Part shown: positions 1 through 44,568 of the stretch, piece after piece
Layout: each line of letters begins with the position of its first letter
Position numbering within the stretch: the first letter of the stretch is position 1
Assembly: GCA_900314335.1 (NCBI GenBank)
Contig: OMUV01000083.1
Location: forward strand, 1 to 44,568
Origin: an uncultured Prevotellaceae bacterium
Lineage (GTDB): Bacteria; Bacteroidota; Bacteroidia; Bacteroidales; Bacteroidaceae
Length of the DNA stretch: 44,568 nt
Direction of reading: 5' to 3'
Made by a program: the position numbers and the translations under genes
The notes under the pieces: model-generated
What the model was told of the DNA's origin: nothing
The model's input: the letters and a program-made list of their open reading frames with translations, nothing else
Database searches by the model: none

Positions 1-78
1 GCGAGATAAAATATTTTAGCTACGAGTTAACGAGTCGTCTACTACGAGATAAATTATTTTATCTGCGTGTAGAATTTC
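1..78 (+). repeat. R1 'tail' module of the dispersed intergenic repeat family (partial copy, cut by the window edge)
   Basis: 78 nt matches 16144-16221 with 2 mismatches. It contains three GAGATAAA boxes (two direct, one inverted), an aaaatatttt palindrome and a gttaac core. It lies about 80 nt downstream of the stop of the last minus-strand gene (160). Confidence 0.85.
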
Positions 79-159
79 AGCTTCCCCCACGGGAGTTTTC
101 TCATGCCATAAAAAATCCCCCTTGGACGGGGCATTTTATAAGATATCGCGGGAGATGAT

Positions 160-546
160 CTATTCGTAGGTGTCGGTGGTGTAGACGAGCGTCTCGGGGT
201 CGCCGTTATAGGTGTCGTAGTCGCCGGAGAGCTCGATGATGCCGCCCTTTCCGCTGCCGCTGCGGCCGCTGTTGGTGCGTATCAGGTCGCCGCTCACGGC
301 GATGTCCCAGTCGGTGCGCTGCGCCCATGCGTTGTCGGCCTGCGTGTCGCCGAAGCGGCTGACGCCGACTGTTTTACCGTCCTCGAGCGAGTAGTAGACC
401 CAATGGTCCGTGCCCTCGGAGGCATTGCTGACGGTTTGCTCCTCGCCCTTGACGCCGCCTCCTCCGCCGTCGTCCGAGCAAGAGGCGGTGAGGCTTCCGC
501 CGAGCAGTATCAGGGAGATTATGAGAATATTGTGCGATTTCATCAT
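160..546 (-). CDS. small lipoprotein, HmuY-like domain (putative surface ligand-binding protein)
   Basis: 128-aa ORF. It has a signal peptide and lipobox (LGGSLTAS|C) followed by a poly-Gly linker. The motif HWVYYSLEDGK...TDWDIAVSGDLIRTNSGRSGSGKGG resembles the WDIAF / TNGG core of HmuY-family proteins (from memory, not searched). It overlaps the upstream gene by 4 nt (ATGA). Confidence 0.55.
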   Translation of the reverse strand: MMKSHNILIISLILLGGSLTASCSDDGGGGGVKGEEQTVSNASEGTDHWVYYSLEDGKTVGVSRFGDTQADNAWAQRTDWDIAVSGDLIRTNSGRSGSGKGGIIELSGDYDTYNGDPETLVYTTDTYE

Positions 547-1940
547 CTTATCATTTTGTATTTCATCTGAAGCGCGTCCGCGCTGCCGTCGAAGCGCACC
601 TTGGCATAGTGGCCCGAAGCCGTGCGCACGATGTAATATTTGCCGGCCTTGGCCGTGCCGTCATTGCTGAGCGGCGAGACGGGACTGGCGGAGAAATGGC
701 CCGCGTGGAAGGCGGGGATTGTGAAGTCGTTGCGCCCCAGTTTCAGTTCCCTCCCTGCTATGTTGCGGCAGATATATTCCACGGGCTGGGCCCCGCGATA
801 GTCGATGACGGAGATGTAGTCCACATGCCCCTCGCCGAATTTGCGTCCGCGCTGGGCGCGCTGAATGTTGAGGAAAAACCGGCCGAAGGCCTCGTTGTCC
901 GAGCGCATATGATCGGTGTAGTCGATGCCGAACTCGAAGTCGGCCGCGGTGGAGGCGTTGTAGACGCCGCCCATGGCGTGGTCGCCGCCCTGGTGATCGA
1001 GGATGACGCTGTTGTAGTTGTTGCTCGCAGAGCGTGCGAAGGGCGCGGCGGCAGCGCCGTAGGTGAAGCCGAGGTCGTCGCGCGAGGTGTAGTGGAGGTG
1101 GATGCGGAACATGATCTTCGGCTCGTGATAGTAGACGGTGCAGCCCGTCACGGTGGTGCTGAGGAGCGTCTCGAGATAGCTGGTGCGATGGGTGAAGAAG
1201 TAGTAGGGCAGGTAGAAGCGGCCCTTGTCGCCAAACCAGCTGCCCCAGGTGTTGATGACTATGAAGGCGCCCTTGTGCTTCACGCCCGCTGTGTCGGTGC
1301 TCTCCACAAGGTCATCGTAGCCCGCGATGGTCAGGGCGTGCGATCCGCTTGTGGCCAGACGGGTGAGCAGGGCGTGATAGCCCGTCTCGCTCGGCCCGGA
1401 GTAGTCCTCGTTGAAAGTCCAGCCTACTGACTGCGACGAGTAGGTCAGCACATGGCCCGCGGCCAGCAGCGATTTGATATTCTCGATGTCGGCGTCGGTC
1501 TGGTTGCTGTAGGTGGAGATGGTCTTCACTCGATAGCGCGCGGCGTTGTGATATTTCTCATATCCGCTGGCCCAGCGGAAGTCGTAGACGCTCGGTGTGC
1601 CATAGTCGGCCTCGGTCATCACGCCGAAGTTGCGCGCTATGAGCAGGCCCTGGTCGACAAATCCGCCGTTGTCGTCTCCATCGTTGACCATATTCCATGT
1701 AAAGAGGTAGGCAAAGCGGTTGGCGGCGCTGGCGGAGGCGTCGCGGTCCAGGAGGCGATTGATCTCATAGGTGAACATGTAGCCTATGCCGGAGGCCTGG
1801 GCGCACGAACCGCCCTGCTGCGAGATGACGGGCGGGAAGTATTTGAGCCGCGTGTTGTCGACCGAGGTGGGAAGCGCTGCGGCCGTCAGGACGATGGCCG
1901 GGCTGAGCGCTGTGAGGAGGATGCGAAGAACCTTGCTCAT
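543..1940 (-). CDS. secreted papain-like (family C1) cysteine peptidase with a C-terminal beta-rich extension
   Basis: 465-aa ORF with a signal peptide. All three papain triad contexts are present: ISQQGGSCAQAS (Cys), SHALTIAGYDD (His) and VINTWGSWFGDKGRFYLPY (Asn/Trp). Confidence 0.75.
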   Translation of the reverse strand: MSKVLRILLTALSPAIVLTAAALPTSVDNTRLKYFPPVISQQGGSCAQASGIGYMFTYEINRLLDRDASASAANRFAYLFTWNMVNDGDDNGGFVDQGLLIARNFGVMTEADYGTPSVYDFRWASGYEKYHNAARYRVKTISTYSNQTDADIENIKSLLAAGHVLTYSSQSVGWTFNEDYSGPSETGYHALLTRLATSGSHALTIAGYDDLVESTDTAGVKHKGAFIVINTWGSWFGDKGRFYLPYYFFTHRTSYLETLLSTTVTGCTVYYHEPKIMFRIHLHYTSRDDLGFTYGAAAAPFARSASNNYNSVILDHQGGDHAMGGVYNASTAADFEFGIDYTDHMRSDNEAFGRFFLNIQRAQRGRKFGEGHVDYISVIDYRGAQPVEYICRNIAGRELKLGRNDFTIPAFHAGHFSASPVSPLSNDGTAKAGKYYIVRTASGHYAKVRFDGSADALQMKYKMIR

Positions 1941-1943
1941 GGC

Positions 1944-4136
1944 TTATTTCACTCTGTTGTAGGTCTTGAGCGCCTCGTCCCTCACCTCGGGGGCGAAGGA
2001 GGCGTCCTTGCTGATCTCCAGGGCGAAGGCGGCTATGCGCGGGGCCATGTAGGAGCAGTCTCTCCAGCCGAGCGACTCGATGAGGGCCTTCTGCACATCG
2101 CTGTCGCGCGAGGCGCGCACGGCGTCCATGAGCTTCTGGGCGAGGAAGGGCGGGCAGTAGTTGCGTGTGGTGCGTATCTCGCGCATGCGTATCTTGGGCT
2201 TTACCGTGTCTGAGACAGCCATGTCTACGCTCTCCAGCCATTTTGTGGCATTCGACTCGATGGCGTGCGCTATCTGGCGCTTCACGTCGGCCTTGTTGAT
2301 GTAGCATACGGAGTCGGAGTTGAACTGCCGCTCAAACTCGCTCATAAGTTTGTCGAACGGGAACATGCCCAGCGCATTCTTCGCGCTGAAGTTGCAGCGC
2401 TCGGAGGTGTTGTTGGTGATGGCGATGCGGATGAGGGCGGGGATGAGGCGCATATCGCCGCTCTTGCCGAGATAGTTGAGCGCGAAGCGCTGCACCAGTT
2501 CGTAGCTGTCCTGTGTGCCGAGGGCGATGGCCTTGACAAACTCATCGCTGTGAGTAGTAGAGAGGGCCGTGAGAGCCTCCACCCTCACGAGGGCGGACCT
2601 GGAGGTGCGGAATATCTCCAGCAGTTCGGCGGGCGTGAGGTGGCCGGCCTCGGCGTAGCGCTCTATGGCCACGCTGCGGAGGTCAGGATATTGCTCGTTC
2701 TTGAGGTATTTGCCCCACACCTTATAGTCGCTGCTGGCCAGCAGCGCCGGTACGTCGGCCACCTCTGCAGCGGGAGCGAATGTGTAGGTCGGGTCGCCTA
2801 TCACCTGCGACTCGAGATAGCCGCTCACGCGCGGCAGGAAGCCCACGGGCGCGCCGAGGCCCAGAAGCCCCATGTAGCGGTCGCTCCATTTGTCCTGCAG
2901 CACATTGACCGAGTTGGCTATCACCGCTACGGTGCGGCCGGGATTGAAGATATATTCGTCGGCGATGCAGTCGTCCAGATGGAATGAGCCTGTGAAGCAG
3001 GCGTCAATCATCACCACGCGGCAGTTGGGCTTGTAGCCGTACTGCTTGAAGTCGGGGATGGTGATGTCCTCGTTGGCATCGGCGGTGGAGTCCTTGCGTA
3101 CCACATCGGGGTCGAAGGTGTTGCTCAGCCACGAGGCGGGGATGTCAAAGCGCTTCATGAGCGCCGCCATCACGGTGTCCTTGTTCTGGCCGCGGTCCTC
3201 CACATAGTGGCGCAGATAGCCGCGGCAGTATTCCTGGATAAACTGCTTGGCCCGCTCGGCCGTCTGGATGCGCGGCGTGCCGTCCATATACTGTGTGTCG
3301 GGCGCGCCGTGGTGATGGAGAATGGCGTAGTCCAGGTCGGGGCGCTGGAGCTCGTTCATGAGTAGAAACTTGGTCACGTCCTGCTGGTCGTGCGAGATGT
3401 AGCTGATGGCGTTCCTCTGACCGCGCAGCCAGGGGAAGTGCTCGTAGAGGCCGGCCTTCTCGTCGATGCGGGCCATGAGCGAGCCGGAGACATAGCCGTG
3501 GCCGTTGAAATAGAGCACCTGGCGTATGGTGCGCGGCGTGCGCTTCTCGGCTACGGCCTTGCTCAGGTAGGCGCGGAGCTTGGCGTAGCGGCTGGTGCCG
3601 CCAGCGTCGGTAGGACGGATGCGACCGCTGTAGATGTCGGGGCGCACGCTCTGGCGCGAGTCGGCGCGCAGCGAATAGTAGAAGTAGGGCTTGACGGAGT
3701 CGCGGCCCAGCGGTGTGAACAGCAGACCGAAGTCGTCGTAGTAACGGTCGGAGGGCACGGACGAGTCGCGGCGGTCGGCCTTCTGATTCATCTTGAATGC
3801 CGAGGTGAGGTGCTGGGCGTCGCGCAGCATGGCCACGGGGATGTCGCCCACCAGTACGGTGCCCTCGATGGGGTAGTCCTTCTGAGCGTGCATGCGGCGG
3901 AGCGTGGCGCGGATGGAGTCGGGCACACCCCACTTGTCCTCTACGATAAATACCCTGAGGCCGTTGACGTCCTCGATGGCCTTGGCGTAGGCCTTGACCT
4001 CGGCGTTGGCCTCGCGCAGGCTCGCAGGGTCGATCACTATGGCAAATCCGCGCTTCACGGCCGCCGTCGAGCCCGTGAAGGACATGAGCAGCATAAAGGC
4101 CGCCAGCGCGATGTTTCTGAATGAGTAGTTATGCAT
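1944..4136 (-). CDS. secreted clan-CD (C25/gingipain-like) cysteine peptidase domain fused to C-terminal HEAT-like repeats, paralog 1
   Basis: 730-aa ORF with a signal peptide. It shows a C25-type pattern: VLVGDIPVAML...SDRYYDDF...PDIYSGRIRP. It has a His (ILHHHGAPD) and Cys (VMIDACFTGSF) dyad. The C-terminal 250 aa are helical repeats (ALIESLGW..., EVRDEALKTY). Confidence 0.65.
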   Translation of the reverse strand: MHNYSFRNIALAAFMLLMSFTGSTAAVKRGFAIVIDPASLREANAEVKAYAKAIEDVNGLRVFIVEDKWGVPDSIRATLRRMHAQKDYPIEGTVLVGDIPVAMLRDAQHLTSAFKMNQKADRRDSSVPSDRYYDDFGLLFTPLGRDSVKPYFYYSLRADSRQSVRPDIYSGRIRPTDAGGTSRYAKLRAYLSKAVAEKRTPRTIRQVLYFNGHGYVSGSLMARIDEKAGLYEHFPWLRGQRNAISYISHDQQDVTKFLLMNELQRPDLDYAILHHHGAPDTQYMDGTPRIQTAERAKQFIQEYCRGYLRHYVEDRGQNKDTVMAALMKRFDIPASWLSNTFDPDVVRKDSTADANEDITIPDFKQYGYKPNCRVVMIDACFTGSFHLDDCIADEYIFNPGRTVAVIANSVNVLQDKWSDRYMGLLGLGAPVGFLPRVSGYLESQVIGDPTYTFAPAAEVADVPALLASSDYKVWGKYLKNEQYPDLRSVAIERYAEAGHLTPAELLEIFRTSRSALVRVEALTALSTTHSDEFVKAIALGTQDSYELVQRFALNYLGKSGDMRLIPALIRIAITNNTSERCNFSAKNALGMFPFDKLMSEFERQFNSDSVCYINKADVKRQIAHAIESNATKWLESVDMAVSDTVKPKIRMREIRTTRNYCPPFLAQKLMDAVRASRDSDVQKALIESLGWRDCSYMAPRIAAFALEISKDASFAPEVRDEALKTYNRVK

Positions 4137-4251
4137 TTTGTCTTGTTGTTATTCTGTGATTATGGATAATCGTTATTTCTCTTGCAGGGCTGTTGATGAG
4201 GAGCGGCGGGCTGTCGCGGCCTGCCGTCTCCTGAATGGTGTGGCTTTATTA

Positions 4252-6204
4252 TTACTGTCCCGTGACGCGGCGATAGGTCTTGAGCGCTTCGTCGCGCAGG
4301 GCGGGCGAAAGGGAGTTGTCGCGGCTCATCCGCAGCGTGGTGCGCGCTATGCTGTCCCTGAGGTACGAGCGGCCGTACCATCCTATGGCCTCCGTGAGGG
4401 CTATGCGGCGCGCGTCGTCGTGCGGCTTGGTGATGTAGGAGAGGATGAGCGGTATGCCCGAGGCGGGGCAGTAGAGACGCATGGCCGAGGCCGTGAAGCG
4501 GAAGGACTTGTCCTTAAGAGTGTCGGCCACGAGCTCGCGCACGTCCTTGAGCCAGTAGTCGCCGTACTTCTCCATGCGCTTTACATAGCGGCGGTCGAGG
4601 CTGTCCCTGTTGACCAGCTGCCGCTGGCTCATCACCTTGTCGTAGGCCTTGAGCAGGACATCGCCGGGGAAATATTCGATGCTCATTTCTGCGTCGCTGC
4701 GCACGCGGGCGCTGGTGGCGGCGTCCGTCCAGAGGTCGACCAGCGGCACGGCCAGCTCGGGAGTGCTGTTGTCGCGTATCAGATTGACCGCGAAGCGCTG
4801 CACCATCTCGCAGCGGTCGTAGGCTGCGGTGGCGAGGCCCTTGACGGTGTTGCTGTCGTTCACCTCGGCTATTAATTTCAGGGCCTGCAGGCGGAGCTGA
4901 TCCTCGGGGGCTGTGCGCAGGATATTGAGCAGCTCACTGCTCTTCACCTTGCCAGCCCGATAGCGCGTGAGGAGGCTGAGGGCCTTGCCGTCGCCCGTGG
5001 CGCTCTCGCTGATGCCCTTCTCAGGCGTGAAGGTGAAGGTCGGGTCGCCGATGATGTGGCTCTCGAGGATCTCCTGATAGTTGTTTATCTCGCCCACCGT
5101 GTGGCCGTAGCTCAGCAGGCCGATAAAGCGGTCGTACCATTTGTCCTGGATGAGATTGACCGTGCCGGCCATGCAGGCCACTGTGCTGCCCGGGGAGAAG
5201 ATGTACTCGTTTGCGATGCAGTCGGGCATCTGGAAGGCGCCGTTGTAGCAGGCGTCGAAGATGACGAAGCGCGAATTGGGCGCAAAGCCGTAGGCGGCGA
5301 AGTCCCTGAGGTGGAGGTCGCGCAGGTCGCGGTCGACAGAGTCGGGCACATCCTTGTGCTCGCGGTTGAGATACTGGGTGTCGTAGTCGCCGTGGTGATG
5401 CAGTATGCTGAGGTCGAGGTCAGCGCGCTGCAGGGCGTTCATCAGCGTGGGCTTGATATATTTCTCCTGGTCGAAGTCGACATAGGTGATGGAGGCATGC
5501 GGGTCGCTGCGGAGGTGGGGGAAGTGGTCGTAGAAGCCCGTCTTCTCGTCCATCGCGGCCACGCGGCTGTCGTTGAGGGAGCCCTGACCGGTGAAAAAGA
5601 GGATGCGGTCGAGCCTGTTGGTGCGGCGTTTCTCGCGGACCACCTTGCTGAGGTATGCGCGGAGCTTGGCGTAGCGGCTGGTGCCTCCGGCGTCGGTGGG
5701 GCGGATGCGGCCCGTGTAGATGTCCGGGCGGACGTGCTGGGCGGAGGCTCCCGTGAGCGAGTAGTAGTAGAGCGGCGTGCCCTCGTCGTGGCCCAGAGGG
5801 ACGAAGCGCAGGGAGAAATCGTCGTAGTAGCGGTCGGAGGGAATGCTCGAGTCTTTGCGCGGCATGCTCTGGCTCATCTTGAAGGCCGAGGAGAGGTGCT
5901 GGGCGTCGCGTATCATCGGTACGGGGATGTCGCCCACAAAGACGGCTCCCACGATGTTCCAGTCGCGGCGCGCCCTCTGCAGCATGGCGCGGATGGAGTC
6001 GGGCACGCCCCATTTGTCCTCGATGGTATATACCTTCAGGCCGTTGACGTCGCGGATGGCGCCGGCGTAGGCCTCCACCTCGGCGCGGGCCTCGGAGAGA
6101 CTCTTAGGGTCGATGACTATGACAAATCCTTTTGTCCTGGCCTCAGATGCAAGCGGCGCGCAGAGCAGGAGTGCGAGCAGCAGGGAGAGTGTGATATTCT
6201 TCAT
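4252..6204 (-). CDS. secreted clan-CD (C25/gingipain-like) peptidase-HEAT protein, paralog 2
   Basis: 650-aa ORF with a signal peptide, colinear with 1944-4136 (FVIVIDPKSL..., VFVGDIPVPMIRDAQHLSSAFKM, SDRYYDDF, PDIYTGRIRPTDAGGTSRYAKLRAYLSK are near-identical blocks). The dyad is ILHHHGDYD / VIFDACYNGAF. Confidence 0.65.
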   Translation of the reverse strand: MKNITLSLLLALLLCAPLASEARTKGFVIVIDPKSLSEARAEVEAYAGAIRDVNGLKVYTIEDKWGVPDSIRAMLQRARRDWNIVGAVFVGDIPVPMIRDAQHLSSAFKMSQSMPRKDSSIPSDRYYDDFSLRFVPLGHDEGTPLYYYSLTGASAQHVRPDIYTGRIRPTDAGGTSRYAKLRAYLSKVVREKRRTNRLDRILFFTGQGSLNDSRVAAMDEKTGFYDHFPHLRSDPHASITYVDFDQEKYIKPTLMNALQRADLDLSILHHHGDYDTQYLNREHKDVPDSVDRDLRDLHLRDFAAYGFAPNSRFVIFDACYNGAFQMPDCIANEYIFSPGSTVACMAGTVNLIQDKWYDRFIGLLSYGHTVGEINNYQEILESHIIGDPTFTFTPEKGISESATGDGKALSLLTRYRAGKVKSSELLNILRTAPEDQLRLQALKLIAEVNDSNTVKGLATAAYDRCEMVQRFAVNLIRDNSTPELAVPLVDLWTDAATSARVRSDAEMSIEYFPGDVLLKAYDKVMSQRQLVNRDSLDRRYVKRMEKYGDYWLKDVRELVADTLKDKSFRFTASAMRLYCPASGIPLILSYITKPHDDARRIALTEAIGWYGRSYLRDSIARTTLRMSRDNSLSPALRDEALKTYRRVTGQ

Positions 6205-6210
6205 AAGAGT

Positions 6211-7824
6211 TTAGAGTGTGAGCGATGCGCCTATGTTGATGAGCGTGCGGCAGTCCCCTTCGTAGGCGTTGGAGTATTTATTCGAGTCCTCGCCGCTGTA
6301 GATGCGCCACTGCCCGCCGGCAAAGACTGTGAGCCATGTCGGGGTGGAGTAGAGCCTGAGCGGGATGTCGAGAGCAATGCGGGCGTTCACCGAGGCCGTG
6401 TTGGCTGTGGCGTACTCGAAGGCCGGCGCGGTGTACTGGGAGAGCAGCTTGCCCCTGACGGAGGCGAACGTCGGGTCGCCCACCGAGAAGCGGTAGCCTC
6501 CGCCTGCGGTCGTCGTGAGACGCAGGCGACGCAGGCGCCAGTACTTCGTGCCCTCGGCTGCGAGGTCGATGAGTGTGTATTTCTGCTCCGATGTGCTCTC
6601 CTCAAAGTGCTTCTCATCGCTGTAGTTCAGGCCCACGCCGCCCTGCACTGTCCACGAGGGCAGCGCCTCGGTGTCGAGAGCGTCCAGACGGTAGACGGCC
6701 GAAGCGGCGAGGCGTGTAGATTTGTGCATCTTGTTCTTGCTCAGCACTTCGTAGTAGACACGGTTGCTGTGGTCGGGGTCGGTCATGCGGCGCTGGTAGT
6801 ACCAGTAGCCCTCGTCGCCGTTGTAGGAGCCGCGCAGCGAAACATTGTGACGCAGGCGTCCGCTGCCTCCGATGCTGAGGCGGTCGTACAGCCCCAGAGT
6901 GGTGGCCTTGTAGTCGCCGCCCTTGTAGGTGTAGGCCGAACCGCCGTCGGTAGCCTTCTCGCTGTTGGTGGCGCCGCTCAGCTCCAGCATGTTGCCGATG
7001 GCGTCGCTGAGATCCCACTGCCACTGCAAGCTGCCGCCGAAGCGGAAGCCCTTGTAGTCGCGCGGGTAGTTGAGAGCGTCGTTGGTGGTGAAGTTCTGGC
7101 TGTCGCCCATGCCGCGCATCAGGAAGTAGATGTTGTTGATATAGTTGTTGATCACGACGTGGGTGAGGCTGGAACGGTAGATGTCGAAGTTGAGGCTGGC
7201 GCCCAGGGCGTGGCTGTCGCTGAGGCGGTAGAAGAAGCCCGGGGTGATGATGAAGTGCATCGCGTTGTTTTTAGGCCGCGGGTCCGTCTGGTCGGAGAGC
7301 GAGCCTGTGAGGTAGCGCAGCCTGAGACCGGCCTGCACCCGGTCGCTGAAGCGGTAGGCCGCAGCGGCGTGCAGGTCAAACTGCTCCGTGGTCATGTCGC
7401 TCCTGATCGAGTCGCCGAAAACAAACGGGTTGAGCGGCGTGAGGTAGAGCGTGCTGTTCCAGCGGCGCGAGTAATCCTTGATGTTGGAGTACTTGATATT
7501 TCCCGACAAACTGAAGTTGCCTATCCGTTTGAGTCCGGAAATATCAAGCGAGTAATCGTTTTGCATAGCTCCGCCATCAACGGGATGATAGCCTCCGCGC
7601 TCGTAATGGGCCAGCAGTGTGGCCTGGGCCAGTGTCTGCACCTGATTGAACGACAGCGATACCGGATTGTTCGTCCCGCTCCAGGGATTGGAGAGGAAGT
7701 TGAGAGTCTTGTAGTTCAGACGGTCGCGGCGAGTGGTGTCGCCCTCAATGGTGGCGGCCGTGCTCATCTCTGTCGTGAGCGCGAGCAGCATGACCAGAAA
7801 TATTGTTTTTCTCATTTGCATCAC
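6211..7824 (-). CDS. outer-membrane beta-barrel protein (DUF6850-like by recollection)
   Basis: 537-aa ORF with a signal peptide. It has an alternating hydrophobic and aromatic beta-strand pattern rich in Y/G/S/N/R throughout, and sits after the TBDR-lipoprotein pair. Confidence 0.6.
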   Translation of the reverse strand: MMQMRKTIFLVMLLALTTEMSTAATIEGDTTRRDRLNYKTLNFLSNPWSGTNNPVSLSFNQVQTLAQATLLAHYERGGYHPVDGGAMQNDYSLDISGLKRIGNFSLSGNIKYSNIKDYSRRWNSTLYLTPLNPFVFGDSIRSDMTTEQFDLHAAAAYRFSDRVQAGLRLRYLTGSLSDQTDPRPKNNAMHFIITPGFFYRLSDSHALGASLNFDIYRSSLTHVVINNYINNIYFLMRGMGDSQNFTTNDALNYPRDYKGFRFGGSLQWQWDLSDAIGNMLELSGATNSEKATDGGSAYTYKGGDYKATTLGLYDRLSIGGSGRLRHNVSLRGSYNGDEGYWYYQRRMTDPDHSNRVYYEVLSKNKMHKSTRLAASAVYRLDALDTEALPSWTVQGGVGLNYSDEKHFEESTSEQKYTLIDLAAEGTKYWRLRRLRLTTTAGGGYRFSVGDPTFASVRGKLLSQYTAPAFEYATANTASVNARIALDIPLRLYSTPTWLTVFAGGQWRIYSGEDSNKYSNAYEGDCRTLINIGASLTL

Positions 7825-7861
7825 TGTATCACTGTGTGGTAATTATCGTAGCGTTGTGGAA

Positions 7862-7920
7862 TAAAAAATAAATGCGCGGCGGAGGCTGCGGACAGTGTCT
7901 CCGGCCTGCCGCCGCGCATT
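7862..7920 (-). terminator. strong intrinsic terminator inside the uptake locus
   Basis: A perfect 12-bp GC-rich stem (aatgcgcggcgg at 7871-7882, ccgccgcgcatt at 7909-7920) with extra inner pairing. On the minus strand it is followed by a T-run (tatttttta). It starts 13 nt after the stop of the 7933-9105 gene. Confidence 0.75.
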
Positions 7921-7932
7921 ATGATATGAGTG

Positions 7933-9105
7933 TTAGTTCTCCTTGAGAGGCTGATCGGTGAGGAAGTCCTCGGAGGAGTTGTTGGTGTCCTGATAGTAGG
8001 TGCGGCCGTTTCTTACGACAGTCTTACGACGCTCGCAGAGGCCGCTCCAGGCTGTTGCGGAGATCACGCCGGCTGCATCGTCCCTGCTAAGGAATGTGGG
8101 ATAGTGGGTCGTCTGAGAGCCGTCCCATACGTCCACAGCGTCGAGCACATACTTGGAGGGGATCATGAGGAACTGTATGTTCGATTTGGTGCCGGGCGTG
8201 GTCTGCATGTTGGCAGAGTCGGCTGCGAAGGTAGCGGGATCCATGCCGTCAGGCAGCTTGGCGAGGATGAATGCGCGGCCGAAGAAGCCCAGGGCGAAGC
8301 TGGCCATGAACTTGTTGTTGGTGAACAGCACATCGAGGTTGGGCACATCGGGGTTGTCCACTTCCTGCGAGCTGTAGTCGAGGTAGATCTCCCAGTCGGC
8401 CTTGGAGAGGTCGGGGCTTGAAGCGTTGCCGCTGGCCTCTGCATGATTGACAGCGTTGTTGGCGATGACAATGGTCTGACCCGGCTGGATGGGATGATCC
8501 TTGCCGGTGCCGGGGAATGCGAGTACGGGGCCCTGGCCGGAGCTGTAGAGGTCGTTGACACCCTCAGCCTGCCATTCGTTGGCAGCGCTCTGCCTGCCCT
8601 GCGGCGCGGAGAGGATCAAGCCGTCGAGATACTCGACGCTGTCGCCGTTGTTCACGATCTCAAAATATGTGTCGCGGACATAGCCCTTCTTGCTGCCTGC
8701 ATTGTAGATGGTCTTGAAGATCAGCGGGCTCTGCTTTACGAGGGACACGGGGATGGAGACCGAAGTGGTATCGCTGAATATGTCGGCGCTCTGTATGCCC
8801 GTGGCGAGAGTGTAGGAGGTGATATTGCACTTGAAGCTGAAGCTGTAGGAGCCCTGCGGGAGCCTGAAAGCGTTGACGCCGGCGGTGTCGTAGGTCAGGG
8901 TGTAGGTCTTGCCGAGCGTGTTGTTGACAGCCGTGAGCTGCAGATTCTTGAGGTCGCTCAGGTTGAGCTCGTCGCTCAGGTTGATGCTGACCGTCACGTA
9001 CTTCTGAGCCGGTGTGTCATTGTCATCGGAGCTGCACGCCGAGAAGGCAAAGCCCGCGCTTATGACAAACGCCGAAAGAAGAATTTTGCTGAATGCTTTT
9101 TTCAT
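7933..9105 (-). CDS. surface lipoprotein partnered with the TonB-dependent receptor (DUF4876-like, with a lamin-tail-like C-terminal segment)
   Basis: 390-aa ORF. It has a lipoprotein signal (FAFSAC|SSDDND). YFEIVNNGDSVEYLDGLIL resembles the LTD motif. It lies 30 nt downstream of the TBDR gene. Confidence 0.6.
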   Translation of the reverse strand: MKKAFSKILLSAFVISAGFAFSACSSDDNDTPAQKYVTVSINLSDELNLSDLKNLQLTAVNNTLGKTYTLTYDTAGVNAFRLPQGSYSFSFKCNITSYTLATGIQSADIFSDTTSVSIPVSLVKQSPLIFKTIYNAGSKKGYVRDTYFEIVNNGDSVEYLDGLILSAPQGRQSAANEWQAEGVNDLYSSGQGPVLAFPGTGKDHPIQPGQTIVIANNAVNHAEASGNASSPDLSKADWEIYLDYSSQEVDNPDVPNLDVLFTNNKFMASFALGFFGRAFILAKLPDGMDPATFAADSANMQTTPGTKSNIQFLMIPSKYVLDAVDVWDGSQTTHYPTFLSRDDAAGVISATAWSGLCERRKTVVRNGRTYYQDTNNSSEDFLTDQPLKEN

Positions 9106-9135
9106 TGCTTTTGGTTTTGTTGGTTTATATTGAGT

Positions 9136-11961
9136 TTAGAATTTCAGTTTGAGCTCCGCGCCGAAGTAGGGATCGGGGTAGAGCTGCTGCATGAACATCG
9201 TGTTGTGATTGGTGTGATATTTCTTGACGCCTAGGAAGTTGTTGGCCATAAAGGATACCTCGGCTATGTTGCCCAGCTCCTTGGTCAGGCGGAAGTTGAA
9301 CAGCACCCAGGGCGAGATGTGGTCGCTCTTGAAGCTGTAGAGGAAGTAGCGGTCGTTCATGAGCATATACTTGCCCGTGCTCTCGTAGCTGGCCTGCCAT
9401 TCGTTCCAGTTGCCCTGGCGGTCGTAGAAGCCCAGCGGCGAGACGATATACTCCGAGCCGTCGGCGGAGAGGTGATAGAGCTTGTGGCCCTTGTTGTCCT
9501 CGTAGATGGAGCGTGTGTTCTCGTACCATACCACCTGCATCGTGGTCGTAAAGACGAGTTTTACGGCGGGGATGTGCGTGATAAACCGGAAGTTCGAGTT
9601 GACCCTGTCGCTCACTGTGCCGCCGCCGGCGGGCATCATGGGGATGTAGTCGTATTGGTAGCTGATGTAGCTCAGGTTGTCCACGTCGGTCTTGCGGCGT
9701 ATGTGAAACCACGCGCCGTCCACCACCAGAGATGTGCTGAGGGGCTTGAATGTGCCGAAGTCGAGCGAGTACTCGATGCCGTGCTTGTCCGTGCGCGATG
9801 TGTTGCCCGGCTGCGCCCAGAGCTGCATCTCGTTGCCGGGCGTCGTGGAGGCCGCCACGGTGGCGCCGTCGAGGGTGTAGCTCACGCCCTTGCCCTCGGT
9901 GTACATCAGCTGGCTCGCGCCGGCCGGTATCTGGTAGCGATTGTAGGAGAGCAGGATGAAATGGGAGTTGAAGCCGAACTCGTCGCGGTGGCGCTCCATG
10001 AAGAAGTTGACATAGCCCTTAAACTGCCGGATGCGCGCGTTGAGACCCACCTCCCACTTCAGGCTGCGGGCGGGCTTGAGGTCGGGATTGAACGTCTTGT
10101 CCACCACCTGGGTTGTCATGGCCGCCACGCGCGAACCGTCGCTGGCTATGGCGCTGACGCTCACATTGTCGAAGTAGGCCTTGTCGGGATAGAGGTAGAG
10201 CAGGGTGGGCATCTTGTTCGAGATGCCGAAGCCGCCGCTGATGCTCAGTTTGTCGAAGACGCTGTTGTTCTTCCTGGTGAGGAATGTGTATTCGGCGTTC
10301 ACCCTCGGCTCGGCCACGAAAATGTTGCTCTTGCCCGATTTGTCCTTGTCGAGGAACAGGTTGCTGAGCCTCACGCCGGCATCGTACTGGAGCACCGTGG
10401 CGCCGAAATCAAACGTCGAGACGTCGCTGAGGAAGGCCGAGAGATTGTGCAGCGCGGGAATGTCCTTGAAGGCGCGGGGTCTGTAGCTCTGCGCCTCGCC
10501 GGCCTTGGGCGGGCGCGAGAGGTCGAACGTCAGGCCGTCGCCGCGGTTGTCGTCCATGCGATACTCCAGGCCGCCCTTCACGTTGGTGAAGCTCTTGCCG
10601 CGGAGGCGGATGTATTTGTTGGCCTTCAGCTGCGCATACACATTTATGGGTATGCCCTCCATGCGATAGTCGCTGTAGTACGACTTGTCGGCTATGAGCG
10701 CCGCATGCTCGCCCGTGGTCATGGCGTTGGAGATGACGCCGTCGGGGCTCGCGATGAGGTCGTGATGGGTGTCGAGCTGCCGGGAGGCCTGAGCCGAGAT
10801 GTCATAGTCCAGGCCCGTGAGCCACGAGTCTATCTGCGCGTGACCGTGCACGGCGAGGCGCCCGCCGATGTTCTTGTTCTTGTAGGTCAGGTCGAGCTCA
10901 GACATCTGCGGGTCGTGCTTATAGTTGTTGATATTGCTGTAGAATGAGCCGTTGACATTGAACGTGACCGGTTTGCCGCCGAACATATTAAAGAGCGTCG
11001 AATAGCCCACCGTGCCGGTGACGCGGTCGTAGCCGCGGTAGTGGCGCCTCGTGTCGGCCCACGACTGCGACCAGTCGAATCCCACATTCATCGTTCCCTT
11101 GCCCAGGCCGAAGCCTTTGCCCACGTAGGCCAGTTTGGAGAACGGGTCGGCCTTGAGCTTGGCCTCCAGCGGGCTCTTGCCCGACTTGGTCTTGACCACC
11201 ACGACGCCGGAGGTCAGGTTGCCGTACTCCACCGACGGTATGCCCCTGATCACCTCTACGCTCTCGATGTTGTCGGCCGAGATGGTGCGCAGGTCCGTGC
11301 CGCGTCCGGCGGTGGTCTGGTCGCTCATGCCGTCGGCGCTGGTGCTCGAGGCTTTGCCGGTGCGCGTGGGGGCGATGGCCTGCAGGTTGGCGTCGTTGCT
11401 TATAGGGGTGCCGTCGAGCACGATGGCCGTGCCGAGGGCGTTATTGTCATTACCGTCGATCTCGCGGATGTTGGCCTGTGCCAGATTGTTGAGCGTAGGA
11501 TTGACCGTCAGGGCTCCGGGCATGAGCTGCAGCATGTCCGCCAGGCTCTTGGGCTGGATGTGGCGCACGGCGTCCTGATCGATGATCGACTTGGAGCCCA
11601 TGGCCTGCTGGCGCGCCGTCACGGTGACAGTGCTGAGGCTCAGGTCGAGGTGGGTGAGGCGTATGTTCAGGCGGTCGCGCCCGTCGCCCTTGACAGTGAC
11701 CTTGCCGCGCGCCTCCTTGTAGCCGAGGCACGAGGCGTAGTAGTCCAGTTCGCCCGTCGGCACGCCCGTGATCTTGAAGTTGCCCTTCTCGTCGCTCAGT
11801 GTGTAGAGCGAGCCGTTGAGCACCACGTTGGCCACCTCTACGGGATGACCTTTGTCGTCGGTCACTGTGCCGCTCAGCGTGACGCCGCCCTTAATCTGGG
11901 CCAGCGCTGCGGTGGCGCACATGATGAGAAGGAGAGTTGCCAGCATTCTCCTGCATCCCAT
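9136..11961 (-). CDS. TonB-dependent outer-membrane receptor with a CarboxypepD_reg-like N-domain
   Basis: It has a signal peptide (MGCRRMLATLLLIMCATAALAQ), a carboxypeptidase-regulatory-like domain (GTVTDDKGHPVEVANVVL...GNFKITGVPTG), a plug domain (IESVEVIRGIPSVEYGNLTSGVVVV), a long barrel and a terminal ...AELKLKF. The ORF-track start at 12057 was rejected because the -7 box at 12065-12072 leaves no room for it, and the signal peptide begins at 11961. Confidence 0.9.
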   Translation of the reverse strand: MGCRRMLATLLLIMCATAALAQIKGGVTLSGTVTDDKGHPVEVANVVLNGSLYTLSDEKGNFKITGVPTGELDYYASCLGYKEARGKVTVKGDGRDRLNIRLTHLDLSLSTVTVTARQQAMGSKSIIDQDAVRHIQPKSLADMLQLMPGALTVNPTLNNLAQANIREIDGNDNNALGTAIVLDGTPISNDANLQAIAPTRTGKASSTSADGMSDQTTAGRGTDLRTISADNIESVEVIRGIPSVEYGNLTSGVVVVKTKSGKSPLEAKLKADPFSKLAYVGKGFGLGKGTMNVGFDWSQSWADTRRHYRGYDRVTGTVGYSTLFNMFGGKPVTFNVNGSFYSNINNYKHDPQMSELDLTYKNKNIGGRLAVHGHAQIDSWLTGLDYDISAQASRQLDTHHDLIASPDGVISNAMTTGEHAALIADKSYYSDYRMEGIPINVYAQLKANKYIRLRGKSFTNVKGGLEYRMDDNRGDGLTFDLSRPPKAGEAQSYRPRAFKDIPALHNLSAFLSDVSTFDFGATVLQYDAGVRLSNLFLDKDKSGKSNIFVAEPRVNAEYTFLTRKNNSVFDKLSISGGFGISNKMPTLLYLYPDKAYFDNVSVSAIASDGSRVAAMTTQVVDKTFNPDLKPARSLKWEVGLNARIRQFKGYVNFFMERHRDEFGFNSHFILLSYNRYQIPAGASQLMYTEGKGVSYTLDGATVAASTTPGNEMQLWAQPGNTSRTDKHGIEYSLDFGTFKPLSTSLVVDGAWFHIRRKTDVDNLSYISYQYDYIPMMPAGGGTVSDRVNSNFRFITHIPAVKLVFTTTMQVVWYENTRSIYEDNKGHKLYHLSADGSEYIVSPLGFYDRQGNWNEWQASYESTGKYMLMNDRYFLYSFKSDHISPWVLFNFRLTKELGNIAEVSFMANNFLGVKKYHTNHNTMFMQQLYPDPYFGAELKLKF

Positions 11962-12064
11962 TATGGCGGGAATTATGGTCCTGATGTTGCTAAATCCGTG
12001 TGATGGAGTTATGTAGTTCTTGCTTCCTTCTGTAGATGTTGCTGCCATAACATTCATTTTGATG

Positions 12065-12072
12065 CAAAATTA
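12065..12072 (-). promoter_or_regulatory. Bacteroidota -7 promoter box (TAatTTTG) for the TBDR operon
   Basis: The minus strand reads TAATTTTG, matching the TAnnTTTG consensus, about 100 nt upstream of the 11961 start. Confidence 0.5.
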
Positions 12073-12093
12073 ATGATTCCGCACCGAATAGCC

Positions 12094-12160
12094 ATCACAA
12101 TTAATAGGTAAATGCCCCGAAACAGCAAAAAATGGTGTTTTTGCAGTCTTTAATTGTGAT
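12094..12160. repeat. 11-bp perfect inverted repeat (atcacaattaa / ttaattgtgat) flanking 45 bp
   Basis: Arms at 12094-12104 and 12150-12160, read directly from the sequence. It lies just upstream of the TBDR promoter box. Confidence 0.7.
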
Positions 12161-12321
12161 TAATGCGTGTTTTTGAAGATAAAATAAGCCTTTTTCCTGC
12201 AATAGTCTTTTCTGAGGCCCGCTGAGCCGGACAGAATGATGTGGAGAAGTGGGTAGGGAGTGGTGATGAGCCGCGTGAGGACGGCTGAGAGGGGAATAAG
12301 GCAACGCCCGCCGCGCCTGAA

Positions 12322-12433
12322 CGAGAGGCGCAGCGGCTATATGACAGGCCGGCCGGGCGTGCGCGAGAGGCGCAGCGGCTTTATTACAGCCCGGCGGAGT
12401 GAGAGGAAGATGTGTAGCGGCTATATTACTGGC
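12322..12433 (+). repeat. three imperfect tandem repeats, 42-bp period (cgagaggcgcagcggctWtatKacaggc)
   Basis: Units start at about 12322, 12364 and 12406. The periodicity also shows as 14-aa repeats (ERRSGYMTG.../ERRSGFITA.../KMCSGYITG...) in the spurious ORF 12260..12520. Confidence 0.75.
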
Positions 12434-12468
12434 TATTGCTGTCCGGTATATTTTTTGAGAATGGAAAT

Positions 12469-12512
12469 ACAATTCAGGCTGAAGTACCCGCCCGGACTCC
12501 AGCCTGAATTGT
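12469..12512 (-). terminator. hairpin terminator downstream of the GH3 gene
   Basis: A perfect 13-bp stem (acaattcaggctg / cagcctgaattgt) with an 18-nt loop, 49 nt after the GH3 stop. The trailing U-tract is weak. Confidence 0.55.
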
Positions 12513-12560
12513 TACGATAGTCTGTTCCTAAGAACTATCTAAACTATTTCTTTCGCGGCG

Positions 12561-15404
12561 CTATTTGCCGGGGTTGGCCTCGGAGATGACGGCGCGGCCG
12601 GCCGTTATCAGCACGCGCAGGTCGCTGGCCTGCTGGGCTTTGAAGCCATAGGAGTGCATCTCGTTGTCCGCATTCACGCCTCCCTTACAGACGGTGAGAA
12701 ACTGTCCGCCGCCATTGCTCAGCTGCACCTCAAAGGCGGCGTCGGTCGACTTTTCCTTGAAGGCGATGCTTACCCTATTGAGCGTGGTGTTCTCCCCGAT
12801 GCGGAAGTTCAGATTGTCCCCCTTCTCGCCCGTCCATCCCGTGGAGCGGTTGCCGTCCGTTACCGCGGGCACGGCGGCGCCATTGTCGTCGGTGGCCTGA
12901 AGGGCGGAGGCTTTGCGAGCCGCGGGCTTCTCACCCGGGACGAGCACCGCGAACACGTCGTTGAGGCGGATATCTACCGAGGAACTGCCGATCATCACCT
13001 TGAATTCCCCGGGCTCTACCACACGTTTGTACTCCTGATTGACCAGCTCCAGGTCGCGCGGACGAAGAGTGAAGCTCACCTCCTTGCTCTCGCCCGGCTC
13101 GAGGTGGACGCGCTCGAAGCCGCGGAGATTCTTCTCGTAGGTGGTCACGGAGCTCACCATGTCGCGCGTGTAGAGCTGCACGATCTCGTCGCCCGCGCGG
13201 CTGCCGCTGTTGCTGACCTTGCAGGTGACCGTGAGGCTGTCGCCGGCGTGGATGTAAGGGCTCGAGAGGCGGATGTCCGAGTATTCGAAGGTGGTGTAGC
13301 TCAGCCCGTAGCCGAAGGAATAGAGTGCGCCGTTGACACGCGTCATGTTGCCCTTCATGCCGGGCGTGTGGCCGCCGTCGACCTGCGAGTAGGGCTTGGC
13401 GGGGAAGTTGAACGGTATCTGGCCCACCGACTTGGGGAATGTAACGGTCAGTTTGCCGCTCGGGTTGCAGTCACCGCTGAGCACCTCGGCCACGGCCGTG
13501 CCGCCGTGAGGGCCGGGATACCAGGCTTCGACGATGGCGGGGACAAAGCGGTCGGCCCAGTTGATGGACAGCGGGCGGCCGTTGATGAGCACGAGCACTA
13601 CGGGTTTGCCGGTGGCGCTGACGGCCTTCAGCAGGTCCAGCTGCCGCCCGGGCAGGTCGAGGCTGGAGCGCGACTTGTTCTCGCCGCAGGTGCGCTGTCC
13701 CCCGCCGAGCACCACCACGGCCACGTCGCTCTTACTCGCCTCGCTGACGGCTGCGTCGATGTCGCGCTGCTCGGTCTCGGAGAGCGGATAGTCGATGATC
13801 TCCGACTCGGGCCAGTGCTCGTCCACCAGGTCACAGCCCTTGGCATAATGCACGTCGACGCCGTGCTCCGCAGCCTTGGCCCGGATGCCTTCCAGTACGG
13901 TCGTCACGTCTACGGCCAGCGGCCCGTAATGTGTGAGCGCGTAGTCCCTGGCATCGGCGTTGGGGCCGAGAACTGCGATGCTGTGTATCTTCCTCAGGTC
14001 GAGCGGCAGGAGGTGGTTCTGATTCTTGAGCAGCACGATGCTCTCGCGCGAGGCGCGCAGCGACACCTCGTTATTCTCGCGGCTGTTGACCTCGACGTCG
14101 GCCTGCCTCAGGTCCGTGCGGTAGGGATGGTCAAACTGCCCGTCGATAAACTTGACGCGCAGCACATCCCGCACCCTCTCGTTGAGCGTGGCGGTGCTGA
14201 TCCTGCCCTCCCTGACCAGTTCCCTCAGCGGCAGGACGTACGAGTCGGGCGAGCGGAAGGTGCAGCGCACATTGAGCCCGGCCTCCACGCTCTGACGGAT
14301 GGCGTCCCTCATGTCGGGGGCGGTGGAGTGCTTGGTGAGAAGATATTCCACCGCCTCGCTGTCGGACACTACATAGCCGCGGAAGCCGAAGTCCTTGCGC
14401 AGGCGGTCCCACAGCCAGTAGTGGCTGCCCTCGATGGGCACGCCGTCGTAATCGTTGTAGGCGCACATCACACCCAGCAGCCCCGCCTCCGGTATCACAC
14501 GGCGGTAGGGATAGACGTGGATGTTCTCCACCTCGCGCCGCGACATCTGCGGGTCGTCGCGGGCCATGCCCTCGCGCGCGCCCTTGTTGTTGCTGTAGGC
14601 CAGAAAGTGCTTGGCCGTGGCGGCCACCTGATGATTGTGCTGTATGCCGCGCACCATCTGCACGCCGAGCTCGGCCACGAGATAGGGGCTCTCGCCGTAG
14701 ATCTCCTCATAGCGGCCCCAGCGCTGGTCGCGCCCCACATCGAGCACGGGCGCATAGACATTGGTGTAGCCCAGCAGGTGAGCCTCGCGGCCGGTGATGA
14801 GCCCCACGTGATATATCAGGTCTCTGTCCCAGGTGTGCCCCAGTCCGAGCTGCGTGGGAAAGTCGGTGGCCTTGTAGCTCTCCACGCCGCGGATGCCCTC
14901 GTTGGTGAAGTCGACCGGTATGCCGAGCCTCGTGTCCTCCACGAAGAACCGCTGCACCTCATTGAGCGCCCAGGCGTGGCGCGAAGCCGGCCACACGTAC
15001 GGGTTGTTCGACGGCGGCAGGCCCCACTGCCGGAAGCCGTTCAGGTGCTCGTCGATGGCGCCCATGCCGTCCTTCCAGATCTTGTTTTTCCACTCCGGCG
15101 TGGGCAGGGCGTCGCTCAGGATGCGCCCGTAGCCGTAGAGGGTGACCAGCTGGCAGGTTTTCTCCTCCACGGTCATCTGCGAGAGCAGATCCTCGATGCG
15201 GTCGTTGATGGGCGCGGAAGGGTCTTCGTAGACATCCTTGCGCCCGTTCTTGTTGAAGTCTGTCCAGCCTTTGTGGTAGATCTGATTCTTGGGAGGCGTG
15301 TAGCGCACAAGCGCTTTGCCGGTGGGCACAGAGTCCTGCGCAAAGGCGGTCACGGCGAGGGCCGAAGCTGCGAGCAGGCCCATGAGATATTTTGAGAATG
15401 ACAT
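12561..15404 (-). CDS. glycoside hydrolase family 3 beta-glycosidase (BglX-like) with a C-terminal discoidin/CBM32-like domain
   Basis: 947-aa ORF with a signal peptide. GH3 blocks are present: KHFLAYSN, GVMCAYNDYDG and GYVVSDSEAV (nucleophile Asp context). A GH3 C-domain and Fn3-like region follow, then TDGNRSTGWTGEKGDNLNFRIG... Confidence 0.9.
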   Translation of the reverse strand: MSFSKYLMGLLAASALAVTAFAQDSVPTGKALVRYTPPKNQIYHKGWTDFNKNGRKDVYEDPSAPINDRIEDLLSQMTVEEKTCQLVTLYGYGRILSDALPTPEWKNKIWKDGMGAIDEHLNGFRQWGLPPSNNPYVWPASRHAWALNEVQRFFVEDTRLGIPVDFTNEGIRGVESYKATDFPTQLGLGHTWDRDLIYHVGLITGREAHLLGYTNVYAPVLDVGRDQRWGRYEEIYGESPYLVAELGVQMVRGIQHNHQVAATAKHFLAYSNNKGAREGMARDDPQMSRREVENIHVYPYRRVIPEAGLLGVMCAYNDYDGVPIEGSHYWLWDRLRKDFGFRGYVVSDSEAVEYLLTKHSTAPDMRDAIRQSVEAGLNVRCTFRSPDSYVLPLRELVREGRISTATLNERVRDVLRVKFIDGQFDHPYRTDLRQADVEVNSRENNEVSLRASRESIVLLKNQNHLLPLDLRKIHSIAVLGPNADARDYALTHYGPLAVDVTTVLEGIRAKAAEHGVDVHYAKGCDLVDEHWPESEIIDYPLSETEQRDIDAAVSEASKSDVAVVVLGGGQRTCGENKSRSSLDLPGRQLDLLKAVSATGKPVVLVLINGRPLSINWADRFVPAIVEAWYPGPHGGTAVAEVLSGDCNPSGKLTVTFPKSVGQIPFNFPAKPYSQVDGGHTPGMKGNMTRVNGALYSFGYGLSYTTFEYSDIRLSSPYIHAGDSLTVTCKVSNSGSRAGDEIVQLYTRDMVSSVTTYEKNLRGFERVHLEPGESKEVSFTLRPRDLELVNQEYKRVVEPGEFKVMIGSSSVDIRLNDVFAVLVPGEKPAARKASALQATDDNGAAVPAVTDGNRSTGWTGEKGDNLNFRIGENTTLNRVSIAFKEKSTDAAFEVQLSNGGGQFLTVCKGGVNADNEMHSYGFKAQQASDLRVLITAGRAVISEANPGK

Positions 15405-15510
15405 CCTGCGGTGTTATTTGGGTGTGGTTATTTAAGATAAATCGCGGCAGCATCGGAGCTCCCGGCGCATCGGATCAGCGCGTCCGGAAATGCTGCCCCA
15501 GAATTAATTA

Positions 15511-15530
15511 TTGCTCTCAGAGCAAAGTTA
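15511..15530 (-). promoter_or_regulatory. -7 box (TAacTTTG, 15523-15530) overlapped by a 15-bp perfect palindrome (ttgctctcagagcaa, 15511-15525), upstream of GH3
   Basis: Read directly from the sequence. It lies about 120 nt upstream of the GH3 ATG (15404). Confidence 0.45.
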
Positions 15531-15666
15531 CGATTAATATTCCGAACCGCCACTCCGGCCTCCGGCTAATCTGACTAAGGGGCGGGAATCGCGGGACTGA
15601 TTCTGAGAAAATCCGCCTCGGTACCGGGCGTTCTGGATAGCATTATACATGCCTGCGGAAGGGCTC

Positions 15667-16221
15667 AAAATCGCCTTTGTAAGTGTGTGAAAATCAGCGC
15701 TCCAGGAAGGCCAAAATTATGTTTGAGATAATTTAAAACGTCTCAAATGTAGTTTTCCTCATCTCAAATGTAATTTTGTGGTTTTGCGGAAGTTTTTTTG
15801 AGAAGTGGGAAATGCTTCTCAAAAAATGCGGACGAAGCGAACGTGTTTCGCATGGCGAATATAAATAGGCGGAGCAGATGAGTGAGGACTTCAAAAATAT
15901 GGATCTTAATCTATAATGCGCGAAGCTGGCTGGGAGGGCCGCCGCCTCAGCGGCCGCCAGCCGCCGCGAAAGCAAATGCGAGGCGCACGCGCTATACTAA
16001 CTTTTCGCCGCCAGGCCGCTCATTAGATTTCCCAGGCTCGCTCCCAGCCGCTGCGGGTAGCGGCCCTCCCAGTTATTTCCCGCTCACAACACTCCTTTTC
16101 AACAATGTGATTTTCAGCCCCTGCGATAGGGGCAAATTCTACTGCGAGATAAAATATTTTAGCTACGAGTTAACGAGTCGTCTACTACGAGATAAATTTT
16201 TTTATCTGCGAGTAGAATTTC
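15667..16221 (+). repeat. full-length copy (E1) of the modular ORF-free intergenic repeat family
   Basis: It shares head, palindrome, hairpin, GC-stem and R1-tail modules with 33384-33900, 43995-44568, 23224-23665 (inverted) and 1-78. No ORF is conserved between copies. Confidence 0.85.
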
Positions 16222-16292
16222 TTCTTCTCCTGATTGGCTTTTCGCCGGGGCGGGAAGCTTTCCCCGGAAGCGCAGACAGCAGTGCCTGCGGG

Positions 16293-17759
16293 CTACTTCT
16301 TGCGTGCCGCGTCGATGCGCAGGAACACGAAAAGCAGTATGGTGAAGCCCCAGAGCGACGAACCGCCGTAGCTGAAGAAGGGCAGCGGAATGCCGATGAC
16401 GGGCGTGAGGCCGATCACCATGCCGATATTGATGAACACATGAAAGAGCAGGATGCACAGCACCGAGTAGCCGAAGATGCGCCCGAAGGCGAAGCTCTGC
16501 CGCTCGGAGAGGTAGATGAGCCGCAGGATGAGCGTCAGGTAGAGCACCAGCACCACCGCGCAGCCGATGAAGCCCTTCTCCTCGCCCACGGTGCAGAAGA
16601 TGAAGTCCGTGTCCTGCTCCGGCACGTATTTCAGTTTGGTCTGTGTGCCGTTGAGGAAGCCCTTGCCCGTCAGTCCGCCGGAGCCGATGGCTATCTTGCT
16701 CTGGTTGACATTGTATCCGGCGCCGTTGAGGTCCTGCTCCATGCCCAGGAGGACACGCACACGCTGCTGCTGGTGAGGCTCGAGCACATCGTTCATCACA
16801 TAGTCGGTCGAGAAGAAGAATATCGTCGAGACGACGGCGAACAGGGCCACGTAGGCGTAGCGGAGGCGCTTGAGCGTGAGGGCTTTGATGATCATGTACA
16901 CCACCTCGCCGGCTATCACGGCGAGCAGCGCATAGCCCGTCTCGAAGGGGATGACATAGCGCGAGAAGAGGTAGCTGAGCAGGATGGCGCCGGCGCCGTA
17001 AGCGACGGCTTTGTAGTCCTGATGGCGATTGTCCGAGTAGAGCAGGGCGATGACGGTGGTGAAGATCCAGATGAGCAGCAGCACGGCGAACTCGCTCACC
17101 GAGGTGTAGGTGCCGTCGACGAGTGTGTCTTGAAACTTGAGTCCGATGACGAAGTAGATGACCGCCGCGAAGCCCGCGAAGAGGAAGCTGCCGTTCATGC
17201 CCTCGCGGTAGAGCACCAGGAAGAACGCCGTGTAGATGAGCGCCGAGCCGGTCTCTTTCTGCATAATGATAAGCGCCATGGGCAGGAGTATGATGCCCAG
17301 CGTGATGGCGAAGGTGCGGGTATTGCTGATGTTGTAGCCGTAGTGGCCCATAAACTTGGAGAGCGCCAGCGCCGTGGCCCCCTTGGCGAACTCGGCCGGC
17401 TGTATGCTCAGGCTCCCGAGCTTGATCCACGAGTAGGAGCCCTTGATGTCCGTGGCCAGGAACGGCGTGACGAGCAGTAGGAGCATGAACGCCGCGTAGA
17501 GCACGTAGGCGAAGGTGTCGAAGAGTTTGTCGTCGAGCATCGTGATGACGAAGCCGATGACCAGCGCGCAGCCTATCCAGATGAGCTGCTTGCCGGCGCG
17601 CGAGGAGAAGCTGAAAAAGTCGCCCAGCGGCTCGCCAAACTCGTAGCTCGCGCCGCACACACTGAACCAGCCCAGGATGATGAGGGCCAGAAAGAGACCT
17701 ATCGTTATCCAGTCGATCTGCCTGAGCGGGGATGTCGGTCTATCGTTCGCCTGTTCCAT
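16293..17759 (-). CDS. rodA: rod shape-determining protein RodA (SEDS family glycosyltransferase)
   Basis: 488 aa with multiple TM helices. It has the FtsW/RodA/SpoVE signature ...KYVPEQDTDFIFCTVGEEKGFIG... and follows mrdA with a 20-nt overlap. Confidence 0.9.
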   Translation of the reverse strand: MEQANDRPTSPLRQIDWITIGLFLALIILGWFSVCGASYEFGEPLGDFFSFSSRAGKQLIWIGCALVIGFVITMLDDKLFDTFAYVLYAAFMLLLLVTPFLATDIKGSYSWIKLGSLSIQPAEFAKGATALALSKFMGHYGYNISNTRTFAITLGIILLPMALIIMQKETGSALIYTAFFLVLYREGMNGSFLFAGFAAVIYFVIGLKFQDTLVDGTYTSVSEFAVLLLIWIFTTVIALLYSDNRHQDYKAVAYGAGAILLSYLFSRYVIPFETGYALLAVIAGEVVYMIIKALTLKRLRYAYVALFAVVSTIFFFSTDYVMNDVLEPHQQQRVRVLLGMEQDLNGAGYNVNQSKIAIGSGGLTGKGFLNGTQTKLKYVPEQDTDFIFCTVGEEKGFIGCAVVLVLYLTLILRLIYLSERQSFAFGRIFGYSVLCILLFHVFINIGMVIGLTPVIGIPLPFFSYGGSSLWGFTILLFVFLRIDAARKK

Positions 17760-19584
17760 AGGATATATGTCTGTGCTGGAATTCTTCGGCTACCCTCTCG
17801 CCGTGGGCGGAGAGCTTGCCATTGAGATATTGCTCCATCATGACCGCGCCGATGGGCACACCGAAGTCGGCGCCGAAGCCGCCGTTCTCCACGTAGACGG
17901 CGATGGCTATCTTGGGGTCGTTCATGGGCGCGAAGCCGATAAAGGCGGAGTGGTCGTGCCCGCGGTTCTGCGCCGTGCCGGTCTTGCCGCACACCTCGAT
18001 GCCGGGGAGGTTGGCCGCGCGGCAGGTGCCGCCGAGCACGGCCTGCCGCATGCCCTGCACAACATAGTTGTACCAGCGGTGCTCCACCATGGTGAAGTGC
18101 TTCTCGTGGTAGGTGCTGTCGATGTGCGAGTGCTCCACGCGGCTCACGATGTGGGGCGTGATGTAGTAGCCGCGGTTGGCTATCGTCGCGGCGAGGTTGG
18201 CTATCTGGAGCGGGGTGGCGTTGACCTCGCCCTGCCCGATGGCGTCGCTGATGATGGTCACGCCGTTCCAGTGCTTGCGGTAGTGCTTGTCGTAGTAGGC
18301 GGCGTTGGGGATCATGCCGCGGCGCTCGCCCGGCATGTCCACGCCCAGTTTGTAGCCGTAGCCCATCGAGACGATGTAGTCCTTCCACCGTGTGAAAGCG
18401 TCCTCGATGTTGCGATACTTGCGGCGGTTGCTCATCATGTAGTAGAAGCCCCAGGAGAAGTAGGCATTGCAGGAGGTGGCTATTGCGGGGACGAGCGAGA
18501 GGGGAGAGGCGTGGCCGTGGCAGGCCTGATGGAAGCGGCCGATGGTGAGCCCGTGGTGGCAGGCGAACTGTGTGCCCGGCGTGATGATGCCCTCCTGAAG
18601 GAAGGTGAGAGCCTGCGTGGGCTTGAATGTGGAGCCCGGGGGATACTGGCCGCTTATGGCGCGGTTGAGCAGAGGTTTGCGGGGGTTGAGCTGCAGCCTT
18701 TTCTGATTGATGCCACGGTTGCGGCCTATCATCAGGCGCGGGTCGTAGCTCGGCGAGGACACCATGCAGAGGATCTCGCCGGTCTTGGGCTCGATGGCCA
18801 CGATGGCGCCGATCTTGCCCTCCATGATGCGCTCGCCGAGAGCCTGAAGGTCGATGTCGATGCTCAGCTGGAGGTTGCGCCCGGGCTGTGGACGGCGGTC
18901 AAAGCGCCCGTTCTGGTAGCGCCCCTTGATGCGGCCGTGCACATCGCGCAGCAGGATGTTCATGCCTTTCTCGCCCCTCAGGTCGCGCTCGTAGGAGCTC
19001 TCCACACCGATCTTGCCGATGTAGTCGCCGCTCTGATAGTAGGGGTCGTCGTCGATGTTCTGCTGCGACACCTCGCCCACGTCGCCCAGGATGTGCGCCC
19101 CTACGCCGTAGACATAGCGGCGTATGCTGCGCCGCTCCACCGAGAAGCCGCGAAACTTGAACAGCTTCTCCTCTATCTGCGAGAACTCGCGCGCCGGTAT
19201 CTGCGGCAGGAAGAGCTGCGGTGTGTGGCGCGAATAGCCCGGGTGCTTCTTGCTGTCCTTGATGTCCATCATCCGCGCTATGTAGAAGTCGCGCGTGATG
19301 CCGAGTGTGCGGCAGAAGTCGAGCGTGTCTATGCCGTGCTGCTCGTCCATGGTCACCATGAGATTGTAGGCCGGCTCGTTGTACACCAGGAGCTTGCCGT
19401 GGCGGTCGGTGATAAGGCCGCGCGAGGGATATTGTATCTTCTTGAGAAATGCGTTGGAGTCGGCGTTGCGTTTGTAGTCATCGCTCAGTATCTGCAGGGC
19501 AAAGAGGCGCATCAGATAGACCACAACGATAGCGATGGCCATGCCGCCGATTACAAACTTCCTGTTCTCAAGGTTGGTGCTCAT
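17740..19584 (-). CDS. mrdA: penicillin-binding protein 2 (elongasome transpeptidase)
   Basis: 614 aa with an N-terminal TM anchor. The SxxK (STFKP), SxN (SCN) and KTG (KTGTA) motifs are present. Confidence 0.9.
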   Translation of the reverse strand: MSTNLENRKFVIGGMAIAIVVVYLMRLFALQILSDDYKRNADSNAFLKKIQYPSRGLITDRHGKLLVYNEPAYNLMVTMDEQHGIDTLDFCRTLGITRDFYIARMMDIKDSKKHPGYSRHTPQLFLPQIPAREFSQIEEKLFKFRGFSVERRSIRRYVYGVGAHILGDVGEVSQQNIDDDPYYQSGDYIGKIGVESSYERDLRGEKGMNILLRDVHGRIKGRYQNGRFDRRPQPGRNLQLSIDIDLQALGERIMEGKIGAIVAIEPKTGEILCMVSSPSYDPRLMIGRNRGINQKRLQLNPRKPLLNRAISGQYPPGSTFKPTQALTFLQEGIITPGTQFACHHGLTIGRFHQACHGHASPLSLVPAIATSCNAYFSWGFYYMMSNRRKYRNIEDAFTRWKDYIVSMGYGYKLGVDMPGERRGMIPNAAYYDKHYRKHWNGVTIISDAIGQGEVNATPLQIANLAATIANRGYYITPHIVSRVEHSHIDSTYHEKHFTMVEHRWYNYVVQGMRQAVLGGTCRAANLPGIEVCGKTGTAQNRGHDHSAFIGFAPMNDPKIAIAVYVENGGFGADFGVPIGAVMMEQYLNGKLSAHGERVAEEFQHRHISYGTGER

Positions 19585-20106
19585 TTACGCTGCGGCTCGC
19601 TTGTTACTAATGCGTACGCCCTCGATGGCGGCGATGATAAGGATGGTGAGCAGGGCGCTGCCCACGGTGTTGAGCAGCAGGTCGATGGCGTTGAAGAAGG
19701 AGAACGTCTCGAGCAGGTAGAAGATGGTCTCGGCGATGATGACGCCCACGCTTATGTAGCGCATGTACGGCCCCCAGCCCATCTTGGCGGCCGAGGGCAC
19801 CGGCACATCGTCCTCGTCCTCGGTGTTGGAGTGGAACTTGAGGAGCCACGGCTGTATCATCGCCAGCGTTGTGAGCGAGAGCGTGGCTACGCCCGGCGTG
19901 TTGGTGAACGTGTCCGCTATTATGCCCATCGCAAAGCTCCACAGCAATATCTCGCTGCGGTTGCTCTCGCCGTTGAAGAGCATCACAAAGTAGACCGCAA
20001 CAAACGGGGTGGCGTGGCCCAGGATATGCACGTGATCGAAGATGAGCACCTGCAGAGCCAGCGTCAGCACAAACCATCCCAATGTCTTAAGAAACCTGTT
20101 AAGCAT
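19585..20106 (-). CDS. mreD: rod shape-determining protein MreD
   Basis: 173-aa polytopic membrane protein located between mreC and mrdA and abutting the mrdA start. Confidence 0.8.
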   Translation of the reverse strand: MLNRFLKTLGWFVLTLALQVLIFDHVHILGHATPFVAVYFVMLFNGESNRSEILLWSFAMGIIADTFTNTPGVATLSLTTLAMIQPWLLKFHSNTEDEDDVPVPSAAKMGWGPYMRYISVGVIIAETIFYLLETFSFFNAIDLLLNTVGSALLTILIIAAIEGVRISNKRAAA

Positions 20107-20147
20107 ACTCTTGTCTCTCCTCTGTCTATTCCGTCCTTCTTACCTGT

Positions 20148-20225
20148 TCTCTTGTATTACTGTCGAATTCTCTGTATTACTGCTTCGCCTTCCTGATTTA
20201 CTACTCAGCTCTCTTGTATTACTGC
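20148..20225 (-). repeat. four copies of a 'cagtaatacaRgaga'-like box (mRNA sense) in the purine-rich mreC-mreD spacer
   Basis: Plus-strand copies are tctcttgtattactg (20148), tctctgtattactg (20169), cctgatttactac (20192, degenerate) and tctcttgtattactg (20211). Spacing is about 21 nt. Confidence 0.65.
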
Positions 20226-20246
20226 TAATCCTTTCTCAATACGGCC

Positions 20247-21107
20247 TTACTGTTCCGGCTGTTCCATCTCCTGCGCCCTGACCTGCAGCGAGTCGATCTC
20301 GGGCTTGGCGGGATTGGCTATGACGCAGACGTCGCGCAGGTTGGCAAAGTCGGTCGAGAGATGCACCTTGACCCTGAAGGAGAGGCCGTCGCTCGAATTG
20401 CCGATGTTTATGATGCGCCCTACAAAGAGCCCGGGCGGGAACACGGACGAGTAGCCGCTCGTCTCCACGTAGTCGCCCACCTTGAAGCGGGCGTAGCGCG
20501 GCACATCGCTGAGCGTAGCCACCAGCGGATTGCCCCCGTCCCAGCCCAGATAGCCGAAGAAGCGGTGGCCGCGTATGCGGCAGCTGATGCGCGACTTGCT
20601 GTTGAGCACCGGCATGACGAGGCTGTAGTGCGGGCCCGTGAGGAAGACGATGCCCACTATGCCGCCGCCGCTCACCACGCCCATCTCCGAGCGTATCCCG
20701 TCGGCCTCGCCCCGGTCGATGACGATAAAGTTGTTGACCTTGGTGATGGAGTTGGACGTGACGGTCGCGGGGATGAGGCGGAAGCCGTCGAGGGCCCGCC
20801 GCTGCTTCTCGTCGAGCGCCAGGGAGTCCTCGCCCTCGCTCTCGAGTATCTCCCGCAGCTGGGTCACCTGACGCTGCAGCATGATGTTGCGCGCCGTGAG
20901 GTCGCGGTTCACCTTGCCCAGGCTCACATACGAGGCCAGATCGGAGTAGACCTTGTCGAGAGTTGCCGTGAACTCGTTGGCCGAGGTGAACCATACGCTG
21001 GCCTGATAGTCGTTGAACTGGAAGAACAGGATAGCCCCCGCGCTCTCCAGCAGCAGGAATACTATCCAGTGGAAATGGTTCTTCAGAAACTCTATCAGAT
21101 TGTGCAT
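20247..21107 (-). CDS. mreC: rod shape-determining protein MreC
   Basis: 286 aa with an N-terminal TM helix, a coiled-coil region and a beta-barrel C-domain. Its position between mreB and mreD fits. Confidence 0.85.
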   Translation of the reverse strand: MHNLIEFLKNHFHWIVFLLLESAGAILFFQFNDYQASVWFTSANEFTATLDKVYSDLASYVSLGKVNRDLTARNIMLQRQVTQLREILESEGEDSLALDEKQRRALDGFRLIPATVTSNSITKVNNFIVIDRGEADGIRSEMGVVSGGGIVGIVFLTGPHYSLVMPVLNSKSRISCRIRGHRFFGYLGWDGGNPLVATLSDVPRYARFKVGDYVETSGYSSVFPPGLFVGRIINIGNSSDGLSFRVKVHLSTDFANLRDVCVIANPAKPEIDSLQVRAQEMEQPEQ

Positions 21108-21145
21108 AGCTCGGGGCTCCGGCTTACTGGGTCATTAAAAGTGCG

Positions 21146-21177
21146 GCAGCAGTCGCGCCTTGGCTGCGGACTGCTGT
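21146..21177 (-). other. 8-9-bp GC hairpin in the mreB-mreC spacer
   Basis: gcagcagtc (21146-21154) pairs with gactgctg (21169-21176) around a 14-nt loop. Confidence 0.4.
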
Positions 21178-21247
21178 CTTGACTTATCTCCTCTCGCGCC
21201 GGACATAATAATATATATGCGCGTTGATTTTCTTTCTCTCTGTCAGC

Positions 21248-21268
21248 CTCTCCCGCTGAAGGGGAGAG
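21248..21268 (-). terminator. candidate attenuator or partial terminator just after mreB
   Basis: A 7-bp stem (ctctccc / gggagag) with a 7-nt loop, about 13 nt after the mreB stop. There is no clear U-tract. Confidence 0.35.
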
Positions 21269-21280
21269 CGCGGACGTCGT

Positions 21281-22342
21281 TTATCTCATCAGGAACGAGT
21301 AGTGATTGACATTCTTGAGCGCCACGCCAGTGCCCTTGGCTACACAGAGCAGAGGATCCTTGGCCACGTGGAAGGGGATGTCAATCTTATCGGTGAGCCT
21401 CTTGTCCAGGCCGCGCAGCAATGCGCCGCCGCCGGTGAGGTAGATGCCGTTGCGCACGATGTCGGCGTAGAGCTCGGGAGGCGTATTCTCCAGAGCGCTG
21501 AGCACGGCGGTCTCGATCTTGGTGATGTCTTTCTCCAGGCAGTGGGCTATCTCCTGATAGCATACGGGTACCTCCATGGGCAGAGCCGTGATGCGGTTGG
21601 GGCCGTGGACGACATAGTCCTTGGGGCCCTGCTCGCCGAGGTCGGTGAGGGCGCTTCCCACATGTATCTTGATGCGCTCGGCCATACGCTCGCTGACCTT
21701 CACGTTGTGCTGACGGGCCATGTACTCCTGTATCTCGGAGTTGAAATCATCGCCGGCCATCTTGATGGAGTTGTTGGAGACGATGCCGCCCAGCGAGATG
21801 ACTGCTATCTCGGTCGTGCCGCCGCCTATGTCGACGATCATGTTGCCCTCGGGGGCCTCAACATTGAGGCAGTCCTTGGGGTCCATGCCGGCCTCCTGCT
21901 GCTCCTGCCCGATGCCGATGGCTGCGGCCATGGGCTCGAAGATCAGGTAGACATCACGGCCGCCGGCGTGCTCGGCGCTGTCGCGCACGGCTCTCAGCTC
22001 CACCTCGGTCGAGCCCGAGGGCACACCGATCACCATCCTCAGGGACGGTGAGAAGAGGTGGCTGCCTTTCTGGGCGTTCTTGATGAGGCCGCGCATCATC
22101 TGCTCGCAGGCGTTGAAGTCGGCTATCACACCGTCGCGCAGCGGGCGTATCACACGATAGTTGTCGTTGGTCTTCTCGTACATCAGCTTGGCCTCTTCGC
22201 CTACCTTGACCATCTTGTTGGTGTTGCGGTCCAGAGCCACTATGGAGGGCTCATTGACCACTATCTCGTCGTCCGAGATGATGATGGTGTTGGCCGTGCC
22301 GAGGTCCATCGCCAATTCCTGGGTGAAAGAAAAAAATCCCAT
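21281..22342 (-). CDS. mreB: rod shape-determining actin homolog MreB
   Basis: 353 aa. It shows MGFFSFTQELAMDLGTANTII..., DIGGGTTEIAVISLGGIV and GIYLTGGGALLRGLDKRL, the canonical MreB phosphate and adenosine motifs. Confidence 0.95.
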   Translation of the reverse strand: MGFFSFTQELAMDLGTANTIIISDDEIVVNEPSIVALDRNTNKMVKVGEEAKLMYEKTNDNYRVIRPLRDGVIADFNACEQMMRGLIKNAQKGSHLFSPSLRMVIGVPSGSTEVELRAVRDSAEHAGGRDVYLIFEPMAAAIGIGQEQQEAGMDPKDCLNVEAPEGNMIVDIGGGTTEIAVISLGGIVSNNSIKMAGDDFNSEIQEYMARQHNVKVSERMAERIKIHVGSALTDLGEQGPKDYVVHGPNRITALPMEVPVCYQEIAHCLEKDITKIETAVLSALENTPPELYADIVRNGIYLTGGGALLRGLDKRLTDKIDIPFHVAKDPLLCVAKGTGVALKNVNHYSFLMR

Positions 22343-22382
22343 TTATCTGTGTTTATCTCTTGATGTTGTGTGTGGGTAGCTC

Positions 22383-22982
22383 TTATTTGCTCACGGCAAA
22401 GTATGTGTGGATAGCTGTGTCATAGTGGCTGCTCACGGCAAATGCGCGCTCGGCAAAGTGGCGACGGTCCTCGATGTCGGTAGCGGCGCCCTTGGTGTGG
22501 AGCAGATTGAGCAGCTCGGCGTACTGGGCCTTGGAGGGGATGATCACCACGTCCTTGAAGTTCTTGGCGCCGGCTCTTATCAGCGAGATGCCGCCGATGT
22601 CGATCTTCTCGATGATGTCGGCCTCCGATGCGCCGCTCTTCACCGTCTCCTCAAAGGGGTAGAGGTCTACTATTACGAGGTCTATGGACGGGATCTCGTA
22701 CTTCTGCATCTCGGCCTGGTCGCCCTCATTGTCCCTGCGGGCCAGTATGCCGCCGAAGATGCGGGGGTGCAGAGTCTTTACCCTGCCGCCCAGAATGGAC
22801 GGATAGGTAGTGAGCTCCTCAACCTTCTTGCAGGGATAACCCAGACCCTCTATGAATTTCTGTGTGCCGCCGGTGGAGAGCAGCTCCACGCCGTCGGCAT
22901 TCAGCGCCTTGAGGATGTCCTCCAGACCGTCCTTGTGATAGACGGATATCAGCGCTGTCTTGATAGGTTTTCTTTCTGACAT
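22383..22982 (-). CDS. purH: IMP cyclohydrolase (MGS-like) domain of PurH only; the AICAR transformylase domain is absent
   Basis: The 199-aa ORF is colinear with the N-terminal PurH/ATIC domain (ALISVYHKDGL..., LSTGGT, GGRVKTLHP, VDLYPF, IDIGGISLIRAGAKN). It stops right after ...SSHYDTAIHTYF, and mreB starts 40 nt later. Confidence 0.85.
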   Translation of the reverse strand: MSERKPIKTALISVYHKDGLEDILKALNADGVELLSTGGTQKFIEGLGYPCKKVEELTTYPSILGGRVKTLHPRIFGGILARRDNEGDQAEMQKYEIPSIDLVIVDLYPFEETVKSGASEADIIEKIDIGGISLIRAGAKNFKDVVIIPSKAQYAELLNLLHTKGAATDIEDRRHFAERAFAVSSHYDTAIHTYFAVSK

Positions 22983-23035
22983 AGTATAGAAACTTTCAGG
23001 CCTTCACGGCCTATGAATACGTATTCTCCGGAGTG

Positions 23036-23043
23036 CAAAGATA
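23036..23043 (-). promoter_or_regulatory. -7 promoter box (TAtcTTTG) for the purH'-mreBCD-mrdA-rodA operon
   Basis: The minus strand reads TATCTTTG, 54 nt upstream of the ATG at 22982. Confidence 0.5.
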
Positions 23044-23223
23044 CTAATTTTTTATATATCCCCTCTTTCTGCCGGACAAAATCACCAAAAGTAAGGCGTT
23101 ATGTCTCTCCGCGGCCATCTCCGCATGCCTGAGGGCGGGAGTATAATGGGGAAATTCTGCGTCCTCCTGTACTGCCACACCATCCGCATGCAATTAATAC
23201 AAGAAGGCATGTAGTTCATGCGC

Positions 23224-23377
23224 GACAGCTGCGATGCATATTCATGACAGCTGCGATTCATTTGCATGACAGCTGCGATTCATTTGCATGACAACTGCGA
23301 TTCATTCGCGTGACAGCTGCGATGCATTCGCATGACAGCTGCGATGCATTCGCGTGACAGCTGCGATGCATGAAATA
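23224..23377 (+). repeat. contiguous tandem array, 7 x 22 bp (gacagctgcgatKcatttgcRt), CAGCTG-centred
   Basis: Units start at 23224, 23246, 23268, 23290, 23312, 23334 and 23356 (the last is degenerate). There are no spacers between units. Units 2 and 3 are identical. Confidence 0.95.
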
Positions 23378-23665
23378 GAAGGGACATAAAATCAGGCATT
23401 GCCGAATTATGAAATGTGTCGTCATGGAATGAGGATGAATTTTCCTCTCCGGGCGCACGCCGGAATGCATGTAAGAAGAATGATTCGCTGTGCGCAGAGC
23501 GCCCTTTGCGCGTACCGCAAAAACCGTCCCGCATGCTGTGATGCTCACATAGGACCTGAGGAAAACTACATTTGAGGTAGTTCTACTCGTCTCAAATGTA
23601 GTTTTGGCCTGTGTGAAGCGCTGATTTTGAGTTATTTGGAAAGGGCCGAAAAACCGGTTTTCCGC
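23224..23665 (-). repeat. inverted copy (A) of the array-bearing variant of the intergenic repeat family
   Basis: The reverse complement aligns with 33905-34270. The core (ggccaaaactacatttgagacgagtagaactacctcaaatgtagttttcctcaggtcctatgtgagcatc.cagca.gcgggacggtttttgc) is nearly identical, and the shared atgcctgattttatgtcc precedes the 22-bp array. Confidence 0.9.
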
Positions 23666-23769
23666 CGTCTGCGAAAGCCGGAGGAAAACGCCTGAAACGT
23701 ACGGCAAAGATGGGCATCCACCCTTTGCGGGTGACGATTTGCGCGCACCTGTCACAGCGCACGGGCCGC

Positions 23770-25344
23770 CTACTGTCCGCTGCTGACGAAGGTGGTCACG
23801 GAGCGGGGCTCGAGCGTCGCCGTGCCTGAGGATTCGCCCACGGGCTTCAGGTTCTCGCCCGTCACATCCGAGGTGCGGTAGAGCCGCCACTTGGCTGCGC
23901 CCGCGGGGAGCGGCAAACTGATGTCGGCGGAGCCCTCGCCGTAGTTGATCCCCACGACGACCCATGTGCCGTCGGCGTTACGGTAGGCGGAGGCCATCAC
24001 GCCCGTGGGCTGTGTCTCTCCATCGGCGATGGTGTGCCAGTCCTCGCTGACCGTCATGGTGTAGCGGCGTGCGCCGGGGCGGATGAAACGGCTGTAGTTG
24101 CCCATCGTCCACATGAGTTTCGAGTCGATGGCCTTGCCCGTCTTCCAGTTGTCCGCCGAGAGGATGCGGATGAGGCCGTCCTTGTAGTCGCTTCCGGCGG
24201 CGCGCCACCACGACCAGCTCTCAGCCCCGCCGTAGACGAGGTCGTAGTGCATGATGCGCGCCACATAGAGCGCAGTCATCATCGAGGTGTCGAAGTGGCT
24301 GCCGCGGCCTATCTCCTCGTCGTTGCTCATGATGCATATCTCGCTCTGCCAGTAGGCCAGGCCGTAGCGGTCCAGCAGACGGCGGAGCCGCTGGCGGATG
24401 GCGCGCATGCTGTCTACGGGCGTGTTGGTCCAGTAGCTGTGGGCCAGCACGGCGGGCAATACGTTGCTCACGCTCCTCAGACAGGTCGCCGTGCTGTCCT
24501 TGTCGAAGAAGGTGCTCACCTCGTTGCCCCGCTGCCAGCCCGACTGATGGACGCCCAGTAGGTTTCTCAGGTCGCTGCTCTCCGGGATGGCGATGGCGGT
24601 GTTGACCTTTTCCTTGCGGAACGCCTTTGATATGGCCCTGACGAGCGTGGCTATCTCGCGGTTGGTGGCAGGCGAGCCCTCCTGCTTCGGGCCCTGCCAG
24701 TTCCAGTTCCCGTCTGGCTCGTTGACCGGACTGAGATAGTCGATGCGGATGCCGTCGTGCTCCTCGAGGCCCTTCATGCAGCGCGCCATAAACCCGGCCG
24801 CACGGTCGTAGCAGTCGGGCCTCAGATTGATCGTGCCCCCGCGGCCGGTGTTTGTGGCCAGTCCGTTGATGGTGTAGTAGACCGGCATCGAGTTGAGGAA
24901 CGCCAGCAGATAGGGCACACCGCGCTCCCGGGCCAGGCGGAGGAAACTGCGTTGCCCGGCCTGCTTTGTCCAGTCGTACGTCCCGTCGGGGCGGAGGAAG
25001 CAGTCCGTTCGTGTGTTCTGCTTGATCTGTGCGCTTTCGCCCTGCTCCGCACTGCCGGCGCCCAGGTTGAAGCGCCAGAGCGACAGACCTATACCGCGGG
25101 GCTGCCCGGAAGCGTCGTTCTCCGTGCTGAACAGCCAGTCGGCTATCTGGCGCTGCTGTGCCTCGGGCCATAGTCCGAGACGGTTCATGCTCCACGCGTC
25201 CGAGGCGCCGAAATGGAGTATCTTCTGGCGTGGCTCGCTCTGATTGATGGTGTAGACACGCCGGGCTTGGGCCGTCACGGCCGGGACGGGGCCGCAGAGG
25301 GTAATGGTGAGAAGCAGCAATTCAGGGATAACGGATTTCTTCAT
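23770..25344 (-). CDS. glycoside hydrolase family 30-like (clan GH-A) enzyme
   Basis: It has a signal peptide from MKKSVIPELLLL... (start moved from 25611 to 25344). Motifs include HFGASDAWS, VNEPDGNWNW (acid/base Glu context) and YWQSEICIMS (nucleophile Glu context), with a C-terminal beta-sandwich. Confidence 0.7.
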   Translation of the reverse strand: MKKSVIPELLLLTITLCGPVPAVTAQARRVYTINQSEPRQKILHFGASDAWSMNRLGLWPEAQQRQIADWLFSTENDASGQPRGIGLSLWRFNLGAGSAEQGESAQIKQNTRTDCFLRPDGTYDWTKQAGQRSFLRLARERGVPYLLAFLNSMPVYYTINGLATNTGRGGTINLRPDCYDRAAGFMARCMKGLEEHDGIRIDYLSPVNEPDGNWNWQGPKQEGSPATNREIATLVRAISKAFRKEKVNTAIAIPESSDLRNLLGVHQSGWQRGNEVSTFFDKDSTATCLRSVSNVLPAVLAHSYWTNTPVDSMRAIRQRLRRLLDRYGLAYWQSEICIMSNDEEIGRGSHFDTSMMTALYVARIMHYDLVYGGAESWSWWRAAGSDYKDGLIRILSADNWKTGKAIDSKLMWTMGNYSRFIRPGARRYTMTVSEDWHTIADGETQPTGVMASAYRNADGTWVVVGINYGEGSADISLPLPAGAAKWRLYRTSDVTGENLKPVGESSGTATLEPRSVTTFVSSGQ

Positions 25345-25435
25345 GGCAGGGTGTTCGTTTGACAGGTATAACAATATATTTATGCCGGCCGTGGCCTCAT
25401 TCGGGAGGCCCGCGCCGGAGGCGATGCCTTTGTTG

Positions 25436-25443
25436 CAAAAATA
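25436..25443 (-). promoter_or_regulatory. -7 promoter box (TAttTTTG) for the GH30-like gene
   Basis: The minus strand reads TATTTTTG, 92 nt upstream of the ATG at 25344. It lies inside the rejected N-terminal extension of the ORF. Confidence 0.45.
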
Positions 25444-25580
25444 GATAATTGCCTTCATTCTAAATGGAAACAACGGAGGAAAATTGCTCTTTGCACCATT
25501 TATTCCGCTTCTCAGACTGAATAAATGATAAATCTCCGTAAATAGTTGCAACATAGGGGATGCCTCAGAAAGGGTTTTAT

Positions 25581-25588
25581 TACCTTTG
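25581..25588 (+). promoter_or_regulatory. -7 promoter box (TAccTTTG) for the thioesterase gene
   Basis: The plus strand reads TACCTTTG, 28 nt upstream of the ATG at 25616. Confidence 0.45.
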
Positions 25589-25615
25589 TACATTACTGAG
25601 GCGAGAGCCAAAACT

Positions 25616-26065
25616 ATGGATGCAACTATGGACAGAGAGATAAAACGGGAAAACTACCGTCACCACATGCCCGTCCAACTGCGGTTTAACGACGTTGATC
25701 CCTTCGGGCATGTCAACAATGCAGTCATGTTCTCCATCTACGACATGGCCAAGACGGAGTACTTCCGCGCCGTGCTCGGCGATAAAATGAACGGCGGCAC
25801 GTTCGCCGTCGTGGTCAATATCAATGCCGACTTCATTCACCCCATCTACTACGGCGACAAGATCGAGATAGCCTCGGCCGTCGTGCAGCTGGGCCGCAAG
25901 AGCATCACGGTGGCCCAGCAGGCGGTCAACCTTACTTCCGGCAGCGTCGTGAGCCAGTGCCGCACGGTGCTCGTGGCCTTCTCCGCCGCTCTCAACGATT
26001 CCATCGAACTGCCAGAGGACATCCGCAAACGCTTTATCGACTACGAGAACAATATCCTGCTCTGA
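25616..26065 (+). CDS. hotdog-fold acyl-CoA thioesterase (4HBT/YbgC-like)
   Basis: 149 aa. VQLRFNDVDPFGHVNNAVMFSIYD is the typical 4HBT catalytic-Asp block. The start was moved from 25586 because the promoter box overlaps that codon. Confidence 0.8.
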   Translation: MDATMDREIKRENYRHHMPVQLRFNDVDPFGHVNNAVMFSIYDMAKTEYFRAVLGDKMNGGTFAVVVNINADFIHPIYYGDKIEIASAVVQLGRKSITVAQQAVNLTSGSVVSQCRTVLVAFSAALNDSIELPEDIRKRFIDYENNILL

Positions 26066-26176
26066 CCGCGCCGCGCTATATTATTCAGCAGGCCGTGTGT
26101 CGCGGAAAACGGAGCGCGGATGAGTCGTTAGCACGCTGGTAATACACGCGCAGAAAATCCTACCATTTATCAGAAA

Positions 26177-26237
26177 CCTCACAAAGCACCTGATTTAAAA
26201 CCACACAGATGTGATTTAAGCCAGATGCCTTGTGAGG
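26177..26237. terminator. long imperfect hairpin between the convergent thioesterase and GH operon ends
   Basis: 23-nt arms at 26177-26199 and 26215-26237 with a 15-nt loop. Three of the four mismatches become G-U pairs in a minus-strand transcript. Confidence 0.45.
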
Positions 26238-26411
26238 ATGCCCTTATCGGGGAATTAATTATCAGATAGTTAGAGAGGGGTCGGAATGCGGCTTTCCCGA
26301 GGACCGGAATGCCCGCTTTGCGGCCGCTTTCCAATGGTCGTATTCCCTTCGTTCAGGGGCGGTAATCGTGTGTTGCGAATGCTCTGCGCGTTGTGCGGGG
26401 GCGGCGCTTGT

Positions 26412-28091
26412 TCAGCGCTGTGCGAGGGAGAGCGCTACCTTGCCGTTCTTCGCGGTGACGGTCCACAGCGCGGCGCTGTCGGAGCTGCCGGGCATGGCGA
26501 GGCTGCCGGTGCCGACGCGCATGGTGTAGCGGAAGCCGTTGAAGGACTGCTGCAATGTCTTGGCGTCGTGGCTTACGACTTCGGGCAGTTTTGCCCCCTG
26601 GCTGACGGTGAGCTCGAGGCGGTAGTCGTTATCCTTGTCCGACTCTACCGTGATGCCCTTCTCGCCGAGCTCCACCCGATACTTCCTGCCGCTGCCGTCA
26701 AAGCTCACAATCATCCGTCCGGCCTTCATGCTGCCGGCGGTGGTCACGGTGGGCCTGGAGCATTTTATCTCCTTGTATTCTCCTCCCGAAGCGTCGCGGC
26801 TCATTATCCTGAGGCCTGCACGGAAGTTGCCCTTGCTCCAGAGGCAACCGTCCACGAGCGGCAGGGCGTAGTAATGGCATTCGGTCGATGTGCCGGGCTG
26901 GTCGTAGTAGAGCGATTTGAAATGCTCGTTGTAGAGCTGTATGTCGCGGAAGAGGAAGCGCTCGCCCTGCCAGAACAGGCTGGTGCGGTAGTAGCGTGTG
27001 CTGTACCATACGGTGCGGCCGCCCTGAGGCGTGTAGTCGCTCATGGCGGTGGAGGCTGTGGCTGGGGTGATCTTGTAGCGGCTGCGGAACTCGCGGCCCG
27101 TCTCCTCAAGGGTGAGCACGCGCATCTCGCCGCTCCGGGCCAGTGCGGCCAATTTGGGCATCTGCATCTCGAATCCACGGCGCATGCTTGCCCATGTGAA
27201 CGAGTTCTCCTGCCCGGCCTGGACATAGACAAAGCCGAGAGCGGGGTCACGGCTCACCGTGCCCAGATACCAGTCGGTCCAACGCTCGCTGCCGCCACCC
27301 TCTCCGTATACGGGCTCGAGGGTCGAGACGCTCTGTGTAGCGCCGCCCACACCGCAGTAGTACTGGTAGAGCGGGTCGCTGCCCAGCATGCGGAAGACGG
27401 GCACATTGATCTGCGCGCTCTTATTCTGCGCCGGCAGGTAGGCGTTGAGCAGCGAGGGGTAGTAGCCGCCCTGCCAGTAGCCGCCCCACATGGTGTAGCC
27501 GTCGGTACCCACCTGGTCGCGGCAGTTGCACGAGGCCGTGATGTGATATTTGTCGGCCATGTAGCGGAGCGTCACGGCGTCGATAAACCAGCTGCCCACC
27601 GAGGCGGGATAGCGGCCGAAGATGCGTTTGAACTCCGCCATGTAGACATCCACCAATTTGAGGCGCTCGGCGGGCGTGTAGCCCGTGGCGAAACCGACGT
27701 TGGCGTGCCAGTCCCACGGATAGCGGCCCCGCCAGTTCATGCCGGCGGCCTTGACGTGCGGTTCGGTGATCTCCCACCAGCCGCCCACCTCGAAGCCGTC
27801 GCTTATGGCCTGGCGCATGAGGGCCTGGTAGCGGGGATTGATGAGTGCGTCGTACTGCAGAAGGAATGTGCCCTTTAGGCCGTTGCGCTTCATGCTCTCG
27901 TACTGGGCTTCGGTGGTGCGGTAGAGCACATCGTCGGTCACCGCTTCGCTCCGGGGCTCTGTAAGCCGGACAAAGTTGACAATGTTGATTACGCGGTCGG
28001 GCTGCATGGCGACCCTCACCGCGGCCGGAGCCGCGAGGGTGAGCGCCGTCATTGCTGCCGCAAGGCCGAGCCTTAATATCTCTCTTTTCAT
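26412..28091 (-). CDS. secreted protein of unknown family, last gene of the rhamnosidase operon (possible uncharacterised carbohydrate-active enzyme)
   Basis: 559-aa ORF with a signal peptide and coding-like composition. It starts 15 nt after the GH106-like gene. I recognised no family signature. The N-terminal ~330 aa look like an alpha/beta barrel-type domain rich in W/Y/G, and the C-terminal ~200 aa are beta-rich. Confidence 0.7.
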   Translation of the reverse strand: MKREILRLGLAAAMTALTLAAPAAVRVAMQPDRVINIVNFVRLTEPRSEAVTDDVLYRTTEAQYESMKRNGLKGTFLLQYDALINPRYQALMRQAISDGFEVGGWWEITEPHVKAAGMNWRGRYPWDWHANVGFATGYTPAERLKLVDVYMAEFKRIFGRYPASVGSWFIDAVTLRYMADKYHITASCNCRDQVGTDGYTMWGGYWQGGYYPSLLNAYLPAQNKSAQINVPVFRMLGSDPLYQYYCGVGGATQSVSTLEPVYGEGGGSERWTDWYLGTVSRDPALGFVYVQAGQENSFTWASMRRGFEMQMPKLAALARSGEMRVLTLEETGREFRSRYKITPATASTAMSDYTPQGGRTVWYSTRYYRTSLFWQGERFLFRDIQLYNEHFKSLYYDQPGTSTECHYYALPLVDGCLWSKGNFRAGLRIMSRDASGGEYKEIKCSRPTVTTAGSMKAGRMIVSFDGSGRKYRVELGEKGITVESDKDNDYRLELTVSQGAKLPEVVSHDAKTLQQSFNGFRYTMRVGTGSLAMPGSSDSAALWTVTAKNGKVALSLAQR

Positions 28092-28106
28092 GGTATTTAT
28101 GTTTGG

Positions 28107-31100
28107 TTACTTGCTTACTGCTTCGTTCTTGATCTTATAGTCATAGCTCTCCACCTTCACCGGGCCCAGCAGGCCGGAGGTGAGGAGCTTGAAGTCCTTG
28201 CTCAGGTAGGTGAACGACTCCTTGGTGAAGCGCTCGCTCGCGGGCATGTTCTTCTCGCCGATGAGGCGGTTGCACCAGTTGTTCACCACATCCACCTCGA
28301 TGGTGTTCTTGCCCTTCCTGATGAGATTGGTGACATTGATGCGGAACGGGGCGGTCCACACGCCGCCGGCATACTGCCCGTTGACCTTCACCTTAGCCAT
28401 CGACATGACGCGCCCGAGGTCCAGATAAACTTCGCCCTGCGGGAGCTTCTTGACGTCGAAGGTGTTGGTGTAGATGGCGTGGCCCGAGAAGTATTTGATC
28501 TTGGGATCGCTGCTGCCTGTCCAGTCGTAGAGCGTGTCGAAGGTCACCTTGTTCTCCGGTCCGCCCTTGCCGGGCTCGAAGCTGACGGTCCAGGGGGTGC
28601 TCACGTCTGCCACAAGGTTGGCCTCGGGGTAGTTGGCGCCGGATGCGGGGGCTGAGGAAGCGGAGTCGCGCCACACGATGAACGCGCTCTCAAGCGGGGC
28701 GAGGCTGAGGGGCACTTCGGTGGTGGAGGTGAGCCTGGTGAACTGGGGCAGCGGGCGTGTCTCGGCCGTCTGCGGGTCCCAGAGCTCGGGTACCTTGCCC
28801 TTGATTCTGAATATGCCGCGGAAGCTGATGGGCTTCTCGCTCTGATTGGCCACGAAGTAGACATCGCCGTCGGGCAGGCCGCGGTGGAGGAATGTGACGG
28901 GCGTAGCGGCATCATCGGCGACGAAGTCGGGGCTCACGCCGAGGTCGTCCATCACCTCGCTGATAGAGGCGCCTGGATAGACGTGGCCCTTGCCGTAGGC
29001 AATGACGCGGTTGAAGAACTTCTCGCCGCTCCACAGTTCGCGCGCTATGGCCCTGACGCTGTCGTCGCAGGCCGGGTAGCCCTGCATGCTGGGCGAACTC
29101 TCCGGCGCGGGGCCTATGACGGTCAGACCGTCGCGGACCAGGTCGCGGATCTTGCGGAGCAGTTCGGGACGCATGGTCTTCTCGGGCGGCAGGACGAGCA
29201 CACTGTAGCGCATGCCGCCGTCGAGCGCGAGTTTGCCGCCGTCCATGTGAGCGTATTTCTCAAGCACTTCGGCGTTGATATAATCGTAGGAATAGCCGCG
29301 TGGTATCTCGGGCGTGCGTATGCCGGTCATCTTGGGCGCGTCCTCGCCGATGAAGTAGGCTACGTCGGCCGTGTAGGTGCCCTGCTGCAGCATATAGTTG
29401 CACCGCTTGAGATAGGAGGTGAACAGGTCGAGCTGCGAGAACCAAGTGTTGAGGCGGTTGAACTCGTTGCCGAAGGGCGCGTTGATGCCGGGCGCCGAGT
29501 CGTTGGGCTGCTGTATGTAGAGGTGGAGCAGGGTGGAGTTGATGCCTTCGGCAAAGAACTTGTCGCCTCTCAGCTTCATCTCTCCCGGGAAGCGATAGAA
29601 GTCCGGCCCGCCGCAGGTGAAGGATTCGGCCCACACTCTGCGCTTGCCGTAGATGTGTCCGCAGGAAGAGGCGATGCGATTCTCTATGTCGCCCAGGTCG
29701 CCTGCGCTCCAAAACTCGCCGGCTATCTCATCGCTCTGTCCGCCGTACTGTAGAAACTCGCCCGGGAAGCCCCAGTGACCATAGTTCTCCAGCCAGGTGG
29801 TCATGCCGTGGGCGTTGCTCACCTTTTTGAGGCCGCCGACATATTCGTAGCTCACCATGTCGGCCACGAGGCGCCTCACATCCCAGAGGAAGCGGTTGCT
29901 CTTGTCCTGCGAGTCGACCACATAGCCGTAGAAGGTGGGGATGTAGGGCACAGGGTCGTAGCCGTAGCGCTGTTTGAAGACCGGAATCATCTCGTCGGTC
30001 CAGTTCTGTCCGCCCGTCTCGTAACTGTCCTCCACAACGACCTTGAGCGTCTTGCGGTCGGAGGCCGGGATGCGGCGCAGGATCTCGCCGAGATATGCGT
30101 CGAAGTGCTCTGCGACATGCTTGGCGCTCATCTTGTCCACCTCGAGTCCCGTGGCTTCGGGCGGGGCCGGCGCATTGGTCACGCCGGTAGGCACCATGGC
30201 GGTGCGCAGTATGGTCCATTTGCCCTTGGGAGCGTTCCAGGTGAGCACGCCGTCCTTTGTCATGGCGGTCACGTCGATCACGTCGCCGGCCTTCATGACG
30301 AGGTGCGGGTCGCTGCACTCAGCCGTAGGGCTCCACATATAGTCGTACCAGAAGGGGTGGGGTGTCTGCCACATCTTCTGGAATGTCTTCTCGGGATAGC
30401 TGTCGATGACCGGATTCTCGGAGAGCGTGACGGAGCTTATCTTGTCTGCATCACCGTTGAAAACGATACGGAAGTCGGTAGAGCTTGTCTCCGGCACAGC
30501 CACCACAATCGGGGCGAAGGGCACAAAGCCCACGTTGAGCTCGCTGTTGCGGCGGTCGAGCGTTATGTCGCGCACCAGGCGATAGCTGCCGCCCGTCTTG
30601 GCGTAGAGCCTGGCGGAGTTGAGGAATGTCTGGCCCTTGCATGTGAACACGATGCTCCTGAGCGTGGCGGCCTTGTCGCTGTGGAAATCCTGCGTGGCGC
30701 TGCCGTTCTTGCTCATGGCTTTGAACGGGCTCGGGATGCTCAGGTCGGGGATGGCGAGCACCCTGACGTCCTCCGCATCCTTGGCCACATCGGGCAGCTT
30801 TACGGTGAGTTTCTTACCGCCCGTGACGCTGACGCTCGAGGAGGCGAGGTAGCGCATGGCCATGTTGGGCTTGATCCACGGGCCGCCGCTCTGGCTCCAG
30901 CCGGGGCAGTTGAACAGGCCTATCTCTATGCCGAGGTCGCCGGCCGTCTTGAGCGCCTGATGGAGGACGTCCCACCATTCGTCGCTGAACACCTTTACCT
31001 TGCCGTAGGGTATCTCGGGCGTGGCCACATTGCCTATCTGGGCGCGGTTGATGCCGGCCCGCTTCATGGCCTCCAGGTCCTTGACGACACCCTCCTTAGA

Positions 31101-31271
31101 GATATTGTCGTTCATCCAGTACCAGTAGACGGCTGTCTTCTGTGTGTCGGGGATGTTGATGAATGTCTTTTCCATCTCTTTCAGCGACGGCTGCTTGTAC
31201 TGCGCCGCTGCGGGGAGCGCCATGGAGAGCGCGAGGCTCAGCATTGTTCCCGTTATTAATGTCCTGTTCAT
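28107..31271 (-). CDS. large glycoside hydrolase, GH106-like alpha-L-rhamnosidase (tentative)
   Basis: 1054 aa with a signal peptide. The N-terminal block AVYWYWMNDNISKEGVVKDLEAMKRAGI...GLFNCPGWSQSGGPWIKP is what I associate with GH106-type enzymes. The C-terminus has a galactose-binding-like domain. Confidence 0.65.
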   Translation of the reverse strand: MNRTLITGTMLSLALSMALPAAAQYKQPSLKEMEKTFINIPDTQKTAVYWYWMNDNISKEGVVKDLEAMKRAGINRAQIGNVATPEIPYGKVKVFSDEWWDVLHQALKTAGDLGIEIGLFNCPGWSQSGGPWIKPNMAMRYLASSSVSVTGGKKLTVKLPDVAKDAEDVRVLAIPDLSIPSPFKAMSKNGSATQDFHSDKAATLRSIVFTCKGQTFLNSARLYAKTGGSYRLVRDITLDRRNSELNVGFVPFAPIVVAVPETSSTDFRIVFNGDADKISSVTLSENPVIDSYPEKTFQKMWQTPHPFWYDYMWSPTAECSDPHLVMKAGDVIDVTAMTKDGVLTWNAPKGKWTILRTAMVPTGVTNAPAPPEATGLEVDKMSAKHVAEHFDAYLGEILRRIPASDRKTLKVVVEDSYETGGQNWTDEMIPVFKQRYGYDPVPYIPTFYGYVVDSQDKSNRFLWDVRRLVADMVSYEYVGGLKKVSNAHGMTTWLENYGHWGFPGEFLQYGGQSDEIAGEFWSAGDLGDIENRIASSCGHIYGKRRVWAESFTCGGPDFYRFPGEMKLRGDKFFAEGINSTLLHLYIQQPNDSAPGINAPFGNEFNRLNTWFSQLDLFTSYLKRCNYMLQQGTYTADVAYFIGEDAPKMTGIRTPEIPRGYSYDYINAEVLEKYAHMDGGKLALDGGMRYSVLVLPPEKTMRPELLRKIRDLVRDGLTVIGPAPESSPSMQGYPACDDSVRAIARELWSGEKFFNRVIAYGKGHVYPGASISEVMDDLGVSPDFVADDAATPVTFLHRGLPDGDVYFVANQSEKPISFRGIFRIKGKVPELWDPQTAETRPLPQFTRLTSTTEVPLSLAPLESAFIVWRDSASSAPASGANYPEANLVADVSTPWTVSFEPGKGGPENKVTFDTLYDWTGSSDPKIKYFSGHAIYTNTFDVKKLPQGEVYLDLGRVMSMAKVKVNGQYAGGVWTAPFRINVTNLIRKGKNTIEVDVVNNWCNRLIGEKNMPASERFTKESFTYLSKDFKLLTSGLLGPVKVESYDYKIKNEAVSK

Positions 31272-31302
31272 AATCTATGCTTGTATTATGACTTTTTCCT
31301 TA

Positions 31303-33123
31303 TTATTTGCTTTGCTCTGCTGTACCCTTTACTATCTCCACGCCATCGGGGGCCTGAATGTCGGATACTACCTTGCCGTCGGCGCCCACCTTGTGCGAGA
31401 TGCGTATCACACCGTAGGGAGTGGGGAATGTGCCTTTGGCCCATTTCAGACGGCCGAGATGGGGCTCGATAGCCACCTTCCTGCAGCCCGGTTCCAATAC
31501 TTTTACGCCCAGCACATGAGCCGACAGCCATGTCGTGGGGCCGGAAGCCCAGCCGTGGCAGAAGGAATGGCGGTAGCCCTTGTAGCAGTAGTCGCCGTAG
31601 GCCTTGTGGATGTCCACCTTGCCCTCCGGCACCAGTTCATCGATGCGGGCGGCGTTGTCCAGCCATTTCATATTGAAGTCCTCCCAGAACGTGGTAGCGC
31701 CGAGGTCGAGCATGGCGCCCCAGTAGGCGCTCATGATATCCATCGCCTGAGTGTAGTCGCCTGCCAGGGCGAGGGCCTCGAGCATGTAGTAGCCGTAGAA
31801 GGTGGAGAAGCCGTTGGCGCCGCCGGGGAGTATCGTCTTGTCAGCGGCCTTGGCGGGCGATAGCATGCCGGCTATGGCGTTGAGGGCGGCGGCCTGTTTC
31901 GAGCCGTTGAGGTCGCGGTGACGCTTCTTCATCTTGGCCGATATTGCGGCGCACTCCGAGGAGAGGGCGTCGTTGCCCCATATCGCCTCCATCTTGGCGG
32001 CCGCGTCGAAGCCCATGGCCATAAGAGCCTGCAGTCCGGCATCGATGCCTTTCTGATTCTCCGAGGAAGGCCAGTCGAGGAAGCGCGCGTTGAGCTTCTC
32101 TTCTCCCTTGTCGTCCACGTAATTGCGGAGAGTGGCTATCAGAGCCGTCACGTAGTCTTTCTGCTCGTCGAGATAGGCGCGGTTGCCTGTGTACATGTAC
32201 CATTGATATTGGGTAATCATCCACCATATCGAGTAGCTCGAGATGGTGCACATCCACTGCGTGGGGCCGAAGCATTTCTTCGAGAGGTCCAGGCTCTTGT
32301 TGACCACGTCGTTGGCGCCGAACACGGTGGCGATGGTGAGCACCTCGGGATTGATGTCTCCAGTCCACACGAGGCGGTCGCGCTTGATGCCGTCCCAGAG
32401 GTATTGCTGCATGTTGAGGTGTACGGTGTAGGCTCCCGTTTGCCATATCTTGTTCAGACGCTCGTTGTCGCACTCAAAGCTGCCCAGATAGGGAATATCG
32501 CGGTAGCGGAAAGCGGCTCTCACCTCCTGCAGCAGCAGGTCGGTATTGTCGCCCAGCACATCGATGCGCGCGAAGCGGAAGCCCGAGTTGCCGCACTCAG
32601 CTACGCCCAGCCAGGGCACCTCGAGCGTGAAGTCGCGCATGGCGTGGTCGTTGGTGGCTCCGTTCTTGCCGTCGATGTCGCACATGGCCTCCTGGGCCGA
32701 CTCGCCGAAGCGTATGCGCAGCTTCACCGTGCGCGAGGCCGACTGTCCTGTCACTATCTGCAATCCTCCCTGCAGCTCTGTGCCGAAATCGAGGAGGATG
32801 GAGCATGATGCGCCTTTGCCGTTCCTGAGGTGCGCGTAGCTCACGCCCGCCAGAGCGGCCTGCCCGTAGTGATTCTTGAGCAGCACGTCCTCGCCGTCCA
32901 TCGTAGCGCCGTTGTCGCAGTGCTTCCACAGTATGCGTCGCGGCAGGATGTAGGAGATGACCCTGCGGTCCGTCTCCATCTGTACGCCTTTGAGTACGGG
33001 GATTACGTTCTGTGCGCCGCCATTAGTAGCGGCGCCGCCTGCGGAGGTGCTGTTCTGAGCCCGGAGTGTCGGCAGTGCGACAAGCGTCGTGGCGCAGATG
33101 CAGATAATTTTTAGAAAATTCAT
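31303..33123 (-). CDS. GH78-like (alpha/alpha)6-barrel glycosidase (alpha-L-rhamnosidase-related, tentative)
   Basis: It has a signal peptide from MNFLKIICICATTLVALPTLRAQ (start moved from 33210). Motifs include YLWDGIKRDRLVWTGD and FCHGWASGPTTWL, as in GH78 catalytic domains. Confidence 0.65.
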   Translation of the reverse strand: MNFLKIICICATTLVALPTLRAQNSTSAGGAATNGGAQNVIPVLKGVQMETDRRVISYILPRRILWKHCDNGATMDGEDVLLKNHYGQAALAGVSYAHLRNGKGASCSILLDFGTELQGGLQIVTGQSASRTVKLRIRFGESAQEAMCDIDGKNGATNDHAMRDFTLEVPWLGVAECGNSGFRFARIDVLGDNTDLLLQEVRAAFRYRDIPYLGSFECDNERLNKIWQTGAYTVHLNMQQYLWDGIKRDRLVWTGDINPEVLTIATVFGANDVVNKSLDLSKKCFGPTQWMCTISSYSIWWMITQYQWYMYTGNRAYLDEQKDYVTALIATLRNYVDDKGEEKLNARFLDWPSSENQKGIDAGLQALMAMGFDAAAKMEAIWGNDALSSECAAISAKMKKRHRDLNGSKQAAALNAIAGMLSPAKAADKTILPGGANGFSTFYGYYMLEALALAGDYTQAMDIMSAYWGAMLDLGATTFWEDFNMKWLDNAARIDELVPEGKVDIHKAYGDYCYKGYRHSFCHGWASGPTTWLSAHVLGVKVLEPGCRKVAIEPHLGRLKWAKGTFPTPYGVIRISHKVGADGKVVSDIQAPDGVEIVKGTAEQSK

Positions 33124-33155
33124 CGTGTCGGTATTGATTATTTTTAGTCTGACTG

Positions 33156-33163
33156 CAAATTTA
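33156..33163 (-). promoter_or_regulatory. -7 promoter box (TAaaTTTG) for the GH78-like/GH106-like/unknown operon
   Basis: The minus strand reads TAAATTTG, 33 nt upstream of the ATG at 33123. Confidence 0.5.
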
Positions 33164-33383
33164 GGCAAAAAAGAAATAATCTGCCACTTCTGAGGAGAAT
33201 AACTGAGCATTATAAAATGGAAAATTCTCGTCCGGCTCCATAAGATGTTAATGAAGGAGGCGAAGCCGGAGAAGAATGCGTCGGCCCTGAGAGCGCGAAT
33301 GCGTCTGCTCCGCTCGCGTGGAAACGTGTGCCGGAAAGGGCGATACGGCCTTATATATAATGTACCGCCGCCGTGCGAAAAAC

Positions 33384-33900
33384 TGCCTTTGTAACTATAT
33401 GAAAATCAGTGTCTGCGGAAGGCCATAACTACATTTGAGACGAGTAGAACTACCTCAAATGTAGTTTTCCTCAGGTCCTATGTGAGCATCCCAGCACGCG
33501 GGACGGTTTTTTGAAGTGTTGAGAATGCCTTTCCAATAATGGGGAAAAGGGTGCTATTTTCGAATGGCGAAATTAAATCAACCGTATAGGAGGATAACAA
33601 CATATTGATGTATGATTCGTGTTCTGCATATGAGCGAAAAATAACTGGGAGGGCCCCTGCAGCGCGGCCCGCCAGCCGCCGCATAAAGTATAGAAATGAA
33701 TAATGCGCAATGCACCTCTTTGAATATCGTTGGTCCCCTGCATCGCAAATTACTTCGCGCTTTGCCATATTGGGCATGCGGCCGCTGAGGGCAGCGGCCC
33801 TCCCAGATAGAGCCGCTCACACTATAAATTTTCGCTCTTATCAGCCCGCCCCGCAATATGGCAAATGGAATAGAATGCGCATTTATGCGACCCCGGAAAG
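33384..33900 (+). repeat. copy B1 of the intergenic repeat family (head, palindrome, degenerate hairpin and GC-stem modules; no 22-bp array)
   Basis: It shares the head and palindrome with B2/A, the middle stretch with E1/E4, and a 16-bp long-range inverted repeat (33645-33660 / 33791-33806). Confidence 0.85.
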
Positions 33901-33904
33901 AGCG

Positions 33905-34270
33905 ATTTTTGCCTCTTTGTAACTATATGAAAATCAATGTCCCCGGAAGGCCAAAACTACATTTGAGACGAGTAGAACTACCTCAAATGTAGTTTTCCTC
34001 AGGTCCTATGTGAGCATCTCAGCACGCGGGACGGTTTTTGCTATGTGCGCAAACGGCGGTAAGCGCACAGCGAATTTTTCATCTTTCATGTATTCTGACG
34101 TGAGCCCTGAGAGCGAAATTTATTCTCATCCCCTGATGCAGTCTTCTTAATGTGGTATGCCTGATTTTATGTCCTATTAATTCTATGCACGACAGCTGTC
34201 ATGTAAATGCATCGCAGCTGTCGCGTAAACGAATGACAGCTGTCACGCAAATGCGTCACAGCTGTCATGC
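33905..34270 (+). repeat. copy B2 of the intergenic repeat family (array-bearing variant), inverted partner of 23224-23665
   Basis: See 23224-23665. It follows B1 in tandem. Confidence 0.9.
34184..34266 (-). repeat. tandem array of about 4 x 22 bp, the same unit as 23224-23377 in opposite orientation
   Basis: Units end in ...cagctgtc at 34200, 34222, 34244 and 34266. The cores are near-perfect palindromes (tgacagctgtca). It lies about 40 bp downstream of the GH20 stop. Confidence 0.9.
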
Positions 34271-34306
34271 ATAGATTATGTGCCTTGTGTTTCTGTCCTT
34301 GCGGAA

Positions 34307-36265
34307 CTACTTCTTTATATAATTGTAGACGTGGAAGTCTGTGATGCTGCTGTTGAAGCTGCCGGCCTTGGTCAGCGGGAAGACGAGCGTGGAGACAAAG
34401 TAGAAGTGGTTCTTGTACTTGCCCACGGTGAGGTCCAGCGGCTGGCGGTCGGCCACGAGGCGGCCATTGACATAGAGCTGCGTCGATAGGTTGTCGCCCG
34501 TGATGCGTATGCGGTCCTTGCAGCCCGGCGTCACGCGGTAGGGCAGACGGTAGCTGTAGCCGTCGCGCTCGTAGCCCATCATGCCGGTCGCGGGGTCGGC
34601 GAGGTAGAACACGGCCGAGTGCGAGCGGAACAGTTCCGTGCCGGCCTTCTCATTCCGGCCGTTGACTGTGAACTCGATGGTGTAGTTGTATCCTATCTCG
34701 GGTATCGGCATGCTGTCGCCGCTCTTCACCTCGGCGCGCGTGAGCACTTCGCTGTCGGGAGAGCCGTAGAGCGCGCGCTCATTCACCCCGGGGGCTTCGA
34801 TCATGCGGGCGCTGAGGGCGGAGAATTCCTTCCACGGCAGCGTGGTGCCCTTGGCCGTCCAGAATTTCACAGCGAGTGTCTGCATGGCGGGGAAGAGGCG
34901 ATGGTGAATGTCCTTGACCGAGATGCCGTTGCCGTTCTTGTCGTTCCACACGGCGAACATGCCGCCGATGATGGCGGGGCTGTCGTAGTCGATGGTGTCC
35001 TGCGCCACCATGTTGGGCGTCCACTGGTCGTAGAGGAACTGGCAGTTGAGATAGTCGTAGTAGTAGCCGGCCATCGGCACGATGTAGGTGTAGCGGTCGG
35101 GGATGGAGATGCATGTGTAGCCCTGGCGGATCATCTCCTTGGGGTCGGCGTAGCCGTTGTACCACAGGTTCATCCTCACGCCCTTGGCCTTGACGGGCGT
35201 CTTGCCGGCAGCGTGGGTCAGCGAGCCCCAGAGGGAAGCCGTCTTGCCAAACTGCTCCACGTAGCGGAGGAAGTGGTCGGTGTAACGGCGGAATGCCTCG
35301 ACTACGGCGGTGTCCTTGTTGGAATATTCGTCGGTGCCGATGTTCACGTTCTTGCCCGCAAAGACGGGGTCAGGGCCGCTGAGATATTCCTTCCACAGGC
35401 CCTCCATAAAGGTGGTCGATTCGGGATTGAGCAGGTCCAGATGCGTGTCGTCGTAGGTGGGACTCTTGAGGCGCGGATTATACTGGATGAAGCAGCGCGA
35501 ATGGGCCGGCGAGTCGATCTCCGGGATGATGTCCACTCCCTCTGCGGCAGACTCCTTGACGAAGTCGCGGAACTCGGCCTTGGTGTAGGAGCCGTCGATG
35601 GCCGTAAGCCCGGGATAGGTGGCGCACTCGAGGCGGAAGGCCGCGTAGCCCAGCGCATGGGCGGGATTGTCGATATTGGTGGCGCCGTCGTCGTTGAGGT
35701 GCACCTGAAGGGTGTTCATCTTATAATAGGACATTATCCGGACGAGCTTCTTAAGGTAGCTCATCGGGATGTATTTCCTGCCGACATCGAGCATGAAGCC
35801 GCGGACGGAATATTTGGGCACGTCGATGGTGGAGCCGGCGGGGATGCGGCCGCCGTCGAGCTGCGAGAGCTGCAGGATGGTGCGTGTGGCCCAGTAGAGG
35901 CCCGAGGCGGTGGAGGCGGTCACGTCGATGCGTTTGCCGATGCTCATGGTGTATCCCTCAGCGCCGGTCTGTTTGTTGCGGCGTAGAGAGAGGACAATGT
36001 CGCCGGCGCCGGCCTTTTTGCCGCTCGCGATGGCGAGATTTTGGCCCGTGAGGGTGTGATAGTCGGCGGCCAGTGACTGAGCTGCGGCCTTAGCCTCGCT
36101 TCCGGCGTAGAGGATGCGCGTGGAGGAGGTCAGGGTAAAGTTTCCCTCGCCGCCTTTCCATGAGGTCAGTTCGGGCACAACAAACGGTTTCTTGTTCACA
36201 GCCAACGTGCAGGGGCCGAGGAGCAGCGCTGCGAGCAGCAGGGCGAGTCGTATGGGGCGTACCAT
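34307..36265 (-). CDS. glycoside hydrolase family 20 beta-N-acetylhexosaminidase
   Basis: 652 aa with a signal peptide. Motifs include VRGFMLDVGRKYIPMSYLKKLVRIMSYYKMNTLQVHLNDD, IIPEIDSPAHS and NIGTDEY (catalytic D-E pair). Confidence 0.9.
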   Translation of the reverse strand: MVRPIRLALLLAALLLGPCTLAVNKKPFVVPELTSWKGGEGNFTLTSSTRILYAGSEAKAAAQSLAADYHTLTGQNLAIASGKKAGAGDIVLSLRRNKQTGAEGYTMSIGKRIDVTASTASGLYWATRTILQLSQLDGGRIPAGSTIDVPKYSVRGFMLDVGRKYIPMSYLKKLVRIMSYYKMNTLQVHLNDDGATNIDNPAHALGYAAFRLECATYPGLTAIDGSYTKAEFRDFVKESAAEGVDIIPEIDSPAHSRCFIQYNPRLKSPTYDDTHLDLLNPESTTFMEGLWKEYLSGPDPVFAGKNVNIGTDEYSNKDTAVVEAFRRYTDHFLRYVEQFGKTASLWGSLTHAAGKTPVKAKGVRMNLWYNGYADPKEMIRQGYTCISIPDRYTYIVPMAGYYYDYLNCQFLYDQWTPNMVAQDTIDYDSPAIIGGMFAVWNDKNGNGISVKDIHHRLFPAMQTLAVKFWTAKGTTLPWKEFSALSARMIEAPGVNERALYGSPDSEVLTRAEVKSGDSMPIPEIGYNYTIEFTVNGRNEKAGTELFRSHSAVFYLADPATGMMGYERDGYSYRLPYRVTPGCKDRIRITGDNLSTQLYVNGRLVADRQPLDLTVGKYKNHFYFVSTLVFPLTKAGSFNSSITDFHVYNYIKK

Positions 36266-36268
36266 GAT

Positions 36269-37057
36269 CTATTTGTTTGAGAGTTTCAGCAGGTAGAAGG
36301 CCGATGTGGTGAAAAAGTCGCGCAGGTAGGGCACAGCGGCCAGCGGCTTCCACAGTGTGCGCGGCGTGAGGCCGAACTTGGCCTTGTAGTGGGGGTTGAT
36401 AAACCAGAAGTGGCGGTCGTAGATGCTCAGGCCCGCCTTTCTGGCCGTCTTCTCGAAGTGCTCTATCGTGGTGCGTGTGGCGCGGATATTGAGCAGTTCC
36501 CTCATCTCGCTCTCGCCCGAGGAGACGCTTCCGAGGATCAGCGTGTAGAAGGGCATGGGCAGCAGGTGGATGAACGGCATGTGAGAGATGAATCCGTTGT
36601 GGCTGATCTGCTGGTGGCCTCCGAAGGGCATATACCACGCGGGAAATCCGAAAAAGGCCGTCCCGTCGGGCTTGAGGAAGCGTGCGGCGGCCCTGAGGAA
36701 GCCCTCCTTGTCGGGCACATGCTCGATGACATCGTGCGCCAGCACTATGTCGTATTTTCCGGTGAATTCATCTCCGAGCTTCGAGGCGTCGGAGCAGATG
36801 AACTGCCCTTTCTCACCGTCCTGTGCAAAGAACGTCTCCGCCTGCTCCACTCTCTCCTTTACGATATCTACTCCGGTCACCTCGTGCCCGCGGTGGGCGA
36901 ACGGCTCGAGGTTACCGCCTTCGCCGCAGCCTATCTCCAGTATGCGCATGCCCGGGGAGAGCACTCCGTGTGACTGCAGGTAGGGTATATAGTATGCCTC
37001 GCTCGTAGTGGCGAGCTCATTGAAGTAGCTGCGACGGTCCAAATGTCTGTTCTGCAT
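36269..37057 (-). CDS. class I SAM-dependent methyltransferase
   Basis: 262 aa with motif I (ILEIGCGEGGNL) and post-I/II blocks. Its stop is 3 nt from the GH20 start. Confidence 0.85.
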   Translation of the reverse strand: MQNRHLDRRSYFNELATTSEAYYIPYLQSHGVLSPGMRILEIGCGEGGNLEPFAHRGHEVTGVDIVKERVEQAETFFAQDGEKGQFICSDASKLGDEFTGKYDIVLAHDVIEHVPDKEGFLRAAARFLKPDGTAFFGFPAWYMPFGGHQQISHNGFISHMPFIHLLPMPFYTLILGSVSSGESEMRELLNIRATRTTIEHFEKTARKAGLSIYDRHFWFINPHYKAKFGLTPRTLWKPLAAVPYLRDFFTTSAFYLLKLSNK

Positions 37058-37095
37058 TTTAGAAACTTTAGTATTTGCGGCTTTCTAAACGTTTG

Positions 37096-37103
37096 CAAAG
37101 TTA
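37096..37103 (-). promoter_or_regulatory. -7 promoter box (TAacTTTG) for the methyltransferase-GH20 operon
   Basis: The minus strand reads TAACTTTG, 39 nt upstream of the ATG at 37057. Confidence 0.5.
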
Positions 37104-37123
37104 GAAAATCCAAATTGATTTAC

Positions 37124-37131
37124 TATTTTTG
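37124..37131 (+). promoter_or_regulatory. -7 promoter box (TAttTTTG) for the divergent kinase-like gene
   Basis: The plus strand reads TATTTTTG, 43 nt upstream of the ATG at 37174. Confidence 0.5.
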
Positions 37132-37173
37132 TAGCGTAAAAATATAGATACTTCCACCGTAAGAGCGCAGCGC

Positions 37174-37938
37174 ATGAGAAAAATAGTGATTAATCCCGCT
37201 TATGAAGGCCTTGATTCTCTCAGGGATCTTGTGAAGGCCATCGACGAGCGTTTCCCTGAGGGCGATCTCATCCAGAAGGGCAGTCGCAATGAGCTCCGCC
37301 GCCTCGCTCTCGACGGCGTGGAGGGCGGCCGTGTGGTCGTGAAGCATTTCGGCCGTCCCAATCCCATTAATCGCGTGGCGTACACCTTCCTGCGCGCTCC
37401 CAAGGGCGTCCGCGCCTATCGCTACGCCCTGCGTGTCAGGGAGGCGGGCTTCGACACGCCCGCGCCGCTGGCCTATGTGGAGCACCGGCGCGGCGGACTG
37501 GTAGCGGACAGCTATCTGGTGAGCACCGAATGCCCCTACTCGCGGCGCTTCTACGAGTTTGGCGACGCCGACGCATCCTCCGCCAGGGACATCATACGTG
37601 CCTTCACGCGGCGAACGGCGGCCTTCCACGCGGCGGGCATGCTGCACAAGGACTTCTCGCCCGGCAATATCCTCTTCGATAGGGTGGACGGGGAGTGGCG
37701 GTTCGCCATCGTGGACATCAATCGTATGCGCTTCGGGAAGGTGAGCCTGGAGCGGGGATGCGCCAACTTTGCGCGGCTCTGGGGCAGCCTGGACTTCTTT
37801 CGCATCATCGCCGACGAGTATGCCCGCTGCCGCCACGCCGATGCCGACTATTGCTTCTCGCTGATACGCCGCGCCCGCCGCCGCTTCTGGGTGCGCTTCG
37901 CCCGCCGCCACCGTGTCAAATACCACCTCGAGCTGTGA
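37174..37938 (+). CDS. lipopolysaccharide (Kdo/WaaP/InaA-type) kinase family protein
   Basis: 254 aa. HAAGMLHKDFSPGNILF...FAIVDINRM matches the HxDxxxxN...D catalytic and Mg loops of the LPS kinase family. Confidence 0.7.
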   Translation: MRKIVINPAYEGLDSLRDLVKAIDERFPEGDLIQKGSRNELRRLALDGVEGGRVVVKHFGRPNPINRVAYTFLRAPKGVRAYRYALRVREAGFDTPAPLAYVEHRRGGLVADSYLVSTECPYSRRFYEFGDADASSARDIIRAFTRRTAAFHAAGMLHKDFSPGNILFDRVDGEWRFAIVDINRMRFGKVSLERGCANFARLWGSLDFFRIIADEYARCRHADADYCFSLIRRARRRFWVRFARRHRVKYHLEL

Positions 37939-38061
37939 GCGCCCGAGGGCGTCGCGGCCAGGAGCGTTATGCTGTTCGCAGGGCCTGCGGAGGAGGGGCT
38001 TCAGAGGCAGGGAACGCCTGCAAAAGAGATGATCAATATTGTAAACGACTAAAATAATATT

Positions 38062-40533
38062 ATGCGAAACAGGATTCTTACTCTACTTTTTGCTATGACG
38101 GCCATGGTCGCCGTGGGGCGCAACCACATCCCGACCTCTGAAATACGCTGCCGCGACCCGTTTATTACCGTCGACACCGTCGGCAAGGCCTATTACCTCA
38201 TCGTCTCAAAACGCGGCCCGAATAACGCCAGGCTGTTTGCCTACAAGAGCACCGACCTGAAGTACTGGGACGAGATGGGATATGTATATTATATGCCGTC
38301 CGACTATCCGTGTCCCGACGACTGGTGGGCACCCGATACATATTATTATAAGGGCAAATACTACTGCTTCGTTACCGTGAGAGGCGCGGCCAAGAATATC
38401 CTGCGCGGCGTGACGATACTGCGCTCCGATAAAGGTCCGCTCGGGCCTTATAAGAGCATCATTCCCAAGGATAAGATCTTCATCACTCCCTCGGGAACGC
38501 AATGTCTCGACGGCTCTCTCTACGTGGATGAGGCCGGCACGCCGTGGATACTCTATGCCGTGGAGTGGTGCGGGCCCAACGTGAAGGACAAAGTAGGCGA
38601 GGTGTGGTGTCAGCAGCTCACCGAAGATCTTACGAGCACTGTAGGAGAGCCCGTAAAGCTCTTTGCGGCCAACGAGTCTGGGTGGTCGAAGAACACGGGA
38701 GGGTATGTCACCGATGCGCCGTTTGCTTTCCGCGACGACAAGTCCGGCAATCTGCTCATGCTCTGGTCCAGTTTCTCGCCGAGGTATTCTATAGGTCAAG
38801 CCGTCTCGCAGACAGGAAAACTTACGGGTCCGTGGACGCATGAAAAGCAGATGATTTTCTCCAAGGACGGAGGCCACCAAATGGTGTTTCGCGACCTGCA
38901 GGGCAATCTCAAAATCTCTTTCCACAGTCCCAACAGCAAAACGGAGACCCTTACGATAAGCGACATAGAGATAAAGGACGGAAAGTTTCAGCCTCTGCCG
39001 GCGATGACCTATGACGTGAGCGTCAACGGGAAGGCGCAGGCCGTTCACATCGCGAAGTGCGCGGGTCCGACGAGCAATTACTTCTTCTCTTCCTGCGACT
39101 TTACCGGCTCGGCGTCTGTGAAGGTCAGCTCCGTTTACGATATGCGCTCTGCCAAGCTGGTTTATCCCAAGACCAGACTTACCAAGAGGGAGAGCTCGGC
39201 GTCGTTTACCTCGGCGCGCGAGTTTATGTACTCGCTCGAGCACGACGGCCGCACTACGCCGCTGCTGCTCTTCGGCAACACGCCTGATAAGTACGCCAAG
39301 AGCGTCAAGGATGGCGATGCCGGCGTGATCTACTACGGTGCGGGCGATCATTATCAGGACCATATCGTGCTCCACTCCCACCAGACGCTTTATCTCGCCG
39401 AGGGCGCGATAGTGCACGGCGCTGTGTGGGCCACGGGCGACAGCATCACCATCTGCGGCAGGGGCATCCTGAGCGGCGATATGTGGGAGAGCGACAATGC
39501 GCCGGCCCGCTATATGATTCTCGCCGACCGCTGCAGCCATCTCACCATCAGCGGCATCACGCTCTCCAACACGTGGGGCAATGCAGTGGTGCTGTCCAAC
39601 TCCGACGGCGTGACCATCGACCGCGTGAAGGTCTGCGGAGCCAGGATGACGGACGACGACGCGCTGGACATCTGCAACAGCCGCAATGTGACGGTCACCA
39701 ACAGTTTCTTCCGCTCCAACGGCAGCAACATCGCCGTCAGGGGTATCGACAGGAAGTATCTGGCCTATCAGGATAAGTGGACCGACGCGCGGAAGATAGC
39801 TCCCACGGAGAGCAGCGTCGACACGGTGGCCCCCATCGACGGCTGCGAGGGGATCACGGTGAAGAACTGCGCACTTTGGAACGACCGCGGCGACAATATA
39901 ATGATAGGCAGGGAGTGCGGAGCGGACACCATAAGCGGCATCAAGGTGAGCGACATCGTGGTGATGCATACTTCGCTCGACGCGGGCAGCGCCGGTGAGG
40001 ATACCTGCAAGGCCGTCGTGCACTTGCTTGCTTCCAACGGCATGAACATCTCCGACGGCACATTCAATAAGTTTGACATCTACGGCGACATCGCCGATGT
40101 GATAGCCATCAGGGCGAGGTCGTCCCACACGAGCGGCCCCGACTCCGAAGGCCTGCCCTACACGACGGCGGGAAGCATGGACAGCATCACGTTCTCCGAC
40201 TTCCGCCTCATCAGCAGCGCTGACAAATTTGACACGGGCATCTACCTCGAGGGCGCGTCGGCCGAGGAGGACCTCGACAAGATAGCTCTCAACAACATCC
40301 GGCTCCTCTCGGAGAACATCACGTGGGGCTCGTCCCTGCTCACGGTGAAGGACTTTGTCAACTACTCCCTCAACGGCACGCCCGTGGGCATCGAGAAAGT
40401 GCGCAGCGGCAGGAACGCAGGCGGCGGGGAGATGATCTTTACCACCGATGGTGTGCGTGTGCCTTCCGAGGTGAAGGGCGTCAACATCATCAGAAAGGCG
40501 GACGGCAGCACGAAGAAAAAGGTCGTCCTCTGA
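38062..40533 (+). CDS. secreted fusion of a GH43-like five-bladed propeller (N) and a right-handed parallel beta-helix, pectate-lyase/GH28-like fold (C)
   Basis: 823 aa with a signal peptide. GH43-type blocks are CRDPFITVD, WWAPDTYYYKGKYYCF and CLDGSLYVDEAGTPWILY. The C-half has beta-helix coils: ISGITLSNTWGNAVVLSNSDGVTIDRVKV...DDDALDICNSRNVTVTNSFFRSNGSNIAV. Confidence 0.8.
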   Translation: MRNRILTLLFAMTAMVAVGRNHIPTSEIRCRDPFITVDTVGKAYYLIVSKRGPNNARLFAYKSTDLKYWDEMGYVYYMPSDYPCPDDWWAPDTYYYKGKYYCFVTVRGAAKNILRGVTILRSDKGPLGPYKSIIPKDKIFITPSGTQCLDGSLYVDEAGTPWILYAVEWCGPNVKDKVGEVWCQQLTEDLTSTVGEPVKLFAANESGWSKNTGGYVTDAPFAFRDDKSGNLLMLWSSFSPRYSIGQAVSQTGKLTGPWTHEKQMIFSKDGGHQMVFRDLQGNLKISFHSPNSKTETLTISDIEIKDGKFQPLPAMTYDVSVNGKAQAVHIAKCAGPTSNYFFSSCDFTGSASVKVSSVYDMRSAKLVYPKTRLTKRESSASFTSAREFMYSLEHDGRTTPLLLFGNTPDKYAKSVKDGDAGVIYYGAGDHYQDHIVLHSHQTLYLAEGAIVHGAVWATGDSITICGRGILSGDMWESDNAPARYMILADRCSHLTISGITLSNTWGNAVVLSNSDGVTIDRVKVCGARMTDDDALDICNSRNVTVTNSFFRSNGSNIAVRGIDRKYLAYQDKWTDARKIAPTESSVDTVAPIDGCEGITVKNCALWNDRGDNIMIGRECGADTISGIKVSDIVVMHTSLDAGSAGEDTCKAVVHLLASNGMNISDGTFNKFDIYGDIADVIAIRARSSHTSGPDSEGLPYTTAGSMDSITFSDFRLISSADKFDTGIYLEGASAEEDLDKIALNNIRLLSENITWGSSLLTVKDFVNYSLNGTPVGIEKVRSGRNAGGGEMIFTTDGVRVPSEVKGVNIIRKADGSTKKKVVL

Positions 40534-40536
40534 GCC

Positions 40537-42693
<2,157 letters not shown>

Positions 42694-42711
42694 CCCCGCT
42701 TAATAAAAAAG

Positions 42712-42740
42712 GTCCCCGTCGCCTCTGTGGCTGCGGGGAC
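42712..42740. terminator. bidirectional intrinsic terminator between the convergent ligA and tcdA genes
   Basis: A stem (gtccccg / cggggac, plus 3 more pairs). It is flanked by an A-run on the plus side, which reads as cttttttatt after the hairpin on the minus strand, and by ttattcgttt on the other side. Confidence 0.7.
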
Positions 42741-43676
42741 TTATTCGTTTGTGACGCCGGCCGTGCTGAGCGGCTTTATGACCTTGTCGTCCTGCCATGT
42801 GCCCTTCTTTTTGGCCTCGGCTATGGCGCGGTATTTGCGCAGGTGGGCGGCGGCTTTCTCCGCGGCCTTCGCGGCTGCCTCGTTGCCGGGGATCTCCTCG
42901 GGCGTGATGCGCATGGTGCCGGCGCGGCGGATGAGGTCCTTGACCACCTCGCCGCCGGCTATCAGTCCCGCCGCAGCGGGCACAAAGGCGTCGCTCGCGG
43001 GGATGGTATGGCGCTGGGTGCATTTGCGCATGTCCTTGTTGGGGCAGATGCAGTGGAAGCGGCAGGAGATGCTGTCGTCCTCGATGCTCTCCAGCGGCGG
43101 CTCGGCGCTGAAGACCACCTTGAGGTGAGGTATCTTGAGCTTGCGCAGCTTCTTGCGCATCACCTTGGAGAGCGGGTCCATGTCCGTGTCCCAGATGTCC
43201 GCCACGCGAAAGGCCGTAGGGTCGAGCTTGTAGGCCGCGCCCATGCACGAGATGATGGGAACGCCCAGCGCGTAGCAGCGCTTCACGAGCTCCAGTTTGG
43301 CGGTCACCGTGTCCACACAGTCCACGACGTAATCAAACTGGCTCAGGTCTATGCTGTCCGCGTTGGCCGGCATGTAGAACATCTGGTAGCGGTGGACAAT
43401 GCAGCGCGGATTGATGTCGGCCACGCGCTCGGCGGCCACGTCCACCTTGTGCCGCCCGATGGTCGAGATGGTGGCGTGAAGCTGGCGGTTGACATTGGTG
43501 AGGCAGACACGGTCGTCGTCGAACAAGTCCAGCTCTCCCACGCCGCTGCGCGCCAGCACCTCCACGACATAGCCGCCCACGCCGCCTATTCCGAAGACGG
43601 CCACACGCGAGCCCGCGAGGGTGTCGAGGGCCGGTTTGCCGAGCAGCAACTGTGTGCGCGAAAACTGATTTTGCAT
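42741..43676 (-). CDS. tcdA: tRNA threonylcarbamoyladenosine dehydratase (ThiF/E1-like, TcdA/CsdL) with a C-terminal extension
   Basis: 311 aa. It has the Rossmann motif VAVFGIGGVGGYVVEVLARSGVG, followed by DDDRVCLTNVNRQ. The last ~55 aa are a low-complexity Ala/Lys-rich tail. Confidence 0.8.
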   Translation of the reverse strand: MQNQFSRTQLLLGKPALDTLAGSRVAVFGIGGVGGYVVEVLARSGVGELDLFDDDRVCLTNVNRQLHATISTIGRHKVDVAAERVADINPRCIVHRYQMFYMPANADSIDLSQFDYVVDCVDTVTAKLELVKRCYALGVPIISCMGAAYKLDPTAFRVADIWDTDMDPLSKVMRKKLRKLKIPHLKVVFSAEPPLESIEDDSISCRFHCICPNKDMRKCTQRHTIPASDAFVPAAAGLIAGGEVVKDLIRRAGTMRITPEEIPGNEAAAKAAEKAAAHLRKYRAIAEAKKKGTWQDDKVIKPLSTAGVTNE

Positions 43677-43713
43677 AATCTTCTCCTGATGCCTGATTGG
43701 GATTTCCGGGGTG

Positions 43714-43721
43714 CAAAGTTA
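43714..43721 (-). promoter_or_regulatory. -7 promoter box (TAacTTTG) for tcdA
   Basis: The minus strand reads TAACTTTG, 38 nt upstream of the ATG at 43676. Confidence 0.5.
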
Positions 43722-43994
43722 CGAAAGCATTTCCTTATCGCGGGCGACAGATATGCGGAAAATGCGTCTGCGCCGCCCCGCGCCCCGCGGCTCGTCCCCT
43801 TCGCCGGCCGCGTCATGCCTCGCGCGCACGCATATATATATAATGTATCCTTGCGGCCCTCAGCGGGGACTGCGATTCCGCCTCAGCCGTTAATGAAAAT
43901 CCGCCGCGCCGGGAAAAGTGGCAATGGACAGGATGGATATCATTGCCGGTAATCGCATCCCGGAATGCGTGGTATCCATCCCTGATAAGGCCGG

Positions 43995-44290
43995 AAAATC
44001 GCCTTTGTAAGTGTATGAAAATCAGCGCCCCCGGAAGGTCAAAATTATGTTTGAGACGTTTTGAAATACCTCAAATGTAATTTTGCTCGTCTCAAATGTA
44101 ATTTCCGGGTTGTGCGGAAGTTTTTTTGAGAAGTGGTGGATGCCTTCTCAAATAACGGGAGAAAAGGCTATTGTTTCGGACAGCAAATTTATCCCGGCGG
44201 AGCAGGGGATTGAGGACATATATTATAGGAAATCTTTCCTGCGCACAACGATAGCCCCGCCCGCACTTGCGACGCCTCCAATGGGCCGTT
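43995..44290 (+). repeat. copy E4a of the intergenic repeat family (short form: head, palindrome and hairpin modules)
   Basis: It aligns with 15667-15900 and is about 97% identical to 44291-44520 over the core (44040-44215 vs 44336-44511). Confidence 0.9.
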
Positions 44291-44568
44291 TTGTACCCCT
44301 TGTAAGTACGTGTAAATCAGCGCTCCCGGAAGGCCAAAATTATGTTTGAGACGATTTGAAATACCTCAAATGTGATTTTACTCGTCTCAAATGTAATTTT
44401 CGGGTTGTGCGGAAGTTTTTTTGAGAAGTGGTGGATGCCTTCTCAAATAACGGGAGAAAAGGCTATTGTTTCGGACAGCAAATTTATCCCGGCGGAGCAG
44501 GGGATTGAAGACCTCTGTATGTGGAAATCCTGTATCGTTTTGCGCGAAGGCGGGCCGGGAGTACGAAA
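44291..44568 (+). repeat. copy E4b of the intergenic repeat family, tandem to E4a and running off the window
   Basis: It has the same modules as E4a. Its end (ttttgcgcgaaggcgggccgggag) aligns with the entry into the GC-stem module of E1 (taatgcgcgaagctggctgggagggcc). Confidence 0.9.

Follow-up and report, generated by a model that had tools for sequence, protein, structure and literature searches.

The intergenic elements of the window, meaning the whole stretch of 44,568 nucleotides analyzed here, are best described as copies of a lineage-specific, high-copy, non-coding mosaic repeat of the BIME/NIME/BOX/BrickBuilt kind, an assignment to which a probability of roughly 60% is given. Features that would define one of the specific known classes considered, such as an Rfam match, covariation or terminal inverted repeats, were not found in the family. 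Furthermore, it appears to be abundant in an uncultured Bacteroidales species.

The initial annotation had listed seven whole or partial copies, and all of these were recovered at essentially the same positions. Direct repeat families D1 and D2 join the segments 15674-15906, 33386-33618, 33915-34039, 44002-44234 and 44297-44529, the inverted pairs I1-I9 join 23204-23652 to 33948-34286, and D9 joins 1-87 to 16144-16230 with 94% identity. Six exact matches to the head palindrome, TAYRTTTGAGA-N13-CTCAAATGTRRTTT, occur in the window versus none in 100 shuffles, and all TAnnTTTGAG 10-mers of the window fall inside copies. The modular and ORF-free nature ascribed to the elements was likewise borne out, with no stop-free reading frame conserved across 75 copies. 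Copies and their principal modules are located as follows.

1..95, + strand: E0, truncated at the window edge, with only the tail palindrome (R1) inside (D9; tail profile match 1-95)
15667..16236, + strand: E1, full-length copy in the rodA-GH3 spacer
15713..15777, + strand: P module of E1, a palindrome of facing promoter-like boxes
15797..15823, + strand: hairpin tttgagaag-N9-cttctcaaa within the Hm module of E1
15930..16072, unstranded: GC-rich module of E1, closed by the inverted arms CTGGGAGGGCC / GGCCCTCCCAG, REP/REPIN-like
16093..16236, + strand: second head-like motif (ccttttcaacaatgtgattttcagcc), small GC hairpin and tail of E1
23198..23665, - strand: E3, inverted copy in the GH30-purH spacer (pairs I1-I9, profile matches)
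23220..23371, - strand: 22-bp minisatellite of E3, 6.7 units, GACAGCTGCGATGCATTCGCAT
33384..33900, + strand: E4a, head motif, palindrome, degenerate Hm and GC-rich module, then ccgctcaca
33905..34273, + strand: E4b, head motif, palindrome, M4 and 22-bp array
43995..44290, + strand: E5a, unit of 295 bp comprising head motif, palindrome and Hm; E5b follows in tandem (D1, profile)
44291..44568, + strand: E5b, head motif, palindrome and Hm, running past the window edge

Both copies cut by the window edges were read further in other loci. The full E0 copy extends leftward (L009, 10440-10990) and lies between a HmuY-like gene and a NusG/UpxY-like gene heading a capsule locus, and E5b continues with a GC arm, the second head-like motif and the tail (L003, 8830-9385). 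In E1, the head motif is followed by the palindrome, the middle module Hm, the GC-rich pair, the second head-like motif and the tail, with profile matches at 15673-15716 (Hs), 15713-15777 (P), 15780-15886 (Hm), 15927-15974 (GC) and 16093-16236 (T). Within its P module, the + strand box TAtgTTTGAG (15718-15727) faces two - strand boxes, TAcaTTTGAG at 15742-15751 and 15763-15772, set 21 bp apart; the module folds as a 16-18-bp hairpin (z = -4.7 for the + strand and -6.3 for the - strand). Of the arms of the E1 GC-rich module, the left one contains GGCCGCcgcctcaGCGGCC as a small hairpin and the right one is degenerate. In the tail, units of roughly 22 bp (tctactRcgagataaa) form a long imperfect palindrome.

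The remaining copies combine the modules differently. E3 comprises the head motif, the palindrome (P, 23547-23605), M4 (23375-23553) and a 22-bp array (R22 profile, 23216-23375). E4b, whose array covers 3.8 units (34185-34267), is of the same subtype, with 87% complementarity to E3 over 189 nt. This tandem array, which ends both E3 and E4b, was missing from the module list of the initial annotation. E4a, by comparison, has a GC-rich module closed by inverted arms at 33645-33655 and 33796-33806. An identity of about 97% had been claimed between E4a and E4b; it amounts to 96% and holds over the 125-nt head only, the modules beyond the head being different. The hairpin tttgagaag-N9/10-cttctcaaa, also attributed to E4a and E4b, is absent from both and occurs instead in E1, E5a and E5b (15797-15823, 44125-44152 and 44420-44447, respectively). 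It is confined to one subfamily, and its stem is not conserved family-wide.

Based on profile matches, the module order is fixed and polar, with the arrays in tandem. Module 1 is the head motif CCTTTGYAA-N7-(TGAAAATCA or its reverse complement). Module 2, the palindrome of 45-65 bp, holds two or three facing TAnnTTTGAG boxes at 21-bp spacing and is followed, as module 3, by either of the two middle modules (Hm or M4). An inverted pair of GC-rich hairpins represents the optional module 4, and the second head-like motif, the tail palindrome and arrays of 21-22-bp period constitute modules 5-7. Modules were also found singly and in many combinations. Across 83 oriented spacers, CCTTTGYAA was observed 32 times in forward and once in reverse orientation. 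No terminal inverted repeats were found, the right end (..gagtagaatttcttcttc) not being the complement of the head motif. The GC hairpin has the form GGCCGCTG-N3-4-CAGCGGCC, with the loop given as ccct in one form, and its arms, arranged in inverted pairs, occur in both orientations family-wide (33 vs 26). In the L003 variant of this module the inverted arms are perfect over 27 bp and lie 86 bp apart, and in E5b and E0 the arm occurs singly. A period of 21-22 bp runs through every module, each with a short palindromic core (CTCAAATGTA, GACAGCTGTC, TCTCGTCCCACGAGA and ATCTGCGAGAT); the repeat unit of the 22-bp arrays has the motif GACAGCTG, and TGA-W4-TCA was found in either orientation inside a fixed context. 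A CRISPR array was considered for these tandem units and rejected, as they follow each other head to tail without spacers and the scanned flanking genes contain no cas-type domain.

The family is not restricted to the window. At least 120 repeat-bearing stretches were retrieved from three metagenomes, with several copies per long contig, and at least two loci were listed in a scan of genome contigs. The family is carried by at least three genome bins, at least two further species-level bins among them. Among the listed metagenome loci, the profiles matched the palindrome 313 times, the tail 92 times and the GC arm 85 times. Exact palindromes are unusually dense in the window, which has six in 44.6 kb; for the long contigs among the loci listed, the tally is at least 44 over 1.88 Mb. 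On a thin taxonomic sampling, the distribution is patchy among related species: about 80 kb from relatives with 67-82% RodA identity contained no module. Furthermore, BLAST searches of phage and plasmid collections returned no match to the repeat, and viral contigs scanned for head, tail and GC arm yielded none either. One protein of the host species was listed in 254 collection blocks, and the corresponding assembly labels suggest rumen or gut surveys.

Regarding genomic placement, copies were detected in 85 of the 120 spacers of at least 500 bp and in two of the 166 spacers below 300 bp in the listed loci. Within the window, the claim that nearly every long spacer is occupied proved overstated: four of the six internal spacers of at least 300 bp hold copies, those at 12058-12560 and 26066-26411 being free. 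Occupied spacers were co-directional (58), convergent (25) or divergent (17), corresponding to a mild enrichment in convergent spacers. Genes in these loci were called by our own GC3 heuristic, which reproduced the window genes and may perform more poorly at lower GC. The predominance of plus-strand copies (six of seven) against minus-strand operons, emphasized in the initial annotation, is a local accident, given that family-wide 29 copies share and 19 oppose the orientation of the genes in 48 co-directional spacers. No association was found between copy orientation and local GC skew, a comparison that is uninformative here because the skew follows the gene strand. Copies occur in all spacer types and in both orientations and thus do not act as promoters or terminators dedicated to the adjacent genes. 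The repeat is DNA-level material lying in the dispensable middle of intergenic spacers of all types, in either orientation. Clustering of 554 complete ORFs flanking the copies revealed no multi-copy protein and no linked transposase.

Comparison of strains showed that copies are sites of change. In L008 exactly one 295-bp unit of the E5a/E5b tandem is missing, whereas in L007 synteny is lost exactly at the end of the E5b tail. Internal blocks of E4a are swapped in L003 and L008 between identical flanks, and a block swap was also seen between L021 and L083. The 22-bp array of E3 has one unit fewer in L147 and five fewer in L145, and in L144 synteny breaks inside this array; in total, three synteny breaks among strains of the same species fall inside copies. 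Moreover, a 16.1-kb deletion between two direct copies was observed, approximately positions 95-16144 of the window being missing in L133 and L151; there, rodA with the tail directly adjoins the interior of E0 and the UpxY-like gene. These two loci originate from different studies and their crossover points differ, all falling in the tail region of E1 (16093..16236). An apparent spacer inversion between L108 and L120 was discarded as a flank-matching artefact, the same region having been compared in opposite orientation. In the strain sets L003-L014 and L139-L154, all differences are accounted for by lost units, swapped blocks or rearrangements at copies; no whole element was seen to be present in one strain and absent from another, and the array boundaries are too fuzzy for target duplications to be recognized. 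Likewise, about 30 strain comparisons included no event in which a copy was created at a new locus.

The TAnnTTTGAGA core of the palindrome is invariant in 75 copies and represents the most conserved part of the family. The loci were collected by exact match to the palindrome pattern, which biases conservation estimates, and the core was rechecked because its invariance is partly circular with this search pattern: in all 16 copies not picked by the exact pattern it is 100% conserved. A T-run (T5-7) follows exactly 68 nt downstream of the box in 75 of the 75 copies. TAnnTTTG is the -7 consensus of sigma-ABfr in Bacteroidota (PMC7366714), and at the level of sequence the core of the family corresponds to such a box. 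Its -33 TTTG partner is mostly absent at the canonical spacing: the 85 kb of element-bearing spacers contain TTTG-N17-21-TAnnTTTG six times forward and seven times reverse. In Flavobacterium, too, no -33 motif is found (PMC7366714). The earlier suggestion of a portable regulatory cassette thus holds as far as the core resembles a -7 box, but where copies lie and which way they point follow no rule with respect to the genes around them. The far better conservation of the palindrome than of its neighbour modules, together with the fixed 68-nt spacing, points to selection on some function and would count against pure junk DNA.

Tests at the RNA level gave a different picture from that expected for a structured RNA family, which had been named as one possibility. 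In agreement with the absence from Rfam noted initially, the whole window contained no match at gathering score, and the E-value mode returned only chance matches to miRNA-type hairpins (E = 0.006 to 0.67). RNAalifold predicted the palindrome as the sole structure. Over 25 pairs in 75 non-redundant copies, 90.5% of cells were paired versus 90.2% after column shuffling, with 45 of 500 shuffles reaching the observed value, and the covariation score was 0.143 compared with 0.136. The copies therefore pair no better than shuffled columns, and a structured RNA family is unsupported. An excess of G.U over A.C was examined as a sign of RNA and dismissed: two pairs gave 17 vs 2-3, but the whole stem is balanced (G.T 69 vs A.C 70). 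A conserved intrinsic terminator after the palindrome was also rejected; the T-run is kept, but the hairpin before it is stable in only about 40% of the copies (mean folding energy -4.4 kcal/mol vs -3.3 kcal/mol for shuffled sequences). A simple terminator scan did not flag the tail.

Among the alternatives to the mosaic-repeat assignment, a non-autonomous mobile element is unlikely. Such an element, devoid of terminal inverted repeats, would depend for its movement on a trans-acting enzyme from a single gene elsewhere in the genome that recognizes the hairpins of head and tail palindrome as single-stranded DNA, for which IS200/IS605 derivatives and REP/REPIN moved by RAYT transposases are precedents. 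The polar structure with a large hairpin near each end, no inverted termini and no obvious target duplication would suit this mode, as would the REPIN-like inverted pairs of GC-rich hairpins, the high copy number, the strictly intergenic location with its mild preference for convergent spacers and the patchy occurrence among related species. Against it, no filled or empty site was seen in about 30 strain comparisons, in which homologous recombination explains every polymorphism, and no transposase-like multi-copy ORF lies near copies; lone modules and many combinations also fit poorly with a unit cut at two defined ends. The family shares with MITEs that it is small, non-coding, multi-copy and intergenic, whereas a classical MITE, which the initial annotation had entertained, is unsupported owing to the polar head motif and the missing terminal inverted repeats, and no empty or filled site was seen among the strains compared. 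An inverton, i.e., a promoter switch that inverts between flanking inverted repeats, is a very improbable reading of the GC-rich module. Inverted arms of 11 to 27 bp do enclose segments of roughly 85-140 bp, and a UpxY-led capsule locus, the classic setting of Bacteroides invertons, has one copy upstream of it. Nevertheless, the window encodes no recombinase, arms also occur singly (E5b, E0), and the inter-arm variants of the window and L003 align no better as reverse complements (109 identities) than forward (107) and are different sequences. Inversion between the arms was consequently discarded as the source of strain differences.

A reading as small autonomous transcription units, either multi-copy sRNA genes or promoter-terminator cassettes used by the host, is regarded as quite unlikely. 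Here the + strand -7 box would start an RNA of roughly 65-70 nt ending at the T-run, in the layout of FopS/GibS. The invariant TAnnTTTG with its T5-7 at constant distance speaks for it, as do the stable GC-rich hairpin directly preceding the T-run in roughly 40% of the copies and an orientation independent of neighbours, as known for free-standing genes; moreover, FopS demonstrates that Bacteroidales keep multi-copy sRNAs with canonical promoters (PMC11697453). Yet no Rfam match was obtained although FopS was deposited in Rfam according to its authors (PMC11697453), neither covariation nor a strand asymmetry of wobble pairs was seen, most copies have a weak terminator hairpin or none, copies are far more numerous than those of known sRNA families, and head motif, GC pair, tail and arrays all lie outside the putative RNA. 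It is distinctly improbable that the repeats are arrayed sites bound by one or several proteins, e.g., a nucleoid-associated protein or a regulator. Such arrays would consist of short palindromic cores phased every 21-22 bp, i.e., two helical turns, with A/T tracts between them, in keeping with the period and core found in every module, with the conservation of sequence but not of base pairing and with the TGA-W4-TCA motif reading in either orientation while its context stays fixed. No candidate protein was found, no known motif matched and copies have no positional relation to genes; furthermore, slippage of a 21-22-bp unit alone also yields periodic arrays.

For the mosaic repeat, we propose that array changes and rearrangements would arise by homologous recombination, comprising unequal exchange, gene conversion and ectopic exchange. 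Since no new-locus event was observed, we infer rather than observe that the family is selfish and spread by recombination; it may persist mainly as tolerated or selfish DNA. Short transcripts probably start from individual units, in one direction or in both, either as a by-product or to the benefit of the units themselves, because the core is a perfect -7 box with the T-run at a fixed 68 nt. A stronger and more doubtful version, built on these sequence motifs, is that the units are self-contained transcription modules on a repeat spreading without inverted termini, in which each palindrome would act as a bidirectional sigma-ABfr promoter, yielding a + strand RNA of roughly 65-70 nt up to the T-run and a - strand transcript directed outward. 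If true, dozens of small RNAs and outward promoters would be strewn through the genome, the expression of glycan-degradation and capsule loci would be rewired, and recurrent deletions would be driven between copies.

The repeat marks sites where strains of the host species differ. The recurrent 16-kb loss removes genes encoding the HmuY-like protein, C25-like peptidases, a TonB-dependent receptor and the GH3 enzyme, and brings the capsule locus directly behind the cell-shape operon. Moreover, the repeat is likely to confuse or break short-read assembly and binning of these genomes. With its perfect promoter box and a T-run at constant distance, the core also provides a concrete, testable case for repeat-borne promoters or small RNAs in Bacteroidota. 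As far as found, Proteobacteria, Neisseria and pneumococci have well-described mosaic interspersed repeats, and hardly any are described for Bacteroidales, for which the literature search returned only BrickBuilt of Porphyromonas as another mosaic repeat family.

Among the known systems, the BIME/REP/REPIN repeats of Proteobacteria resemble the present family in being intergenic mosaics of short palindromic units with GC hairpins paired like a REPIN doublet. Their characteristic GC-rich imperfect palindromes, often in inverted pairs, are represented here by the GC module only, which is one optional module, whereas the remainder is mostly AT-richer and follows a fixed polar order. NIMEs (dRS3 repeats), Correia and BOX elements consist of variable repeat blocks split by a short conserved motif and are linked to rearrangements. 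Correia elements carry promoter-like sequences and possess terminal inverted repeats and a TA target duplication, and the modules of pneumococcal BOX elements are ordered A-B(n)-C, the middle unit varying in number. The present family has no sequence relation to these elements and belongs to another phylum, and the Correia termini and TA duplication are absent from it. FopS/GibS of Bacteroides share the canonical sigma-ABfr box, a short segment, a hairpin/T-run and multiple copies with the family (PMC11697453). FopS has 12-15 copies per genome (PMC11697453), whereas the present family has far more, with large extra modules per unit, and differs from FopS/GibS in its lack of an Rfam match and of covariation. 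BrickBuilt of Porphyromonas gingivalis, likewise from the Bacteroidales, is always intergenic with many partial copies and is composed of a leader, an internal minisatellite of ~22-23 nt in variable copy number and a tail (PMC4596501). It has IS5-like terminal inverted repeats, GAGACCTTTGCA / TGCAAAGGTCTC (PMC4596501), and was compared here by these sequences only. The CCTTTGYAA of the present family resembles them but is one-directional (32 to 1) and has no inverted partner, so that this polarity ruled out the head motif as an IS5-like terminal repeat. BrickBuilt, with 19 copies per genome, is confined to P. gingivalis and P. gulae (PMC4596501). In contrast, copies of the family described here number in the tens to hundreds, and the family includes several minisatellite types and extra pairs of GC-rich hairpins.

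A repeat search of the window recovered the intergenic repeat family proposed in the initial annotation, with copies in both orientations:

15674-15906: direct copy
33386-33618: direct copy
33915-34039: direct copy
44002-44234: direct copy
44297-44529: direct copy
23204-23652: inverted copy, matched to 33948-34286
1-87: 94% identity to 16144-16230

All copies in the window are intergenic with respect to genes called by Pfam and third-position GC, and tandem units such as E4a-E4b (33384-34273) and E5a-E5b (43995-44568) are frequent. Conservation is highest in the palindrome TAYRTTTGAGA-N13-CTCAAATGTRRTTT, which the window matches exactly six times and 100 shuffles never. Some details were revised. 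The tttgagaag/cttctcaaa hairpin, formerly assigned to E4a and E4b, occurs in E1 (rodA-GH3 spacer), E5a and E5b and is absent from the former two; the approximately 97% identity noted between E4a and E4b is 96% over the 125-nt head and is confined to it; and E3 (the inverted copy) and E4b terminate in a 22-bp tandem array. Nor is nearly every long spacer filled, as 12058-12560 and 26066-26411, two of the six long spacers inside the window, carry no copy. A three-unit 42-bp tandem repeat (GCCCGCCGCGCCTGAACGAGAGGCGCAGCGGCTATATGACAG, 12306-12431) occupies part of the 503 bp that separate the TonB-dependent receptor gene from GH3, a spacer free of family modules, and the overlapping ORF 12101-12472 has no Pfam match. 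A 21-bp tandem repeat in the short mreD-mreC spacer (20148-20223, 3.7 units, 63% matches) shows no sequence relationship to the family. Within the glycoside hydrolase cluster, a 559-aa gene (26412-28091) shows a strong coding signal (GC3 0.84) and belongs to no Pfam family.

Module order was found to be fixed and polar across loci:

1. Head motif, CCTTTGYAA-N7-TGAAAATCA, whose final 9-mer is found also as its reverse complement
2. Small GC hairpin, often present
3. Palindrome P, two or three TAnnTTTGAG boxes at 21 bp spacing
4. Middle module, Hm or M4 as alternatives
5. GC-rich module, optional, with arms CTGGGAGGGCC...GGCCCTCCCAG, each with a hairpin GGCCGCTG-N3-4-CAGCGGCC
6. Second occurrence of a head-like motif
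7. Tail, units of about 22 bp forming a long imperfect palindrome
8. Trailer of 21-22-bp units (TTCTCGTCCCACGAGAATTTTT), replaced after M4 by a 22-bp GACAGCTG array

Orientation is mixed for the GC arms (33 vs 26) and strictly one-way for the head motif (32 forward, 1 reverse), and inverted termini are absent from the family.

An exact-pattern scan of public metagenome contigs yielded at least 120 stretches from three samples, and several long contigs among the matches listed carry three to seven palindromes apiece. Furthermore, at least two further bins were found among species-representative genomes, one labelled RUG846 and the other Muribaculaceae, the locus of the latter also containing the tail module. 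Profile searches covered all 1.2 Mb of collected sequence and, within the metagenome loci, returned 313 palindromes, 92 tails, 85 GC arms, 33 22-bp arrays and, for the two middle modules, 87 and 50 copies. Over the loci listed, at least 44 palindrome matches were tallied in 1.88 Mb, and the window is therefore locally dense. Its host is a member of the Bacteroidales with a GC content of about 60%, whose RodA is 61-64% identical to proteins of named Phocaeicola and Bacteroidaceae MAGs. Four relatives (RodA identity 67-82%) contained no module in the approximately 80 kb examined, so the distribution of the family is patchy and lineage-restricted; spacers around the rodA operon of these relatives are short. 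Phage and plasmid collections held nothing similar, and viral contigs searched for head, tail and GC arm gave no match. In the relative with 67% RodA identity, L138, a group II intron reverse transcriptase (RVT_1 and GIIM) is encoded at 14987-16256; many genes of this relative are split, suggestive of an error-prone assembly from long reads. Beside E3, the purH-like gene (22383-22982) encodes only 199 aa, which cover an MGS domain and the beginning of AICARFT. Because two relatives carry the same 199-aa form upstream of mreB (L136 and L137), the gene represents a conserved short form rather than a pseudogene.

Among deduplicated spacers, 85 of 120 with a length of at least 500 bp were occupied, compared with 2 of 166 below 300 bp. 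Copy-bearing spacers were co-directional (58), convergent (25) or divergent (17); in co-directional spacers the element runs along the gene direction in 29 cases and against it in 19, and with both sides counted, its head points toward a gene start 35 times and toward a gene end 48 times. Moreover, stretches of unique DNA separate the arrays in the window from the downstream start codon (170-320 bp) and from the upstream stop (35-105 bp), and in two cases, upstream of GH3 and of ThiF, such unique DNA contains the gene's own TAacTTTG box (gcaaagttacg). Placement is thus strictly intergenic and orientation-free, and the family is not the promoter or terminator of neighbouring genes. REP-like repeats occupy sites of least insertion harm, and the copies studied here are located in the same way.

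No frame is open across copies, in agreement with the initial annotation, and a protein-coding element was ruled out. The suggestion that no known RNA class applies also held: Rfam gave no match at gathering score and only chance hairpin matches at relaxed thresholds, which excluded described RNA families. The structured RNA considered earlier found no support in an alignment of 75 non-redundant units, for which RNAalifold predicted the palindrome as sole structure. Over 25 hand-specified pairs, the fraction of paired cells was 90.5% (column shuffles: 90.2%) and covariation scored 0.143 (shuffles: 0.136); palindrome-stem mismatches were balanced (G.T 69, A.C 70) and showed no strand preference. 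An inverton was rejected, since divergent blocks between the GC arms of different strains are not mutual reverse complements. A classical MITE was not supported, given the missing inverted termini, the lack of a multi-copy transposase among 554 flanking ORFs and the lack of filled/empty sites in the strains compared. An element that lacks inverted termini and is moved in trans through its end hairpins, as IS200/IS605 or REPIN elements are, would suit the inverted pairs of GC-rich hairpins and is unlikely in view of the latter two results.

The palindrome core comprises the invariant 5'-arm columns T-A-n-n-T-T-T-G-A-G-A in the 75 units, an invariance that is partly circular with the exact search pattern, so that independent copies were re-examined. 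Of 123 profile-detected metagenome copies, 107 carried the exact pattern; in the 16 deviating ones the 5' arm was 100% conserved and changes fell in the opposite arm. All TAnnTTTGAG 10-mers of the 44.6-kb window lie inside copies. The surrounding modules are far less conserved, a sign of selection or biased conversion acting on the core. The core matches the -7 box recognised by the primary sigma factor of Bacteroidota (PMC7366714), and promoter activity is the obvious candidate for a selected function. A run of five to seven T residues follows exactly 68 nt after the box in 75/75 units, a layout of promoter box, short RNA and T-run resembling that of FopS (PMC11697453). Small transcription units or sRNAs are nevertheless distinctly improbable: only about 40% of units have a stable hairpin ahead of the T-run.

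In same-species strains with 99-100% identical flanks, differences are located inside modules. The E5a/E5b tandem is shorter in L008 by exactly one 295-bp unit; E4a contains divergent replacement blocks in L003 and L008, and patchy differences of the same sort distinguish L021 from L083. Synteny is lost in L007 exactly where the E5b tail ends, and in L144 TsaD and CinA replace GH30 left of E3, homology starting within the 22-bp array. This array is shorter by one unit in L147 and by five in L145; phased protein-binding arrays, which the box spacing and 22-bp units might reflect, are very unlikely. In L133 (JGI) and L151 (a different ENA study), rodA and the tail are fused directly to the E0 interior and to the capsule-locus UpxY-like gene, with about 16.1 kb absent (window 95-16144). 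The switch from E0-type to E1-type sequence occurs at different points of the shared tail in the two assemblies, which favours real, recurrent recombination between the direct copies over a chimeric assembly. The window arrangement is probably ancestral, because rodA is followed by the TonB-receptor/DUF4876/DUF6850/C25 genes in a relative with 82% RodA identity as well. Two adjacent paralogous C25-like peptidase/HEAT-repeat genes (1944-4136 and 4252-6204), which have blocks of DNA in common at 76-83% identity, lie within the deleted segment. Same-species strains differ in the gene content of the capsule locus that follows the NusG/UpxY-like gene to the left of the window (L009-L014, 11250-20387). 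An indel of another family adjoins copies of the studied one: between flanks of 99.7% identity (L070 1150-2303 vs L046 5785-6662), a 276-bp AT-rich, classical MITE-like insertion is bounded by inverted repeats GGAGTGATAGAGATTT ... AAATCTATCACTCC.

Based on these results, interspersed mosaic intergenic repeats are proposed, with a probability of roughly 0.6, as the nature of the family. It would persist as tolerated or selfish DNA, recombination would homogenise and reshuffle its copies, and the palindrome may act as a promoter. The mobilised element, the small RNAs and the protein-binding arrays are compatible with this mosaic-repeat reading and not mutually exclusive. The family accounts for recurrent structural variation in an uncultured species that is apparently abundant in public assemblies, and it offers a clean test case in Bacteroidota for repeat-borne promoters or small RNAs. 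Its kind is known, and a specialist in bacterial repeats would hardly be surprised by it; the family itself, together with its set of modules and the promoter-box palindrome, is apparently undescribed, because neither the Rfam, phage and plasmid searches nor the literature search yielded a description. It would take its place alongside BIME, NIME, BOX and BrickBuilt. BrickBuilt contains promoter elements with reported bidirectional transcription capability (PMC4596501), whereas promoter activity in the present family is suggested by its sequence.

Follow-up and report, generated by a model that had tools for sequence, protein, structure and literature searches.

Several known DNA-binding proteins act on tandem arrays of short sites, to which small dimers that repress their own genes bind cooperatively. 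ParR acts in this way on parC (R1, pSK41) and omega on heptads, and further such arrays are the 43-bp repeats of sopC, bound by SopB, and the tandem metboxes, bound by MetJ. The gamma origin of R6K carries seven 22-bp iterons, and iterons are asymmetric sites, recognized by Rep monomers on a replicon in which AT-rich DNA and DnaA boxes lie alongside. The ends of Tn7 and Mu contain multiple 22-bp transposase sites, recognized by TnsB and MuA, respectively. REP/BIME sequences and MITEs are dispersed extragenic palindromes, and REPs alternate in orientation.

The DNA analyzed here (the window) is a 44,568-nt stretch of contig OMUV01000083.1 from an uncultured Prevotellaceae bacterium. A preliminary description of it noted a tandem array of 22-bp units and offered three architectures: plasmid or phage iterons, multi-site transposase-binding ends, or a cooperative regulator array. 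We found that the last of these fits the array, whereas the first two do not. The array belongs to a dispersed module, and related arrays lie directly upstream of genes that encode a subset of HU-HIG proteins. HU-HIG is a large, Bacteroidetes-specific family whose function was left open by the one published analysis of it, in which its members were judged unlikely to be sequence-specific transcription factors; lineage-specific expansion and loss of HU-HIG genes are known (PMC5499826). Our search of the literature (for Bacteroidales 22-bp tandem palindromic repeats, for GACAGCTGTC, and for HU with inverted repeats) returned no description of the arrays.

RESULTS

Two arrays form the outer ends of an inverted repeat

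Direct reading of the sequence reveals seven contiguous 22-bp units, each initiated by GACA(G/A)CTG (array A; Table 1). Tandem Repeats Finder reports the same array at positions 23224-23371 (period 22, 6.7 copies, 92% matches, score 219). Units 2 and 3 do not differ, unit 4 carries CAACTG, and unit 7 departs from the others after 16 nt. The motif GACAGCTG occurs 12 times in the window, compared to 2.3 ± 1.7 times in shuffled sequences, and all 12 occurrences are confined to array A or to a partner array, B. The preliminary description was correct in counting seven contiguous units and in placing them about 240 bp from the start of purH' (241 bp from the start codon at 22982 on the minus strand to the left end of array A). 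It was also correct that the array is not a CRISPR, since the units are contiguous, with no unique spacers of the CRISPR type between them. Its reservation that the repeat might be misassembled can be set aside, because seven metagenome assemblies, independent of one another, all contain the identical seven-unit array.

Arrays A and B are the outermost parts of an inverted repeat of about 430 bp (23204-23652 versus 33948-34286, 78-87% identical). Array A is the outer end of one repeat copy, as previously described, and the other arm ends in the four-unit array B. Array B is situated with its nearest palindromic core 29 nt downstream of the stop codon of a GH20 gene. The small open reading frames within the body of the repeat are not conserved between the two arms and have neither a Pfam hit nor a tblastn hit to HU-HIG. 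The right flanks of both arrays keep the motif CAT(T)AAAATCA. The 44-bp palindrome at the inner end of the arm represents a separate dispersed family, with further copies at positions 15713, 33425, 33953, 44041, and 44336; judging from its 15-bp stem and T-run, it looks like a bidirectional terminator hairpin.

Together, arrays A and B bracket 10.8 kb of DNA. According to Pfam, the bracketed block encodes a GH30 protein, a thioesterase (on the plus strand), an unknown protein of 559 amino acids, a GH106 rhamnosidase, and a GH78-like rhamnosidase; assignment of the block to a SusC/SusD-type locus was ruled out by Pfam. The genes that surround the array region are housekeeping genes (mreBCD, PBP2, rodA, and ligA). 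In agreement with the preliminary description, which saw no gene for a cognate binding protein, Pfam identified no Rep, Par, transposase, or integrase gene among the major open reading frames of the window. Searches with jackhmmer and tblastn detected no HU-HIG gene or pseudogene in the window, including beside either array, and we therefore refer to arrays A and B as orphan copies.

TABLE 1 Coordinates of the two array modules and of the genes between them (positions in the window)
Feature	Position	Strand	Basis or remark
Left flank of module A, AAGGCATGTAGTTCATGCGC	23204..23223	+	Flank comparison, 16 loci and the HU-HIG upstream copy
Array A, 7 × 22-bp units, orphan copy	23224..23377	+	No HU-HIG gene alongside
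Body common to repeat arms A and B, 87% identical, begins GAAGGGACATAAAATCAGGCAT	23378..23561	+	Apparently non-coding
44-bp palindrome, AAAACTACATTTGAG-N14-CTCAAATGTAGTTTT	23562..23605	.	Inner end of repeat arm
Gene block between the two inverted modules	23770..33210	-	Pfam
Body B and 44-bp palindrome, inner part of repeat arm B	33953..34178	-	Repeat comparison
Array B, 4 × 22-bp units, inverted relative to A	34179..34266	-	Repeat detection and direct reading
Left flank of module B, ACAAGGCACATAATCTATGCAT on the minus strand	34267..34288	-	Flank comparison

Each unit is a 16-bp dyad followed by a variable spacer

In every unit, an imperfect dyad of 16 bp (CATGACA-RY-TGCGATG) precedes a variable spacer of 6 bp. 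The per-position information content, computed on 53 distinct units, is concentrated in the 16-bp block, where GACA, TG, and CGATG reach 1.4-2.0 bits and CAT reaches 1.3-1.6 bits. The central RY dinucleotide is free to vary, and the spacer carries little information. The period is exactly 22 bp, which upholds the earlier claim that the units are phased on one face of the DNA. In units of the window type, an asymmetry of 2 bp (GA versus CG) is fixed, an unusual property for the site of a symmetric dimer.

Phased dyad arrays lie upstream of HU-HIG(wHTH) genes

The most common Pfam family among the 105 non-redundant nearest neighbors of related arrays is HU-HIG (four genes). In all four cases, the array lies 60-190 bp upstream of the start codon, and the encoded proteins are only 21-34% identical. 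These proteins, hereafter HU-HIG(wHTH), have an HU/IHF-like domain at the N terminus and, fused to it, a winged helix at the C terminus; P. distasonis WP_008779936.1, encoded next to rpsL, and B. finegoldii WP_195399327.1 are examples from culturable species. In gut Bacteroides, Phocaeicola, Parabacteroides, and Prevotella/Segatella, the HU-HIG family has expanded and its members diverge fast.

We examined 20 HU-HIG(wHTH) genes, obtained from the genome scan (4 genes), from a protein search (6 genes), from L160 and the cluster L176-L183, and from plasmid or "phage" records (8 genes). Three to eight dyad sites with an exact 22-bp period are located upstream of the start codon in 19 of them, while the remaining gene, L191, has only a weak version of the phased sites. 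In a scan for four phased sites (maximum 28, background 7-8 ± 3), 13 of the 20 genes score 19-25, a further six reach 15-17 (L185 at an off-target position), and L191 scores 14. Because seven of the 20 genes belong to one clade (52-86% identity), the set represents about 12 independent groups (<40% identity between groups). The distance from the array to the ATG is fixed within HU-HIG clades, and the 22-bp period is kept across lineages whose proteins share about 20% identity.

The half-sites of these arrays vary with lineage (TGACA, CCACT, TATCA, TCAC, and GTTGAC). They also differ between two paralogues in a single B. finegoldii assembly (TATCA at L184 versus TGACA at L188), in which tblastn lists five HU-HIG paralogues. 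Given that half-sites differ between paralogues, no single shared factor reads all arrays. The simplest reading of these sequences is that the binder of each array would be the product of the adjacent gene. The start of the recognition helix varies with the type of site, being (K/R)YM in proteins with GACA sites and T-x-x-TA in those with TCAC or TATCA sites. However, L137 and L022 have the same recognition helix and different half-sites (CCACT versus TGACA), and, therefore, the winged helix alone may not set specificity. In the AF2 model, the C-terminal winged helix is confident (pLDDT about 90), and the top Foldseek matches of this domain are MarR, ArsR, and ScpB family proteins together with a plasmid centromere-binding winged helix. 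A sequence search of PDB with P0060 produced no match.

The Bacteroidetes -7 consensus is TAnnTTTG. At HU-HIG genes, the arrays are found downstream of a predicted -7 box and before the ATG, and this consensus, which is the sole basis of the prediction, would place the arrays downstream of the transcription start.

One of the HU-HIG genes connects these observations to the window. An array of the window type, with six to eight units and the same left flank, precedes the HU-HIG gene P0123 (locus L160) and stops 25 nt short of its ATG; this gene comes from metagenome samples that also contain contigs of the window's organism. Positions 5897-6072 of L160 match positions 23206-23380 of the window with 81% identity over 176 nt (blastn). 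When the alignment of the body with the HU-HIG gene is extended, significance is limited to the last unit and the next 45 nt or so, and the CAT(T)AAAATCA stretch of the body recurs between the HU-HIG upstream array and the ATG. The P0123 gene has a GC content of 0.59-0.60, as does the window, and the locus around the gene is low in GC.

A proposed model of cooperative, autorepressing binding

We propose, as the probable explanation, that the arrays are phased operators bound cooperatively by an HU-HIG(wHTH) protein that represses its own gene, and that array A is an orphan copy of such an operator array. We infer that the HU-HIG protein is the binder from its adjacency to the arrays and from the co-variation of sites and proteins. 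The reference copy of this dispersed cis-element module would be the one just upstream of the HU-HIG(wHTH) start codon. Each unit would hold one 16-bp dyad operator with the half-sites CATGACA and CATCGCA, and, due to the 6-bp spacer that follows each operator, neighboring operators would face the same side of the DNA at a distance of exactly two helical turns. HU-HIG(wHTH) dimers could then bind neighboring operators cooperatively and cover about 90-170 bp. At its own gene, such a complex would sit between the predicted -7 box and the ATG and act as a roadblock, providing negative feedback. Orphan copies such as A and B would serve as extra high-affinity landing pads, mostly after stop codons or between convergent genes, where they may prevent read-through, anchor or bridge DNA, or do no more than titrate the protein. 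Being long direct repeats, the copies also change in unit number and recombine, and the chromosome is thereby rearranged.

The module is dispersed, varies among strains, and recombines

A search for further arrays, which the preliminary description had recommended, uncovered 12 or more additional loci, in the same organism or a close relative, that carry this unit and these flanks, and the module has 14 or more copies in all. The left flank is kept at nearly all copies (consensus AAGGCACATAGTTCATGCAT), and the flanks of the module form an imperfect inverted repeat, AAGGCACATAGTTCATGCAT ... ATGCATGAACTATGTG. In the window's organism, 8 of 13 module copies lie between convergent genes. When orphan arrays are classified by the orientation of their neighbors, 31 are convergent, 30 tandem, and 7 divergent (orthologous loci included), and they are positioned 17-80 bp after stop codons. 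A scan of genome contigs revealed three to eight palindromic units with a 22-bp period in many Bacteroidales. There are several such arrays per genome, their palindrome arms are lineage-specific, and the units of other lineages are mostly near-perfect palindromes. An apparent association of the arrays with a WbaP-like sugar transferase was traced to one orthologous locus of the S. copri complex and is no general link.

Unit number of array A varies between strains (2, 4, 6, or 7 units), while array B is constant at four units in 10 assemblies. In strain L006, the block next to purH' is absent and a four-unit array is retained. This array is a hybrid, with two units from the beginning of A and two from the end of the cinA-side array (L163), which indicates recombination between arrays and not excision.

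Orphan arrays have no common neighboring gene. Of 83 arrays, 15 have the motif TAnnTTTG at a distance of 25-110 nt; three of these 15 are the upstream arrays of HU-HIG genes, and most others belong to one S. copri orthologous group. With most of them having no nearby promoter motif and no common neighbor, orphan arrays may be functionless relics.

Such relics are the subject of the strongest competing explanation, in which the module is a selfish MITE- or REP-like repeat, or the upstream remnant of a lost HU-HIG paralogue, and array A is a neutral, unstable relic. For orphan copies, this explanation overlaps with the one that we prefer. We regard it as unlikely. In its favor are the many copies with the same flanks and their imperfect inverted repeat, the preference for "safe" sites between convergent genes, the 2 to 7 units of array A, the CAT(T)AAAATCA motif kept to the right of A and B, and the documented expansion and loss of HU-HIG genes in individual lineages (PMC5499826). 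However, transposase, integrase, and RAYT genes are not enriched among the 105 non-redundant neighboring genes, and RAYT is absent from the families common to two or more of them. No target-site duplication is definable from the flanks of the module copies, because the conserved flank runs into A-rich sequence, and no HU-HIG pseudogene accompanies A or B. The invariance of array B also argues against this explanation, as do the near-perfect palindromes (about 16.7 of 18) that orphan arrays keep where they occupy orthologous positions within the S. copri complex.

Other explanations of the arrays

The units could alternatively act as RNA, transcribed within the 5' region of HU-HIG genes or within a 3' UTR at orphan sites, with tandem hairpins serving as terminators, RNA stabilizers, or a translational control element. 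This possibility, which we consider decidedly improbable, would accommodate the near-perfect palindromes of other lineages, the position of the arrays downstream of the predicted -7 box at HU-HIG genes, the location of orphan arrays shortly after stop codons and their enrichment between convergent genes, and the strong folding of array B (z = −7.7). Yet array A folds no better than shuffled sequence on either strand (z = −0.4 and −1.1), and its unit has two fixed mismatches beside the would-be loop. Mismatches on the sense strand have no G·U bias (A·C 31 versus G·T 16). The central dinucleotide varies freely, as at an uncontacted dyad center, and the exact period across lineages, together with the clade-fixed distance to the ATG, points to helical phasing of DNA. 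Rfam 15 offers no match either: searches of the window at the gathering threshold, and E-value searches around the arrays at nine loci, yielded only sub-threshold miRNA-like hairpin noise.

A very unlikely reading is that the glycoside-hydrolase block is the cargo of a composite or Tn7/Mu-like element, with arrays A and B as its multi-site transposase-binding ends. Their inverted, outermost position around 10.8 kb, the unit length, which equals that of TnsB and MuA sites, and the missing block of L006 are what such an element would predict. No transposase gene, however, is present inside or near the block or elsewhere in the window, and none is enriched among the 105 neighbors. The purH' site of L006 is not an empty site, since it still keeps an array, and that array is the product of recombination. 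Moreover, the other module copies are solitary and not paired, and the block is never found elsewhere or inverted in 10 + 10 assemblies.

A plain, unstable minisatellite without a sequence-specific partner is equally hard to sustain and highly improbable. The preliminary description had named random unit counts and a lack of positional conservation as signs of such a repeat. The first is seen to the extent that array A, with units 92% alike, has 2, 4, 6, or 7 of them in different strains, but array B stays at four. The second is contradicted by the fixed placement of arrays before HU-HIG genes across genera and by the 22-bp phasing that is kept while half-sites change. Conservation within the unit is position-specific, and the flanks are common to many loci.

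The view that the array represents replication-origin iterons or a chromosomally integrated plasmid or phage partition centromere is already close to refuted: for all its resemblance to the seven direct repeats of the R6K gamma origin, and with pNOB8 centromere-binding protein among the weak Foldseek matches of the winged helix, the window has no Rep, ParA, ParB, or ParM gene (Pfam, major open reading frames), no DnaA box (TTWTNCACA), and no GC-skew switch of the kind that the preliminary description proposed to look for, the cumulative skew rising monotonically through the region, while the array region has no similarity to 72,556 plasmids (PLSDB) or 50,697 phages (INPHARED) by blastn (a pattern scan of viral contigs gave a single, S. 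copri-like match), and 14 or more copies reside on one organism's chromosome, here among housekeeping genes.

DISCUSSION

Significance of the arrays

Genes of the winged-helix subclade of HU-HIG are almost always preceded by a phased dyad array whose half-site code differs from paralogue to paralogue. The arrays are a concrete candidate DNA target for these proteins and a first indication of which DNA this little-understood family may read. Scattered through genomes that include those of the S. copri complex, they also constitute a class of intergenic repeat that had gone unannotated in major gut bacteria, and they are a source of structural variation between strains, both in unit number and in deletions or rearrangements by recombination between arrays.

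A bolder extension, which we consider quite improbable, is that the arrays and the HU-HIG(wHTH) proteins together belong to an unrecognized Bacteroidales-wide system. Each fast-evolving HU-HIG paralogue would then have a private operator code, and copies of its array would be distributed over the chromosome, often in pairs on either side of accessory blocks, in the manner of A and B around the rhamnosidase/GH30 block. By bridging or coating such arrays, the protein would insulate, silence, or loop the DNA between them, and the arrays would double as programmed recombination points at which blocks are reshuffled or deleted, of which L006 would be an example.

Comparison with known systems

The ends of Tn7 and Mu resemble the present locus in the 22-bp unit and in the two inverted arrays that are outermost on a 10.8-kb segment. 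They differ in that no transposase is found here, the sites are contiguous and dyad-symmetric, and the strain without the segment is an array recombinant. The R6K gamma origin shares the seven head-to-tail 22-bp repeats and a related copy before the gene of a DNA-binding protein. Unlike iterons, however, the units here are dyads, are present in 14 or more chromosomal copies, and have no rep gene or DnaA box.

Like the present arrays, REP/BIME sequences and MITEs are palindromic, species-specific, multi-copy, arrayed, enriched behind stop codons and in convergent intergenic regions, and subject to recombination. The units described here are nevertheless strictly head-to-tail at 22 bp, no RAYT or transposase lies beside the arrays, and one array copy always accompanies the gene of a specific DNA-binding protein.

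A further comparison is with the arrays of ParR, omega, SopB, and MetJ. Our arrays depart from those systems in having no partition ATPase or plasmid and many orphan chromosomal copies, and the presumed binder is an HU/IHF-like protein with a winged helix instead of a ribbon-helix-helix protein or ParB. What they have in common is the architecture: contiguous sites on one helical face and in variable number, an array that separates the gene of the presumed binder from its promoter, and a site that co-varies with the protein.

Array A and its inverted partner

Tandem Repeats Finder detects a 22-bp tandem repeat in the window, and direct reading resolves it into the seven units of array A. Units 2 and 3 are identical, and unit 7 diverges beyond its first 16 nt. 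The sequence GACAGCTG occurs 12 times in the window (2.3 +/- 1.7 in shuffles), with all occurrences confined to array A and to the inverted array B. The two arrays form the outermost parts of a ~430-bp inverted repeat that encloses minus-strand genes for GH30, a 559-aa unknown protein, a GH106 rhamnosidase and a GH78-like rhamnosidase. A truncated purH (purH') begins 241 bp downstream of array A and is followed by mreB, mreC, the PBP2 gene and rodA; at the other array, the GH20 stop codon is followed after 29 nt by the nearest palindromic core of array B. Because the units are contiguous, the arrays are not CRISPR. The preliminary description had correctly given the seven 22-bp units, the identity of units 2 and 3, the placement ~240 bp upstream of the purH'-mreB start and at the outer end of repeat copy A, and the distinction from CRISPR. 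It was also right that the window holds no gene for a binding protein, as a Pfam search of its major ORFs turned up no gene for Rep, Par, a transposase, an integrase or a regulator.

Coordinates of the arrays and of other repeats and genes (window positions unless a locus from another record is named)
Feature	Position	Description
Array A, Tandem Repeats Finder	23224-23371	period 22, 6.7 copies, 92% matches, score 219
Array A, direct reading	23224-23377	seven units beginning GACA(G/A)CTG
Array B	34179-34266	four units, inverted relative to array A
Inverted repeat	23204-23652 / 33948-34286	78-87% identical
purH'	22383-22982 (-)	199 aa; MGS-like domain, first 58 positions of AICARFT/IMPCHase profile
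Second repeat family	15713-15777, 23562-23605, 33425-33468, 33953-33996, 44041-44105, 44336-44400	palindrome AAAA(C/T)TA(C/T)(A/G)TTTGAG-N14-CTCAAATGTA(G/A)TTTT
87-nt direct repeat	1-87, 16144-16230	94% identical, 16 kb apart
42-bp tandem units	12306-12431	three units, first GCCCGCCGCGCCTGAACGAGAGGCGCAGCGGCTATATGACAG; copies 2 and 3 are 83% and 64% identical to it
C25-like paralogues	1944-4136, 4252-6204 (-)	adjacent; peptidase C25-like domain and HEAT repeats
Hybrid array, L006	3672-3759	four units
cinA-side array, L163	9706-9837	intact
HU-HIG gene, L176	5001-5600	L160-type
S. copri orphan arrays	L107 1730-1795; L102 1492-1557; L074 7858-7945	examples from set L012-L127
Inverted repeat, L186	about 420-520	31 bp, GCCTAACGACCATGAACAGCTCTGCTTACGG ... 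CCGTAAGCAGAGCTGTTCATGGTCGTTAGGC

The mreB gene starts 40 nt past the purH' stop codon. The exact purH' protein is present in 120 blocks of the assembly collection, so its truncation is a fixed feature of the organism rather than an error. The palindrome of the second repeat family, which is also dispersed, takes the form partly of 21-bp tandem half-sites and is embedded in longer repeats of 125-233 nt. It looks like a bidirectional terminator hairpin and carries the Bacteroidetes -7 motif TAnnTTTG on both strands; the organism has related copies at further loci (L155, L167, L170, L171, L174). The 87-nt repeat, also found in L171 and L174, holds the palindromic motif AGATAAAATATTTTATCT twice, and the 42-bp units are intergenic, between a GH3 gene and a TonB-dependent receptor gene. 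The C25-like paralogues contain DNA repeats (76-83% identical, offset about 2086 bp) and have DUF6850, DUF4876 and TonB-dependent receptor genes downstream.

Related arrays are widespread in Bacteroidales

The preliminary description had proposed looking for such arrays elsewhere in the genome, and across species they are numerous: a search for three ACAGCTG cores spaced 22 bp apart, run on a single genome from each bacterial species, found at least 116 loci. Among the matches listed, the majority are from Bacteroidales (Segatella copri complex, Prevotella, Parabacteroides, Tannerellaceae, Phocaeicola, Bacteroidaceae), with several loci per genome. Each unit in these listed matches combines a short spacer with a 12-18-bp palindrome that has CAGCTG at its center; at offsets 2, 4, 5 and 6 from the core, palindromy is roughly double what chance would give, and the arms are uniform within a genome and lineage-specific between genomes. 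With orthologous loci each counted, the listed arrays lie between 31 convergent, 30 tandem and 7 divergent gene pairs, often 17-80 bp beyond a stop codon. Nearest genes among the matches listed are diverse housekeeping and glycan-degradation genes, and the commonest neighbor family is HU-HIG (PF18291; 4 of the 105 non-redundant nearest genes in the listed matches).

The Segatella copri complex has at least five distinct loci of orphan arrays (arrays without an adjoining HU-HIG gene), built of GCACAACAGCTGTTGTGC plus a 4-nt spacer and kept at orthologous positions across many species-level genomes; one separates a WbaP-like sugar-transferase gene from its convergent neighbor. The search pattern also caught non-palindromic 22-bp tandem repeats containing CAGCTG, such as AGAGAAGCCAGCTGTACTTGAT (3-5 cores per locus) and eight copies of CACATATTCAGCTGTCATTTTC, in L028, L031, L045, L092 and L120 (Prevotella sp. 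CM_BacPre1006.2), L034 (Fuerstiella) and L025 (Treponema zioleckii). These depart from the dyad design and probably represent repeat families with no relation to it.

Phased dyads precede HU-HIG(wHTH) genes

The four HU-HIG neighbors, from Phocaeicola, two Parabacteroides species and one Prevotella, encode products that are 21-34% identical, and every one carries an HU-like domain together with a C-terminal winged helix (wHTH). In all four, the array lies 60-190 bp upstream of the start codon. We sampled six further HU-HIG(wHTH) proteins by profile search of a protein database and eight more by tblastn (annotated Bacteroides, Phocaeicola and Parabacteroides records and unverified "phage" clones; full-length by hmmsearch). 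When upstream regions were scored objectively for four dyads at 22-bp phasing (maximum score 28, background 7-8 +/- 3), the result was 19-25 for 13 of 20 genes, 15-17 for six (L185 was scored off-target and its sites were read by eye) and 14 for L191, where CANNTG cores at a 22-bp period are still present. Not all of the 20 genes count as independent, as seven form a single clade (52-86% identical) and L160 and L177 are one gene cluster, leaving about 12 groups at <40% identity. The Phocaeicola/Bacteroides clade has a fixed layout, with a predicted -7 box (TTACATTTGTAA, which fits the Bacteroidetes consensus TAnnTTTG) at about -192, four dyad centers at -124, -102, -80 and -58, and then the ATG.

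The central dinucleotide of the dyads is free (CAGCTG, CACGTG, CAAATG, CATCTG and others), and the half-site differs by lineage: TGACA is common, and we found CCACT in L137, TATCA in L184, TCAC in L185, L187 and L190, and GTTGAC in L189. One B. finegoldii assembly carries five HU-HIG paralogues (tblastn), and the two compared have unlike sites (TATCA in L184, TGACA in L188). Therefore, the array reader must differ gene by gene, and these sequence comparisons suggest the adjacent gene's own product as the simplest candidate. The start of the predicted recognition helix varies with the site, (K/R)YM occurring with GACA and T-x-x-TA with TCAC or TATCA; the exception is L137, which has the same recognition helix as L022 and different sites. 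AlphaFold models a confident winged helix (residues 140-208, pLDDT about 90), for which Foldseek returns weak matches to the MarR, ArsR and ScpB families and to a plasmid centromere-binding winged helix.

Upstream of HU-HIG(wHTH) genes (L128, L140, L184, L186), the neighbor is in several cases a divergent VapE-like, DUF5906, DUF3874 or BT4734/BF3469-family gene, typical of Bacteroides integrated mobile elements, and in others an AAA_14 or AAA_15 ATPase gene or hsdM. These neighbors fit the HU-HIG "conflict system" neighborhood noted previously (PMC5499826). In L186 (Bacteroides sp. CACC 737 plasmid pCACC737_3), the array is constructed differently, as one inverted repeat that makes up three 22-bp-phased sites upstream of the HU-HIG gene.

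A window-type array precedes an HU-HIG(wHTH) gene

The window-type site follows the HU-HIG array design with less symmetry and consists of CATGACA-RY-TGCGATG and a 6-bp spacer. Measured on 53 distinct units, information content is 1.4-2.0 bits for GACA, TG and CGATG, 1.3-1.6 bits for the trailing CAT and about 1.2 bits for the central RY, and it is low in the six spacer positions. A metagenome scan with a two-unit window-type pattern found 23 loci; beyond arrays A and B, at least 12 others have 3-8 units with the unit sequence and flanks of the window. The flanks that complete this module are AAGGCACATAGTTCATGCAT and, at the opposite end, ATGCATGAACTATGTG with GGGAGA or CCTT after it. Most module loci occupy convergent intergenic regions (8 of the 13 for which both neighbors were called), and several have further dispersed repeats in common with the window.

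At one locus, L160, a 199-aa HU-HIG(wHTH) gene (hmmsearch E = 6e-41) is preceded by a seven-unit window-type array that stops 25 nt short of its ATG; this array is 81% identical over 176 nt to window positions 23206-23380. The array upstream of L160-type genes has 6-8 units by strain, CARYTG cores at -47, -69 and so on, and the left flank seen in the window. Proteins identical or near-identical to that of L160 (P0121/P0123) occur in 51 blocks of the assembly collection, including samples ERZ28637838 and ERZ27279900, which also contain contigs of the window's organism. The L160-type gene (L176-L183) has a GC content of 0.59-0.60, like the window, and is surrounded by a glycosyltransferase locus of GC 0.38-0.43 that looks like a capsule locus. 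Next come a 401-aa ABC-type ATPase matching the candidate defence protein PDC-M29A of PADLOC and AriA and then a 178-aa protein; some strains also carry the Thoeris genes for ThsB (TIR) and ThsA (Macro) at about 3.5 kb downstream. We infer that the L160-type gene belongs to the window's organism, and array A very probably belongs to the HU-HIG(wHTH) array class.

Strain variation and recombination between arrays

Among public assemblies carrying the exact purH' protein, the identical seven-unit array A is present in seven, and the array has six units in one and two in one. L006 has four units; its homology to the window locus breaks off inside the array, and its far flank is wholly different and carries prs, a peptidase M24 gene, tsaD and cinA. 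Array B, located via the GH20 protein, has four units in 10 of 10 assemblies, with a 1-bp deletion in one. This strain comparison indicates that array A is length-variable, that array B is stable, and that neither is an assembly artefact. The variation in unit number raised in the preliminary description thus holds for array A (7, 6, 4 and 2 units) and not for the constant array B, and the misassembled repeat that it named as a possible objection is ruled out by the seven assemblies with the same seven-unit array.

In L163, the cinA-side flank of L006 is joined to a six-unit array with another partner flank. The L006 array, which links cinA directly to purH', is a hybrid of units 1-2 of array A and the last two units of the L163 array. 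Because of this composition, L006 is a crossover between two dispersed arrays and not an empty site. L155 and L172 have a common right flank and different left flanks and may represent a second such event.

Proposed mechanism and alternatives

We propose that HU-HIG(wHTH) dimers would bind adjacent operators cooperatively on one helix face, coating 90-170 bp. At the protein's own gene, the coat would form a post-promoter roadblock and give negative feedback. Orphan arrays such as A and B would be extra high-affinity sites, which may serve to titrate the protein, to bridge DNA or to stop read-through where operons end. On the sequence evidence, we lean toward the HU-HIG protein as the binder of the arrays, and we doubt that an orphan copy has any specific function; orphan arrays might just as well be relics, devoid of function, left by duplication of the module or of a paralogue. 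Against the mechanism stand the unlike sites of L137 and L022, the fixed asymmetry of the window-type unit, and the doubts about sequence-specific regulation expressed by the authors of the HU-HIG study (PMC5499826).

Since the arrays follow predicted promoters at HU-HIG genes and stop codons elsewhere, they may well be transcribed, and they could act as RNA. We consider this improbable: array A folds no better than shuffles (z = -0.4, -1.1), its unit has two fixed mismatches adjoining the would-be loop, sense-strand mismatches have no G.U bias (A.C 31 versus G.T 16), the exact two-turn period is kept across lineages at about 20% protein identity, and the dyad center is free to vary. These points favor recognition as DNA, and Rfam has no family for the array. 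The iteron/origin and transposase-site readings of the preliminary description do not fit, as the window has no rep gene among its major ORFs and no DnaA box or GC-skew switch (cumulative skew climbs monotonically across the region), the array region matches none of 72,556 plasmid or 50,697 phage records, and transposases and integrases are absent both from the major ORFs of the window and from the families common to at least two of the 105 non-redundant nearest neighbors among the matches listed. The window also yielded no tRNA genes.

The literature searched does not describe these arrays, nor does it give a DNA target for HU-HIG proteins. Dispersed palindromic repeats are a known type of element, as are phased operator arrays in front of an autoregulated gene; three features appear to be new, namely the protein family, the 22-bp code, and the pairing of a gene-linked reference copy with numerous orphans.
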